Assembly: GCF_964213995.1 (NCBI RefSeq) | Contig: NC_135830.1 | Span: 12,834,001-12,898,000, forward strand | Length of the DNA: 64,000 bases | DNA from: Mustelus asterias | Lineage: Eukaryota | Direction of reading: 5' to 3' | Part shown: in pieces, positions 1 through 64,000 of the stretch | Layout: the number at the start of each line of letters is the position of its first letter | How positions within the stretch are numbered: position 1 is the first letter of the stretch | The notes under the pieces: generated by a model | Seen by the model: the letters and a program-made list of their open reading frames with translations, nothing else | Told to the model about the DNA's origin: nothing | Database searches by the model: none | Position numbers and translations under genes: made by a program

Positions 1-701
1 GTCCAATAATTTCAACCGTTTATATCCAGTATTGGTTCGTTATTCAACATTTAATATCAATACATGTATTTAACCAAATGCCCGCATTCTGAATTGAATA
101 TCTCTGAAATATAAAATATTGAATTGCAAACATGACTGGCCATCAAAATAAATCGATTCACTGTGTAATACACATCCTATGGTACTGATTTGAGAATGGC
201 CATATTTTTTATAGAAATCAAATATCTTCCAAGGGAAGAGATTTATGAATGTTCTGTTATTTATACTTGATCCTTCTTTATTCTGTTTGTCAAACATTGT
301 GGCATCTAAATCTCGTTCATCTGCAGGAAGTCCAGCAGGTCCGCACTGATTCGCGATTTCCTCATCTGCCTGAGTGCTTGTTTCCTATTTCTTTATCATG
401 AAGAACAATTTTAAAAATGATGCTTCGAAGAAATGTGCGCCATTACCTCTAATTCAATTGCAGCTTCACTTCTGTTTGCCTTCATGAGGAGGCAATACTA
501 TCAGACATGTTTCAGATGGTGATTAGATATGTTAGTCTGCATCCATAAACCCATTAAATTCTGTTGTGGGCTGAACGAGGAGCGAATATGTATGCAAACC
601 ATACAAACATTTATTTGCTGCCATAGCGTCCTAAAATACAGCATTTCTGATTTTCCTCAAAGCATTTGAGTTGGTGTAACCTCGAGGTTCGCTGAATGTT
701 G

Positions 702-831
702 AATCATGCAGAAACCAAAAGAGAAAATGCTGGAAAGTCTCAGCAGGTCTGGCAGCATCTGTAAGGAGACAAAAGAGCTGACGTTTCGAGTCCAGTTGAC
801 TCCTTGTCAAATCTTTATTAAATCATGCAGA
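702..831 (-). mobile_element. Short Penelope-terminus-like insertion with 11-bp direct repeat and hammerhead-like motif (mirror 58155-58285)
   Basis: AATCATGCAGA at 702-712 and 821-831 flanks the AAAATGCTGG..CTCAGCAGGTCTGGCAGCATCTG repeat family; hammerhead-like core at 776-814. Confidence 0.65.
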
Positions 832-864
832 CTTCGCCAAAGCTTAACGAGAAGGATCCAAAAG

Positions 865-937
865 TGCTTGCGCCCTGTTTCAAACCGGGGTCTTTCCGCG
901 TGTGAGGCGAATGTAATAACCACGACACTACAGAAAC
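865..937 (-). tRNA. tRNA-Val(CAC), degenerate, probable pseudogene
   Basis: Reverse complement GTTTCTGTAGTGTCGTGGTTATTACATTCGCCTCACACGCGGAAAGACCCCGGTTTGAAACAGGGCGCAAGCA (73 nt) matches the vertebrate tRNA-Val(CAC) consensus with several stem/box mutations; TTTT follows. Confidence 0.85.
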
Positions 938-1205
938 TGACAGCACCCTGCAGCTAATCGGCCTGTCGGCAATGTTCAACCGCGCTGTGTTGCTGCAGGG
1001 TCCAATGGTTCGACTGAGAGCCCACGTTACTTAATTCAAGAAGAAAGCTGTCTCTTTCAACCTAATTTCTCAACTTAGCTTGATCTTCAAAATGTAAAAG
1101 TGTTCGTCTGGCAAATTTCTAAAAGGGCAATGATTTCTGCTGATTCATGAATGCATCATTCTCATCTTCCTTCGAATAATCTCAACCAATTGTACTCATT
1201 ATTTC

Positions 1206-3710
1206 GAACATAGAGCACAGAACATAGAAAAGCTACAGCACAAACAGGCCCTTCGGCCCACAAGTTGCACCGACATGTCCCTACCTAATAGGCTTACCTA
1301 TAACCCTATATCTTACTAACTTCCATGAGCTTATCCAAAAGTCTCTTAAAAGACCCTATCGAATCCGCCTCCACCACCACTACCGGCAGCCGATTCCACG
1401 CACCCACCACCCTCTGAACGAAAAACTTACCCCTAACATCTCCTCTGTACCTACTCCCCAGCACCCTAAACCTGTGACCTCTTGTGGTAACCATTACAGA
1501 CCTGGGTGAAAGCCTCTGAGAATCCACTCTATCAATACCCCTCAACATCTTATACATCTCTATCAGATCACCCCTTATCCTTCGCCTCTCCAAGCAGAAA
1601 ATACCTAGCTCTCTCAACCTATCCCCATAAGGCATACCACCTAATCCAGGCAACATCCTTGTAAATCACCTCTGCACCCTTTCTATGGCTTCCACATCCT
1701 TTCTGTAATGAGGCGACCAGAACTTGGCACAGTACTCCAGGTGGGGTCTGACCAGGGACCGATACACCTGCAGCATTATCTCCCGATTTCTAAACTCAAT
1801 TCCTCTATTGATGAAGGCCAGTATTCCATACGCCTTCTTAACCACAGCCTCCACCTGCGACGCTGCTTTGACCGTCCTATGAACCCGGAGCCCAAGGTCC
1901 TTCTGATCTTCCACACTGCCAAGCGTCCTACCCTTAATATTATATTCTTTCATCCTATTCGACCTGTCAAAATGACCCACCACACACTTATCTGGGTTGA
2001 AGTCCATCTGCCACTTCTCCGCCCAGTCTTGCATCTTATCTATGTCTCTTTGCAACTGCTGACATCCCTCTACATTATCCACAACCCCACCAACCATTGT
2101 GTCATCAGCAAACTTGCCAACCCATCCTTCCACTTCCTCTTCCAAGTCATTTATAAAAATCACAAAGAGCAAGGGTCCCAGAACAGATCCCTGAGGCACT
2201 CCACTGGTGACAGACCTCCATGCTGAAAAAGACCCATCTACAACCACTCTTTGCCTTCTGTGGGCAAGCCAGTTCTGAATCCACAAAGCAATGTCCCCTT
2301 GAATCCCATGCCCCTTCACTTTCTCAATGAGCTTTGCATGGGGCACCTTATCAAACGCCTTGCTGAAATCCATATAAACTACATCTACCACTCTTCCCTC
2401 GTCTATGTGTCTAGTTACATCTTCAAAAAATTCAATTAGGCTCGTAAGGCATGATCTGCCTTGGTCAAAGCCGTGCTGGCTATTTCTGATCATACTATTC
2501 CTCTCCAGATGTTCATAAATCCTGCCTCTCAGGATCTTCTCCATCAACTTACCAACCACTGAGGTTAGACTCACCGGTCTATAATTTCCCGGGCTATCTC
2601 TTCTCCCTTTCTTGAAGAACGGAACCACATCCGCAATCCTCCAATCCTCTGGAACCTCTCCCGTCTCCATTGATGATGCAAAGATCATCGCCCGAGGCTC
2701 AGCAATCTCGTCCCTCGCCTCCCACAGTAACCTGGGGTACATCCCATCCGGTTCCGGCGATTTATCTAACTTGATGCTTTTCAAAACCTCCAGCACATCC
2801 TATTTCCTAATGTCCACATGCTCAATCTTCTCAGTCCACTGCAAGTCTGCACTGCAACAACCAAGATCCTTTTCCACTGTGAATACTGAAGCAAAGTATT
2901 CATTGAGTACCTCTGCCATTTCTACCGGTTCTATACAGACTTTCCCACCGTCACATTTGATAGGTCCTACTCCTTCACATCTTATCCTCTTGCTCTTAAC
3001 ATAGTTGTAGAATGCCTTGGGGTTTTCCTTTATGCTGTCTGCCAAGGCCTTCTCATGACCCCTTCTTGCTCTTCTAATTTACCTCTTAAGTTCCTTCTGA
3101 CCAGTCGTATACTCTTCTAGATTTCTAACATTACTTAGCTCCCTGAACCTTTTGTAGGGTTTTATTTTCTTCTTGACTAAATTCGTTACAGCTTTCGTGC
3201 ACCATGATTCCTGTGACCTACCATAACTCCCCTGTCTCATTGGAACGTTGCTGTGTAGAGCTCCAGACAAATTTTCCTTGAAGATTTGCCACATTTCTTC
3301 TGAACATTTCCCTGAGAAAACCTCCTTCCAATTTATGCCTCTAATTTCCTGCCTAATAGCCTCATAAATACCCTTACTCCAAATAAACACTTTCCAAGCT
3401 TGACTGATCCTATCTCTCTCCAATGCTAATGTAAAGGAGATAGAGTTATGATCACTATCCCCAAAATGCTCTCTCACTGAGAGATCTGACACCTGCCCAG
3501 GTTCATTCCCTAATGCCAAATCAAGTACAGCCTCTCCTCTTGTAGGCTTATTCACATACTGTGTCAGGAAGCCCTCCTGAGCACACCTAACAAACTCCTC
3601 CCCATTTAAACCACTTACCCTAGGGATATTCCAATCGATATTTGGGAACTTAAAATCTCCCATCACGACCACTCTGTTATTATCACATCTCTCCAGGATC
3701 TGCTTCCCTT
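1206..3710 (-). mobile_element. CR1-clade LINE, 5'-truncated (APE endonuclease remnant + RT), left arm only
   Basis: ORFs 3079..3672 (VMGDF.FP, SDHN), 1666..2796 ([24 protein letters not shown]) and 1306..1656; short-repeat tail; empty site in the right arm at ~57780. Confidence 0.95.
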
Positions 3711-4439
3711 TGTTTCGTTATTCAATATTTAATATCAATACATATTTTGACACAAATATCCTCATTATGAATTGAATATCTCTGAAAATGAATATTACTG
3801 AATTGGAAACATAACTGAGCAAAAAAAGGAAACGAGCCACCGGGTAATACAGATCCTATGGTGCATACTTGAGATTGAGCATAGTCAGCTTTTAAACAAA
3901 GTCAATTATATTTAAATAGAAGAGATTGAAGAATTACCTGTTAATTATACTTGAGCATTGTTATAAAATTATGGATGTGAAACATTCAGACATATAAAAT
4001 CTGCCCATCTATTGGAAAGTCCTGTTGATCCGCACTGAGTCTTGATTTCATCATCTGTCTGAATGATTTTTCCGACTTCTTTGTTACGAAAAACGATTTT
4101 TAAAATGATTCTTCTGGGCAATGTGCGCCATTTTCTCTAGTTCACTTACAGTATCACTTGTGTCTGCCATTTTGATCGCACTCTACTATTTGACATGTTT
4201 CAGTTGGTGATTAAGTATGTTAGTCTGCATCTATAAACCCATTAAATTCTGCTGTACACGAAAACGTTTTTTTTCTGTGAGTTTGTCAAAAATTTAGGCT
4301 TTTCTTATTTTACAGAAAGCATTGGAGGCCGAGTTCAGAGAAAAGAAACTCTGGCTGTAACATCGAGATTCGGATAATGCTCAGCGACGAACTGAAATCA
4401 TCCAGGTCTTCCTCACCCTACATGAGAAAACTTAATGAA

Positions 4440-4505
4440 TGTTTCTGCCTGTTCTCGGACATGCCGCGTGTTAGGCGAACGTGATAACCGCTACAATACA
4501 GAAAC
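4440..4505 (-). pseudogene. tRNA-Val(AAC) pseudogene
   Basis: GTTTCTGTATTGTAGCGGTTATCACGTTCGCCTAACACGCG... with a deletion in the T-arm. Confidence 0.85.
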
Positions 4506-5499
4506 AGCTAACATTGCAAAACCACCAATTGGCTTGACTACAATGTTCAACTCCATTGTGTTACTGCAGATTCTAGTGGTCAGATTGAGACCCCTTGTCA
4601 CTAATTACAAGAACACATCCGTTACTTTCAACCTGATATCTCAACTTACCTTGTACTTCAAAACAAAAAAAAAACGTTCGCACGGCAAATGTCTGAGGGA
4701 GCATTGATTTCTGCTCAATCATTAATGCATCATTCTCATTTTTGGTCGAATAAGTTCAACCAGTTATATCCAGTATTTGTCATTATTCAGCATTTAATGT
4801 TAATACATTTTTAACACATGTCGTCATTCTGAATTGAATATCTCTGAAATATACAACATTGAATTGCAAACATGACTGACCAACAAAAGAAATCGAGTCA
4901 CTGGGTAATACACATGCCATGGTGCTTATTTGAGATTGACCATAATAATCTTTTAAACAAAATCAAATATCTTTCAAGGGAAGAGAGTTAAGAATGATCT
5001 GTTCGTTATTCTTGATCCCTCTTTATTCCGTGTGTGAAACATCCAGACGCCTAAATCTCGTTCATCTAAAGAAAGTCCAGCAAGTCCGCACTGATTTTTG
5101 ATTTCCTCATCTGCCTGAGTGGATGGTCCTGTTTCTTTATCATGAAGATCAATTTTTAAAAGATGCTTCTGGGAAATGTGCGCCATTTCCTCTAGTCCAG
5201 TTACAGTTTCACTTGTGTCTATCTTTACGAGCACGCAGTACCATCAGACATGTTTCAGATGGTGATTAGATATGTTAGTCTGCACGGATAAACACATTAA
5301 ATTCTGTTGTGGACTGAACGAGTTGCGAATATGTGTACAAATTTAAAAAACATTTATTTCCTTTCATTGTGTCCTACAATACAGCATTTCTGATTTTGCT
5401 GAAAGCATTTGAGTTAATTAAACATCGAGATTCGCCAAATGTTGAGTAATGAACTTAAATCATGCGGACTTCGGTCACGCTTAGTGAGAATGATCCAAC

Positions 5500-5572
5500 A
5501 GCGTTTCGGCGCGCTTTTGAACCGGGAACATTTCGCATGTAAAACTTCGTAGAACTTCGACGCGACAGAAAC
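5500..5572 (-). pseudogene. Highly degenerate tRNA-Val pseudogene
   Basis: Retains the GTTTCTGT 5' end and CCCGGTTCAAA..GAAACG 3' half at the expected position in the repeat unit. Confidence 0.7.
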
Positions 5573-6059
5573 AGCTGAGAGCACACTTCAACTAATCGGC
5601 TTGCCCGTAATGTTCAACTGTGCTGTGATGCTGCAGGTTCCATTGCTTTGACTGAGAACCCATTTCGCTTAATGCAAGAAGAAAACCGTTACTTGCAACC
5701 TAATTTCTCAACTTATCTTGAAATTCAAAAATTAAAAACGTTCGCCTGGCAAATATCTAAGTGAGCAATGATTTCTGTTCAATCAGTAACGCATCATTGT
5801 CAACTTCCTTCGAATAATGTCAACCAATTGTACTTAGTATTTGTTTCGTTGTTCAATATTTAATACAATACATTATTTAACACATGTCCTGATTGTGAAT
5901 TCAATATCTCTGAAATTGAATATCATTGAATTGCAAACATAACCTACCAACAAAAGGAATCGAGTCACCGGTTAATACAGACCCCAGGGTGCTGATTTGA
6001 GATTGACCATAGTCTGCTTTTAAACAAAGTCAACATTTTTTAAATGGAAGAGATTTAAG

Positions 6060-6179
6060 TATTATCCATTATGTGGAGATGCCGGCGTTGGACTGATGAA
6101 GGAGCAGCTCTACGGATGCTTGTGCTACAAATAAACCTGTTCGACTTTAACCTGGTGCTGTGTGACGTATTATCCATTA
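6060..6179. mobile_element. Short Penelope-terminus-derived insertion with 12-bp TSD (mirror ~55365-55483)
   Basis: TATTATCCATTA at 6060-6071 and 6168-6179 flanks GTGGAGATGCCGGCGTTGGACTGATGAAGGAGCAGC, the same terminus as the GIY-YIG elements at 19340 and 35357. Confidence 0.75.
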
Positions 6180-6814
6180 GTTATACTTGAGCCTTTTTTA
6201 TTCTGTGTGAAACATTCAGGCGCCTAAATTCCGTCAACCTATAGGAAAGTCCAGTGGATCTAAACTGAGTCTGAGCCTGAGTGGTTTTTCCTATTTGTTA
6301 GTTATGAAGAACGACTAAAAAAAAGATTCTTCTGGGAAATGTGTGCCATTTCCTCTAGTTCATTTACAGGATCACTTGCTCCAGTATTTTTGAGCACACA
6401 CTAGATTCAGAGATGTTTCAGATGGTGATTAACTATGTTAGTCTGCAACTATAACCCCATTAATTTCTGTTGCACACTGAACGAACGAGATCCTACTTTC
6501 TGCACTCTCTCGTTTCCTTCTCTATGAACGATGTGCTTTGTCTGTATAGCGCACTCGAAACAATATTTTTCACTGTATGCTAAGACATGTGAAAATAGTA
6601 AATCAAATAAAATAAAAATTTACGTGTGCACAGAGAAACGTTTCTTTCCTGTCAGTGCGTCAAAGAAATCAGCACTTCCAATTGAACAGAAAGCCTTCGG
6701 AGCCGAGATCAGGTCAAAGAAAGTACAGCTGTAACATCGAGATTCGGATAACTTTCAGCAACAAACCTAAATCCGACAGATTTCCCTCACACTACATGTG
6801 AAAGCTAAAGTATC

Positions 6815-6884
6815 GTTGATGCCCGGTTTGAACAGCGGCTCTCTCACACGTTAGGCGAAAGTGATAACCACGACATTACAGAAC
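6815..6884 (-). pseudogene. tRNA-Val(AAC) pseudogene
   Basis: GTTCTGTAATGTCGTGGTTATCACTTTCGCCTAACGTGTG...TTCAAACCGGGCA on the minus strand. Confidence 0.8.
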
Positions 6885-9170
6885 AAAGTGACAGCAACGC
6901 GCCCCAATGGGCCTGGCTGCAACGTTCCAAATGTGTAGGAAACAAGTGCAAGGAAAAAAGTGTAGGAAGAATCTGTGGAATGCATTGCCCGCAGAAGGCT
7001 GTGGAAGACAGGTAATTGAGTGTATTTAACACCGAGATGGATAGGTCCTTCATTGGTAATGGGATCAAAGGTTACGCGCAAAGGGAGGGAGAATGGGGTA
7101 GAGAAACGTATCAGTCATGGTCGAATGGTGGAGCAGGCTCAATGCGCCGAATAGCCTACTTCTGCTCCTATATTTTAATGCCTATTGGTCTAAACGGCAG
7201 CTGTGATATCTTCTGTGTTTGCATGGGAGGTTTGGAGTCGGGAGTAGGGGTTTGCTGGAAGGGGCGGTGGAGGCACGAATGGGTTATTTTCCAGGGGTCC
7301 TGGGAAAACTTGGAGCGTGGGATTGAGTGAAAACCATTGATAAACAATGAAGGTATTCACAATCTGCTGTATGTTATTTCCCTGCAATGATGTGATCACA
7401 GCCCTGGTTCTTATTTGATAATTATTTACAACTGTTTGTGGCTACCCTCGCAACTTTGTGGTGGTGGCTTAGCGATATTGTAGCTGGACTAGTAATCCAT
7501 AAACAAAGCAGAATATTCTGAGAATTGGGTTTTGCAAACCACCACGGCAGATGGTGAATTTTGAATTCATTACTTGGAATTAAAAGGCTAATGATGATCA
7601 TGAAACAGTTGTTGATTGTGGTGAAAATCGTTCTGATAGATGTTCTTCAGAGAAGCAAATTTGCATTCCTTGCCTCGACCTCGTTGTTACTCCAGAGCCA
7701 TAACAATGTGGTTGACCCTTAAATGCCCTCAGGAATGGGCACGCTCACATTCCGTGAATGAATATTTAAAAGAAACTCTGCCTTCTGCCCGAAAAGTTTA
7801 TTATTTTTTAGATATCCCAACAGAGGCGCAGTGATCGTTTTTGTCAACGTGAAATTATAGGGAAAGAGCCGTTGGCAACACAGCCACCGGCAATCCCACC
7901 AACTGAAATTTCCAGTTTAAACTTAGCAAAATGGTAATAGCAGGAACAGCGGAGCTCTGGCACCCTCCTGCGCCTTTCAATCAGCCCAGACAATGTACTG
8001 CACTACGGGGCAGGAAGAAAGCTCATCAAGTCATCTGCAGGTGACTGGATATGATATCTGGAAACATTCACTGTGCTCACTGAGGGACTGAGTTCACGCT
8101 CAGATACTTTAAACTGGATGTTCACAGTTAAGGGAAGCAGACATAACAGAAATTTCCTTTGGAGATTGAAAGTTAGTTACAGAATGGTCACTGTTGACAA
8201 ATGGATATGAAGTCGAGATGTTGACCTGATCGCGTTTGCAGGAAAAATCTAATTCCTGGATGATTACAGCTTCGAATTTCCATTTTTTAATTAATGCGTT
8301 CAGAACTGCCAGGCCCTTGGGGTTTTTCATTTCAAACTCAGAACTAAATATATCCTATTTCAATAGGGAATTAATTCCCTGTCTTAATTTGTTTGTTCAG
8401 TGTTGCAAAACCCACATGCCCACTGAGATCGCAGCGGCCATAAAAATATGCGGTTGTGATCCCTCGAATTTTATTTCAAAGAGATTGCCTTAAAGACGGA
8501 GAGGCAGAACTTTCCCCATTGAAAATGATGGAAGCTTTTTCCAGGATCAAGAAAGGGTACTACACGTTCCTTGCATCGTTGGTATTCCTGGTAAGTAACA
8601 ATAACCACTGCAGCTATCCAAACCAGGGGTGATCTCTTATACGGACGCCTGATTACTCATAGCAGACAGTTCAGTCAAAAGTCAGGAATTATCCATTTGA
8701 TGTAATGCCAGTCCATCTATTTCCAAGGCTCGCTGAATCAGCAATGTTTTGCTTCTAGAGGAACATGGTATGCCGCCGTTCAAGCAGACAGCAGTGCAGT
8801 TGCCTGTCTCATCCAAGGTATTAGTGGGGGTGTCTGCAATTAAAGAAGTTTAACGAGTCTGGGTCATTAAGCAGAGAGGAAAGCCTGACAAAAGTTGGAA
8901 GTATTACTAAGTGTTTATACTGACTGAATTTGAGTCACTAACTGAAGTTAAACAATTTGCTACAGAGGACATGCCTTAATGGAAGTTTCTGTCGTTGTAG
9001 TACGTACCTAGTTTCGGGCACTGGCGGAAGAAAAGCACATGGCACCAGTGTCAATATATTCCGACATGTGCCTGTCAGAGCAGAATTCCACTAAACTGGG
9101 CGGCTAACAGTTTGGAATAAGTCACTCGGAAATTATGTCTTACATGGAACATGTGGCACGAAGTGTCTGT

Positions 9171-10530
9171 CTTTTTCCGGCTGGATGCCTGTGACTAGTG
9201 GTTTTCCGCAGGGCTCTGTATTGGGACCTCTGCTGTTTGTGATTGACATAAACGATCTGGAAGAAGGTGTAACTGGGGTGATCAGTAAGTTTGTGGACGA
9301 CACGAAAATGGCTGGACTTGCAGATAGTGAGGAACATTGTCAGAGGCTACAGAAGGATATAGATAGGCTGGAAATTTGGGCAAAGAAATGGCAGATGGAG
9401 TTCAATCCAGATAAATGCGAAGTGATGCATTTTGGTAGAACTAACGTAGTGGGCGAAGTGGGGAGCTATACGATGAATGGCAGAACCATAAAGGGTGTAG
9501 ATACGCAGAGGGACCTGGGTGTGCAAGTCCACAGATCCTTGAAGGTGACGTCAGAGGCGGAGAAGGTAGTGAATAAGGCATATGGCTTGCTTGCCTTTAT
9601 AGGACGGGGCATAGAGTATAAAAGGGGCGGCACGGTAGCACAGTGGTTAGCACTGCTGCTTCACAGCTCCAGAGACCTGGGTTCGAATCCCGGCTTGGGT
9701 CGCTGTCTGTGTGAAGTTTGCACATTCTCCCCGTGTCTGCGTGGGTTTCCTCCGGGTGCTCCGGTTTCCTCCCACAGTCCAAAGATGTGCGGGCTAGGTT
9801 GATTGGCAATTCTAAATTGCCCCTTAGTGTCCCGGGGTGCATAGGTTAGAGGGGTTAGTGGGTAAATATGTAGGGATATGTAGATAGGGCCTGGGTGGGA
9901 TTGTGGTTGGTGCAGACTCGATGGGCCGAATGGCCTCTTTCTGCACTGTAGGATTCTATGAAAAGTTGGGGTCTGATTTTGCAGTTGTGTAGAACGTTGC
10001 TTCGGCCGCATTTGGAATACTGCGCCCAGTTCTGGTCGCCACACTACCAGAAGGACGTGGAGGCTTTAGAGAGAGTACAGAGGAGGTTTAACAGGATGTT
10101 GCCTGGTATGGAAGGGCTTAGTTATGAGGAGAGATTGAGTAAACTGGAGTTGTTCTCACTGGAAAGACGGAGGAAGAGGGGTGACCTAATAGAAGTGTAT
10201 AAAATTATGAAAGGCATAGATAGGGTGAATGGTGGGAAGCTTTTTCCCAGGTCGGTGGTAACATTCACGAGGGGTCATAGGTTCAAGGTGAGGGCGGGGG
10301 AGGTTTAACACGGATATTACACAGAGGGTGGTGGGGGCCTGGAATGCGCTGCCGGGCAAGGTGGTGGAGGCGGACACACTGGGAACGTTTAAGACTTATC
10401 TAGATAGCCATATGAATGGAGTGCGAATGGAGGGATACAAAAGAATGGTCTAGTTTGGACCAGGGAGCGGCGCGGGTTTGGAGGGCCGAAGGGCCTGTTC
10501 CTGTGCTGTATTGTTCTTTGTTCTTTGTTC
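9171..10530 (+). mobile_element. CR1 LINE 3' fragment with nested HE1 SINE, left arm only
   Basis: ORFs 9185..9802 ([13 protein letters not shown]) and 9958..10308 (RPHLEYC); TTCTTTG tail; empty site near 51715. Confidence 0.93.
9625..9960 (+). mobile_element. HE1-type tRNA-derived SINE
   Basis: GGGCGGCACGGTAGCACAGTGGTTAGCACTGCTGC head, GGTTCGAATCCC B-box, V-domain GTGTG.AGTTTGCACATTCTCCCC, CR1-derived tail GATTCTAT. Confidence 0.92.
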
Positions 10531-11127
10531 TATTTAGCAGAGTGCAAGACGTGATCCGATTGCCCGGTATTACTTGGGGTATCCATCCGTTCATGCAGCA
10601 TTTTACTGACTGTGAGTCGCCAAACTAGTTAGAACAGCTGGAACAGACACCTGATAATGCCAGAGTGTACATGAGATTATCGCTCAGCTTTTCTAACAGT
10701 GACTCTCCATCTGGAATTGGAGCTTAACAATTGATCCCAGTGGCCACAGAATACTGGGCTCGTCTTTCAATTTTAATTCTGCTGAACATCGGCTTCAAAG
10801 GGGGTGGAAAAGCCGGTCGTACTTTGCAATCATTATATTAACTGGCTACTATCTTAACTGCATAGGGCTGTTTTCATGCTTCCCTGAAGATATTTGATTG
10901 CAAAGATGAAGATATTTTGCTGCTGGTTGATATTTGGTCATAAGTCTAACGAGTGAAATGCAATGTTATTGCCCCGAACTGCCGCATCCGAAATTCAAGA
11001 TCGTTGTTTACTGAAAGGTAATTGGGAGAGCGGTATTCAAATTCAGTGAATAATGACATTGCTTGCAGTAGATATTGATATGCAATAGATATTGATACTC
11101 CCCGTATATCTTCTGGCGCTGAGTGAT

Positions 11128-11200
11128 CTCCCCCCCCCCCACCTCCCCCCCCCCCCCCCACCTCCCCCCCCCCCCCCCCCCCCCCCCCCCCACCACCACC
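11128..11200. repeat. Poly-C tract (G-rich on the minus strand)
   Basis: ~70 nt of almost pure C; the orthologous right-arm site near 51135 has only GGGCAGGGGG. Confidence 0.9.
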
Positions 11201-11239
11201 TACCCTAACACAGTCCTGAGAACCTGTGTTATTTATTGT

Positions 11240-12045
11240 TCATTTGTGGGACATGGGCATCGCTGGCTGGCCAGCATTTATTGCCCATCACTAGTTGCCC
11301 TTCAGAAGATGGTGATGAGCTGTCTTCTTGAAACGCTGCAGTCCGTGCTCTGTGGGTTGATCCACAATGTCGTTAGGGAAGGAGTTCCAGGATTTTGAGC
11401 CAGCGACTGCGAAAGAACGGTGACATATTTCCAAGTTAGGATGGTGAGTGGGTTGGAGGAGAATTTGTAGGTGATGGTGTTCCCATGAATTCTCTGTCCT
11501 TGCCCTTCCAGAAGGAAGTGGTCGTGTGTGCTGTCTAAGGATGTTCGGTGAATTGCTTCAGTGCATCTTGTAGAGAGTACACACTGCTACCAGTGAGCGT
11601 CGGTGGTGGAGGGAGTAGAGTTTTGTGGATGTGGTGCCTACCAACTGGGTTGTTTTGTCCTGGATGGTGTCAAGCTTCTTGAATGTTGTTGGAGTTGCAC
11701 ACATCCCGACATGTGGGGAGTATTCCATCACACCCCTGACTTGTGCATGGTAGATGGTGGACAGGCTTTGGGGAGTCAGGAGGTGGGTTACTCTCTACAA
11801 TATTCCTCGACTCTGACTAGCTCTTGTAGCCACTGTGTTTATGTGGCAAATACAATTGAATTTCTGGTCAATGACAACCCTAAGGATGTTGATACTGAGG
11901 GATTCAATGATGGAAACACTATTGAATGTCAAGGGGCGACTGTTGGAGTATCTCCTTTTGGTGATAACCATTGCCTGGCATTTCTATGGCACGAATGTTA
12001 CTTGCCACTTGTCAGTCCAAGCTGGATATTGTCCAGATCTCTCAT
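11240..12045 (-). mobile_element. Old non-LTR retrotransposon 3' fragment (CR1/L2-like; mirror 49145-51090; related copies 60520-60950 and 63740-64000)
   Basis: Recurrent GGCATCGCTGGCTGGCCAGCATTTATTGCCCATC end; related copy translates to TIYKAQVGSVSEYSPLIW (LINE RT C-terminus). Confidence 0.75.
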
Positions 12046-13677
12046 TACTTTTTTAAAAATTATTATCTTGCTCTTACACACGGTGAATTTTACAGTTATT
12101 TTATTCCACTGTTTAACTGGTTACGTTATCAAACACCGGGCTACATATAACTCGGTGTCTACATCAGCATTATTGAACTTAGATATAGAGCTGCAAAGAA
12201 TTATCTACGCAACTGAGGGATATCCATTTCCAGTTCTCCTAATGCAGAGATCTGTTCAGCGACAGTAAATGAAAATATTGGTACATAGTGGGTACTTCAA
12301 GCACTTAAGAAATTTAATAAATCAACAAAGTTAACTCCTATATGGAACTCTTTTATCCAAGAGGTCTGTGGAAGCTTAATGCGTGAACATGTTAAAAACA
12401 GAATTCAATTTACCTCTGGATATTAATTATGTAAGGTAAATGGGGATAATTGTATCGTGAGTACAGGATCTACTGTGATCTATTTGAATGGTCGAGTAAC
12501 CTTGCCGAGCTGAATGGCGTACTCCTGCCCTTATTTACCATGTTTCAAAGATATCTGCAACATTATGAAAGGGCAAATCATTCTGATATATCACCAAACA
12601 TGTTACATTGAATTTCAAAAATAATACAGGACAGTTGGTTTATGCTTATTGTCTTGCTTCGCAGGAGTCCCTCTTCACCCACGACTGTCTAGGTTTAAGC
12701 TTCTGCGTTTTTCTTTTCTGCTTAATTACCTTATATATCTTGTCATTCAATGTTCGCGACATCCACATTCTCACCACTCTGCAGTTAAGGTGTCTCCGTA
12801 ATCCCTTCGGAAATTGCTGGAAAATCTCTGCAGGTCTGACAGTATCTGTGGAGAGAGAATGCAGCCAACGCGAGATTTATGTTTTTTACCTGCCAGAGTT
12901 AACAATGAGATTAAATTATGTTTCACATCATGGCCATCGCTCAGATATCGCAGAAAACATATGCTTCTACTGGAAGATGAGTGCACGAGAGAGACTGCAA
13001 GTGTGGGAGTAGGATTGGTATTTTTGCTGGGGATCTCCGATCGATGCACCGTCTATACTCTGATCGTTACGCCATGTATATCTGTGTCACATTTCTGACA
13101 ACTCCTTTCGAACTTTCCGTCTGGCACTCTGTTTTTGTGTAGAAGAATTGGCCCTCCTTGCGACCCATCTCTCCTTTCTTTAATTCTCTCTTTCACCTTG
13201 TATCACTTTCATTATTAATTGATTCCTGACTTCCAAACCATCGCATCATCTTCGTCCATTTTCTTTCCTCCCGCTATAGCCAGGTCTCCTATTCCACTCA
13301 CATTGTTTCCCTCCTCAGTTCACTAGCGAAAGGTAGGTCTGAACCACAACGCCAACCTCTTAACCACGGGCAGGTCAAGGAGGCACGTCCCGAATTCATC
13401 CCAGATTGAATGACGATCGAACCCTGTGCTGCAGACACCAATCTGATCCACACTGGCCAAGTACAGAAATCAGCTCCTCAACGAGCCTGCAGTACTGTAA
13501 TAATATACACTTTCACATGCATTTTGAGACTGGATTGATGGAATGGAGAAGATTGGTGTCCCTTTCCTTTTACATCACATGGCTGACCAGGATTCATTGT
13601 TAAACTTACCGCCTGCCATTTTCATAGTTTGGAAGGATTTGGTCAGTGTGTTTGGCTGTTCGATTAACCCAACTCCT

Positions 13678-14915
13678 TGATTGAATTTTTTGAAGCAGTA
13701 ACCAAGAAGGTAGATGAGGGAAATGCAGTTGATGTGGTCTACATGGACTTTAGCAAGGTCTTTGACAAGGCATCAGATAGTAGGTTGTTGCATAAGGTTA
13801 AATCTCACGGGATCCAGGGTGAGCTAGCCAAATGGATACAAAATTCACTTGATGACAGAAGACAGAGGGTAGTTGTGGAGGGTTGTTTTTCAAACTGGAG
13901 GCCTGTGACCAGCGGTGTGCCTCAGGGATCGGTGCTGGGTCCACTGTTATTTGTCATTTATATTAATGATTTGGATGAGAATTTAGTCGGCATGGTTAGT
14001 AAGTTTGCAGATGACACCAAGATTAGTGGCATAGCGGACATTGAAGAAAGTATCTAGGATTGCAACTGGACCTTGATCAATTGGGGCAGTGGACTGACGA
14101 ATGGCAGACGGAGTTTAATTTGGACTAATGCGAGATTATGTATTTTGGTAGATCGAACCAGGGCAGGACTTGCCCAGTTAATGGTAGGGCGTTGGGGAGT
14201 GTTACAGAACAAAGGGATCGATAGGCACAGGTTCATATCTCCTTGAAAGTGGAGTCACGGGTGGACAGAATGGGGAAGAAAGCATTCGGTATGCTTGGTT
14301 TCATTGGTCAGAACGTTGAATACAGGAGCTGGGACATCTTGTTGATGTTCTACAAGACATTGGTAAGGCCACACTTGGAATATTGTGCACAGCCTGGTCA
14401 CCCTCTTGTACAAAGGATATTAATAAAATAGAAAGAGTGCAGAAGAGATTTACTCGGGTCCTACCAGGACTTGATGATTTGAGTTATAAGGAGAGGCTGG
14501 ATAGACTGGGACATTTTTTCTCTGGAGCGGAGGAGCCTTCGGGCTGATCTGATAGAGATCCATAAAACAATGAGGGGCATGGATCATCTAGATAGTCAAT
14601 ATCTTTCCCCAAGGGTAGGGGAGCCTGAAACTAGAGGGCTTAGGTTTAAGGTGAGAGGGGAAAGAACAAAAGGGTCCAGAGGGGCATTTTTTCACACAGA
14701 GGGTGGTGAGCATCTGGAACAAGCTGCCAGAGTTAGTCGTAGAGGAGCGTACAATTGTATCTTTTAAAAAGCGTTCAGAGAGTTACATGGGTAAGATGGC
14801 TATAGAGGGATATGGGCCAAAAATGGGCAATTGGGATTAGCTTAGGGGTTTAAAAAGGGGCGGCATGGACAAGTTGGGCAGTTATTTCCGTGCTGTAAAC
14901 CTCTCTGAGTCTATG
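13678..14915 (+). mobile_element. CR1 LINE fragment shared by both arms (mirror ~45900-47160)
   Basis: ORF 13677..14057 ([23 protein letters not shown]) and 14243..14431 (RPHLEYC). Confidence 0.93.
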
Positions 14916-15351
14916 ACCATTCGGACTTGGCTTCAATTTTGAAGCCTGAAGCCCAGCTTTTGTGGAAAGGGCTCGAACACTGCACCACAAAACTTCCCAA
15001 TCTTTGCTTTAAGCTCGTTCATTTATCATATCTTCCATTTATGATGAACGATTATCTAGGTAAGACGTTAACATTCTTTCCCTGTTCACAGATGCTGCCT
15101 GGCCTGTGTACAGATTTCAGTATTGTCTTCTTTTTTGGTATAATTGTCCTAATTTCTCAACTTCGTCCCAGGATTGATACAGGGATTTATTTCACTAGAG
15201 GTAGCTTGTGGAGGGGCTGGGAGGGAGGCGGTGGATGAAGATTTTTCAGAGTTTCAGGCGCCACAATCTCAACACAAGCTGTGCAGTTGCAATCCACCTG
15301 TGCCATGTTTGTCCTTCCAGGTCCACTGCACATAAGGTCACCGAACTGGGA

Positions 15352-15540
15352 GAAGAGCAAAATACTGTGGATGCTGGAATCTGAACCCAAAACAGAAAAT
15401 TCAGGAAAATTCCAGCAGGTCGAGCAGCGTCTGTGAAGTGGGAACGGAGCCAACGTTTCGAGTCTGGATGACTTTCGTCAGCAGTCAATTCTTTCTCCAC
15501 AGATGCAGTCGGAGATTTTCCAGCAGTTTCTTTTATGTGT
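15352..15540. mobile_element. Fold-back element of the AAAATGCTGG..CAGCAGGTC family with hammerhead core (mirror 45280-45470)
   Basis: Imperfect inverted arms; the minus strand reads CTGACGA-AAGTC-ATCCA-GACTC-GAAACGTT at ~15452-15481. Confidence 0.65.
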
Positions 15541-17749
15541 TGAACTGAGAGGTTAGACTTCAGTGAAGTGATTAAGTGATTCACCGAAACAGGCTGCAGT
15601 ACCAAGGAGGTCTAATCCAGGATATATTGAGTTTGCTCAGAATGGACGCAGAATTGCCGTCCAGTCTCCCAATGCGGGTAAATGTGTCTGAGGAAAATGC
15701 AGAGTTAATAGTTTTGGGAGGCAATGGAAATATTGTTGATGCTAGCTAATAAGTTGTTCAGTAAAAGCAATTGTTTATTTGGAAATCATCTGCCCTCCCG
15801 TCGCTTTGTCATCTAGGATTCCTGAGGCTTGGTAATTCTGGTATGCCAAGAGAAAAGAAGTTAGCAAGATTCAACCAGAGGCTACCGGTGTGATTAAAAC
15901 ATTAACCAAGCTGAGATACCTCCTGTAGTTTCTGCTGCGTTGTGAATATCCCGGATATGATGAACGTGGAAGTGAACAATTTGCAAGCAAAGAGTGGTCA
16001 TGTTAAGTGTTCTTCAAAGAGTGAAAAGAAAAGAAAGTAAAGTTTATTTAATCGTCACAAGTAAAGCTTACATTAACACAGCGATGAAGTTACTGTGAAA
16101 TTCCCCTAGTCGCCACACTTAGGCGCCTGTTCTGGCTAAAGTACCTAACCAGCACATCTTTCAGATACTGACACATCCATTGTTCCTGCTGTAATATAGC
16201 CCTGGCTGGCTGCGTTTTGGGCGGGAGATATTGGGTAAATAATTTTAACACATTTCTCTTCTTTCTTACAGCTAATTTCGTGGCCATTCTGATCCTGTCC
16301 AGAGGGAAGTGCGGACTCTCCAAATGCACCTCTCGTTACCTGTTGGCCATGGCAGTCGCAGATCTATTGGTTATTATCACTGATGTCATATTATTAGAAA
16401 TCAGTTCTGATTATTTCGAAAGGTCTTTCCTGCACATCACCCAGATTTGCAGCACTATCCACGTCCTGACTAATGCAGCCACAGACTGCTCCGTCTGGTT
16501 CACCATCACTTTTTCCTTTGATCGTTTTGTCGCAATTTGCTGTCAGAAGCTGAAACAAAAATATTGCTCTGAGAAAACTGCAGCTGTGGTTCTAGCATCC
16601 ACCTCCATCATGCTATGTTTAAAAAATGTTCCCTTCTACTTTACATTTGAACCTGGGGAGGTAATAGACAATGAATCGTGGTTCTGCAATGATGCTCCAA
16701 GCTATTATACCGAGCCTGGATGGGTTGGATTGGACTGGCTTGATAAAATGTTAACACCATTGCTTCCATTCCCTTTAATTCTATTGCTTAACGCTCTGAC
16801 AGTCAGATACGTTTTAGTGGCCAGTCAACTCCGCAAAGGATTGAGGGGTCAGAGGAAAGGGGAGAATCAAACTGACCTGGAAATTCAAAGCAGAAGGAAG
16901 TCGATGATTTTACTCTTCACCGTATCTGGTACATTCATCCTTCTGTGGTTAATATATTTCATAGATTTTCTATATTACACCTTTTTGGGAATAGATCCCA
17001 ATAATTCTAACGAATCCTTATATATCTTTGGAGAATTTGGGTTCATGCTGCGGACATGAAGTTGCTGCGCAAACACATTTATATATGGGGTGACTCAGTC
17101 CAAGTTCAGAGAACAGTTCAAGAGAACATTGAAATACCCGGTCACATTTGTTATTCGATTGACTAATAAACAAAACAACTGACAGCAGCCAATTTGTGGG
17201 TGTCAATCTGCTTCATTCATAGACTATATATTTATTTTACGACATTCAACAACAGAATGCCAGGAATTGCTGGTGATGAAAAGCTTTCTGAGGTAAAAGA
17301 TCAGAAACTCGGATTAGGACAACAGTGGATGTAAGGGATGGCAATTAAATTCCCCTTCGGCAATATGCAGAAACGAGTTTAAACTTGGCTCTGCAAAGCA
17401 AAGCAAAGGGACCAGGAGGGAGAAAGGTCATGATAATCATCAAAGACCTTGCTGAAAAAGAACAGGACCAATCACTTCTCTTGCTGGAAGCAAAAAGCGT
17501 GTCTTCAAAAAGTGCATAACCAAGGCAAACATGGCAGAATGGCTTGAAGGTTATGCAGATCTGATGAAGATCAACTCCACAATTCCACCGGAAACCACCT
17601 GACTTCAACGACTGCAATAGTCCATCATCTACGCCTCATGGACGAAGAAATCACTTGAACATTTATTCTTCTTACTTTAATTTGGACTTTACGATTACTG
17701 ATTCGTGTGTGTTAACCCACGGAAACAGACTGGGTACTCAGACAAGCAC

Positions 17750-19250
17750 TCAGATCCTGCATTGGACCACCAGGAGGGCGAATTTGCAGGCGTCTTTAAC
17801 ATCTCGTTATACTGACCTGAGGTTCTTACCTGTTTCAAGAACACGGACATAAAATAAGAATTTGGCAGCGTACCTTAATGGCTATCGCCCGGTGGCTCTA
17901 ACATCCATCAGTATGAAGTGCTTCAGAAGGTGACTCGTGTCAGACATCAATTCCAGTCTCGCAGAGTGCCTGGATCCATGACAGTTCGCCTATCTCTGGA
18001 ACAGGTCCACAGCAGAATCCATCTCCCTGGCCCTGCACGTAACCCTGGAACAACTGGACAACAAGGATATTTACGTCAGACTCCTACTTATTGACTACAG
18101 CCCAGGCTTCAACACTATTTTCCCTAGAAAAGCTTATCTCCAAAATCTGTGGCCTGGAGCTCGGCTCCCCTCTCTCTACTTTTGGTGGCACAGTTATCAG
18201 CATTTCTGCCTCACAGCGCCAGAGACCCAAGTGCAATTCCAGCCTTGGTCAACTGTCTGTGTGGAGTTTGTACGTTCTCCCCGTGTTGACATGGGTTTCC
18301 CCCAGGTGCACCGGTTTCCTCCGACAGTCCAAAGATGTGCGAGTAGGTTAATTGGCTATTCTTAATTGTCCCTTAGTGTCAGGAGGGCTAGCAGGGTAAA
18401 TACGTAGGGTTACGGGGATAGGTCCTGGGTGAGATTGTTGTTAGTGCAGGCTCGATGGGCGGAATGGCCTCTTTCTGCACTCCAGCGATTCTATGATTCT
18501 ATGACTGGATCCTAGGCTTCCTAATCCACAGAACACAATAAAAAAGATAGATAATGACACCTCCTCCAGAATTATATTTAACGCCAGTGTCCCGAAAGGC
18601 TGTGTCCTCAGCCCCTTACGATATTGCTGATACACTAACGACTGTGCGGCTAAATTCCGCTCCAGCCCCGTTTTGATGTTTTCTGATGACAGCACCGTAG
18701 TCGGGCGAATTTCCAACAATGATGAGAGGGAGTATAGGAGAGAGATAGAGAATCTGATGAACTTGTGCTCCGACAATAATATCTCCCACAATGTCAGTAA
18801 AACGAAGGAGATAGTCATTGACTTCAGGAAACGTCGTGGGGGGGCATGCCGCTGCTTCAGGTTTCTGGGTGTCCAGATCATCAACAACCTTCCCTGGCCC
18901 TTCCATGCTGACACTCTGGCCAGGAAATCACATTAACGCCTCCGTTCTCAGGAGGCTAAGGAAATTTGCCATACCCGCTACGAATCTCACCAATCTTTAC
19001 CGATGCACCATAGAAGCATCCTCTTCGGATGTATCAAAGCTTAGAATGGCTCCTGCTGTGCCCAAGACCGCAAAAAACAACAAGGGGTTGTGAACGAAGC
19101 CCAGCCCATCACTCAAACCAGCCTCCCATCCATTGACACTGTCTACACTTTGCGCTGCCTCCGCAAAGCAGCCAGCAAATCCCGCTGCCTCGGAAAAGCA
19201 ACGGTTATCCATTGTGCCACTAACCCACATGAAGCAGCCACCGCCCTGCT
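17750..19250 (+). mobile_element. Rex1/Babar-like LINE RT remnant with nested HE1 SINE (mirror 39050-43150)
   Basis: Fragments FSDDSTVVGRISNNDEREYR, KTKEIVIDFRK, LRRLRKF, YRCTIE. Confidence 0.85.
18183..18502 (+). mobile_element. HE1 SINE shared by both arms (mirror 42365-42695)
   Basis: tRNA-like head, V-domain and GATTCTATGATTCTAT tail. Confidence 0.88.
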
Positions 19251-19430
19251 TCTGATTCGAACTTTATTCCACAACCTCAGCTGGGTATTCAGGTCAGCTT
19301 CGGAAGAGATGCTGCTGATAAGCTGTTAATTCCCATAAAGTGGAGATGCCGGCGTTGGACTGGGGTGAGCACATTAAGAAGTCTCACAACACCAGGTTAA
19401 AGTCCAACAGGTTTATTTGGTAGCACAAGG

Positions 19431-19465
19431 CACAAGCTTTCGGAACGCTGCTCCATCATCAGGTG
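19431..19465 (-). ncRNA. Minimal hammerhead ribozyme motif (inverted terminus)
   Basis: CAC-CTGATGA-T-GGAGC-AGC-GTTCC-GAAA-GCTT-GTG. Confidence 0.68.
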
Positions 19466-19936
19466 AGTGTTCACAAGCAGGGCATGTAAAGACACAAACT
19501 CAATTTACAACATAATGACAAATACCAGGCAGGAGTATTCTCTTCCTGTTGGGGAACACTTCAGCAGTCATGGGCGTTCAGCCTCTGATCTTCGGGTAAG
19601 CCTTTTCCAAGGATGCCTTCACAAAACACGACAATGCAGGATCGCTGAGCAGAAACTAATAGCCAAGTTCCGCACACATGAGGACGGCCTCAACCGGGAT
19701 CTTGGGTTCATGTCACACTATCTGTAACCCCGACGACTTGCCTGGGCTTGCAAAATCTCATTAACTGTCCTGGCTGGAGACAATACACATCTCTTTAACC
19801 TGTGCTTAACCCTCTCTCCACTCACATTGTATGTACCTTTAAGACGTGATTACCTGTAAAGACTCACATTCCAAATATTATCTTGTAAATTGAGTTTGTG
19901 TCTTTATATGCCCTGTTTGTGAACACAACTCCCACT

Positions 19937-19971
19937 CACCTGATGAAGGAGCAGCGCTCCGAAAGCTTGTG
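19937..19971 (+). ncRNA. Minimal type I hammerhead ribozyme motif in Penelope terminus
   Basis: CAC-CTGATGA-A-GGAGC-AGC-GCTCC-GAAA-GCTT-GTG: stem I CAC/GTG, stem II GGAGC/GCTCC, palindromic AGCT stem III. Confidence 0.75.
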
Positions 19972-20107
19972 GCTTGTGCTACCAAATGAACCTGTTGGAC
20001 TTGAACGTGGTGTTGTGAGACTTCTTACTGTGCAATCCCATGAACCCAGGGCTGGCTATTCAGATCAGCTCCGGGAGAGATGTTTCTGATCATCAGCCAC
20101 GACCCAC

Positions 20108-20610
20108 TGACGTCATTCGGACTTCACAGTGACGTCACATGGCCGACAGTGTGACGTTACATATGCTCGCTTTCTGACGTCACAATACTCGATGCTCTGA
20201 CGTTGGGCGGCATGTTGGCACAGTGGTTAGCACTGCTCCCTCACAGGCAGGGACCCGGGTTCAATTCCAGCCTTGGGTCACTCTCTGCGTGGAGTTTACA
20301 CATTCTCCCTGTGCCTGCATGGGTTCCCTCCGGTGTTCCGGTTTCCTCCCACACTCCAAGGATGTGCAGGTTAGGTTGATTGGCCATGGTGAATTGGCCC
20401 CTAGTGTCAGGGTGATTAGCGGCGTAAATATGTGTAGTTAAGGGGAGGGGGCGTGAGTGGTACTGTGGTCGGTGCACGTTCAATGGCCGAATGGTGTCCT
20501 TCTGCACTGTCGGGATTCTATGATTCTGTGACGTTCAATGCCGGATGCTCTGACGTCAGAATGCCGGATGTTCTGACGTCACACTACCGGATGTTCTGTC
20601 GCATGCGCAC
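20108..20610 (+). promoter_or_regulatory. Phased CRE (TGACGTCA)/ETS array upstream of a TCR V leader, split by an HE1 SINE
   Basis: TGACGT at 20108, 20130, 20152, 20175, 20198 and 20529, 20551, 20574 (22-23-bp period); three CCGGATG motifs; GCATGCGC at ~20601. Confidence 0.7.
20205..20528 (+). mobile_element. HE1 SINE
   Basis: Typical head, V-domain and tail; flanked by a TGACGTT duplication. Confidence 0.9.
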
Positions 20611-20750
20611 TCTCCTCCCCCACACTATCAATGCTGAAGCTCCCTCACGGCTTCACTTTGTGATCACAAGTCCCAGCGACCCGGCTCACACAGCCATTGT
20701 GTGACTGGTTTGGTGCTCGGTTTGATATCCATAAGTCGATAGGATCCAAC

Positions 20751-22912
20751 ATGTTTCTGAGCTTCACTTTTGTGATTATTTTCCTGGATTTCTTACTGTT
20801 CTCTCAGTCTAAGTGTGGTCACAATATCTGACAGGAATATTTCACACCTCAGCAATGTTATGTTCTGTTAAATTGTACTCAGCTTGATTGTATTATCTCG
20901 AATTGTGAATACAATTGTACTTCATTGTGCGACATTATATTACGATATGTTATTACTGCAAATGTACATATTCTTCCCAGATGCCGCTGGCAGTGAAGAG
21001 CTATCACAATCTCCGGAGTGAGTGGTTGTTACCGAGGGAGCCACTGCATCGTTGACCTGTTCAACCACAGTAGCTGGACAAGTCCTACAATGGTGCAGAC
21101 AAAATCCTGACAGAACCATAGAAACCATAGAAAATTACAGCTCAGAAACAGGCCTTTTGGCCCTTCCTGTCTGTGCCGAACCATTTTATGCCTAGTCCCA
21201 CTGACCTGCACTTGGACCATATCCCTCCACACCCCTCTCATCCATGAACCCGTCCAAGATTTTCTTAAATGTTAAAAGTGACCCCGCATTTACCACTTTA
21301 TCCGGCAGCTCATTCCACACTCCCACCACTCTCTGCGTGAAGAAGCCCCCCCCCTAATATTCCCTTTAAACTTTTCTCCTTTCACCCTTAACCCATGCCC
21401 TCTGGTTTTTTTCTCCCCTAGCCTCAGCGGAAAAAGCCTGCTTGCATTCACTCTATCTATACCCATCAAAATCTTATACAACTCTATCAAATCTCCCCTC
21501 AATCTTCTACGCTCCAGGGAATAAAGTCCCAACCTATTCAATCTCTCTCTGTAACTCAGCTTCTCAAGTCCCGGCAACATACTTGTGAACCTTCTCTGCA
21601 CTCTTTCAATCTTATTTACATCCTTCCTGTAACTAGGTGACCAAAACTGTACACAATACTCCAAATTCGGCCTCACCAATGACTTATATAACCCTACCAT
21701 AACACTCCACCTTTTATACTCGATACTCCGATTTATAAAGGCCAATGTACCAAAGGCACTCTTTACGACCCTATCCACCTGTGACGTCACTTTTAGGGAA
21801 TTCTGTACTTGTATTCCCAGATCCCTCTGTTCAACTGCACTCTTCAGAGTCCTACCATTTACCCAGTACGTTCTTCTTTGGTTTGTCCTTCCAAAGTCCA
21901 ATATCTCACACTTGTCTGCGTTAAATTCCATTTGCCATTTTTCAGCCCATTTTTCTAGTTGGTCCAAATCCCTCTGCAAGCTTTGAAAACCTTCCTCACT
22001 GTCCACTACACCTCCAATCTTTGTATCATCAGCAAACTTGCTGATCCAATTGACCACATTATCATCCAGATCATTGATATAGATGACAAACAACAATGGA
22101 CCCAACACCGATCCGTGCGGCACACCACTAGTCACAGGCCTCCACTCAGAGAAGCAATCCTCCACAACCACTCTCTGGCTTCTTCCATTGAGCCAATGTC
22201 TTATCCAATTTACTACCTCCCCATGTATACCGAGCGACTGAACCTTCCGAACTAACCTCCCATGAGGGACCTTGTCAAAGGCCTTGCTGAAAGCCAGGTA
22301 GACAACATCCACCGCCTTCCCTTCATCCACTTTCCTGGTAACCTCCTCGAAAAACTCTAATAGATTGGTCAAACATGACCTAACACGCACAAAGCCATGT
22401 TGACTCTCCCTAATAAGTCCCTTTCTATCCAAATATTTGTAGATCCTATCCCTTATCACACCTTCCAATAACTTGCCCACTATCGACGTCAAACTTACTG
22501 GCCGATAATTTCCCGGATTTCTTTTGGAACCTTTTTTAAACAACGGAACAACATGAGCCACCCTCCAATCATCCGGCACCTCCCCCGTGAATACTGACAT
22601 TTTAAATATGTCTGCCAGGGCCCCTGCAAGTTCAACGCTAGCTTCCCTCAAGGTCCGTGGGAATACCCTGTCCGGTCCTGGGGATTTATCCACTCTGATT
22701 TGCCTCAAGACAGCGAGCACCTCCTCCCCTTTAATCTGTAAAGGTTCCTGCAGCACCTGGTGAGCGATCAGGGCAGGATCACGGCTCGATACAGTTTCGC
22801 AGAGAAACGCAGTGTTCTGAATGTCAGTGAACTGGACTGACAGACACCGCTACCTAGTTCTGTGCGATGGAGGCACAGTGGAGCAAAAACCATTTGGGGC
22901 TGTACAAAAACC
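20751..22912 (+). pseudogene. TCR V-alpha/delta pseudogene interrupted by CR1 (leader ~20751-20810; V 20981-21117 + ~22749-22873; RSS 22874-22912)
   Basis: Leader MFLSFTFVIIFLDFLLFSQ with mutated donor; V reads ELSQSPE*VVVTEGATASLTCSTTVAGQVLQWCRQNPDRT/LQHLVSDQGRITARYSFAEKRSVLNVSEL..TDTAT*FCAME; CACAGTG-23-ACAAAAACC. Confidence 0.88.
21118..22748 (-). mobile_element. Young CR1 LINE 3' part with long open RT frame
   Basis: ORF 21290..22756, 488 aa, with NYRPVSLTS, GVPHGSVLGP, KFADD; repeated TTTCTATGG-type tail. Confidence 0.95.
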
Positions 22913-23103
22913 TGCTGCGATCATCCGAAAGCTGTATAGTCTGTGTCGAGAGCAGGGGATTTAATCACTCCCTTTTTTGGATACGCACCACAGTCACCCT
23001 ATCAGTGAGATCTGTTCCTGATTTGGGGTTACTCTTTGATATCAAGAGAAGGGACAAAATACATTTAAATTCGGTTGTTTTCTGTGGAAATGTCATCCGG
23101 GAA

Positions 23104-23480
23104 ACACGTGTTCCATGGTGCTTCCAGATTGAAATAACCGTGCTATTCGGTAAGTTAATATTCAAATAATCCTTATCTATTTCCTGTGATGGATCCAATT
23201 CCAGTCTGTTTGGTTGCAGGGACGAGTGACACACGTTGAATTTCCCAGAATCCATTAGAGTTGAAGGCTCTGGAGGGACAGACAGTAACGTTAAGGGACA
23301 GCCACGCCATATCTGGAAGCTTTCTGTATCAATCTAGACAGAGCAGTATTCTGGGTAAGTTACAGAATGTTTCATGAGGAAGTAGAGGCCCAGACATTGA
23401 GATAAGCCCCAAGATATTTCCGACCGGTTCGCTGTTGATTTGAACGAACAAAGGCAACAATGCACCTGTTCGATAAATAA
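23104..23480 (+). pseudogene. Degraded TCR V relic (leader ending 23149; V exon from 23220)
   Basis: ..PWCFQIEITVLFG|GTAAGT, 70-nt intron, TTGCAG|GTSDTR*ISQNPLELKALEGQTVTL...DISDRFAVDLNEQ; no RSS seen. Confidence 0.65.
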
Positions 23481-24079
23481 ACGACGAAGTCATCCCACTT
23501 TCACAGAAAAGTGGACAGGGATCGATAAATGTCAGTTATTGCATTGCTATTTGTTACCATCTGGAGTAGGGCGCCGCAAACTACAAGGGAAGAGCATTCA
23601 ATAGTAAATTTCAAAATGAATTGTCAGACCTTGAGAACGGAATGCGTGGTGAAAAGGACAATTGGGAACGACCTTTCATAGAGCCACAGGGAGAGTCAAT
23701 TGTTTCTGATCCATTCACGCCCGTCCGTCACTATTTCTTTCTCAGTCACTTGAGCAGTGACCAGATGCAGGCTTGTCACCAACTGCTGCAAATTCAGCCG
23801 TCGCTATTTCCACTGCCGCTGAGAACTTTGCATTTTCATCAGCTTTGAGTCTGCGGTGTCCCCGGCCACAGCTTCCGTTTGCTGTTCTCACTCGAACACC
23901 ATTGTGAGTTTCTAGACATTGCTGTCGCTGGTTAATTTCTGTCATTGGTTAGATCAGCAGCGCAACTTTTAAGTGTATTTATTAGTGTCGCGAGTGGGCT
24001 TACATTAACACTGCAATGAAATTATTGTGGAAATCACCTAGTCGCCACACTACGGCGCCTGTTCTGGTCAATGCACCAA

Positions 24080-24240
24080 CCAACACGTCTTTCAGTCTGT
24101 GGGAGGAAATCAGGGCACCAGGAGGAAACCCACACAGACACGCGGAGAACATGCAGACTCCGCACAGACCATGACCGAAGCTTGGAATCGAACCCTGATC
24201 CCTGGCACTGTGAGGCAGCACTACGAACCACTGTGCCACA
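24080..24240 (-). mobile_element. HE1-related SINE head
   Basis: GTGGCACAGTGGTTCGTAGTGCTGCCTCACAG...GGTTCGATTCC and V-domain on the minus strand. Confidence 0.8.
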
Positions 24241-24793
24241 ATAACATAATAATTAACCAGCAGAACCACAGGCTTCCTCTGGAAATTGATCTATTTTTAA
24301 ATTAATTTGATTCCAAAAACTGGGCAAACCTCCTTTTGAAGCACCTCCCGATCCCGAAATCTCTAATATCTGGAAGGACAGGGGTAGCAGACACAAGGGG
24401 ACATCACCTCCGGTCACACACCATTCTGACTTGGAAATGTATCGCCATTCCTTTAGATATGCTGGGTGCGAAAACCCTTCAAATCACTTTACGAATAATA
24501 CCTTTAAGATTTTGTGTAGCGGGCAAAAGACTAGAAATGTGAGGAAGCAAAAGTGCAAGAAAGTGAGAAATAAAGATTTCAAAATGCAAACTAAAAAGGT
24601 ACGAACAAAATATAAAGAAATCCATAAATAAAGGGAAATGCATTTCCTCTCAACTGACTCGCATTTCCATTGCGTCTATTTGCAGTGCTATATTGTTTGA
24701 AACACATCTCTCAAAAGAAAACCACTGGAAAATGTATCATTGACGACCTTGCACATTTTTGGTGATCGGGACAGTGTACAGTTCCCTGACTCA

Positions 24794-24809
24794 CCGTCAG
24801 AGGGCGCTG
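24794..24809 (+). promoter_or_regulatory. Candidate CTCF site
   Basis: CCGTCAGAGGGCGCTG, close to the CTCF core CCACCAG(A/G)GGGCGC. Confidence 0.45.
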
Positions 24810-25194
24810 TCATCGCATGTTTCTCCTCGTTCCCAACCGGGAATTACTGAAAAAAGTTTCGTGGAGCGATTCCCAGTGGCAGCCGCACCCGGAGCCTTAT
24901 TTCACTGCTCAGCCTCTGATCCGCCTTACCCGCCCTTGTATTATTTAAGATGATGCCGCCGATGTCCACTATTCAGTACTGGTTATATCAGCAATGTGCT
25001 GGGCCGGGAATCTGTATTCCCGCTCCCGCAGAAGATTCCCGAATCTGCGGAGTTACAGACTGACATAAAGGGAAGCGGAACCACAGTTCATCGCTTTTCA
25101 TCATGATCATTATTCGTCAGCACGTTTTCCCAGTTATAAATATCTGTTGTCCTCCTGACTGCTGTCACTCAAATCTTACTGTCGCGAAAGAATG

Positions 25195-25412
25195 ATGACT
25201 TATTTGTTAAAAGCAAATTTCTGCGGATGCTGGAACCTGAACCCAAAAGGGAAAACGTTGGAAACTCTCAGCAGGTCTGGCAGCATCAGTAAGGAGAGAA
25301 AAGAGCTGATGTTTCAATTCCAGATGACCCTTTGACAAAGCTTTATAGTCAGATCTTTTCTCTCTTACACATGCGGCCAGACCTGCTGAGATTTTCCATG
25401 ACTTATTTGTTA
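25195..25412. mobile_element. Fold-back short element with 15-bp TSD
   Basis: ATGACTTATTTGTTA at 25195-25209 and 25398-25412; internal inverted arms CTCAGCAGGTCTGGC/GCCAGACCTGCTGAG. Confidence 0.8.
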
Positions 25413-25414
25413 TT

Positions 25415-26480
25415 CTTCGGTCTTTAATCTGTCATGTGCAGTTTCCTGTTCTAGCCCTCAGTCCACTGATTCTGATCCCGGTTTCCGCCCTTTCACTAAC
25501 CCCTGGATTTGTTCTGCCAGGGTATCGAACTGGGGAATAAATTTCCTGCAGTAACTAAACAAACACATCACCCGCCGTGCCCCGCGCATTGTTGTGGGTC
25601 GGAGCATGTTAGCGATGGCGGTTTTGCGGTCTGTGGGAAGAATCTTGTTTCCCTGAATTATGTCACGACCCAAGTATCGTACTGTAGTCTGTCCGATCTG
25701 AGCTTTTCTTGGGTTTTCCTTGAATTCCGTCATCTCCAATGTGCACAATCCTGTGGCCCGAGCTCCCAAATGTTCACGCTCAGTCTCCGAGGCTATCAGG
25801 AGGTCATCGACGCATTGTAAGATAGTGCTATTATATGGGGCGAGATCGGATTTTTCTAAGTCCCTATTCATGACTCGGTGGAAGACGTTTGGGCTGTTAT
25901 GAAACCCTTGCGGTAAGCGGGTCCAGGTATCTCGCTTTCCCTTTGAAGTAAAAGCAAACTTCTCCTGTGATTCCGGATCTAAAGGGACGGACCAGAATCC
26001 ATTTGCTATGTCTAGGATTGTGAAAATTCTGTATTCTGGGCGGAGTCCATTGAAGATGGTCGTTGGACTGGCCACCATAGGGTGTTCCCTCAGGGTCACC
26101 TTATTTAGAGCGGTGTAATCTAACGTTAAATGGTAACATCCGTCCGGTATCCAGATCGGTCACACTGGCGAGTTGGTGACCGAGACCGCTGGACGTAGGA
26201 TGCTTTGCCGGACTAGTTCCCGCACTATCTCTTCCTTGGCCTTCAGGGACTCTGGCTTGATGGGATATTGTCGGTGCGGCGGGTATGTTGGCCCTGCAAT
26301 CTTTTCTGAGGTCGTTTGTATAAGACCACAATCCTGCTTACTAGTCGCCCACACCCCGGGAATGGCCTGGCATAACTTCCCAAATGCTCCATCCTTTGAC
26401 CAATCTCTGGTCAGGGGGTCCGTGTTTGCGCTGGCTATCTTGGGAACATTCCGCAAAGAGGCCCATTTCCCGACCATCCG
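25415..26480 (-). pseudogene. pol: ERV reverse transcriptase (disrupted; YVDD mutated to CVDD)
   Basis: ORFs 26160..26477 (RQYPIKPES, TNSPV) and 25458..26099. Confidence 0.92.
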
Positions 26481-26579
26481 GTCTTTGTGTCACTTTTTGG
26501 CGGTCCCGATTAGCTGTCCACTTCGGGCATTTACAATTGCCCCTAATTCCTCTCGGTCGTCCATTCCCAAGATGGAGCC

Positions 26580-29200
26580 CTCAGGTTAGGACATACCCAA
26601 AACTGAGCGGGCAGCATTATTTCATCTATCTCTAGTAATGTTGGTTCGCTTTTATATGCATTAATTTTCTCTTCCCCCCCACCTCCCCCACACCACCACC
26701 ACCACTCCAATTACCGTGATGTGGTGTGGGGTAGAGGGAATGTCCAAATTAATTAAAGGCACCGAAGCCCCCGTATCAACTAATGGTGCATTAACCCACA
26801 TACGGGGATCGGTTCCTTTCCAGGGGGCCAACGCTATTCGCGGCATCGGGTCTGGATGATACCGTGCAATCATCTGGTTGACATCAGAGAGATTCTCGTC
26901 GGAATCTCTGTCCCTCTCCCGGTACCGTTGGGGCCCCCTGACCTCCTGACCGCCCCCTTTTCCCCAACATTCCCTTGCTTTGTGTCCCATTTTATTACAA
27001 TTTCTGCATTTCTTTCTATTGTCTCGTTTCGGGGCTCTACATTCGGCGCGATGTTGCCCTGGTTTATGGCAATTATAACATGCCCCCTCTGTCTTTGCAG
27101 CGGCAATGGCGCTGGTGTCTGTCATATTCAGCGGGGCAACGACGACTACCTTAGATTTCTGGTGGTTATCTACAACCGTTGCCCAACTTTCCAAATCACC
27201 ATAATTGTTAAAAGATACCAGCCCTGACTTTAGTATCGCCTCGTGCTCAAGACTAAGTCCGTCATGATATAATTGGAGGAAGGCTGGGGTCTGCCGATCG
27301 GCATTTGGCACACCGCTATGTGCACGGAAAGATTCAACTTCCTGTTCCCATATTCTTGTGCTCCTTCTCCTTTGTTTTGGGTGACCCCTACGATGGCATT
27401 CCAATTTCCGGGAACCTGACCTAGGGTATCAATTACGTCGGCGTTAAAAGCCAGGAAGTCTTGGGCGTTTGCGGTCAGCTCCGCAGACCAAGTTCCATCC
27501 TGGTGGGCACCCTGCAATCGCAGCCAGTAGTTTTCAGGCATGAGGATGAAAGTACCCAGACTGCCTCCTTCCACCTGTGTGACCTCATGTCTCAGCCCAT
27601 CCAAATTCCTGCCTTTATAAACCTCCATACGCTCGACTATTCCCCAGTTCAACTGGCTTGAGTTCTTCCGGGATTCTGCTGCCTGCTGCCTGCATTTTAA
27701 CTCGTTCCAAGGCCTGGTCACACTACATCCCTGTGCTCCCATTCCAGTAACATCTCAATGTTAAAATCCCTCCCTAACCTTGCCCCCGTTTATCTCTGTA
27801 ACTTCCTCCAGCCCAACAGCTCTGCGGTTTCAATCATTCTGCCCATCCCTCATTTTAATCAGACACCCACTGGCAGCCATGCCTTCAGTTGCCTCCAAGT
27901 TCTGAAACATCCTCCCTAAAGCTCTCTGATTCTCCTCATTTTTGTTCTAACTTGCCCCGCAACATCCCGATTGTGGATTTGATGGCAGACCTGCATTACT
28001 TTAAGCTTCTGCCAGAAAACTGCGTTACTACTGTGCGGCTTCAGTACAGATAATTTATCCAGCAATGCCATAGTCTCCCCAGGGGATAGGGAGACATATA
28101 GAATCATAGAATCCTACAGTGCAGAAAGAGGCCATTCGGCCCATCGAGTCTGCACCGACCACAATCCCACCCAGGCCCTATCCACACATCCCTACATATT
28201 TACCCACTAACCCCTCTAACCTATGCATCCCGGGACACTAAGGGGCAATTTATCATGGCCAATCAACCTAACCCGCACATCTTTGGAGTGTGGGAGGAAA
28301 CCGGAGCACCCGGAGGAAATCCACGCAGACACGAGGAGAATGTGCAAACTCCACACAGACAGTGACCCAAGCCGGGAATCAAACCCAGGTCCCTGGAGCT
28401 GTGAAGCAGCAGTGCTAACCACTGTGCTACCGTGCCGCCCATTATGTCAACCTCAACTGAGGTGGTCGTGCTGGTGCCCCCGGGGGCTACTCCCCACATT
28501 CCCAGTTCGGCAGGAATCGCTGGGATGTATTCAATCTTTCCAGGGGCTGCTGTAAATTGAGTCTCTGGGTCATAAGGGGCGGGGCGTCCCGCTTCCTCCC
28601 GAAACCTTTACTGAGCAGCTCTAACGTCTTTGTTGTCCAATCTACATCCACGGTATAAGACGGGATTTGTTCCGTGACTGCTGGCAACACTGTCTGTCCT
28701 GTCAAAACTGACAGCTGTTGTTTTGTGCTGTTAACATATGCATTTACCTTTTCTGTCAGAACTACATGGGCACGAAGTATTAACACCAATGCCTTTTCAT
28801 CCTTTACTTTCATTTCGGCCTTCCACCACTCCCACTGGTTTTCTGGGGGGTCGTGGGGCTTCCAACCTGATTTGTCAATAACTTTCTTATTTTTCTCCGC
28901 GGCTCAAGGAGCCTTCTGGCCCCCATTCGAGCTCGCTTTCCTTACTTATAATGATTGGGTGGGATTAGAACCGTTAGAAATCCACTCTCAGAAGTCCACG
29001 CTTACATTCGCGCTACTTGGAGTGGACACGTCTCTTGGCTAATTGTCTGACACAAGTCGGTTACTTATTCTAATACAGTAAACAATATCCGGCAATGCCT
29101 ACGTCTCTTAACGAAATACCCACTGCCGTTTTGTCTGCTGGCCACACCCTATTCACAAGTTCGGAAATTCGTCAGTCGCCGAACATCACCCATGTCCCGG
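26580..29200 (-). pseudogene. gag: ERV gag-protease (frameshifted; interrupted by a SINE and an L2-like fragment ~27750-27940)
   Basis: ORFs 28487..28813, 27916..28107, 27230..27742 and 26661..27404 (CYNCHKPGQHRAEC, CRNCNKMGHKAREC, LVDTGAS). Confidence 0.85.
28097..28440 (-). mobile_element. HE1 SINE inserted in ERV gag
   Basis: Near-consensus copy, reverse complement of 9625-9960. Confidence 0.92.
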
Positions 29201-29268
29201 GATATGTCTGTACTGATAATGAGTAAATATACTCACCCGGTCCTCTGATGGCATCGGTCGACTGAGAA

Positions 29269-29286
29269 ATCCGAGTCACGGCACCA
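29269..29286 (-). promoter_or_regulatory. Primer-binding site complementary to tRNA-His
   Basis: TGGTGCCGTGACTCGGAT is the complement of the tRNA-His(GTG) 3' 18 nt, 3 nt after the LTR; candidate splice donor GG|GTGAGT at ~29236. Confidence 0.93.
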
Positions 29287-29289
29287 AAC

Positions 29290-30058
29290 TGTTAGCGGGA
29301 GAGAATCTCAAATAAATCACTCAACACTCAGGGTTGGTCCTCGCATCAAACGGTTTATTTTCGCCGGCGGGGAGATAGCTTCTGTTAAACCCAGTGCCTC
29401 TTTCCGATGAACAAAGGAAAAACATCCATTCTTATACATTTTTCAAACATCTACACAGTCCATCACAGCTGGACCTTGTCCAATAATATTGATTACAGAT
29501 TACATACAGCTGTCACATATCCAATGAAAACGGTATTACGTAAGGTGGGCTTGTGCATGATCAGCTCGTGGTCTCATGGACACGACTCATGGTACCTCAG
29601 TCAATATTATCGTTCTTTCTCCCATCTGGAGTCCTTGAGTGTGCAATACTCCTTGCCCAGTGGGCCTCCTTATCATCTCCCATGACTGTCCTCCCTAATC
29701 CTCCGTGTCTGGTTTTCATCCGAGACCTCAGATCATAGACTGGGACCAGTCACCAGTATCTGTGTTCTATTGTATACAAGCTTATGCTCAAGCCAGCTAA
29801 TGATGTTCAGGAATGTGGCCAAAAGCTAGCATCCATCTTGTGTCGTTTTACTATCCTGAGCTCCTTTTAACATGGTGGAGTTTTCATGCATGCCCTTTGT
29901 GATCGTATAACAGTAAATTCATACATATTTATTATATATTATTTATTCCTACTCATATAAATTGCTATACAGGCACCTTTGAATATAAATTGTTATACAT
30001 GCAGCTAAACCAAGGATATTGTTTCCTCTTAACCTATTCTTTAAATCTCCCCTCAACA
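29290..30058 (-). repeat. 5' LTR of the ERV (769 bp)
   Basis: Starts TGTTGAGGGGAGA and ends TCTCTCCCGCTAACA (TG..CA, imperfect inverted ends); TATAA at ~29432-29436; AATAAA at 29354-29359; host repeat unit resumes at 30059. Confidence 0.85.
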
Positions 30059-30450
30059 TCATCTTCCGTCGAATAATTTCAACCAATTGTTCTCAGTAAT
30101 TCTTTTGTTATTCAATATTTAATGTCAATACGCTATTTAACACAAATGTCCTCATTATGAATTGAATATCTCTGCATTTGAATATCACTGAATAGCAAAC
30201 ATAACTGACCAACAAATGGAATCGAGTCACCGGGTAATACAGATTCCATGGTGCTCTATTTGCGATTGACCACATTCAGCTTTTGAACAAAGTCAACTAT
30301 CTTTGAATGGAAGAGATTGAAGAATTATCTGTTAGTTACACTTGAGCCTTTTTTATTAGGGGCGTGAAACATTCAGGCACATAAATTCCGGCAATCTATG
30401 GGATAGTCCAATAGATCCGCACTGAGTCTCGATTTCCTCATCTGTCTGAG
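30059..30450 (-). repeat. Dispersed partial copy of the tRNA-Val array spacer
   Basis: TCATCTTCCGTCGAATAATTTCAACCAATTG...GATCCGCACTGAGTCTCGATTTCCTCATCTG matches the array unit (e.g. 1160-1200 + 3710-4060). Confidence 0.85.
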
Positions 30451-30459
30451 TATTTCTGC

Positions 30460-31850
30460 AGCTCAGAAACAGCTGCACAGTGGGAGGACCCCGTCACTGT
30501 GGTCCATGTAGCTACCAATGACATAGGTAGGACAAAGGAGGAGGATTTGCATGGTTAGTATGAGGACCTAGGTATCAAATTAAGAAGCAGGATCTCAAAG
30601 TTCATAATCTGTGGATTATTACCTGATTCACTTGCTAATTGTCTTAGGACAAATCAGATCGGAGAGATGAATGTGTGACTCAAGGACTGATGTTGGGAGC
30701 ATGGTTCTGTTTCATGGGACACTGACACCAGTACTGGGGAAAACAGTTTAAAACTAAAAAGTGGACAGGGAATCAAATTAGGGGCAAGGAATCAAAAAAA
30801 TTATATAAATGACTGGATGAAGAGATGTTTGGCAAATTTGCCGATGACACAAAGATAGGTGAGAAAGTAAGTTGTGACGAGGACATACGGAGGGTTCAGA
30901 AAGACAGAAAGATTAAGTGAGTGGGAAAATATCTTGCAAATGGAGTAGAATTTGGGCAAATGTGAAATTGTCCATTTTTGCAGGAAGAATGAAAAAGAAG
31001 CATTTTGTCTAAATGGTGATAGATTGCAGAGCTCAGAGATTCAGAGGTACTTTGAGTGTCCGAGTGCATAAATCACAAAACACGAATAAGCAGGTAAAGC
31101 AAGTAATTAGGAAAACTATTAGAATGTTTTCATTCATTGTGAAGGGAATTGAATACAGAACTAGGAAGATTATGCTTCAGTTGTACAGGTCACTAGTGAG
31201 ACCGCATCTGGAGTACTGTGTACATTATTGATCACCTTGTTTAAGGAAGGATGTAAGTATGCTGGAGACAGTTCGGAGAAGGTTTATCAGACCAATACTT
31301 GAAATGATGTGGAGATGCCGGTATTCGACTGGGGTGGGCACAGTAAGAAGTCTCACAACACCATGTTCAAGTCCAAAAGTTTTATTTGGAATCACGAGCT
31401 TTCGGAGTGCTGCTCCTTCCTCAGGTGAGGAAGGAGCAGCGCTCCAAAAGCTCGTGATTCCAAATACACCTGTTGGTCTTTAACCTGGTGCTGTGAGACA
31501 TCTTACAATGCCTGAAATTGATGGGCTGTGTTATGAGGAATGGTTGGACTGGCTGGAGTGTATCCGCTGGAGTTTAGAAGAGTAAGTGGCGACTTGTTCC
31601 TGCAGGGTCTTGACAGGAAGGAGGCAGAGAGAATGCTCCTTCTTGTGGGATAATCTAGAACTAGGGGTCACCTATTTAAAGTAGGGATGAGATTCCTTCT
31701 CCAAGTGTCGTGAGTCTTTGGAGCTCTCTTCCTGAAAAGGTGGTGGAAGCAGAGTCTTTGAATATTTTAAGGCCGAGGTAGATGGATTCTTGGTAAGCAA
31801 GGGGGTGAAAGGATATTAGGGGTCAGCCGGAATAAGATTTAAGGTTACTA
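30460..31850 (+). mobile_element. Old CR1 element, internally deleted (ORF1 SGNH-esterase remnant + RT remnant)
   Basis: PVTVVHVATNDIGR at ~30490 (GxND block); KFADDTK at ~30834; RPHLEYC at ~31200. Confidence 0.8.
31309..31512. mobile_element. Palindromic element of two head-to-head Penelope termini
   Basis: Arms mirror about TCAGGTGA (~31424); minus-strand hammerhead CAC-CTGAGGA-A-GGAGC-AGC-ACTCC-GAAA-GCTC-GTG at 31393-31427. Confidence 0.8.
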
Positions 31851-32218
31851 GCAGATTAGAGAGTAAAGGCCCATTCTGCTCAATCTCTTCTCATTGGCAG
31901 TCCTGTCATTCCACGAAGCAGTTGGTGAACATTTCTTTCTCTTCCTCTGGGGCAATTCTCTGGGTAAGAAGACCCAAACTCTGCAGCGTGTTCCAGGTGC
32001 GGTTTCACCAAACTCGACAAAATTGCAGAAAGATTTCCTCACTCTGAAACTGCATCCCCGGGGAATACATGCTAACCGACCATCTGCATCCTAATGTCCT
32101 ACTGTATCTACATGCTGTCTCTTTGTGATTTGAGGACAAGTATTCTCTGATTCTCTCTGAACTTTTCTCCGTCTCTCACCTCTTTCTGAACTTCCTCCTT
32201 TTCCATTCTCACTCTCAG

Positions 32219-32379
32219 TCTGTAGGGTGTTGGGAAATTCGAATCAGCTCTGGCTGCAGTATCTCGACTACTTCATCATCGACCTGTTGGGGTTGGCCCT
32301 GGCCATCTACAAGTGCCAGGTGATGGGGCTGCTGCCCACTCACGCCTCCGACTGGTTGGCATTCATCCAGCCATCCCAG
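32219..32379 (+). pseudogene. EMC4: Isolated EMC4 (TMEM85)-like exon, 161 nt, with intact splice sites
   Basis: Polypyrimidine tract + CAG| ... CAG|GTGAGA; translates x[53 protein letters not shown], matching the EMC4 signature [25 protein letters not shown]. Confidence 0.85.
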
Positions 32380-32655
32380 GTGAGAGCGGCACTCGGTATG
32401 TGAGGGGGAGCCAGGAAAATAGGAAGAGGAAACCATGCAGGGCTCTGGAGCCTGAGAGATTGAGTAGATTGTGCCAAATTTGTTTTATGCATTTGTGGGG
32501 CATGGGCATCGCTGGCTGGTCACCATTGATTGCCCATCCCCAGTTGCTCTTGTTAATTAGATGTGTTTGAGTGGCTGACATCCTCGTTGTGATTACATCT
32601 TCCCGAGATTCTTGACAATCTCAACTGGCAGGAACCGCAGTTTCAATCGGAAGAC

Positions 32656-32694
32656 AGTTTTTGTACAGGGTTGGCGCTGTTTTCAATTACTGTG
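32656..32694 (-). promoter_or_regulatory. 23-bp-spacer recombination signal sequence
   Basis: CACAGTA-23-ACAAAAACT directly after the V exon. Confidence 0.9.
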
Positions 32695-33004
32695 AGTCCC
32701 AGGGCGCAGTAATACACGGCAGCGTTAATCGGCTGCAAGTCCATGATGGTTAACCTTGTGGTGGAGTGTGACAGCTGCAGGTCTGAAGCAAAACGGTTTC
32801 CTAACGCCGAGCCTTTCCATTCCACGGTATCCCAAGACCTTCTCCATACAATAAATTGGGGCTCCTTCGCTGGTTGCTGCAGGTACCAATGTACATAGTA
32901 CCAACCTTCTGTAGTGCTATAGGTACATTTTATAGTCACGGCTTCACCTTCTCTCACGCTCGCTGATGCCCGAGACTGAGTAACTGAATCTCCATCACTG
33001 TGAC
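32695..33004 (-). CDS. V exon of intact TCR V-alpha/delta gene segment
   Basis: TTGCAG|GHSDGDSVTQSRASASVREGEAVTIKCTYSTTEGWYYVHWYLQQPAKEPQFIVWRRSW...AAVYYCALG; conserved C23, W41, C104; open frame. Confidence 0.93.
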
Positions 33005-33094
33005 CTGCAATGTGTTCAGGAAGAAGACAAGACCGTAGGTTAACACAACACTAACATTTCAGTTCGAATAGAACACGATTGGAATCATCCTTAC

Positions 33095-33140
33095 CGACAA
33101 TGAGTATCCCAAACACAATCCAGACTCTGAATACTTTCAT
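33095..33140 (-). CDS. Leader exon of intact TCR V-alpha/delta gene (MKVFRVWIVFGILIV)
   Basis: GCCATG start, 46 nt, phase-1 donor G|GTAAGG, 90-nt intron. Confidence 0.9.
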
Positions 33141-33224
33141 GGCTGCTGCGAAGTCCGAATCTCTTTCCCTTTATAATGTCAAACCCGAACCGGGACAAAC
33201 ACCTACGCAGGATTCAATTGGTTA

Positions 33225-33268
33225 AACTCACTTCCTCCTCCAGTGTTTTCCGGCAATGACGCAATCGT
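33225..33268 (-). promoter_or_regulatory. Putative V promoter elements (ETS GAGGAAGT, CRE-like TGACGCAA)
   Basis: CACTTCCTC at ~33229 and ATGACGCAAT at ~33256, 90-125 nt upstream of the leader ATG. Confidence 0.5.
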
Positions 33269-34869
33269 TAATATACCCGCCAGATATTTAAATCAGATTA
33301 AAATGAGGGCCGTGGACAGCTGAATTTCTTTCACCGACTGTATTAAATATGTACTGGTGGAACCAGTCACTCAGCGAGTACGGTCGAGTGAGCATGCTGA
33401 ACTGCAGCTTTACTGAGGTCTGAGATTCATTTCCTGGGGCCGAGTTGGTCAGTTTCCGCCGCAATATTCATTCCATTCAGAGCTGGATAGTGGATTAACT
33501 TCAATGTCAAGTGCTGTTCAGGGTTACACTGACATGTTCCCCACACGACCCAGGCATTGAGCCGGATTGTCTCTGCCCGCTCTGTAAAAGAGGAGTTGGA
33601 TATTTAAGGTATCCTTTTGTCAACCACGCCATCAAGTTTCAGGATGTCCCTTGTGTATCCAGTGATGCTGTGAGAGCGGTAGGGCGATGAATTGTCTGGC
33701 AGTGAATGTAAGTATCCAGAGCTGTGCTGCAGTCAGTGTCTGTTTCGGGGATTCATTCCAAAGCTTTATTGGGCTTAATATTCAATGAACGAATGGTGAC
33801 TTGGATGGGATCTCATTGCTGGAAGCTTGCTTTCCAGCCTAATGTAAATTGTTATTTCGTGTTCGTGGCCTCTTCGTGTTAAGTGGAAAGTGTAGAATGT
33901 AAAACTTCGAGGCAATTCTGTTCGAAAAGGACAGGGAACAATCAGCCAATGGACTAAAGGAATTTCAATTCTCACATACCTTCGAGGCAGCGCCCAGTGA
34001 GCAACAGTAAAACCACTGCGGAAATTGAACAGGCTGAATACAACCGACAACTGAAAGAAATTAGGGCGAGTTCTCAGGACGGTTGGAAACCACTAACAAG
34101 AACAGGGAGGAAACAACTCAGATGCAGAAATAAAACGAAATCAACTTGCAAATATTTCTAATAGAAGTAAAACGGTAGAATCGATGGACGGAAACAGACA
34201 ATTAGCAGACAACACCTTGCAGTGTTGAACTACGGGCAAAGGTCGATCAATGACCCACAGATATACATTGTCAGTTTGGATTAATAGGTGCGGACGAATA
34301 TCTCTGCCCTGTGCTGAACCTTGATATGTACAGGGAAATAAAACTGCTGATTGTCCTTTGCGCAATCTAATCTAGACAGCAAATTATTATGTGAGAAGAC
34401 TGAACATTTCTGATTTAGTTTACTGGTTCGTATTTCACCAATATATTTATTGGCAGATATTTAATAAAAATAGAACCATACTCCGCCAAAAAAAAACACA
34501 ATTATGTCAACAGTGGCAATAATTTGAAGGTGCTGCCAATGTACTCATTTGCCCTTCTTCGGTCCCCTTGGCACAGGGATCTTGTCCTGTCCCAGAAGTC
34601 CCTCTTCCCCACCTCAATTACCGTTTGAAAGTCAATGTTAAATCAGCTCCCACATCCACCCTTTCCGCTGTTCACTTCAGGTGACTGCAATTCTCTGTGA
34701 AAAAAAAGGTCTGAAGATCTGCCACTCTTGTTTATTTCCAATGATCAATGCATTTTGAAACAAATTCAATTAAACAAATTGCCGCAACAGGCAGGTATTC
34801 ACCCGATTGATAAGTTTTCCCGGGGTAAACAGTGGCTAAACAAACAATCATTTTATTTCTATCCTGCAG

Positions 34870-35168
34870 ATTCCAGCTGATCCGTGTAACCCAGTTCAAT
34901 TCTCCAATCCTCTGCCGCAGGTGACAAGGTTACCTTAAGCTGTGAATATTCAGGGAACTGTCAGCATTCTGGTACTGTCAGTCCCCAGGACAGGCTCTGA
35001 AATACTTGCTTCGGACACACACTTCGGGAGAGGGGAAGAAAAAAAATGCTGCCGGGTACAGAATTTCTGTTTATACCCATTCTTCAGTCAAAATCTGCAA
35101 GTTCGAAATCTCCAAACGACAACTGAGCGACTCTGCTGTGTATTACTGTGAACTGAGTGGACGTACGG
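34870..35168 (+). pseudogene. Leaderless TCR V-delta pseudogene resembling the NAR-TCR supporting V
   Basis: Acceptor CCTGCAG; RVTQFNSPI..AGDKVTLSCEYSGNCQH/FWYCQSPGQALKYLLRTHTSGE...QLSDSAVYYCELS; extra Cys in CDR1; frameshifts; no hydrophobic leader exon visible upstream. Confidence 0.75.
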
Positions 35169-35351
35169 CACAGTGACACAAAACACGGAGTGAGCTGTAC
35201 AAAAACCTGGACATGGTGAGGATTACTGCCACAGTGATACAGAACACGGAGAGAGCTGTACAAACATCTGAACATGGTGCGGATTACAGACACAATGATA
35301 CAGAACACGGAGAGAGCTGTACAAAAACCTGCTCATGGTGAGGATTACAGA
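35169..35351 (+). repeat. Three tandem 61-bp units, each a 23-RSS
   Basis: Heptamers at 35169 (CACAGTG), 35230 (CACAGTG), 35291 (CACAATG); nonamers at 35199 (ACAAAAACC), 35260 (ACAAACATC), 35321 (ACAAAAACC). Confidence 0.95.
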
Positions 35352-35356
35352 TGATG

Positions 35357-36260
35357 TGGAGATGCCGGTTTTGGACTGGGGTAAACACAGTAAAACGTCT
35401 CACAACACCAGGTTAAAGTCCAACAGATGTATTTGGTAGCACAAGCCACTAGCTTTCGGAGCGCTGTTCCTTCATCAGGTGAGTGGGATTTCAGTTCACA
35501 AACAGGGCATATAAGGACACAAATTCAATTTACAAAATAATGGTTGGAATGCGAGTCTTTACAGGTAATCACGTCTTAAAGGTACAGACAATGTGACTGG
35601 AGAGAGGGTTAAGTACAGGTTAAATAGATGTGTATTGTCTCCAGCCAGGACAGCCAGTGAGATTTTGAAAGCCCAGGCAAGTCGTGGGGGTTACAGATGG
35701 CGTGACATGAACCCAAGATCCCGGTTGAGGCCGTCCTCATGTGTGCAGAACTTGGCTATCAGTCTCTGCTCAGCGACTCTGCGTTGTCGTGTGTCGTGAA
35801 GGCCTCCTTGGAGAACGCTTACCGGAAGATCAGAGGCTGAATACCCGTGACCGCTGAAGTGTTTCCCTACAGGAAGAGAACACTCTTGCCTGGTGATTGT
35901 CGAGCGGTGTTCATTCATGCGTTGTCGAAGCGTCTGCAAGGTCTCCGCAATATACCATGCCTTGGGACATCCTTTCCTGCAGCGTATAAGATAGACAACG
36001 TTGGCCGATTTGCAAGTGTATGGACCGTGTACCTGGTGGATGGTGTTCTCACGTGAGATGATGGCATCTGTGTCGATGATCCGGCATGTCTTGCAGAGGT
36101 TGCTGTGGCAGGGTTGTGTGGTGTCGTGGTCACTGTTCTCCTGAAGGCTGGGTAGTTTGCTGTGGACAATGGTCTGTTTGAGGGCCTGGGCTTGCAAAAT
36201 CTCGCTAACTGTCCTGGCTGGAGACAGTACACATCTCTTCAGCCTGTGCTTAACACAGAT
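35357..36260 (-). mobile_element. Penelope-like element 3' part with GIY-YIG endonuclease domain
   Basis: CKSANVVYLIRCRKGCPKAWYIAETLQTLRQRMNEH...GLNRD in ORF 35691..36416; terminal hammerhead at 35447-35481; partial inverted repeat 36185-36257. Confidence 0.92.
35447..35481 (-). ncRNA. Minimal hammerhead ribozyme motif
   Basis: CAC-CTGATGA-A-GGAAC-AGC-GCTCC-GAAA-GCTA-GTG (one stem II mismatch). Confidence 0.68.
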
Positions 36261-36509
36261 AAACCGGATTCTGCAGAACCTACAAAATAAAGCAAAATAT
36301 TTCTGTGATGCCTTTACCTGCCTTGCATGTGAGTTTGCCCGGGGAAACATAATCGCCTCCATAGCTGGCCATTTTGCCGTAATTGTTTCATTGAAGGGTG
36401 TTCGACATTTATTCACTATAGTTGGGGCGACGGTGGCATAGACGTGTTATCACTAGATTAGATATCCAGAGATTTAGTAAGCCAAGTAATACTCTGGGGA
36501 CACGGCTAT

Positions 36510-37478
36510 GAATCATAGAACCATTGATGATATGGGTAGGAGGAAGTTATTTGGTCCTGCGAGCCTGCTCCTCCATTCATTAGGATCATGGCTGATAATC
36601 CAACTCAATAGCCTGATCCTGCTTTTTCCCCATAACGTTTGATCCCATTCGCCCCACGTGCTTTATCCAGCCGCTTCTTGAATAGATTCAATGTTTTCGC
36701 ATCAACTAGTTCGCGTGGTAATGAATTCCACAGGCACACAACTGTTTGGGTGAAGAATTGTCTCCTCACCTCCATCCGAAATGGTCTAACCTGTATCCTG
36801 ACCCCAGTTTCTTGGACTCCCCCATCAGAGAACATAGAACATAGAACAGTACAGCACAGAACAGGCCCTTCGGCCCACGATGTTGTGCCGAGCTTTATCT
36901 GAAACCAAGATCAAGCTATCCCACTCCCTATCATCCTGGTGTGCTCCATGTGCCTATCCAATAACCGCTTAAATGTTCCTAAAGTGTCTGACTCCATATC
37001 ACTGCAGGCAGTCCATTCCACACCCCAACCACTCTCTGCGTAGAAAACTACCTCTGAAATTCTTCCTATATCTTCCCCCACGAACCCTATAGTTATGCCC
37101 CCTTGTAATAGCTCCATCCACCCGAGGAAATTGTCTTTGAACGTTCACTCTATCTATCCCCTTCATGATTTTATAAACCTCTATTAAGTCTCCCCTCAGC
37201 CTCTTCCGCTCCAGAGAGAACAGCCCTAGCTCCCTCAACCTTTCCTCATAAGACCTACCCTCCAAACCAGGCAGCATCCTGGTAACTCTCCTCTGCACTC
37301 TTTCCAGCGCTTCCACATCCGTCTTATAGTGAGGTGACCAGAACTGCACACAATATTCCAAATGTGGTCTCACCAAGGTCCTGTACAGTTGCAGCAGAAC
37401 CCCACGGCTCTTAAACTCCAACCCCCTGTTAATAAAAGCTAACACACTATTGGCCTTCTTCACAGCTCTATCCACTTT
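36510..37478 (-). mobile_element. Two adjacent CR1 3' fragments
   Basis: ORF 36999..37475 (RPHLEYCVQFWSP) and 36605..36835; AGAACAT repeat tail at 36828-36848. Confidence 0.9.
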
Positions 37479-37524
37479 GTGGAATTAAGATCTGATCAGA
37501 AGCAGTGTGGTGGTTGCTTCATGT

Positions 37525-37597
37525 GGGCTAGTAGTACAATGGATAATGCGTCTGATTACGGGTCAGATGATTCCAGACTCTGTTCCTGGCTGGCTCG
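37525..37597 (+). pseudogene. tRNA-Arg(ACG) degenerate copy
   Basis: GGGCTAGTAGTACAATGGATAATGCGTCTGATTACGGGTCAGATGATTCCAGACTCTGTTCCTGGCTGGCTCG, 73 nt, collinear with vertebrate tRNA-Arg(ACG); B-box mutated. Confidence 0.85.
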
Positions 37598-37639
37598 ATG
37601 TAAACTTGGTGGCAGTTCGTCAACTCTCCGTTTTGAACA

Positions 37640-37706
37640 GTTTCTGCTGTGGTCATCACATTCACCTCACACGCGAAAGATCCCGGTTCGAAACTGGGCG
37701 GAAACA
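37640..37706 (+). pseudogene. tRNA-Val(CAC) pseudogene
   Basis: GTTTCTGCTGTGGTCATCACATTCACCTCACACGCGAAAGATCCCGGTTCGAAACTGGGCGGAAACA; intact B-box, deletion in the 5' half. Confidence 0.85.
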
Positions 37707-37767
37707 TTAATAAAACTTTCTCAGTTCGGTTGTGGGAAATCTGCAAGATTTCAATTTTTTATGGTCC

Positions 37768-38092
37768 ACATGGTGGCACAATTGTTATTACTGCTGCCTC
37801 ACAGCGCCGGGAACCCGGGGTCAGTTCCGGCATTGGCTCACTGTCTGTGTGGAGTCTGCATGTTCTCCCAGTGTCTGCATGGGTTTCCTCTGAATGCTAC
37901 GATTTCCTCCCCCAGTCCCAAGATGTGCGGGTTGGGTGGATTGGCCATGATAAATTGTCCCTTAGTGTTAGGAGGACGAGCAGGGTAAATTGGTGGAGTT
38001 ACGGGGATAGAGGCTGGGTGGGATTGTTGGTGGTGCAAGCTCGATGGGCCGAATGGTCTCCTTTTGCGCAGTAGGGATTCTATGATTTCTAT
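37768..38092 (+). mobile_element. HE1 SINE
   Basis: Head, V-domain and GATTCTATGAT tail. Confidence 0.85.
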
Positions 38093-39754
38093 CTGTAGGC
38101 CGAGTTGATGATGGAACTGTCGGTCTGATCATATTCGGCAGCCTGTTTTCTCAGCCACTGCTGGAAACAGGTGCGTGACAGTTTGATGCAATGTTAATAT
38201 GGTTTCCTCTTTGTCTATGTTTGAGGGCTGACAGCGCCAGTCCCCATTGTGGCTGCAACTGTCCACGACTCTACACTAACCACAGCAGACGTCTCGAGCT
38301 TTTGGCTAAAATTAACTATCAGATAAATCCCAAGATCAGGTGCAATGCCTTATCCTATGAGCTTGGATCTTGTACATATCTCTTGCGGGCATCGTCAATT
38401 GGATTCAATTTAAATTTGAACTGTTGTTGGGGGCCGAATGTCCCCCTTCTAAGCCATAAGGGTTCTATTCCTATGATTCTATGATTTATCATAAACTCCC
38501 TACGTGAGTCCTTCTTCTGATAAACTCTTCTGAATCCAATTTCTCCAGAGTGAAATTGAGAGATGTTTGCATGCCTGAACGTTGCTGTTGCTGTTGCTTA
38601 TCTCACCGATTGTTTGCAGACATGAGTAAGACTTCCTCCGAGTGCAGCTCATCGGGATTAGACAATGCCAGAATAAAACAAACTCACTCCATGTAATATC
38701 ATAGGTGAAACTTTTAAAAAACTACTTCTCCTTCTGTATTATCATTTGAGGGCAGTAACTCAGTGACAGATTTTCCATGACTGAGATCTGAAATACATAT
38801 TCACGTCGGAAAAAATCATATCGGAGTGTTATTAAACTCTTAAACATGATTTAGAACTGAGATTAAATGTGTTTATTCCACAATTACCTGCCCGATACTC
38901 CCCTTCCCACCCCCATACAACTGAATTGCTCCCTTATCACATTGTCTCTGGACGCTCAATAAAAGGGAATGTAAAACAGAAAATGCTGGATAGATTCAGT
39001 AGGTATTTGATTTGATTTATTATTGTGAGATGTTTTGGGATAGAGTTTGACTTTTTGCGCGCTATACAGACAAAGCATATCATGCATTGAGTACAAAGGG
39101 GAGAAGGAAATAACAGGGTGCTGAATATAATGTTACAGTCGCAGCAAGGATGTGGAGAAAAATCAACTGATATAAGGTCGGTCCATTCAAATATCTGACG
39201 GCAGCAGGGAAGAAGATTTTCTTGAGTGGGTCAGTACGTGATACGAGACATTCGTATCCTTTTCCCAACGGTTGGAAGTGGAAGACCGCAGTGTATGGGG
39301 TCGTCATTATGCTGACTGTTTTTCTGAGGCAGCGGGAAGTGTAGACAGTGTCAATGGATGGGAGGCTGGTTTAAGTGATGGGCTGGGCTTCGTTAAGAAC
39401 CCTTTTCTGTTTCTTGTTGTCTTGGTCAGAGCAAGAACCATTCCAAGCTGTGATCCATCCGAAGAGGATGCTTTCTATGGTACATCTGTAAAAATTGGTG
39501 AGACTCGTAGCGGATATGCCGAATTTCCTTAGCCTCCTGAGAACGTGGAGGCATTGGTGTGATTTCCTGGCCAGAATGTCAGCGTGGAGGGGCCAGGGCA
39601 GGTTGTTGATGATCTGGACACCCAGAAACCTGAAGCTCTCGCTCATTTCCACTGCATATCCGTTGATGTAGGCAGGGGCATGCCCTCCACTAGGTTTCCT
39701 GAAGTCAACGACTATCTCCTTCGTTTTGACGAACATGTTGGATTTTTAGCTTGA

Positions 39755-41020
39755 CGAACATGTTGGATTTTTATGAAGATGTGACTAGGGCGGTTGATGG
39801 AGGAGAACCGGTGGATGCGGTGTTTTTGGATTTCCAAAAGGCGTTTGATAAGGTGCCCCATAAAAGGCTGCTGAAGAAGATTAGGGCACACGGAGTTGGG
39901 GGTAGTGTGTGAAAGTGGATTGGGGACTGGCTATCCGACAGGAAGCAAAGAGTCGGAATAAATGGGTGTTTTTCCGGTTGGAGGAAGGTAACTAGTGGCG
40001 TGCCGCACGGATCGGTACTCGGGCCGCAAATATTTACCATTTATATAGATGTTCTGGAGGAGGGGACGGTGTGTAGGGTAACGAAGTTTGCAGACGACAC
40101 AAAGATAAGTGGAAAAGTGAATCGTGTGGAGGACGGAGAAGATCTGCAGAGAGATTTGGACAGGCTGAGTGAGTGGGCGAGGATATGGCAAATGGAGTAT
40201 AACGTTGATAAATACGAGGTTATACACTTTGGAGGAAATAATAACAAATGGGATTACTATCTCAATGGAAACAAATTAAAACATGCTACCGTGCAAAGGG
40301 ACCTGGGGGTCCTTGTGCATGAGACGCAAAAGCCCAGTCTGCAGATACAACAGGTGATCAAGAAGGCAAATGGGATGTTGGCCTATATCGCGAGGGGGAT
40401 AGAATATAAAAGCAGGGATGTCTTGATGCACCTGTACAGGGCATTGGTGAGGCCGCAGCTGGAATACTGTGTGCAGTATTGGTCCCCTTATATGAGGAAG
40501 GATATATTGGCATTGGAGGGAGTGCAGAGAAGGTTCACCAGGTTGATACCGGAGATGAGGGGTTTGGATTATGAGGAGAGACTGAGGAGATTGGGTTTGT
40601 ACTCGTTGGAGTTTAGAAGGATGAGGGGGGATCTTATGGAGACTTATAAGATAATGCGGGGGCTGGATAGGGTGAAGGCGGAGAGATTCTTTCCACTTAG
40701 TAAGGAAGTTAAAACTAGAGGACACAGCCTCAAAATAAAGGGGGGTCGGTTTAAGACAGAGTTGAGGAGGAACTTCTTCTCCCAGAGGGTGGTGAATCTC
40801 TGGAATTCTCTGCCCACTGAGGTGGTGGAGGCTACCTCGCTGAATATGTTTAAAGTGCGGATGGATGGATTCCTGATCGGTAAGGGAATTAAGGGTTATG
40901 GCGATCAGGCGGGTAAGTGGTACTCATCCACGTCAGATCAGCCATGATCTTATTGAATGGCGGGGCAGGCTCGAGGGGCTAGATGGCCTACTCCTGCTCC
41001 TATTTCTTATGTTCTTATGT
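39755..41020 (+). mobile_element. CR1 LINE 3' part nested in the Rex1-like LINE, right arm only
   Basis: ORF 40000..40947 (PHGSVLGP, KFADD, RPQLEYC); TTCTTATG tail; splits sequence that is contiguous at ~18800. Confidence 0.93.
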
Positions 41021-41279
41021 TTTACTGACATTGTGGGAGATATTATTTTCGTCGCACCAGATTCTCTATCTCTCTCCTGCACTCTGTCCTGTCATTGTTT
41101 GAAATCCGCCCGGCTATGGTGGTGACATCAGAAAACATTAGAATGGAGTTGGAGCGGAATTTACCTACACAGCAATTAGTGTTTCAGCAGTATAGCAAGG
41201 GGCTGAGGAAACAGCCTTTCGGGACACTGGTGTTAAGTAAAGTTGTGTTCCGTGGATTAGGAAATCTAGGATCCAGTCA

Positions 41280-42365
41280 TAAGAACATAATAAGAACATA
41301 CAAACTAGGAGCAGGAGTAGGCCATCTGGCCCCTGGAGCCTGCTCCGCCATCCTTTAAGATCGTGGCTGATGTTTCTGTGGACTCAGCTCCACTTACCCG
41401 CCCGCTCACCATAACCCTTATTTCCTTTGCTGTTCAAAAATGTATCTATCTTTGCCTTCAAAACATTAAATGAGGTAGCCTCAACTGCTTCACTGGGCAG
41501 GGAATTCCATAGATTCACAACCCTTTGTGTGAAGAAGTCCCTCCGCAGCTCAGTCCTAAATCGGCCTCCCCTTATTTTGAAGCTATGCCCCTAGTTCTAG
41601 TTTCATCTGCCAGTGGAAAGAATTTCCCTGCTTCTATCCTTTCTATTCCCTTCATAATCTTATAAGTTTCCATAACATCTCCCCTCATTCTTCTGAATTC
41701 AAAAGACTATAGCCACGGTCTACTGAGTCTCTCATCATAAGCCAACCCTCTCAGCTCCGGAATCAACCTAGTGAATCTCCTCTGCACCCCGTCCAGTGCC
41801 AGTATATCCTTTCGCAAGTAAGGAGACCAAAACTGTACACAGTACCCCAGGTATGTCCTCGCCAGCACCTTATACAGCTGCAACATAATCTCACTGTTTT
41901 TAAACTCCATCCCTCTCGCAATGTAGGTCAAAATTCCATTTGCCTTCTTAATTACCTGCTGCACCTGCAGACCAACTCCTTGAGATTCTGCACAAGGACA
42001 CCCCTGTCCCTCTGCACAGCAGCATGCTGCAATTTTTTACTGTTTAATAATAGTCCATTTTGCTGTTATTCCTACCAAAATGGATGACCTCACATTTACC
42101 AACATTGTACTCCATCTGCCAGACCCTCACCCACTTACTTAGATTACCTATATCCTTTGCAGACTTTCAGCGTCCCCCGCACACTTTGCTCTTCCACCCA
42201 TCTTAGTGTCATCTGCGAATTTTGACACACTGCATTTGGTCCCCAACTCCAAACCATCTATGTAAATCGTAAACAATTGCGGTCACAATGCTGATCCCTA
42301 AGGCACACCGCTAGTCACTGATCGCCAACCAGTTACCCCCACTCTTTGCTTTCTGTTAGTTAACC
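41280..42365 (-). mobile_element. CR1 LINE 3' part, right arm only
   Basis: ORF 41707..41964; CATAAGAA tail; absent at ~18500. Confidence 0.9.
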
Positions 42366-43648
42366 ATAGAATCATAGAATCGCTAGAGTGCAGAAATAGG
42401 CCATTCCGCCCATCGAGCCTGCACCATCAACAATCCCACCCAGGCCCTATCCCCGTAACCACATGTATTTACCATGCTAGCCGTCCTGACATTAAGGGAC
42501 AATTAAGAATAGCCAATCAACCTAGCCCGCACATCTTTGGACTGTAGGAAGAAACAGGAGCGCCCAGAGGAAACCCACACAGACATGGGGAGAACATACA
42601 AACTCCACACAGACAGTTAGCCAAGGCCAGAATTGAACTCGGATCTCTGGTGCTGTGAGGCAGCAGTGCTAATCACTGTGCCACTGTGCCACCCAAAATA
42701 GAGAGGGAGGAGCCGAACTCCAGGCCACAGATTTTGGAGATGAGCATTTTTAGGCATAATGTTATTGAAGGCTGCTTGTAGTCAATAAGTAGGAGTCTGA
42801 TGTAAGTGTCCTTGTTGTCCAGTAGTTCCAGGGTTACGTGTAAGTCCAGGGAGCTTGTTTCTGCTCTGGACCTGTCCCAGCGATAGGCGAACTGTCACAT
42901 ATTCAGGCAATCTGGGAGACCGGAATTGATGTGTGCCACGAATCACTTTTTGAAGCATTTCATAATGATGCATGTCAGAGCTACCGGGCGATGGTCATTA
43001 AGGCACGGTGGCAAGCTTTTCGTTGATGTTCGGCTTCTTGAAGCAGGTAAGGAACTCAGGTCAGTGTAAGGAGAGGCTAAAGGCGCCTGCAAATTCGCCC
43101 TCCAGCTGGTCCATGCAGGATCTGAGTGCCCATCCGGGTACCCAGTTCATTTCCATGGGTTAACACACATGAACCAGTAAGGAGAATAAATGTTTAAGTG
43201 ATTTGTTTGCCCATGAGGCGTAAATTATGGACCATTGCAGTCGTTGAAGTCAGGTGGTTTCCAGTGGATTTGTGGAGATGATCTTGTTCAGATCTGCACA
43301 ACTTTCAAGACATTATGCCTTGTTTGCCTTGGTTATGCACTTTTTGATGAAACACTTTTTGCTTCCAGCAAGAGAGGTGATTGGTCCTGTTCTTTCTCAG
43401 TAAGGTCTTTGATGATTATCACGAACTTTCTTCCTCCTGATCCCTTTGCTTTGCTTTCCAGAGTATATTTCCGAAAAGGAATTTAATTGCCATCCCTTTC
43501 AGTCACTGTTATCCTAATCTGAGTTTCTGACCTTTTATTTCAGAAAGCTTTTCATCACCAGCAATTCCTGGCATTGTGTTATTGAATGTCGTAAAATGAA
43601 TATGTAATCTATGAATGAAACAGATTGACACCCACATCTTGGCTGCTG

Positions 43649-44559
43649 TCAGTTGTTTTCTTTATTATTCAATCGAATAATAAATGTGACCAGGTATTTC
43701 AATGCCCTCTTGAACTGTTGTCTGAACTTGGACTGAGTCACCCCGTATATAAATGTATTTGTGCAGCAATTTAATGTCCGCAGCATAAACCCAAATTCTC
43801 CAAAGATATATAAGGAATTGTTGTAATTATTGGGATCTATTCCCGAAAAGGTATAATATAGAAAATCTACAAAATATGTTAACCACAGAAGGATGAATGT
43901 GCCGGATATGGTGAAGAGTAAAATCATCGACTTCCTTCTGCTTTGAATTTCCTGGTCAGGTTGATTCTCTTCTCTCCTCTGACCCCTCAGTCCTTTACGG
44001 AGTCGACTGGCCACTAAAACATATCTGACTGTCAGAGTATTGAGCAATAGAATTAAAGGGAATGGAAGCAAAGGTGTTAAAACTTTATCAAGCCAGTCCA
44101 ATCCAACCCATCCAGGCTCGGTATAATAACTTGGAGCATCATTGCAGAACCACGGTACATTATTTATTACCTCTCCAGGTTCAAATGTGAAGTAGAAGGG
44201 AACATTTTTCAAACAGAGCATGACGGAGGTGGATGCTAGAACCACAGCTGCAGTTTTCTCAGTGCAATATTTTTCTTTCAGCTTCTGACAGCAAATTGCA
44301 ACAAAGCGATCAAAGGAAAAAGTGATGGTGAACCAGACGGAGCAGTCTGTGGCTGCATTAGTCAGGACGTGGATAGTCCTGCAAATCGGGGTGATGTCCA
44401 GGAAAGATCTTAGGAAGTAATAAGAACTGATCTCTAACAATATGACATGAGTGACAATGACCAGTAGATCTGCGACTGCCATGGCCACCAGGTAACGAGT
44501 GGTGCATTTGGAGAGTCCGCACTTCCCTCTGGACAGGATCAGAATGGACACTAAATTAA
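43649..44559 (-). CDS. Exon 2 of intact GPR139/GPR142-like orphan class A GPCR (spliced product 325 aa)
   Basis: Acceptor TTGTTATAG; 911 nt open to TGA. Motifs ILSRGKCGLSKC, LVAMAVADLL (TM2), FSFDRFVAIC (DRY-like), FILLW (TM6), NCCTNTFIY (TM7). 67+911=978 nt. Confidence 0.92.
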
Positions 44560-47429
44560 CTATAACAAAGGAGGGAAATGCATTAAAATTATTTATCGAA
44601 AATTTTTCACCCAAAACGCAGCCAGCCCGGGCTATATTGCAGCAGCAACAATGAATGCGTCGGTATCTGAAAGGTGTGCTGGTTAGGTGCATTGACCAGA
44701 ACAGGCACCCGAATGTGGCGACTAAGAGAATTTCAAAGTAACTTCATTGCAGCGCTAATGTAAGCCTTACTTGTGACTAATATATAAACTTTACTTTATT
44801 TTCTGTTCACACTTTGAAGAACGCTTAACATGACCACTCTTTGCTTCCAACTTGTTCACTTCCACGTTCATCATATCCGGGACAATCACAAAGCAGCAGA
44901 TATCACAGGACGTGTCTCAGCTTGGTAAATGTTTCAACCACGCCAGTAGCCTCTGGCTGAATCTTGCTAGCTTGTTTTCTCTTGGCATATCAGAATTACC
45001 GAGCCTCAGGAATTCTGGATGACAAGACGACGGGATGGCGGAGTATTTCCAAATAAACAATTGCTTTTACTGAACTGCTTATTAGCTAGCATCAACAAGA
45101 ATATTTCCACTGCCTCTTAAAACTATGAACTCCAGATTTTCCTCAGGCAAATTTACCCGCATTGGGAGACTGGACGACATTCTGGGTCCGTTTTGAGTTG
45201 CTGGATTAGACCTCCTTGGTACTGCAGCCCGTTTCGCTGCCCTTAATCACTGAACTGAAGCCTAACGTCTCAGTTCAGTGACATAAACAGAAAATACTGG
45301 AAAATCTCCGGTAGCGTCTGTGGAGAAAGAACTGAACGCTGACAAATGTCATCCATACTCGAAACGTTGGCTCCGTTCCCTCTCCACAAACGCTGTCCGA
45401 CCTGCTGGATTTTTTCGGAATTTTCTGTTTTGGGTTCAAATTCCAGCATTCACAGTATTTTGCTTTTCTCCCAGTTCGGTGACCTTGCGTGCAGCGGACC
45501 TGCAGGGACAAACATGGCACAGGTGGATTTACAACTATACAGCTTGTGTTGAGATTTTGGCGACTGAAGCTCTGAAAAATGTTCATCCACCGCCTCCCTC
45601 CCAACCCCTCCGTAAACTATCCCTAGTGAAATAAATCCTGGTATCAATCCAAGGACAAAATTGAGAAATTGGGACAATTGTACCAAAAAAGTAGACAATA
45701 CTGAAATCTGTAAAAAGGCCAGGCAGCATCTGTGAACAGGGAAAGAATGGTAACGTCTTACCTCGAAAATCATTCATAATAAATGGACGATATGATACAT
45801 GAGCAAGCTTAAAACAAAGATTGGGAAGTTTTGTGGTGCAGTGTTGGTGCCCTTGTCTCAGAGGCTGGGCTTCAAGTTCCAAACTTGAAACCAAGACCTA
45901 ATGGTCATAAAGTCATAGATTCAATATGTTTACAGTGTGGAAGCAGGCTCTTCTGTCCAACTTGCCCATGCCGCCCCTTTTTTGACGTCTAAGCAAATCC
46001 CAATTGACCGCATTTGGCCCATATCCCTCAATATCCATCTCACCCATGTAAGTTTCTAAATGCTTTTAAAAGACAAAATTGTACCCGCCTGTACTACTTC
46101 TTCAGACAACTTGTTCCAGACACTCACCAACCTCTGTGTGAAACAAATGCCCCTCTAGACTCTTTTGTTCTCTCCTCTCTCACCTTAAAGCTTATGTCCT
46201 CTAGTTTTAGACTCCCCTACCATTCGGAAAAAATGTTGACTATCGAGCTTATCTAGGCCCCTCATTATTTATATAGACCTCTACAAGATCACCACTAAGC
46301 CTCCCACGCACCAGCGAAAAAAGTCCCAGTCTATTGAAACTCTCTTTATAACTCAAACCATCAAGTCCCGGTAGCACCGTAGCAAATCTCTTCCGAACTC
46401 TCTCTAGTTTATTAATATCCGTTCTACAATCGGGTGGCCAAACTGTGCGTTGTATTCCAAGTGTGGCCTGACCAATGTCTTGTGCAACTTCAACAAGACG
46501 TCCCAACTCCTGTATTCAATGTTCTGACCAATGGAACCAAGCATGCCGAATGCCTTCTTCACCACTCTGTCCACCTGTGACTCAATTTTCAAGGAGCTAT
46601 GAACCTGTACCCCTAGATCTCTTTGTTATTTCACTCTCCCCAACGCCATACCATTAACTGAGTAAGTCCTGCTCTGGTTTGATCTACCAAAATACATCAA
46701 CTCGCATTTATCTAAATTAAACTCCATCTGCCATTCGTCAGCCCACTGGCCCAATTGATCAAGATCCCGTTGCAATCCTAGATAACCTTCTTCACTGTCC
46801 ACTATGCCACTAATCTTGGTGTCATCTGCAAACTTACTAACTGTGCCTCCTATATTCTCATCCAAGTCATTACTATAAATAACAAATAACGGTGGACCCA
46901 GAACAGATACCTGAGGCACACCGCTGGTCACAGGCCTCCAGTTTGAAAAACAACCCTCCACAGCTACCCTCTGTCTTTTGTCATCAAGGCAATTGTGTAT
47001 CTATTTGGCTACCTCACCCTGTATCCTGTGAGATTTAATCTTATGCAACAACCTACCATGTGGTGCCTTGTCAAAGGCCTTGCTAAATTCCATGTATGCA
47101 ACATCAACTGCACTGCCCTCATCTACCTTCTTGATTACCCCTTCAAAAAACTCACTCAAGGAGTTGAGTTAATGGAACAGCCAAACACACTGACCAAATC
47201 CTTCAAAACTATGAAAATGATAGGTGGTAAGTTTAGCAATAATTCCTGGTCAGCCATGTGATGTAAATGGAAATAGACACCTATCTTCTCCATTCCATAC
47301 ATCGAGTCTCAAAATGCATGTGAAAGTGAATATTACCACAGTAATGTAGGCTCGTTGAGGAGCTGATTTCGGTACTTGGCCAGTTTGGATCAGATTGGTG
47401 TCAGCAGCACGGGGTTCGTTCATCATTCA

Positions 47430-47772
47430 TAGATAGATCATAGATAGCCTACAGTGAAGAAAGAGGCCATTTGGCCCATCGATTCTGCACTGACCACGCT
47501 CCCACCCAGGCCCTACCCCCATATCCGTACATATCTATCCACTAATCCCTCTAACTACACATCTCAGGACACTCGGGGCAATTTTTGCATGGCCAACCAA
47601 CCTAACCCGCACATCTTTGGACTGTGGGAGGAAACCGGAGCACCCGAAGGAAACCCAGGCAGACATGAGGAGAATGTGCAAACACCACACAGACAGTGAC
47701 CTAAGCCGGGAATCGAACCCAGGTCCCTGAAGCTGTAAAGCAGCAGTGCTAACCACTGTGCTACCGTGCCGG
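47430..47772 (-). mobile_element. HE1 SINE, right arm only
   Basis: Typical SINE; empty site at ~13405. Confidence 0.9.
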
Positions 47773-49223
47773 CTGAGATGAATTCGGGACGTGCCTCCTT
47801 GACCTAGCCGTGGTTAAGATGTTGGCGTTGTGGTTCAGACCTACCTTTCGCTAGTGAACTGAAAAGGAAAACAATGTGAGTGGAGTAGGAGACCTGGCTA
47901 TAGCGGGAGGAAAGAAAATGGACGAAGATGATGCGATGATTTGAAAGTCAGGAATCATTTAGTAATGAAAGTGATACAAGGTGAAAGAGAGAATTAAAGA
48001 ATGGAGAGATGGTCCCAAGGAGGGCCAATCTTCTACAAAAAAACAGAGCGCCAGACGGAAAGTTCGAAAGGAATTGTCAGAAATGTGACACAGATATACG
48101 TGGGGTAACGACCAGAGAATACAGGGTGCATCAATCGGAGATCCCCAGCAAAAATACCAATCCTACTCCCACACTTGCAGTCTCTCTCGTGCACCCATCT
48201 TCCAGTCGAAGCGTATGTTTTTCTGCGATATCTGAGCGATGGCCATGATGCCCAACATAATTTGATCTCATTGTTAACTCTGGCAGGTAAAAAAGATAAA
48301 TCTCGCGTTGCTGCATTCTCTCTCCACAGATACTGTCAGACCTGCTGAGATTTTCCAGCAATTTCCGAAGGGATTACGGAGACACCTTAACCACAGAGTG
48401 GTGAGAATGTGGATGTCGCGAACATTTAATGAGAAGATATATAAGGTAATTAAGCAGAAAAGAAAAACGCAGAAGCTTAAACACAGATAGTCTTGGGTGA
48501 AGCTAAAGGGTGTTTAGCAAGACAATAAGCATAAACCAACTGTCCTGTATTATTTTTGAAATTCAATGTAACATGTTTGGTGATACATCAGAATGATTTG
48601 CCCTTTCATAATATTACAGATATCTTTGAAACATGGTAAATAAGGGCAGGAGTTCAGTTCGGCAAGGTTATTCGACTATTCAAATAGATCATAGTAGATC
48701 CTGCATCCACTGTGCCATTCCGCCCATTATCCCCATATACCTCATATAATTAGTATCCGGAGGTACGTTGAATTCTGTTTTTAACATGGTCAGTCATTAA
48801 GCTTCCACTGACCTCTTGGGTAAAAGAGTTCCAAATAGGAATTAACTTTGTTGATTTGTAAATTTATTAAGTCGTTAAAGTCTTTGCTGTGTATCAATGT
48901 TTTTAGTTACTGTCGCTGAACAGATCACTGCATTAGCAGAACTGGAAATGGATATCCCTCAGTTGCGTAGATAACTCTTTGCAGCTCTATATGTAAGTGA
49001 AATAATGCTGATGTAGACACCGAGTCATATGTAGCCCGGTTTCTGATAAAGTTACCAGTTAAACAGTGGAATAAAATAACTTCAACATTCACCGTGTTTA
49101 AGAGCAAGATAATAATAAAGAAAAAAAACAGAACTCATGAGAGATCTGGACAGTATCCAGCTTGGACTGACAAGTGGCAAATAACATTCGTACCACAGAA
49201 ATGCCAGGCAATGGTCATTCAGT

Positions 49224-50375
49224 AAGGCATTTGACAAAGTCCCACATGGCAGGTTGGTTAAGAAGCTTAAGGCTCATGGGATACAAGGAGAAGGGGCTAG
49301 ATGGGTGGAGAACTGGATTGGCCATAGGAGACAGAGGGTTGTGGTCAAAGGGTCTTTTTCCGGCTGGAGGTCTGTGACCAGTGGTGCTCCGCAGGGCTCT
49401 GTACTGGGGCCTCTGCTATTTGTGATATATATAAATGATTTGGAAGAAGATGTAACTGGTGTAATCAGCAAGTTTGCGGATGACACGAAGATGGCTGGAC
49501 TTGCGGATAGCGAAGAGCATTGTCGGGCAATACAGCAGGATATAGATAGGCTGGAAAATTGGGCGGAGAGGTGGCAGATGGAGTTTAATCCGGATAAATG
49601 CGAAGTGATGCATTTTGGAAGAAATAATGTAGGGAGGAATTATACAATAAATGGCAGAGTCATCAGGAGTATAGAAACACAGAGTGCAAGTCCACAAATC
49701 CTTGAAGATGGCAACACAGGTGGAGAAGGTGGTGAAGAAGGCATATGGTATGCTTGCCTTTATAGGATGGGGTATAGAGTATAAAAGCTGGAGTCTGATG
49801 ATGCAGCTGCATAGTACGCTGGTTAGGCCACATTTGGAGTACTGCGTCCAGTTCTGGTCGCCGCACTACCAGACGGACGTGGAGGCGTTCGAGAGAGTGC
49901 AGAGAAGGTTTACCAGGATGTTGCCTGGTATGGAGGGTCTTAGCTATGAGGAGAGATTGGGTAAACTGGGGTTGTTCTCCCTGGAAAGACGGAGAATGAG
50001 GGGAGATCTAATAGAGGTGTACAAGATTATGAAGGGTATAGATAGGGTGAACAGTGGGAAGCTTTTTCCCAGGTCGGAGGTGACGATCACGAGGGGTCAC
50101 GGGCTCAAGGTGAGAGGGGCGAAGTATAACGTAGATATCAGAGGGACGTTTTTTACACAGAGGGTGGTGGTGGTGGGGGCCTGGAATGCGCTGCCAAGTA
50201 GGGTGGTGGAGGCAGGCACGCTGACATCGTTTAAGACTTACCTGGATAGTCACATGAGCAGCCTGGGAATGGAGGGATACAAACGATTTGTCTAGTTGGG
50301 CCAATGAGCGGCACAGGCTTGGAGGGCCGAAGGGCCTGTTTCCTGTGCTGTACTGTTCTTTGTTCTTTGTTCTTG
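49224..50375 (+). mobile_element. CR1 LINE 3' part, right arm only
   Basis: ORFs 49254..49784 and 49684..50295; empty site at ~11965. Confidence 0.93.
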
Positions 50376-52295
50376 TTCATCACCAATAGGAGATACGCTA
50401 ACAGCCGCCCCTTGACATTCATTAGCGTTCCCATCAGTGAATGCCCCAGTGTCAACATCCTTAGGGTTGTCCTTGATCAGAAATTCAATTATATTTGCCA
50501 CATAAACACAGTGGCTTCAAGAGCAAGTCAGAGCCGAGGAATATTGCAGTGAGTAACTCACCTCCTGCCTCCCCAAAACCTGTCCACCATCTACAAGGCA
50601 CAAGTCAGGGGTGTGATGGAACAGTAGCCACATATCTGGATGGGTGCAGCTCCAAGAACAGTCAAGAAGCTTGATCCCATCCAGGAAAAAACAGCCCACT
50701 TGACTGGCACCACGTCCACAAATATCCACGCCCTCCACCATCGACGCTCACTGGTAGCAGTGTCCACTTTCTACAAGATGCACTGAAGCAATTCACCGAA
50801 CATCCTTATACAGCACCTCCGAACACACGACCACTTCCTCCTAGAAGGACAAGGAAAGAGGATTCATGGGAAACCGTCACCTGCAAGTCCTCCTCCAAGC
50901 CACTCACCATACTGACTTGGAAATGTGTCACTGTTCCTTCGCAGTCGCTGGCTCAAAATCCTGAAATTCCTTCCCTAACGGCATGGATCAACCCACAGAA
51001 CATGGATCGCAGCGTTTCAAGAAGGCAGCTCGCCACCATCTTCTCAAGGTCATCTAGTGATGGGAAATAAATGCTCGCGACACCGATGTCCCACGAATGC
51101 ATAATAAATAACACAGGTTCTCGGGACTGTGTTAGGGCAGGGGGATCCATCAGCGCCAGAAGACACGGGCAATATAAATATCTATTGCAAGCAATGTCAT
51201 TATTCACTGAATTTGAATACCACTCTCCCAATTACCTTTTAGTAAACTTGAATCTCGGATGGGGCAGTTCCGTGTGAAACGGGACAATATCATTGCCTTT
51301 CACTCGTTCGACTTATGACCAAATATCAACCAGCAGCAAAATATCTTCACTTTTTACAATCAAATAACTTCAGGGAAGCATGAAAGGAGCCCCATGCAGT
51401 TAGGAGAGTAGCCAGGTAATAGAATAATTGCAAAATAGGACCGGCTTGTTCCACCCCATTTTGAAGCTGATGTTCAGCAAAATTAAAATTGAAAGTATTG
51501 TGTGGCCACTGGGATCAGTCGTTAATCTTCGATTCCAGATGGAGAGTCACTGTAATAACAAATGAGAGATACTCTCAGGTACACTCTGGTACTCTCAGGT
51601 CTCTGGTTTCAGCTTTTCTAATCAGTTTGGCGACCCACAGTCAGTAAACTTCTGCATGAACGGATGGATACTCCGAGTAATACCGGGCAATCGGACCACT
51701 TCTTCCACTCTGCTTAATGACACATACTTCATGCCACATGTTCCATGTAATACATCTTTTCCGAGTGACATGTTCCAATCTGCTAGCTACCCAATTTAGT
51801 GGAATTCTGCTCTGACAAACACATGTAAGGATACATTGACACTGGTGCCTGTGCTTTTCTTCCGCCAGTGCCCGAGACTAGGTGCGTACTACAGCGATGG
51901 AAAGTTTCATTTAGACATGCTCTCTGGAGCAAATTGTTTAACTTCAGTTATTGACCCAAACTCAGTCAGTATAAACACTGAATTATACTTCCAAATGTTT
52001 TCAGGCTTTCCTCTCTGCTTAATGACCCAGACTTGTTAAACTTCTTTAATTGCAGACACCCCCACTAATATCTTGGATGAGACAGGCAACTGCACTGCTG
52101 TCTGGTTGAACGGCATACCATGTTCCTCTAGAAGCAGAACATTGCTAATTCAGCGAGCCTTGGAGATAGACGGACTGGCATTACATAAAATGGATAATTC
52201 TGGACTTCTGACCGAACTATCTGCTATTAGTAATCGGGCGTCCGTATAAGATATCACTCCAGATTTGGACAGCTACAGTGGTTATTGTTACTTAC

Positions 52296-52362
52296 CAGGA
52301 ATACCAACGACAGCAAGGAACGTGTAGTACCATTTCTTGATCATGGAAAAAGGTTCCATCAT
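52296..52362 (-). CDS. Exon 1 of intact GPR139/GPR142-like GPCR (MMEPFSMIKKWYYTFLAVVGIP)
   Basis: ATG at 52362, 67 nt, phase-1 donor G|GTAAGT. It supplies the N-terminal half of TM1 and joins in frame to exon 2 (GIP-V-NLVS, giving the TM1 GxxxN motif). Confidence 0.8.
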
Positions 52363-52696
52363 TTTCAATGGGGAGAGTTCTGCCGCTCCGTCTTTAAGGC
52401 AGTCTCTCAGAAATAAAATTCGAGGGATCACAACCGCGTATTTTTATGGCCGCTGCGATCTCAGTGGGGATGTGGGTTTTGCAACATTTAACAAACAAAT
52501 TAAGACAGGGAATTAATTCCCTGTTGAAACAGGATACATTTAGTTTTGAGTTTGAAATGAAGAACCCCAAGGACCAGGCAGTTCTGAGCGCATTAATTAA
52601 CAAATGAAAATTCGAAGCTGTAATCATCCAGGAATGAGATATTCTTTCTGCAAACGCTATCAGGTCAACGTCTAGACTTCATGTCCGTTCGTCTTG

Positions 52697-53330
52697 CATA
52701 CCCAGGGACCTGGGTGTGCAAGTCCACAGACCCTTGAAGGTGACGTCACAGGTGGAGAAGGTGGTGAAGCAGGCATATGGCATGCTTGCCTTTATAGGAC
52801 GGGGCATAGAGTATAAAAGTTGGGGTCGCCACACTACCAGAAGGACGTGGAGGCTTTGGAGAGGAAACAGAGGAGGTTTAACAGGATGTTGCCTGGTATG
52901 GAGGGGCTTAGTTATGAGGAGAGATTGGGCAAACTGGGGTTGTTCTCCCTGGAAAGACGGAGGATGAGGGGAGACTTAATAGAGGTGTATAAAATTATGA
53001 CAGGCATAGATATGGTGAACGGTGGGAAGCTTTTCCCCAGGTCGGTGGTGACGTTCACGAGGGGTCATAGGTTCAAGGTGAAGGGGGGAGGTTTAACACA
53101 GATATCAGAAGGACATATTTTACACAGAGGGTGGTGGGGGCCTGGAATGCGCTGCCAGGCAAGGTGGTGGAGGCGGACACACTGGGAACGTTTAAGACTT
53201 ATCTAGATAGCCACATGAACGGAGTGGGAATGGCGGGATACAAAAGAATGGTCTAGTTTGGACCAGGGAGCGGCACGGGCTTGGAGGGCAGAAGGGCCTG
53301 TTTCTGCGCTGTATTGTTCTTTGTTCTTTG
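52697..53330 (+). mobile_element. CR1 3' fragment upstream of GPCR exon 1, right arm only
   Basis: ORFs 52716..52967 and 52820..53206; TTCTTTG tail; empty site at ~8200. Confidence 0.9.
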
Positions 53331-54659
53331 TCAACAGTGACCATTCTGTAACTAACTTTCAACTTCTGAAGGAAATTTCTGTCATGTCTGCTTCCCTTAA
53401 CTGTGAACATCCAGTTTAAACTATCTGAGCGTGAACTCAGTCCCTCAGTGAACACAGTGAATGTTTTCAGATATAATATCCAGTGACCTGCAAGTGTCTT
53501 GACGAGCTTTCTTCTTACCCCGTAGTGCAGTACACTGTCTGGGCTGATTGAATGGCGCAGGATGGTGTTAGAGCTCCGCTGTTCCTACTATTACCATTTT
53601 GCTAAGTTTAAACTGGACGCCTCAGCAAAGGGAAGCGGTTAGTGGGATTGCCGGTGGCTATGTTGCCAACGGCTCTTTCCCTATAATTTCACGTTGACAA
53701 AAGCGATCATTGCGCTTCTGTTGCGATATCTAAAAAATAATAAACTTTTCGGGCAGAAGGCAGAGTTCTTTTTTAAAATATTCATTCATGGCATGTGGGC
53801 GTGCCCATTCCTGAGGGCATTTAAGGGTCAACCACATTGTTATGGCTCTGGAGTTACATCCAGGTCGAGGCAAGGAATGCACATTTGCTTCTCTAAGGAA
53901 CATCAGTGTATCAGAACGGTTTTCACCACAATCAACAACGGTTTCATGATCATCATTAGTCTTTTGATTGCAAGTAATGAATTCAAATTTCACCATCTGC
54001 CGTGTGGTTTGCGAAACCCAATTCTCAGAATATTCTGCTGTGCCTCTGGATTACTAGTCCAGCTGCAATATCACTACGCCACCACCATAAAGTTGCGAGG
54101 GTAACCACAAACAAGTGCAAATAATTATCAAATAAGAACCAGGGCTGTGATCACATCATTGCAGGGAAATAACATACAGCTGATTGTGCACACCTTCTTT
54201 GTTTATCAATGGTTTTCAGTCAATCCCATGCTCCAAGCATTCCCAGGACCCCTGGAAAATAACCCATTCGTTCCTTCACCGTCCCTTCCGGCAAACCCCT
54301 ACTCCCGACTTCAAAACTCCCATTTAAACGCAGAAGATATAACAGCTGCCGTTTAGACCATTAGGCATTAAAATATAGGAGCAGAAGTAGGCCATTCGGC
54401 CCATTGAGCCTGCTCCACCATTCGACCATGACTGATACGTTTCTCTATCCCATTCTCCCGCCCTTTGCTCATAACCTTTGATCCAATTACCAACCAAGAA
54501 CCTATCTATCTCGGTGTTAAATACACTCAATTACCTGTCTTCCACAGCCTCCTGTGGCAATGAGATCCACAGATTCTTCCTTCACTTTTTTCCCTGCACT
54601 TGTTTCCTACACATTTGGAACGTAGCTGTGAGGCCCAATGGGGCGCGATGCTGTCACTT

Positions 54660-54731
54660 GTTTCTGTAATGTAGTGGTTACCAAGTTCGCCTAACGTGTG
54701 AGAGAGCCCCGGTTCAAACCGGGCAACAACA
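54660..54731 (+). pseudogene. tRNA-Val(AAC) pseudogene
   Basis: GTTTCTGTAATGTAGTGGTTACCAAGTTCGCCTAACGTGTGAGAGAGCCCCGGTTCAAACCGGGCAAC; mirror of the 6815 copy. Confidence 0.8.
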
Positions 54732-56987
54732 TTACTTCAGATTTCACAAGTAGTGTGAGGGAAATCTATATGATTTCAGTTTGTTGCTGAACATTTTCCG
54801 CATCTCGATGTAACAGCTGTACTATCTTTGCTCTGACCTCGGCCTCAAAAGCTTTCTATTCAATTGGAAGTGGTGATTTCTTTGACGCACTGACAGGAAA
54901 GAAACGTTTATACTTTGACAACATGCACACATAAATTTTCATTTTATTTGATTTATTATTTTCACATGTATTAGCATACAGTGAAAAGTATTGTTTCCAA
55001 CGCACTATACCGACAAAGCACATCGTTCATAGAGAAGCAAACGAGAGAGTGCAGAACGTAATATCTCGTTCAGTGTGCAACAGAAATTAATGGGGCTATA
55101 GGTACAGACTAACATAGTTAATCACCATCTGAAACATCTCTAAATCTAGTGTGTGCTGAAAAATACTGGCACTGTAAGTGAACAAGAGGAAATGGCACAC
55201 ATTTTCCAGAAGAATCTTTTTTTTAAAAATCGTTCTTCATAACAAACAAATGGGAAAAAACACTCAGACTCAGACTCAGTGCAGATCCACTGGACTTTCC
55301 GATAGGTCGGCGGAAATTAGGCAAGGAATGTTTCACACAGAATAAAAAAAGTTCAAGTATAACGAATGGATAATACGTCTCACAACACCAGGTTAAAGTC
55401 GAACAGGTTTATTTGTAGCACAAGCATCCGGAGCGCTGCTCCTTCATCAATCCAACACCGGCATCTCCACATAATGGATAATACTTAAATCTCTTCCATT
55501 TAAAAAATGTTGACTTTGTTTAAAAGCAGCTATGGTCAATCTCAAATAAGCACCACGGGATCTGTATTACCAGGTGACTCGATTCCTTTTGTTGGTCAGT
55601 TATGTTTACAATTTAGTGATATTCAATTTCAGAGATATTGAATACACAATAAGGACATGTGTTAAATAATGTATTGCATTAAATATTGAACAACGAAACA
55701 AATACTAAGTACAATTGGTTGAGATTATTCGAAGGAAGTTGACAATGATGCGTTACTGACTGAGTAGAAATCATTGCTCCCTTAGACATCTGCCAGGCGA
55801 ACGCTTTTAAATTTTGAATTTCAAGGTAAGTTTAGAAATCAGGTTGCAAGTAACGGTTTTCTTCTTGAATTAAACGAAACGGGTTCTCAGTCTAACCAAT
55901 GGAACCTGCAGCATCACAGCGCAGTTGAACATTACGGGCAAGCCGATTAGTTGATCATCTGTTGGATCATTCTCACTAAGCGTGACCGAAGTCTGCATGA
56001 TTTAAGTTCATTACTCTACATTTGGCGAATCTCGATGTTTATTTAACTCAAATGTTTTTAGGAAAATCAGATCTTACATTAACTCAAATGCTTTCAGCAA
56101 AATCAGAAATGCTATATTTAGGACGCAATGGCAGGAAATAAATGTTTTTTCAGTTTGTACGCATATTTGCAACTCGTTCAGTCCAGAACTGAATTTGGCG
56201 TGTTTACAGATGCAGACTAACATATTTAATCACCATCTGAAACATGTCTGATCGTATTGCGTGCTCGTAAAGATAGACACAAGTGAAACTGTAACTGGAT
56301 TAGAGGAAATGGCGCACATTTCCCAGAAGCACCTTTTTAAAATTGATTTTCATGATAAAGAAACAGGACAAACCACTCAGGCAGATGTGGAAATCGAGAA
56401 TCAGTGCGGACTTGCTGGACTTTCTATAGCTGAACGAGATTTGGGCGCCTGGATGTTTCTCACACGGAATAAAGAGGGATCAAGAATAACGAACAGATCA
56501 TTCTAAATCTCTTCCCAAAGACATTTGATTTCGTTGCAAAGATGATTGTGGTCAATCTCAAATAAGCACCATAGCATGTGTATTATCCAATGGTTCGATC
56601 CGTTTTGTTGGTCAGTCATGTTTGCAATTCAATGTTGTATATTTCAGAGATATTCATTACAAAATGACGACATGTGTTAAAAAATGTATTGATATTAAAT
56701 GCTGAATAATGACAAATACTGGATATAACTGGTTGAACTTATTCGACCAAAGATGAAAATGATGCATTAATGATTGAGCAGAAGTCATTGCTCCCTTCGA
56801 CATTTGCCGTACGAACGTTTTTTTTTAAATTTTGAAGTACAAGGTAAGTTGAGATATCAGGTTGAAAGTAACGGATGTGTTCTTGTAATTAGTGACAAGG
56901 GGTCTCAATCTGACCATTAGAACCTGCATGAACACAATGGAGTTGAACATTGTAGTCAAGCCAATTGGCGGTTTTGCAATGTTAGCT

Positions 56988-57053
56988 GTTTCTGGATTGT
57001 AGCGGTTATCACGTTCGCCTAACAAGTGACAAGTCCGAGACCGGGCAGAAACA
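56988..57053 (+). pseudogene. tRNA-Val(AAC) pseudogene
   Basis: Mirror of the 4440 copy, with the same T-arm deletion. Confidence 0.8.
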
Positions 57054-58050
57054 TTCATTAAGCTTTCTCATGTAGGGTGAGGAAGACCTGGATGATTTCA
57101 GTTCGTCGCTGAGCATTATCCGAATCTCAATGTTACAGCCATAGTTTCTTTGCTCTGACCTCGGCCTCCAATACTTTCTGTAAAATAAGAAAAGCCTAAA
57201 TTTTTGACGCACTCAGGGGAAAAAAAAACGTTTCAGTGTACAACAGAATTTAATGGGTTTATAGATGCAGACTAACATAGTTAATCACCATCTGAAACAT
57301 GTCTAATAGTAGAGTGTGATCAAAAAGGCAGACACAAGTGATATTGTAAGTGAACTAGAGAAAATGGCGCACATTTCCTAGAAGAATTATTTTTAAAATC
57401 GTTTTTCGTAACAAAGAAATTGGAAAAAACACTCAGACAGAAGAGGAAATCGAGACACAGTGCGGATCAACTGGACTTTCCTATTGATGGGCAGATTTCA
57501 TACGTCTGAATGTTTCACACCCATAATTTTTTAAAAATGCTCAAGTATAATTAACAGGTAATTCTTCAACCCCTTCTCTTTAAAAATAGTTGACTTTGTT
57601 TAAAAGCTGACTATGCTCAATCTCAAGTATGCACCATAGGATCTGTATTACCCAGTGACTCGATTTCTTTTGTTGGTCAGTTATGTTTCCAATTCAGTAA
57701 TATTCATTTTCAGAGATATTCAATTCATAATGAGGACATTTGTGTTAAATAATGTATTGATATTAAATATTGAATGACGAAACAAATAATGAGTATAATT
57801 GGTTCAGGTTATTCGAAGGAAGATCAGAATGATGCATTAATGAATCAGCAGAAATCATTGCTCTCTTAGAAATTTGCCAGACGAATGCTTTTACATTTTG
57901 AAGATCAAGATAAGTTGAGAAATGAGGCTGAAAGTGACGGTTTTCTTCTTGAATTAATTGACATGGGCTCTCAGTCGAACCATTGGACCCTGCAGCAACA
58001 GAGCGCAGTTGAACATTGCAGACAGGCCGATTAGCTGCAGAGAGCTTTCA

Positions 58051-58123
58051 GTTTCTGTAGCCTAGTGGTTATTACATTCGCCTCACACACGGTAAGACCC
58101 CGGTTTGAAACCGGGCGGAAGCA
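58051..58123 (+). tRNA. tRNA-Val(CAC), degenerate, probable pseudogene
   Basis: GTTTCTGTAGCCTAGTGGTTATTACATTCGCCTCACACACGGTAAGACCCCGGTTTGAAACCGGGCGGAAGCA followed by ATTTT. Confidence 0.85.
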
Positions 58124-58173
58124 ATTTTGGATCCTTCTCGTTAAGCTTGAGCGAAGTCTGCATGATTTAATAA

Positions 58174-58212
58174 AGCTTTGACAAGGAGTCATCTGGACTC
58201 GAAACGTCAGCT
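58174..58212 (+). ncRNA. Hammerhead-like motif with U3:A8 variant core
   Basis: AGCT-TTGACAA-G-GAGTC-ATCTG-GACTC-GAAA-CGTC-AGCT: stems I and II pair, palindromic ACGT stem III, GUC triplet. Confidence 0.6.
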
Positions 58213-59220
58213 CTTTTCTCTCCTTACAGATGCTGCCAGACCTGCTGAGACTTTCCAGCATTTTCTCTTTTAGTTTCTGCATGATTCAACATTCAGCGAA
58301 CCAACTTAAATGCTTTTAGGAAAATCAGATCTTACATCAACTCAAATGCTTTGAGGACAATCAAAAATGCTGCATTTTAGGACGCTGTGGCAGCAAATAA
58401 ATGTTTGTATGGTTTGCACACATACTCGCAACTCGTTCAGTCCACAACAGAATTTAATGGGTTTATAGCTGCAGGCTAAGATATCTAATCACCATCTGAA
58501 ACATGTCTGATAGGATGGCCTCCTCATGAAGACAAACAGAAGTGAAACTGTAATTGAATTGCAGGTAATTTCTCAGAAGCATCATTTTTAAAATTGTTCT
58601 TCATGATAAACAAATAGGATACAAACACTCAGGCAGATGAGGAAATTGCGGATCAGTGCGGACCTGCTAGACTGCCGATAGATGAACGAGATTTAGACGC
58701 CAGAATGTTTTACATACAGAATGAAGAAGGATCAAGTATAAATAACAGATCATTCATAAATTTCTTCCCTTGGAAGATCTTTGAATTTTTAACAAAATAT
58801 GGTCATTTTCAAATAAGTACCATAGGATGTGTATTACCCAGTGAATCGATTTATTTTGATGGTCAGTTATGTTTGCAATTCAATATTTTATATTTCAGAG
58901 ATATTCAATTCAGAATGAGGACATCTCATTAAATAAATGCATTGATATTAAATGTTGAATAACGAACCAATACTGGATGTAACTGGTTGAAATTATTGGA
59001 CGGAAGATAAGAATGATGCATTAATGATTGAGCAGAAATCATTGCTCCCTTCGACATTTGCCAGCCGATCGTTTTTTTTAATTTTGAAGTACAAGATAAA
59101 TTGAGACGTCAGGTTCAAAGTAACAGATGTGTTTTTGCATTGAGTGACATGGGCCCTCAAACGAACCATGCGGACCGGCAGCAACACAGTGGAGTTGAAC
59201 ATTGTAGGAAGGCCGATTGG

Positions 59221-59570
59221 CGGCGCTATGCTGCACGGTAGCACAGTGGTTAGCACTGCTGCTTCACAGCTCCAGGGACGTGGGTTCGATTTCCGGCTTG
59301 GGTCACTGTCTGTGTGGAGTTTGCACATTCTCCTCGTGTCTGCGTGGGTTTCCTCCGGGTGCTCCGGTTTCCTCCCACAGTCCAAAGGTGTGCGGGTTAG
59401 GTTAATTGGCCATGCTAAAAATAAATTGCCCTTCGTGTCCTGAGATGCGTAGGTTAGAGGGATTAGTGAGTAAATATGTGGAGGTAGGGCCTGGGTGGGA
59501 TTGTGATCGGTGCAGACTCGATGGGCCGAATGGCCTCTTTCTGTACTGTAGGGTTTCTATGATTTCTATG
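59221..59570 (+). mobile_element. HE1 SINE at the 5' end of a tRNA-Val copy
   Basis: GCACGGTAGCACAGTGGTTAGCACTGCTGC head to TTTCTATGATTTCTATG tail. Confidence 0.9.
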
Positions 59571-59572
59571 AC

Positions 59573-59631
59573 TTGGTTATCACATTTACCTAATACGCAG
59601 GCGGTTCCCGGTTCCGAATAAGGAGGGAACA
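59573..59631 (+). pseudogene. 3' part of a tRNA-Val pseudogene whose 5' end is replaced by an HE1 SINE
   Basis: TGGTTATCACATTTACCTAATACGC...CCCGGTTCCGAA..GGGAACA in type-B unit flanks, immediately after the SINE tail. Confidence 0.7.
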
Positions 59632-60045
59632 TTCATTTAGCTTTTTCATGTAGGGTGAGAGGAATCTGTCTGATTTCAGTTTGTTGGCGGACATTATCTG
59701 AATCTCGATGTTGCAACCATATTATCTTTGCTCAGAATCCGGCCTCACATGTTTTCTCCAAAATCAGAAATGCTGAATTTGATGACGCAAAATTGTGTAA
59801 ATTCTCCCAGACATTTTGGATTATGAACAAAACGTATTTGAGATTAACATTTACTTAATGAAATTCTTTGAGTAGAATTTAACTTAAAATAGCCAGTTTC
59901 TGTTGAAAAGCAATTAGCTGACATAAATTTCTCCAGAGAAGCTGACTGAAGTTCGTCAGCATCTGTCTGAAGAGGTCGAAAGTTATTGCAGACGTTTTTT
60001 ATCGAAAGTAACACGCAATTTGTGAACTTATTTTAAGTTTTACAC

Positions 60046-60118
60046 TGAACCAGCCAGGAGTAGAACATGGAACCTACTGATCTATATTGAGAGGCGTTAC
60101 CTATTGCGCTACTGGCCC
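60046..60118 (-). pseudogene. tRNA-Arg(ACG)-derived pseudogene
   Basis: Reverse complement GGGCCAGTAGCGCAATAGGTAACGCCTCTCAATATAGATCAGTAGGTTCCATGTTCTACTCCTGGCTGGTTCA, 73 nt; anticodon arm mutated. Confidence 0.8.
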
Positions 60119-61768
60119 ACACGCGACCTCGTGGAAGATGTTACATATTGGTCCAATGTTCGAAATCAGGCGCAATTTTTTTAAAATTCTGCGTTCACTT
60201 GTGAGGAAAAGTTTCATCATTGAGATTATCTTTATTCATTTACAATCATCCCTAATTGCCCTTGAATTGAATTGCTGAGTTAACCTGCCGTGTGGGAATT
60301 CAACCTGCTGTCTAAATACAGTAAGATTACCCAATCACTCACTGCTCCCCTCAGTGAATCAACTATCGAATATTACTTGAACATAATATTTTATACACAT
60401 GTGCCATTAGCTTTTACATATGCCTCAACATGTATTCAGAACAAAGAAATAGAAGTGTTGAAAATTCTCTCCACACTGAGCAGGAAAAGAAATGTTCTTA
60501 TTTTGACTCAGCACACATATTATCAGTTCGTGCAGTGTCTTCAAGAGCAGGTCAGAGGCTGGGAATCCTGCAGCGAGTAACTCATCTGACTCCCCACAAC
60601 CTGTCCACCATCTACAAGGCACAAGTCGGGAGTGTCAGTGAATACTCCCCACTTATTTGGATGATGCAGGAACTCACCAAATAAACTCAAGACAGCTGTT
60701 TTCAAATCCAAGACCGCAATCACCTGTAAGCTCCCCTCAAGGCAATCAACGACCTTTACTTGGAAATATAATGACCAGGAAAATCAACCCCTGCCCCTTC
60801 ACGAACAGCACTATGGATGTACCTACACCAATACACTGTACTGCTCAAGAAGGCAGCTAACCACCACCTTCGCAAGGATAATTAGTGATGGGTAATAAAT
60901 GCAGGCCCAGCCAGTGACACTCACATCTCGTGAATGAATAAAAAGAAAAATCCGGCCAGCTGCCTGAACGGGCAACTAATGGATCCCTTGAACAGGTGAA
61001 TGGTGACAAACTGAATGTCCCCTGGCAAGTCAACCCTTTTGAAAATGTTTTTCTCGTGAGGGTGTTGCGCTGATGGATTCCCTGCAGTTTGTGCTCAGGA
61101 TTTCAAACCAGACCACATATTATCCAATCCTGCCGTCAGTACCTGAAAGAAATGTACAAAACCTGCGGATGAGGCAACAAACATCAAACAGTTCGGCCGG
61201 TATGTGAACCCTAGACTTGTCGCATACTTTGACCTCAAATACCCAAAGCCAGAATCGTTCCACTCGACCAACGAGGCTACACTTGCAGTACTTCCACCAA
61301 AATCTGACTGATTTGTGTGGATCCAAAGCAACTCAGAAATCTCTTTAAAAGCCAAAATCGTTGAAAGGACGCCGGGAATTGAACCTGTCAGTATTTGAGG
61401 GCTGAGCCGGAAGCACGTCAGCATTTGAGGACTGAAAGCACCAAGAAAATATCCGCCCATGAAAGCTAACTCGACTGTTTGGAACTGGGCGCTTCTGTGT
61501 ATAAAATACACATATTACCCTTTACACTGCAGAAAGGATGCGGAGCGCTAAGGTGAACGAACGGGAATATTTGCAGCATAGCAACAGCAATACCGACTTC
61601 GACAACTCATAACAATATATCTCATGAAAGAATATAAGTTTGCTATCAATGCTAATATAATATTCCCATTTCGATATTTTTTTAAAAATTACATTTTCTC
61701 AATATTGTTGCTGGTCGCGGTTGTGAGTCTGGAATTCGCGCCTACACGGAACCCGACACGGTATCCCA

Positions 61769-61784
61769 CTGTCCTCTGGTGGCC
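61769..61784 (-). promoter_or_regulatory. Candidate CTCF site upstream of a V fragment
   Basis: GGCCACCAGAGGACAG, one mismatch from CCACCAGAGGGCAG. Confidence 0.4.
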
Positions 61785-61864
61785 GCGGCATGGAATTACA
61801 AAGTGCAGCTTTCTCCCACCGATGACACTTCAGGACTCAAGCTTGTGTTCAACAATTTCCGATC

Positions 61865-62080
61865 ATGAATTCTACCACGATATTTTTAATGCCCTTTATT
61901 CATATTGTAGACCGCACCTGGGTTGGAGAATCTTTTTTGTTTTGATTCCACCTCCTCCAGACAAAGACAACCCTTTTCCAGATATGGATCATGGAGATTC
62001 TGTCACTCAACCGCTGTGCTCAGCAGTTCAGGCAGAAGGAGAAGCGGTGACTTTGCAATGCATCTATCACACGACATTTC
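61865..62080 (+). pseudogene. 3'-truncated TCR V fragment
   Basis: TTTTCCAG|DMDHGDSVTQPLCSAVQAEGEAVTLQCIYHTT (FR1 like the 32695 gene); possible leader MNSTTIFLMPFIHIV at 61865; no W41, YYC or RSS. Confidence 0.7.
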
Positions 62081-62675
62081 ACTTCCTGAAAAGGGAACAT
62101 TCTGAACAAATCAATTAATTCTCTTTAGTACCTTCTTGCTTCTGAACAAATGAAACCAAATTAGTCTGTTGATCACTGACGCTATTCTGTCTGATAGCTT
62201 CGCCAATTCGTCCGAAGACTTGGCGTTCTCTCGATTTCGTTGTCTCCAGGATTTGCGCAGAGAACTCCAACAATGACTTCCACAGATTTAGCATCGTTTT
62301 CCCAAATACATATCAACACTAACAAAGTCAGTATCTGAAGGGCTCCAATTTAGATTTCTGGAGAGCATTTTTATCTTTGTATATGTTACAGTAAACCCTG
62401 AATCAACTCAACAGGAAAATCCGAGCGTTCAATGAAAAACACTTCCCGACAGACGGCGCTAAATTCAAGCCCCAGTGTCACAAACGGAAACATGAATGGA
62501 TGGTAGGCTTGTGATGTCACAATAGACTGACCCACCCACTCCTCCCCACTGCACCCAGACGCACACACACACACGGACTCACTCACTGGAATCAGCTGAA
62601 CAGAGCACGGGTTCCCTCTTTCATGCTCAATCGCTGACTCATTCCATTCCCATTCACTGAGAGAGATAGTCAGAG

Positions 62676-63205
62676 ATGATTTTGGTCATGCTGACGGCGC
62701 TCTTGCACAGTAAGCACTGGATAATGTTCATCAAACCGGATAAACATATTGATGGCAACTTAATTAACAATCTAAAATATCCACGTGATGCGCAGAATGG
62801 AGGTTCCACAAACTATTGCAGATACAAACACATTTACGTTAACGCTTGATATTTCATTCTTCTGCCTTTACAGACGGACTGTGCGTAGATCCAGTAACTC
62901 AGTCACCGGTGACAATAACCGCATCAGAAAGGGGCTTTGGTGCAGTTACATTGTAATTATACAGACAAGGATATGCACAGCATGCAATGGTATCAGCAGA
63001 AACCGGCGCAACCACCGACATGAATTATTTCGAAAATATTAACAATGAAGGAAGATAAATTTCAGGACGATATCTGGCGATAGCTAGCAAGTCTAATCAG
63101 AACGGTTACCTTAATATCAGCCCCTTCAGTGTGGAGGACGTGTCTGTCTATTACTGTGCAATTAGGCACAACGTTAGATTACAGTTAAAACTCCGTAGAA
63201 AAACC
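62676..63205 (+). pseudogene. TCR V-alpha pseudogene (leader 62676-62709, V 62874-63166, RSS 63167-63205)
   Basis: MILVMLTALLH|GTAAGC; GLCVDPVTQSPVTITASE/GALVQLHCNYTDKDMHSMQWYQQKPAQPPT*IIF...EDVSVYYCAIR; CACAACG-23-AGAAAAACC; CRE-like TGATGTCA at ~62512. Confidence 0.9.
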
Positions 63206-64000
63206 TCAGCCATTTTTTACAACTCCACCAAGTTTGCTTCTGCGCGGATGGTTTGTCCCCGGGTTCACGAAGGCAGTCAGATCTATTTATCGGGCATTTT
63301 GTCCTGATTGAGATCGGCAAAGAAGCAGTTTGGGAAATCGAGACGCTAATCCCCATACCGCGATTTATATAGTGAGCACGAACCAGAAATATCATCAGAA
63401 GGGTGAACTCAGGTGAAAATATGGCAGAAAATTACAGGCTGTTCTTTCAGAATTGTTAGCTCAAATGAGCCCTCGGACACCGACTCTCCGGTACTCTTTC
63501 CTGTAACGAAATACTGAATGGATAAAAGTCTTAAGTTCTTAACAAATGAGATGTAGAATAACTGCCACACAGACTCACCCAGCAACACGACTATTATTAT
63601 AAATCCGGGACACAGATGCTCACCCAGCAGCACGAAGATAGTCGATTCTCACAGCTGACATTGGTGTATTGTGTGGTGGAGAGCTGCCTTCTTGAAGCGC
63701 TGCGGTCCCCGAGATGCAGGTCCACCCACGTGCTGTTAGTGAGGGAGTTCCAGGCTGTTGACGCAGTGACCATGCAGGAACAGCGATTTATTTCCAAGTA
63801 ACGATTTGGAATAACTTGGAAGGGAACCTCGAGGTTGTAGTGTTCCCATGTGCCTGCTGCCCTTGTCGATCGAGATTGTACTGGTCGTGTGTTTGGATTG
63901 TGATATCTAAAAACAAGACCTCGGTGAGTTGCTGCAGTGTATCTTATAGATGGTGCACACGGCTGCCACTATTCGTCTGTGGTGGCAGGAAAGGATGTTT

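What the first reader, a model, noticed from the sequence alone, without database searches (positions are those of the whole stretch)
25415..30058. Endogenous retrovirus with an unusual mix of class features
Seen: tRNA-His PBS; Gag with two CCHC knuckles running in frame into the protease with no stop (ORF 26661..27404); RT motifs TILDIANGFWS and WTRLPQGFHNSP. Known: foamy-virus RT has LDLANGFW and WTRLPQGFLNSP, but foamy Gag lacks CCHC boxes and uses a Lys primer; gamma/epsilon viruses typically have one knuckle and a gag amber stop, and walleye epsilonretroviruses use His. Inference: a basal retroviral lineage (lokiretrovirus-, snakehead- or class III-like) in sharks, possibly undescribed.
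Basis: partly seen in the sequence, partly recalled or inferred. Interest (0 to 1): 0.7.

Follow-up and report, generated by a model that had tools for sequence, protein, structure and literature searches.

The report
Shark retrovirus fossil, F-type envelope family
This is a dead, truncated retrovirus fossil in a shark genome. Its "missing gag stop" is only deletion damage, but its family branches just outside the gamma/epsilon retroviruses, has very recent intact relatives, and carries an envelope predicted to fold like the RSV/paramyxovirus fusion protein.

Summary
The element is real but dead: LTR, tRNA-His PBS, broken gag and protease, RT, then truncation (no RNase H, integrase, env or 3' LTR).

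The claimed gag-pol fusion is an artefact. Deletions removed the stop in this copy. An in-frame TGA stands there in 14 of 14 sister-family copies and 5 of 7 other own-lineage loci. Only one knuckle is intact here; relatives have two.

The "foamy" RT motifs are shared with snakehead retrovirus (SnRV) and are not diagnostic. It is not a lokiretrovirus.

In a Pol tree of the intact sister family, the shark lineage is sister to the clade holding gamma/epsilon viruses (100/99). It lies outside epsilon (AU p=5e-9) and apart from SnRV (p=0.02), foamy and ERV-L.

The sister family uses a Pro primer, is very young (LTR pairs 0-5 differences in about 607) and has an env whose predicted structure matches RSV/Nipah F and walleye virus Env.

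I found no paper describing the family. The scan noted similar shark elements on other genomes before. Verdict: new variant of a known kind; interest 0.4.

The parts
29290..30058 (-). 5' LTR, 769 bp, TG...CA, with AATAAA near its 3' end
   Evidence: 91-95% identical to 20 other LTR hits in G000
29269..29286 (-). Primer binding site for tRNA-His
   Evidence: 17 of 18 bases match host tRNA-His gene L245:1501-1572 plus CCA; His-type PBS also in 7 other loci of the lineage besides the window's duplicate
26840..28964 (-). gag remnant in five pieces (frameshifts, stops, deletions)
   Evidence: tblastn with sister-family Gag, 39-66% identity
28100..28441 (.). Host SINE-like repeat inserted in gag
   Evidence: repeat family D1/D11; absent from related copies
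27039..27080 (-). First NC knuckle, degenerate (canonical His lost)
26967..27008 (-). Second NC knuckle, intact CCHC; 19 of 28 residues identical to the SnRV knuckle region
26780..26870 (-). gag-pro junction with several deletions, one of which removed the stop codon
26490..26837 (-). Broken protease remnant (DTGA motif kept)
25416..26489 (-). Reverse transcriptase (one internal stop at 26160-26162; YVDD changed to CVDD) and start of the tether domain; the element is cut off at 25416

Best explanation
The window holds a dead, 3'-truncated copy of a shark endogenous retrovirus whose intact relatives have gag, an in-frame UGA, pro-pol and env between LTRs; Pol was likely made by UGA readthrough, and entry was likely by an envelope predicted to have the paramyxovirus/RSV F fold. 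Shown: the anatomy of this copy and of its relatives, the TGA at the junction, two knuckles in intact Gag, PR-RT-tether-RNase H-IN order, an env with one RSKR site and no CX6CC, His primer in the window's older lineage and Pro primer in the young sister family. Inferred: readthrough (by analogy with MLV, SSSV and ZFERV), env function (structure prediction only) and the position of the lineage as sister to the gamma/epsilon clade (trees without lokiretrovirus, fish foamy-like or CmiERV rows). The window copy decayed after insertion by point mutation, small deletions, a SINE insertion and loss of its 3' half.
For: Junction: TGA in 14 of 14 sister copies, with knuckles and protease in one frame in 13 of the 14; TGA in 5 of 7 other own-lineage loci, visible in the printed context of a sixth, junction absent in the seventh. 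Window and sister family form one RT clade (100/98). Pol tree, 23 rows x 843 columns: shark family + P0001 + P0003 (98/94) is sister to P0004 + P0006/P0010 + gamma/epsilon/SSSV, joint support 100/99, with SnRV, foamy and ERV-L-like rows outside; same topology in three quick trees. RNase H is 42-47% identical to gamma/epsilon, 37% to SnRV and 26-29% to foamy. Env model (pLDDT 70) hits RSV F at E=1.6e-9 and Nipah F, and WEHV-1, WDSV and feline foamy Env. The env profile matches WDSV Env over 311 columns, probability 95%, against only 44 transmembrane columns for MLV Env. The same env family is found in 6 broken own-lineage copies. UGA at the gag-pro junction is reported for SSSV, ZFERV and RMEV (PMC13517186).
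Against: RT alone does not resolve the deep position: the backbone is a polytomy. A shark+foamy clade is not rejected (AU p=0.23 on RT; p=0.063 on Pol). Rejection of shark+SnRV is modest (p=0.022) and SnRV is a long branch. The Pol signal may be driven by an RNase H or integrase that was swapped (PMC7947760). Fold-search TM-scores are low (0.2-0.3), and no Pfam or PDB sequence match supports the env. The window copy has no env or RNase H of its own; those traits are read from relatives. A stem predicted 3' of the stop is no better than shuffles (z -1.1).
Confidence: 0.8

Rival explanations
1. It is simply a member of the SnRV-like clade (clade Huo, CmiERV lineage I), already known from cartilaginous fish.
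For: SnRV is the best named match for the sister RT (41%, 225 bits, against 172-189 for gamma, epsilon and most foamy rows). RT motifs are nearly the same. The NC knuckle region matches SnRV at 19 of 28. The env profile matches SnRV Env over 279 columns, probability 50%. CmiERV lineage I, read by eye from its supplement, has the same RT motifs and a TGA after gag.
Against: Pol trees exclude SnRV from the shark + class I clade (100/99); AU p=0.022. RNase H and integrase are closer to class I than to SnRV. SnRV has one knuckle and UAG. CmiERV lineage I has one knuckle and a gamma-type env with CX6CC (read by eye).
Confidence: 0.12
2. It is an ordinary epsilon-like (class I, ERV1) fish ERV and would be filed so by repeat libraries.
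For: His PBS as in WDSV, WDSV-like Env, class I-type RNase H, in-frame stop, and mostly 4-bp target duplications (7 of 9 pairs), the ERV1 value in PMC4299795.
Against: A clade with WDSV/WEHV is rejected (AU p=6e-8 on RT; p=5.5e-9 on Pol). The family sits outside the gamma/epsilon/SSSV clade (100/99). RT reads NGFW where WDSV, MLV and SSSV read NAFF or DAFF.
Confidence: 0.06
3. It is a lokiretrovirus or a foamy-like virus of sharks.
For: F-like Env as described for lokiretroviruses (PMC7947760); DxxNGFW motif; shark+foamy not rejected by AU tests.
Against: All 24 Loki rows of the paper's RT alignment have PFG where this element has PQG (read by eye). The paper groups loki and foamy RNase H together, while this RNase H is of the gamma/epsilon type. 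The 13 foamy genomes fetched have no knuckle and put pol in a separate overlapping frame.
Confidence: 0.02
4. The lineage has a naturally fused Gag-Pol frame without stop or frameshift.
For: The window and its 99.6% duplicate on contig C108 show an open frame across the junction.
Against: The open frame arises from deletions private to this copy; every other copy with a junction has TGA.
Confidence: 0.005

Closest known systems
Snakehead retrovirus (SnRV; L101, matched to the paper's RT row and 10,688-nt length)
   Same: gag, in-frame stop, pol; RT motifs; NC knuckle context; non-gamma Env weakly homologous to this Env
   Different: SnRV has one knuckle, UAG, an Arg-type PBS (label recalled), accessory ORFs and a more distant RNase H and integrase; it falls outside the shark + class I clade
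Epsilonretroviruses WDSV/WEHV (L179, L174, L178)
   Same: His PBS, in-frame stop, RNase H type, homologous Env without gamma-type hallmarks
   Different: one knuckle, UAG, accessory genes, different RT motifs; a joint clade is rejected
SSSV, ZFERV, RMEV (UGA-readthrough aquatic retroviruses; PMC13517186)
   Same: UGA at the gag-pro junction
   Different: SSSV (L202) has one knuckle and sits inside class I; ZFERV Env is gamma-type (PMC9967133); ZFERV and RMEV were not in my trees
CmiERV lineage I of elephant shark (PMC4422223)
   Same: cartilaginous fish host, same RT motifs, TGA after gag (read by eye)
   Different: one knuckle, different PBS, gamma-type env with CX6CC; not placed in my trees
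Lokiretroviruses (PMC7947760)
   Same: F-like Env with an RXKR site; tether plus RNase H
   Different: RT has PFG, foamy-type RNase H, NYNRIN-like integrase; reported absent from the cartilaginous fish screened

Membership tests
Retroviridae (vertebrate ERV) | LTR-gag-pro-pol-env-LTR with tether plus second RNase H; RT inside retroviruses | tested here: met
   intact relatives; RT clade of 53 retroviral rows 100/100 against Ty3/Gypsy and caulimovirus rows
Lokiretrovirus | RT sister to all other retroviruses | tested here: inconclusive
   no Loki sequence was available to the tree; the motif differs from 24 of 24 Loki rows (PFG against PQG)
Lokiretrovirus | RNase H grouping with foamy viruses | tested here: not met
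   42-47% to gamma/epsilon, 26-29% to foamy; similarity, not a separate tree
Lokiretrovirus | Env related to paramyxo/pneumovirus F, RXKR site | tested here: met
   (predicted structure, sister family)
Spumaretrovirinae / foamy-like | Gag without CCHC; pol in a separate frame | tested here: not met
   two knuckles and an in-frame stop against foamy genomes
Spumaretrovirinae / foamy-like | RT/Pol clade with foamy viruses | tested here: inconclusive
   never recovered but not rejected (AU p=0.23 and 0.063); fish foamy-like rows missing
Epsilonretrovirus | RT/Pol clade with WDSV/WEHV | tested here: not met
   AU p=6e-8 and 5.5e-9
Epsilonretrovirus | His PBS, in-frame stop, non-gamma Env | tested here: met
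   (stop is UGA, not UAG; the sister family uses Pro)
SnRV-like / clade Huo | Pol clade with SnRV | tested here: not met
   AU p=0.022, modest, with SnRV a long branch
Class III ERV-L / ERV4 | no Gag zinc finger, 5-bp target duplication, dUTPase in ERV3 (PMC4299795) | tested here: not met
   two knuckles, 4-bp duplication in 7 of 9 pairs, no dUTPase; ERV-L-like rows form their own clade
Gamma-type Env | CX6CC motif and immunosuppressive domain | tested here: not met
   no CX6CC, no TLV_coat Pfam hit
Named Repbase/Dfam shark ERV family | high DNA identity to a library entry | not testable with these tools

The most novel reading that the evidence does not exclude
This shark lineage, with a minnow relative, is the earliest branch of the class I side of the retrovirus tree and shows that the RSV/paramyxovirus-type F envelope is the ancestral retroviral entry protein, kept in foamy, loki, snakehead, this family and walleye viruses and replaced by gamma-type Env several times. 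Its Pro-primed family, with identical LTRs, is still invading shark genomes.
Probability: 0.3. Interest if true: 0.65.

Novelty: new variant of a known kind. Interest (0 to 1): 0.4.

Why it matters
The single window copy is an ordinary fossil, and its most striking claimed trait is damage. The family matters more. It fills the gap between snakehead retrovirus and the gamma/epsilon viruses, and it carries an envelope predicted to be F-type, homologous to the odd Env of walleye viruses. A 2023 review (PMC9967133, passages) reads the walleye Env as a recent development from a gamma-type ancestor. An F-type Env in a lineage that branches before class I, with homologues in other sharks and in frogs, makes the opposite order testable. 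The young sister family also marks a very recent retroviral invasion of a shark germ line.

Tried and rejected
Fused Gag-Pol: rejected.

MLV-like readthrough structure: a stem can be drawn starting a few bases after the TGA, but its folding energy is not beyond shuffles (z -1.13, -1.45, 0.03 and -0.11 in four copies; the MLV control gave -2.15).

Env by sequence: no Pfam or PDB match. The first structure model, from 8 sequences, failed (pLDDT 27). The Atlas search gave no result.

The search for related loci with the sister RT found nothing in viral contigs; pattern scans supplied the references instead.

Expression: no RNA holder listed on record. Contigs of four runs cover gag, pol and env of the sister family, and one guessed-RNA run shows far higher contig depth over LTR and env than over gag-pol. 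These are contigs with no DNA control and no splice joint, so they are not counted as evidence.

Lokiretrovirus, fish foamy-like and CmiERV sequences were seen only in paper supplements and were left out of the trees.

Rows dropped: the Pol tree uses 23 of the 37 to 39 rows tried; the RT AU tests use 34 of 63 rows.

Literature searches found no description of this family. Most subscription journals and Repbase were not searchable, and bioRxiv supplements are closed.
Full report
Observation. The element lies on the minus strand. It starts with a 769-bp LTR (30058-29290) and a PBS (29286-29269) that matches a host tRNA-His gene at 17 of 18 bases. gag survives in five pieces, 39-66% identical to a relative's Gag, with a host repeat inserted at about 28100-28441. 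The frame 26661-27428 has no stop and carries the NC region and a DTGA motif. Only the second knuckle is canonical; the first lacks its canonical His. Both RT motifs are present, but the RT has an internal stop and CVDD in place of YVDD. The match to Pol ends at 25416, inside the tether domain. Contig C108 holds a 98.4-99.7% identical copy of window 13506-31460, flanks included, so it is a duplicate or second haplotype, not an independent insertion.

Relatives in the genome. A search with the window RT scored 150 of 17,667 candidates. Nearly all belong to a family 63-67% identical in protein, and more than 20 of the 150 show a 1204-residue open pol frame (the list is biased towards intact copies). 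Three copies mapped in full show LTR, a 506-codon gag frame with two knuckles, TGA, pol in the same frame, a 632-758-codon env frame and LTR. Pol carries protease, RT, tether, RNase H and integrase, and no dUTPase. This sister family has a Pro-type PBS (same PBS as the gamma genome L099). Of 10 further copies, 9 gave both LTRs, with 0, 0, 0, 0, 1, 1, 2, 2 and 5 substitutions in about 607 bases; 7 of the 9 have a 4-bp target duplication. The window's own His-primed lineage is older and, in all copies I saw, broken: three two-LTR copies differ by 4.8, 9.6 and 14.3%, and none of 20 other LTR hits is followed by a PBS. With the rates assumed in PMC10699275 and PMC4422223, 4.8% would mean about 50-110 million years; this is uncorrected and rough.

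The junction. Aligned to related copies, the window lacks 11, 13, 7 and 24 bases around the gag-pro junction, and one deletion removes the stop. TGA stands at that place in 14 of 14 sister copies and in 5 of 7 other own-lineage loci; a sixth shows it in the printed context and the seventh has no junction. The family therefore has the gamma/epsilon layout with an in-frame stop. Readthrough is inferred. UGA at this site is reported for SSSV, ZFERV and RMEV, and UAG for SnRV and WDSV (PMC13517186, passages); L202 and L101 agree. No significant RNA structure follows the stop.

Phylogeny. References came from pattern scans of viral contigs and a protein search. SnRV, WDSV, Xen-1, BFV and FFV were labelled by matching rows of the PMC7947760 alignment, MoMLV and SSSV by length or junction in PMC13517186. 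The other labels (WEHV, gamma, alpha, beta, delta, ERV-L-like) are my reading of motifs and genome layout. In the RT tree (63 rows, 266 columns; bootstrap not fully settled) the window groups with its lineage (100/99), the sister family (100/98), and P0001 and a Heterodontus protein (100/99); deeper nodes are open. In the Pol tree (23 rows, 843 columns) the sister family, P0001 and a Pimephales protein (98/94) are sister to a clade of P0004, P0006/P0010 and gamma/epsilon/SSSV, jointly 100/99, while SnRV, foamy and ERV-L-like rows lie outside. AU tests reject a clade with WDSV/WEHV (p=6e-8 and 5.5e-9), weakly reject one with SnRV (p=0.022), and do not reject one with foamy viruses (p=0.23 and 0.063). 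By domain, RT is closest to SnRV among named viruses, whereas RNase H is of the gamma/epsilon type. Lokiretroviruses were not in the trees; all 24 Loki rows in the paper's alignment have PFG where this element has PQG (read by eye).

Envelope. The sister env has one RSKR site and no CX6CC, and no Pfam or PDB sequence match. Close homologues are named by their sources from Mustelus, Chiloscyllium, Pristiophorus and Heterodontus; more distant ones from Scyliorhinus and the frogs Pelodytes and Mantella. A model built on 32 sequences (pLDDT 70, pTM 0.45) matched RSV F (E=1.6e-9), Nipah, Hendra and hPIV3 F in the PDB, and insect mononegavirus glycoproteins, baculovirus F, WEHV-1, WDSV and feline foamy Env in BFVD. 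TM-scores were only 0.2-0.3, as expected if conformations differ, but this limits confidence. Profile comparison gave WDSV Env 95% over 311 columns, foamy Env 71% over 252, SnRV Env 50% over 279, and MLV Env 27% over 44 transmembrane columns. Fragments of the same env family occur in 6 broken copies of the window's own lineage, so the trait applies to the window's lineage although this copy lost it.

What is known. SnRV-related and epsilon-related ERVs are described in elephant shark (PMC4422223: part 1 of 2 of the text, part 1 of 3 of supplement 1). Its lineage I shares the RT motifs and a TGA but has one knuckle and a gamma-type env (read by eye). Clade Huo spans all vertebrates (PMC6001957, passages). 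Shark ERV RTs are mostly clade III in one screen (PMC11089739, passages). A foamy-like catshark ERV is reported (PMC10699275, parts 1-2 of 4). Lokiretroviruses have F-like Env and were not found in the cartilaginous fish screened (PMC7947760, parts 1-3 of 4, supplement parts 67-68 of 82 and a term search). Knuckle number varies among these groups (PMC1224870, passages): one in WDSV, SnRV, SSSV and MLV, two in Xen-1. Walleye Env lacks gamma-type hallmarks and is read as recent (PMC9967133, passages). Also consulted as passages or parts, without a description of this family: PMC12193657, PMC10435555, PMC13709493, PMC4299795, 10.1101/2023.10.26.564294 and 10.1101/2021.11.23.469661 (parts 1-2 of 6). 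Eight searches found no paper on it; unseen supplements and repeat libraries may hold it.

Earlier scan notes. Two notes on other genomes describe shark ERVs with F-type Env that are not lokiretroviruses. I had reached the F-type reading before that look-up. They file the elements near SnRV; my Pol tree puts this family nearer class I.

Verdict. The feature is a real but dead ERV copy. Its apparent Gag-Pol fusion is decay, and each other trait is known from some aquatic retrovirus. The combination (two knuckles, UGA, His or Pro primer, class I-type RNase H, predicted F-type Env) and the position as sister to class I fit no named group I could test. New variant of a known kind; interest 0.4.

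Noticed in passing
window 32643-33050 (-), 34946-35207 (+), 22858-22912 (+): Immunoglobulin V-set segments (Pfam) and 23-bp-spacer recombination signals; the ERV appears to sit among T-cell-receptor-like V genes. The signal at 35169 is followed by two more 61-bp repeats.
   Followed up: partly
window 15831-20032 against 35386-45000: Large inverted duplication (about 84-93% in its main arms) around the ERV, each arm with a rhodopsin-family GPCR ORF (16172-17059 + and 43649-44743 -).
   Followed up: partly
L040:4613-9999 (G000:C5): A different, class I-type ERV (one knuckle, TAG, open pol frame of at least 1041 codons) lies within or next to a His-lineage copy.
   Followed up: partly
P0159 cluster, P0158, P0144: Env homologues in frogs (16 cluster members from Mantella, most 677 aa; one from Pelodytes) and a Chiloscyllium protein that its source names Ig-like domain-containing.
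   Followed up: no
G000:C8:27.80-28.48 Mb: Tandem array of about 2-kb units carrying tRNA-His-like, tRNA-Asn, tRNA-Lys and tRNA-Thr genes.
   Followed up: no
L015:1400-10000, run X2: Contig depth over LTR and env is some 25-fold above gag-pol in one guessed-RNA run; could be a spliced env RNA or pol-deleted copies; not evidence as it stands.
   Followed up: partly
G000:C200, C567, C714, C745, C746, C319, C1124, C1152, C1883: Near-identical His-lineage fragments on many small contigs, embedded in tandem repeats, likely amplified with a satellite.
   Followed up: no
window 1666-2799, 9095-9802, 21290-22849, 39913-40947, 49185-49784: Non-LTR (LINE-type) reverse transcriptase remnants.
   Followed up: no

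What the first reader, a model, noticed from the sequence alone, without database searches (positions are those of the whole stretch)
43649..52362. Intact two-exon orphan GPR139/142-like receptor embedded among TCR alpha/delta V genes
Seen: a 67-nt first exon missed by the ORF track splices over a 7.7-kb intron to a 911-nt exon, giving a complete 325-aa 7TM protein with a very short N-terminus, DRF, and a TM7 NTFIY in place of NPxxY. Known: mammalian TRA/TRD loci neighbour olfactory-receptor clusters, and GPR139/142 respond to aromatic amino acids. Inference: a shark-expanded, poorly characterised (chemosensory- or immune-type) GPCR family is interleaved with V genes, so V(D)J deletion could remove it somatically in some T cells.
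Basis: partly seen in the sequence, partly recalled or inferred. Interest (0 to 1): 0.7.

Follow-up and report, generated by a model that had tools for sequence, protein, structure and literature searches.

The report
Shark receptor family inside immune locus
This intact shark cell-surface receptor gene is one of roughly 3,000 copies of a family that databases label GPR139 but that is a separate lineage and likely works as a varied set of sensors; it sits among T-cell-receptor gene pieces because the two were copied together, so T-cell gene rearrangement would remove it only as a likely bystander.

Summary
The gene is real: two exons, 325 codons, a confidently predicted class A GPCR fold. It is not a GPR139/142 orthologue. 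Both exist elsewhere in this genome, and only 1 of 4 residues GPR139 needs for Trp/Phe is kept. It belongs to an elasmobranch family with 3,192 motif matches here (pseudogenes and haplotigs included), whose sister gene appears single-copy in amphibians. Pocket positions are hypervariable in the family and nearly invariant in amphibians, which suggests a receptor repertoire; pocket dN/dS stays below 1.

The gene lies in the shark antigen-receptor complex, 0.6 Mb past a TCR-delta cluster and 5.5 Mb before J-alpha. A ~22-kb inverted duplication copied it together with a V segment; the second copy is dead. One branch of the family is concentrated on this chromosome, but this gene's nearest paralogs lie elsewhere. 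V-to-J-alpha joining could delete it, most likely as a bystander. Expression is untested.

I found no paper describing the family. This scan has noted the family, the interleaving and the 19 TCR-delta constant exons before, on other DNA.

The parts
52296..52362 (-). Receptor exon 1 (start codon, short N-terminus, first half of TM1)
   Evidence: profile rank 1, E 1.8e-6
44560..52295 (-). Phase-1 GT-AG intron, 7,736 nt, carrying LINE-like fragments; same position as in shark GPR139, GPR142 and the C25 relative
43649..44559 (-). Receptor exon 2 (rest of TM1 to stop), open
8525..8590 (+). Exon 1 of the duplicate copy, one base shorter (frameshift)
16272..17182 (+). Exon 2 of the duplicate copy, 87% amino-acid identity, premature TGA in TM7: pseudogene
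1..18503 (+). Left arm of the inverted duplication (continues about 4 kb before the window and there includes a V segment)
42365..64000 (-). Right arm of the inverted duplication (continues to window position 65,198 and ends in a truncated copy of that V segment); 86-90% identical to the left arm, with unaligned gaps
32656..33140 (-). Intact TCR alpha/delta-type V segment: split leader, V exon, 23-bp-spacer RSS
34900..35329 (+). Frameshifted V segment followed by three tandem 23-RSS (61-nt repeat); start approximate
22874..22912 (+). Perfect 23-RSS with no V exon in front (LINE-like sequence upstream)
61984..62085 (+). 5' fragment of a V segment
62676..63205 (+). Broken V segment (stops, frameshift) with degenerate 23-RSS

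Best explanation
The gene is an intact member of a very large elasmobranch class A GPCR family, distinct from GPR139/142, that likely acts as a repertoire of sensors for diverse outside ligands, and it sits among TCR V segments because blocks of this chromosome were duplicated with both on board, so a V-to-J-alpha join would delete it only as a likely bystander. Shown: gene structure, family size, tree position, conserved signalling side with a variable pocket, purifying selection, co-duplication with a V segment, position relative to D/J/C. Inferred: that it is expressed; that ligands differ between copies and are peptides or small molecules (an ECL2 beta-hairpin and FMRFamide-receptor-like relatives favour peptides); that the role is chemical sensing; that loss in some T cells has no function.
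For: Family size: 620 exact and 3,192 two-mismatch matches of a 29-nt motif, reversed control 0. The motif finds 48 of 51 sampled intact copies and 0 of 4 non-family receptor loci. Tree: family one clade (SH-aLRT 99), sister to salamander genes (99), apart from GPR139+GPR142 (100). The sister gene gives 20 amphibian clusters, each named from a different species, plus one from sturgeon. Entropy at 28 predefined pocket positions is 2.2 bits, against 1.5 for 45 other outer TM positions and 0.65 for 74 inner ones, in 134 family rows (p 0.001); in 20 amphibian rows the order reverses, 0.08 vs 0.45 (p 6e-5). In 15 independent paralog pairs dN/dS is 0.67 pocket, 0.47 other outer, 0.19 inner. Co-duplication: inverted arms, 86-90% identical, each carry a receptor copy and a copy of one V segment. 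The gene's nearest paralogs (69%) lie on other contigs, and 605 kb around family genes outside the window's region gave no V or Ig hit.
Against: No expression or ligand data. Pocket dN/dS is below 1, and per-partition codon models show no pocket excess over other outer positions (0.35-0.45 vs 0.43-0.52), so positive selection is not shown and relaxed constraint also fits. Only 8 of 14 loci in two contiguous stretches have an open exon 2. In catshark no GPCR was among the top 50 brain-plus-olfactory-epithelium genes (PMC11979771 passage). One branch is strongly concentrated on the antigen-receptor chromosome (95 of 132), which a functional tie would also predict. The entropy sample is unweighted, rich in close relatives of this gene, and may include proteins from this same assembly.
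Confidence: 0.6

Rival explanations
1. The copies in the antigen-receptor complex are lymphocyte receptors kept there by shared regulation, and V(D)J deletion or inversion gives T-cell clones different receptor sets.
For: At least 48 family loci on C71 (union); a resident branch, 95 of 132 top hits on C71 or on contigs bearing V, IgH-C or TRDC hits; the gene lies between plus-strand V genes and J-alpha, and inside inversion intervals of minus-strand V genes to the 12.25-Mb D-J-C-delta cluster.
Against: This gene is outside the resident branch (4 of 130); many large clusters lie on other contigs, and the DNA sampled around them has no V genes; deletion spans at least 5.5 Mb and IgH clusters; a nearer delta cluster could serve local V genes by inversion, which deletes nothing.
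Confidence: 0.12
2. The family is mostly a by-product of duplication-prone DNA; copies are redundant, and pocket variability reflects relaxed constraint rather than new specificities.
For: About half of the loci are broken (8 of 14 open); pocket dN/dS is below 1; the window's own duplicate died.
Against: Whole-gene omega 0.32-0.37 and inner-side 0.16-0.19 across 51 copies; divergent subfamilies are shared between shark species; variation peaks at positions that are invariant in the amphibian gene.
Confidence: 0.2
3. It is a GPR139/142-type sensor of aromatic amino acids.
For: GPR139 is the best human match by sequence (E 3e-11) and second by fold; shared intron position and loss of the TM7 proline.
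Against: True GPR139 (534 bits vs 46) and GPR142 lie on C23 and C12; separate clade; F3x33, H5x43 and N7x38 are replaced by N, D and F, and only W6x48 is kept.
Confidence: 0.05

Closest known systems
GPR139 and GPR142 (human GPR139: PDB 7VUG, 9M42; PMC5430874 abstract; PMC7318219 passages)
   Same: Class A fold, two exons with the intron at the same TM1 position, TM7 without the NPxxY proline, W6.48; the source of the automatic database name.
   Different: Separate lineage; about 22% identity in the structural alignment; 3 of 4 ligand residues lost; P6.50 lost; longer ECL2 with a beta-hairpin; thousands of copies rather than one highly conserved gene.
Elasmobranch antigen-receptor complex, AgRC (Flajnik et al. 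2025, PMC12227049; read: parts 1-2 of 8, term search of the main text, Table S1 whole)
   Same: TCR alpha/delta V exons in both orientations between IgH miniclusters, on one chromosome with TCR constant genes.
   Different: The paper has no occurrence of GPR, GPCR or G protein in its main text and none of the four receptor terms in two supplement files; Table S1 labels one delta constant gene in stingray, whereas this assembly has 19 exons.
Birth-and-death sensory GPCR repertoires (OR, TAAR, V1R, V2R; MRGPR and FPR recalled)
   Same: Clustered expansion, many pseudogenes, variable pocket with a conserved signalling side.
   Different: Unrelated lineage (no OR model hit); no expression or ligand data; the catshark is reported to have 8 OR-type and about 35 V2R-type genes (PMC11979771 section 13).
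Single-copy amphibian and sturgeon 'probable GPR139' gene (e.g. XP_069092602.1)
   Same: Sister lineage (SH-aLRT 99), about 30% identity.
   Different: One cluster per named species, invariant pocket, D2.50 replaced by N; itself uncharacterised.

Membership tests
Class A (rhodopsin-like) GPCR | 7TM fold and 7tm_1 profile match | tested here: met
   PF00001 83 bits (cut-off 30.5); model pLDDT 87, pTM 0.85; all 50 listed fold matches are class A receptors
Class A (rhodopsin-like) GPCR | Core motifs D2.50, C3.25-ECL2 cysteine pair, DRx, P5.50, W6.48, Y7.53 | tested here: met
   98-100% conserved in 134 family rows; P6.50 and P7.50 absent
GPR139/GPR142 orthologues | Falls in the GPR139 or GPR142 clade | tested here: not met
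   GPR139+GPR142 form their own branch (100); true orthologues on C23 and C12. GPR142 is identified by motif and tree, not by a named match
GPR139/GPR142 orthologues | F3x33, H5x43, W6x48, N7x38 | tested here: not met
   1 of 4 kept; shark GPR139 and GPR142 keep 4 of 4
GPR139/GPR142 orthologues | Activation by L-Trp/L-Phe | not testable with these tools
   needs an assay
GPR139/142 superfamily (wider lineage) | Best human match GPR139; shared TM1 intron | tested here: met
Olfactory receptors (OR) | OR profile match | tested here: not met
   no OR model at E<=0.1
Chemosensory repertoire (functional class) | Large family with a variable pocket and conserved inner side | tested here: met
Chemosensory repertoire (functional class) | Positive selection at pocket sites | tested here: inconclusive
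   class averages 0.35-0.67, below 1; no site-wise model was run
Chemosensory repertoire (functional class) | Expression in sensory cells | not testable with these tools
Elasmobranch AgRC (location) | TCR alpha/delta V, IgH clusters and TCR constant genes on one chromosome | tested here: met
Elasmobranch AgRC (location) | PSMB5 and UrIg2 linked | not tested
   not searched

The most novel reading that the evidence does not exclude
Sharks, thought to be poor in GPCRs and odorant receptors, carry an unrecognised chemosensory receptor repertoire of a thousand or more intact genes, descended from one gene that stayed single in amphibians. In the boldest form (about 0.05), the copies threaded through the antigen-receptor complex are deleted or flipped clone by clone by V(D)J recombination and tune lymphocyte sensing.
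Probability: 0.35. Interest if true: 0.9.

Novelty: new variant of a known kind. Interest (0 to 1): 0.6.

Why it matters
A shark genome paper states a relative paucity of GPCRs in cartilaginous fishes (PMC8455134 passage), and another reports very small OR, TAAR and V1R sets in catshark. A family with about 3,000 motif copies, hidden under the name of a single-copy brain receptor, contradicts that picture and can be tested at once in existing RNA-seq. It also shows that the shark antigen-receptor complex is shared with many open non-immune genes, which bears on how far V segments there can recombine. The single gene and its possible somatic loss matter much less than the family.

Tried and rejected
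Sequencing runs: no RNA holder listed, so expression and the splice junction are untested, and no reads were laid. PF09291 found no TCR-alpha constant domain; TRAC was placed by its TM exon and J cluster instead. The amphioxus query did not list true GPR139 among 99 scored candidates; a motif pattern found it. The Atlas was searched with a homologue, P0002, not with the window protein. Whether the gene's closest relatives (Heterodontus P0002 and P0004, 76% and 75%) or the resident branch sit in the AgRC of other sharks could not be decided: only contig lengths were returned, and PMC7677710 passages gave no length for its IgNAR chromosome. The catshark supplement was unreadable and may hold tissue data on this family. 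Paper searches that found no description of the family: GPR139+shark+expansion; receptor name with shark terms (12); GPR139+cartilaginous fish (20); coupled receptor 139+shark (64); elasmobranch+genome+GPCR+gene family expansion+orphan (79, 0 papers); GPR142+shark (98). These were judged from listings, except PMC12294341 (passages). A search on passenger genes in TRA loci returned nothing; a search on duplicated shark TCR-delta returned no matching title (78). The library lacks most subscription papers. Rejected: olfactory receptor, GPR139 orthologue, chance exon 1, and TCR-delta joining as a cause of deletion (all three C71 delta clusters are on the plus strand and upstream of the gene).
Full report
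1. Observation. The window is G000:C71:12,834,001-12,898,000, on a 20.4-Mb contig of a 3.68-Gb genome; its homologues show it is a shark. Exon 1 (52362-52296) and exon 2 (44559-43649) have canonical GT/AG ends and join in frame to 325 codons with DRF and NTFIY. A profile of 13 homologue N-termini ranks exon 1 first in the window (E 1.8e-6). The model of exon 2 is a confident class A bundle with an ECL2 hairpin (pLDDT 87). The intron is longer than the 2.3-4.7 kb seen where exon 1 was found in 13 of 20 C8 loci. NTFIY is a family trait (T in 93% of rows), and GPR139 also lacks that proline.

2. Local anatomy. An inverted duplication pairs window -4,083..18,503 with 65,198..42,365 at 86-90% identity. 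The left arm holds a second receptor copy, broken by a one-base loss in exon 1 and a stop in TM7; dN/dS between the copies is 0.39. Each arm also holds a copy of the same V segment just outside the window. This directly shows receptor and V being copied as one block. In 264 kb there are 6 receptor loci (4 open) and 13 V segments or fragments in both orientations. Only 1 of 4 V segments in the window is intact; it is 61% identical to the V of a sawshark chain whose best solved matches are TCR delta. C108 repeats the window at 99.7-99.8%, so unplaced contigs inflate counts.

3. The chromosome. C71 carries V genes from at least 6.5 to 17.4 Mb on both strands and many C1 exons; the nearest are IgH-type (human mu and alpha among the best matches) at 12.51 and 13.14 Mb. 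TCR-delta constant genes lie at 7.14, 11.04 and 12.27 Mb, all on the plus strand and each with J segments. About 20 J-alpha segments and a TCR-alpha-like TM exon lie at 18.37-18.43 Mb. This matches the published AgRC, where alpha/delta V exons lie between IgH clusters (PMC12227049).

4. Can V(D)J remove the gene? By geometry (inferred): a plus-strand V below 12.877 Mb joined to J-alpha would delete it, along with at least 5.5 Mb and several IgH clusters. Such V genes exist, for example at 11.10, 12.33 and 12.47 Mb. Delta joining cannot delete it on this scaffold: the clusters are upstream, and minus-strand V genes beyond the gene would invert it. The window's intact V would invert 12.25-12.867 Mb, which stops short of the gene. 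Whether distant V genes reach J-alpha is untested, and scaffold order is uncertain, since no delta constant gene was found in the 128 kb before J-alpha.

5. The family. The gene's top 130 of 5,959 genomic candidates are all at least 61% identical; they lie on C8 (53), C16 (22), C85, C73, C5, C75 and others. A 29-nt motif has 620 exact and 3,192 two-mismatch matches, control 0. It detects 48 of 51 sampled intact copies and 0 of 4 other receptor loci; the 3,092 unlisted matches were not inspected. With 8 of 14 loci open in two stretches, a rough estimate is over a thousand intact genes before haplotigs are removed. Databases hold 2,170 relatives; the 120 listed are from sharks and almost all are named probable or putative GPR139; rays and skates also have members.

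6. What it is. True GPR139 (E 2e-159 to the human chain) and a GPR142-like gene lie on C23 and C12. In a 69-row tree (quick IQ-TREE, SH-aLRT only; the outgroup did not form one clean side) the family is one clade (99), sister to salamander genes (99), inside a group (97) with an anchovy gene and a single-copy lineage found in this shark, coelacanth and silverside; GPR139/142 stand apart (100). The sister gene gives 20 amphibian clusters, each named from a different species, and one sturgeon cluster. The window gene, GPR139, GPR142 and the C25 gene share the TM1 intron position. Of four residues needed for Trp/Phe activation (PMC5430874 abstract), the gene keeps one.

7. How it likely works. 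Variation peaks at pocket positions chosen in advance by helix numbering (recalled convention): 2.2 bits against 1.5 and 0.65, and the reverse in amphibians. Non-synonymous change is higher in the pocket than in other outer positions in 15 paralog pairs (pN 0.188 vs 0.136, Fisher p 7e-4) but below the synonymous rate (0.261); codon models per partition show no pocket excess. So the data show a conserved signalling core with a diversified pocket, as in sensory repertoires, but not positive selection. Look-alike clusters include FMRFamide-receptor-like proteins (a homologue's hits) and the fold matches are mostly peptide receptors, which favours peptide or peptide-like ligands (inferred). Tissue is unknown.

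8. Link to the immune locus. A neighbour at 12.99 Mb has 95 of 132 top hits on C71 or on contigs bearing V, IgH-C or TRDC hits, so one branch expanded in place. The finding's gene is outside that branch (4 of 130). Its closest known relatives are horn shark proteins (76%), closer than any paralog here apart from its duplicate (69%): an old, low-copy lineage. Outside the window's region, 605 kb around family genes gave no V or Ig hit. Shared duplication explains these facts without shared control; the immune rival stays open until expression is seen.

9. Novelty. Six paper searches found no description of the family, and the AgRC paper does not mention GPCRs. Unread supplements, notably the catshark atlas, may bear on this. 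Earlier notes of this scan reached similar readings on other DNA; they were consulted after my reading was formed and are not counted as support. Verdict: observation confirmed; interpretation partly supported; a new variant of a known kind; interest 0.6, carried by the family rather than by somatic deletion.

Noticed in passing
G000 C71:7.14, 11.04, 12.27 Mb and 16 unplaced contigs (L117-L132): 19 open TCR-delta constant exons, each with a TM exon, in at least 7 sequence groups (0-32 differences in about 300 nt); the three on C71 each have their own J segments and D-like elements. A multi-cluster TCR-delta layout; noted before by this scan.
   Followed up: partly
L044, C71:11,023,445-11,023,820: A V segment ends in a sequence and 23-RSS matching the 3' side of the D segment at 7.117 Mb: likely a germline-joined V-D in a TCR-delta cluster.
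   Followed up: no
L039, C71:12,240,615-12,240,980: An IgH-like V with 23-RSS lies about 8 kb upstream of a D-delta segment, a TAILV-like arrangement (IgH type judged by eye).
   Followed up: no
window 35169-35329; C71:12,229,725; C71:12,764,577: One V family carries two or three tandem 23-RSS as a 61-nt repeat.
   Followed up: no
L001/L114, C25:56.72 Mb: A separate single-copy two-exon receptor, 60% identical to a coelacanth protein and with a silverside relative, also labelled GPR139 in databases: another unnamed vertebrate lineage.
   Followed up: partly
P0239, P0292-P0310: The amphibian sister gene has N at 2.50 in all 20 rows and an invariant pocket; a simple model for finding the ancestral ligand.
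   Followed up: partly
window 25458-28903, minus strand: Broken frames with zinc-knuckle and reverse-transcriptase-like motifs suggest an LTR or endogenous retroviral element between the duplication arms (read by eye).
   Followed up: no
C71:18,245,001-18,373,000: No V segment or delta constant gene was detected in the 128 kb before the first J-alpha, unlike the stingray and catshark layouts in PMC12227049 Table S1; this may reflect scaffolding.
   Followed up: no
C8:1.3-1.9 Mb and 30-37 Mb; C22:52-53 Mb: Family clusters lie within about 0.3-4 Mb of other C1-domain gene clusters; enrichment was not tested.
   Followed up: no
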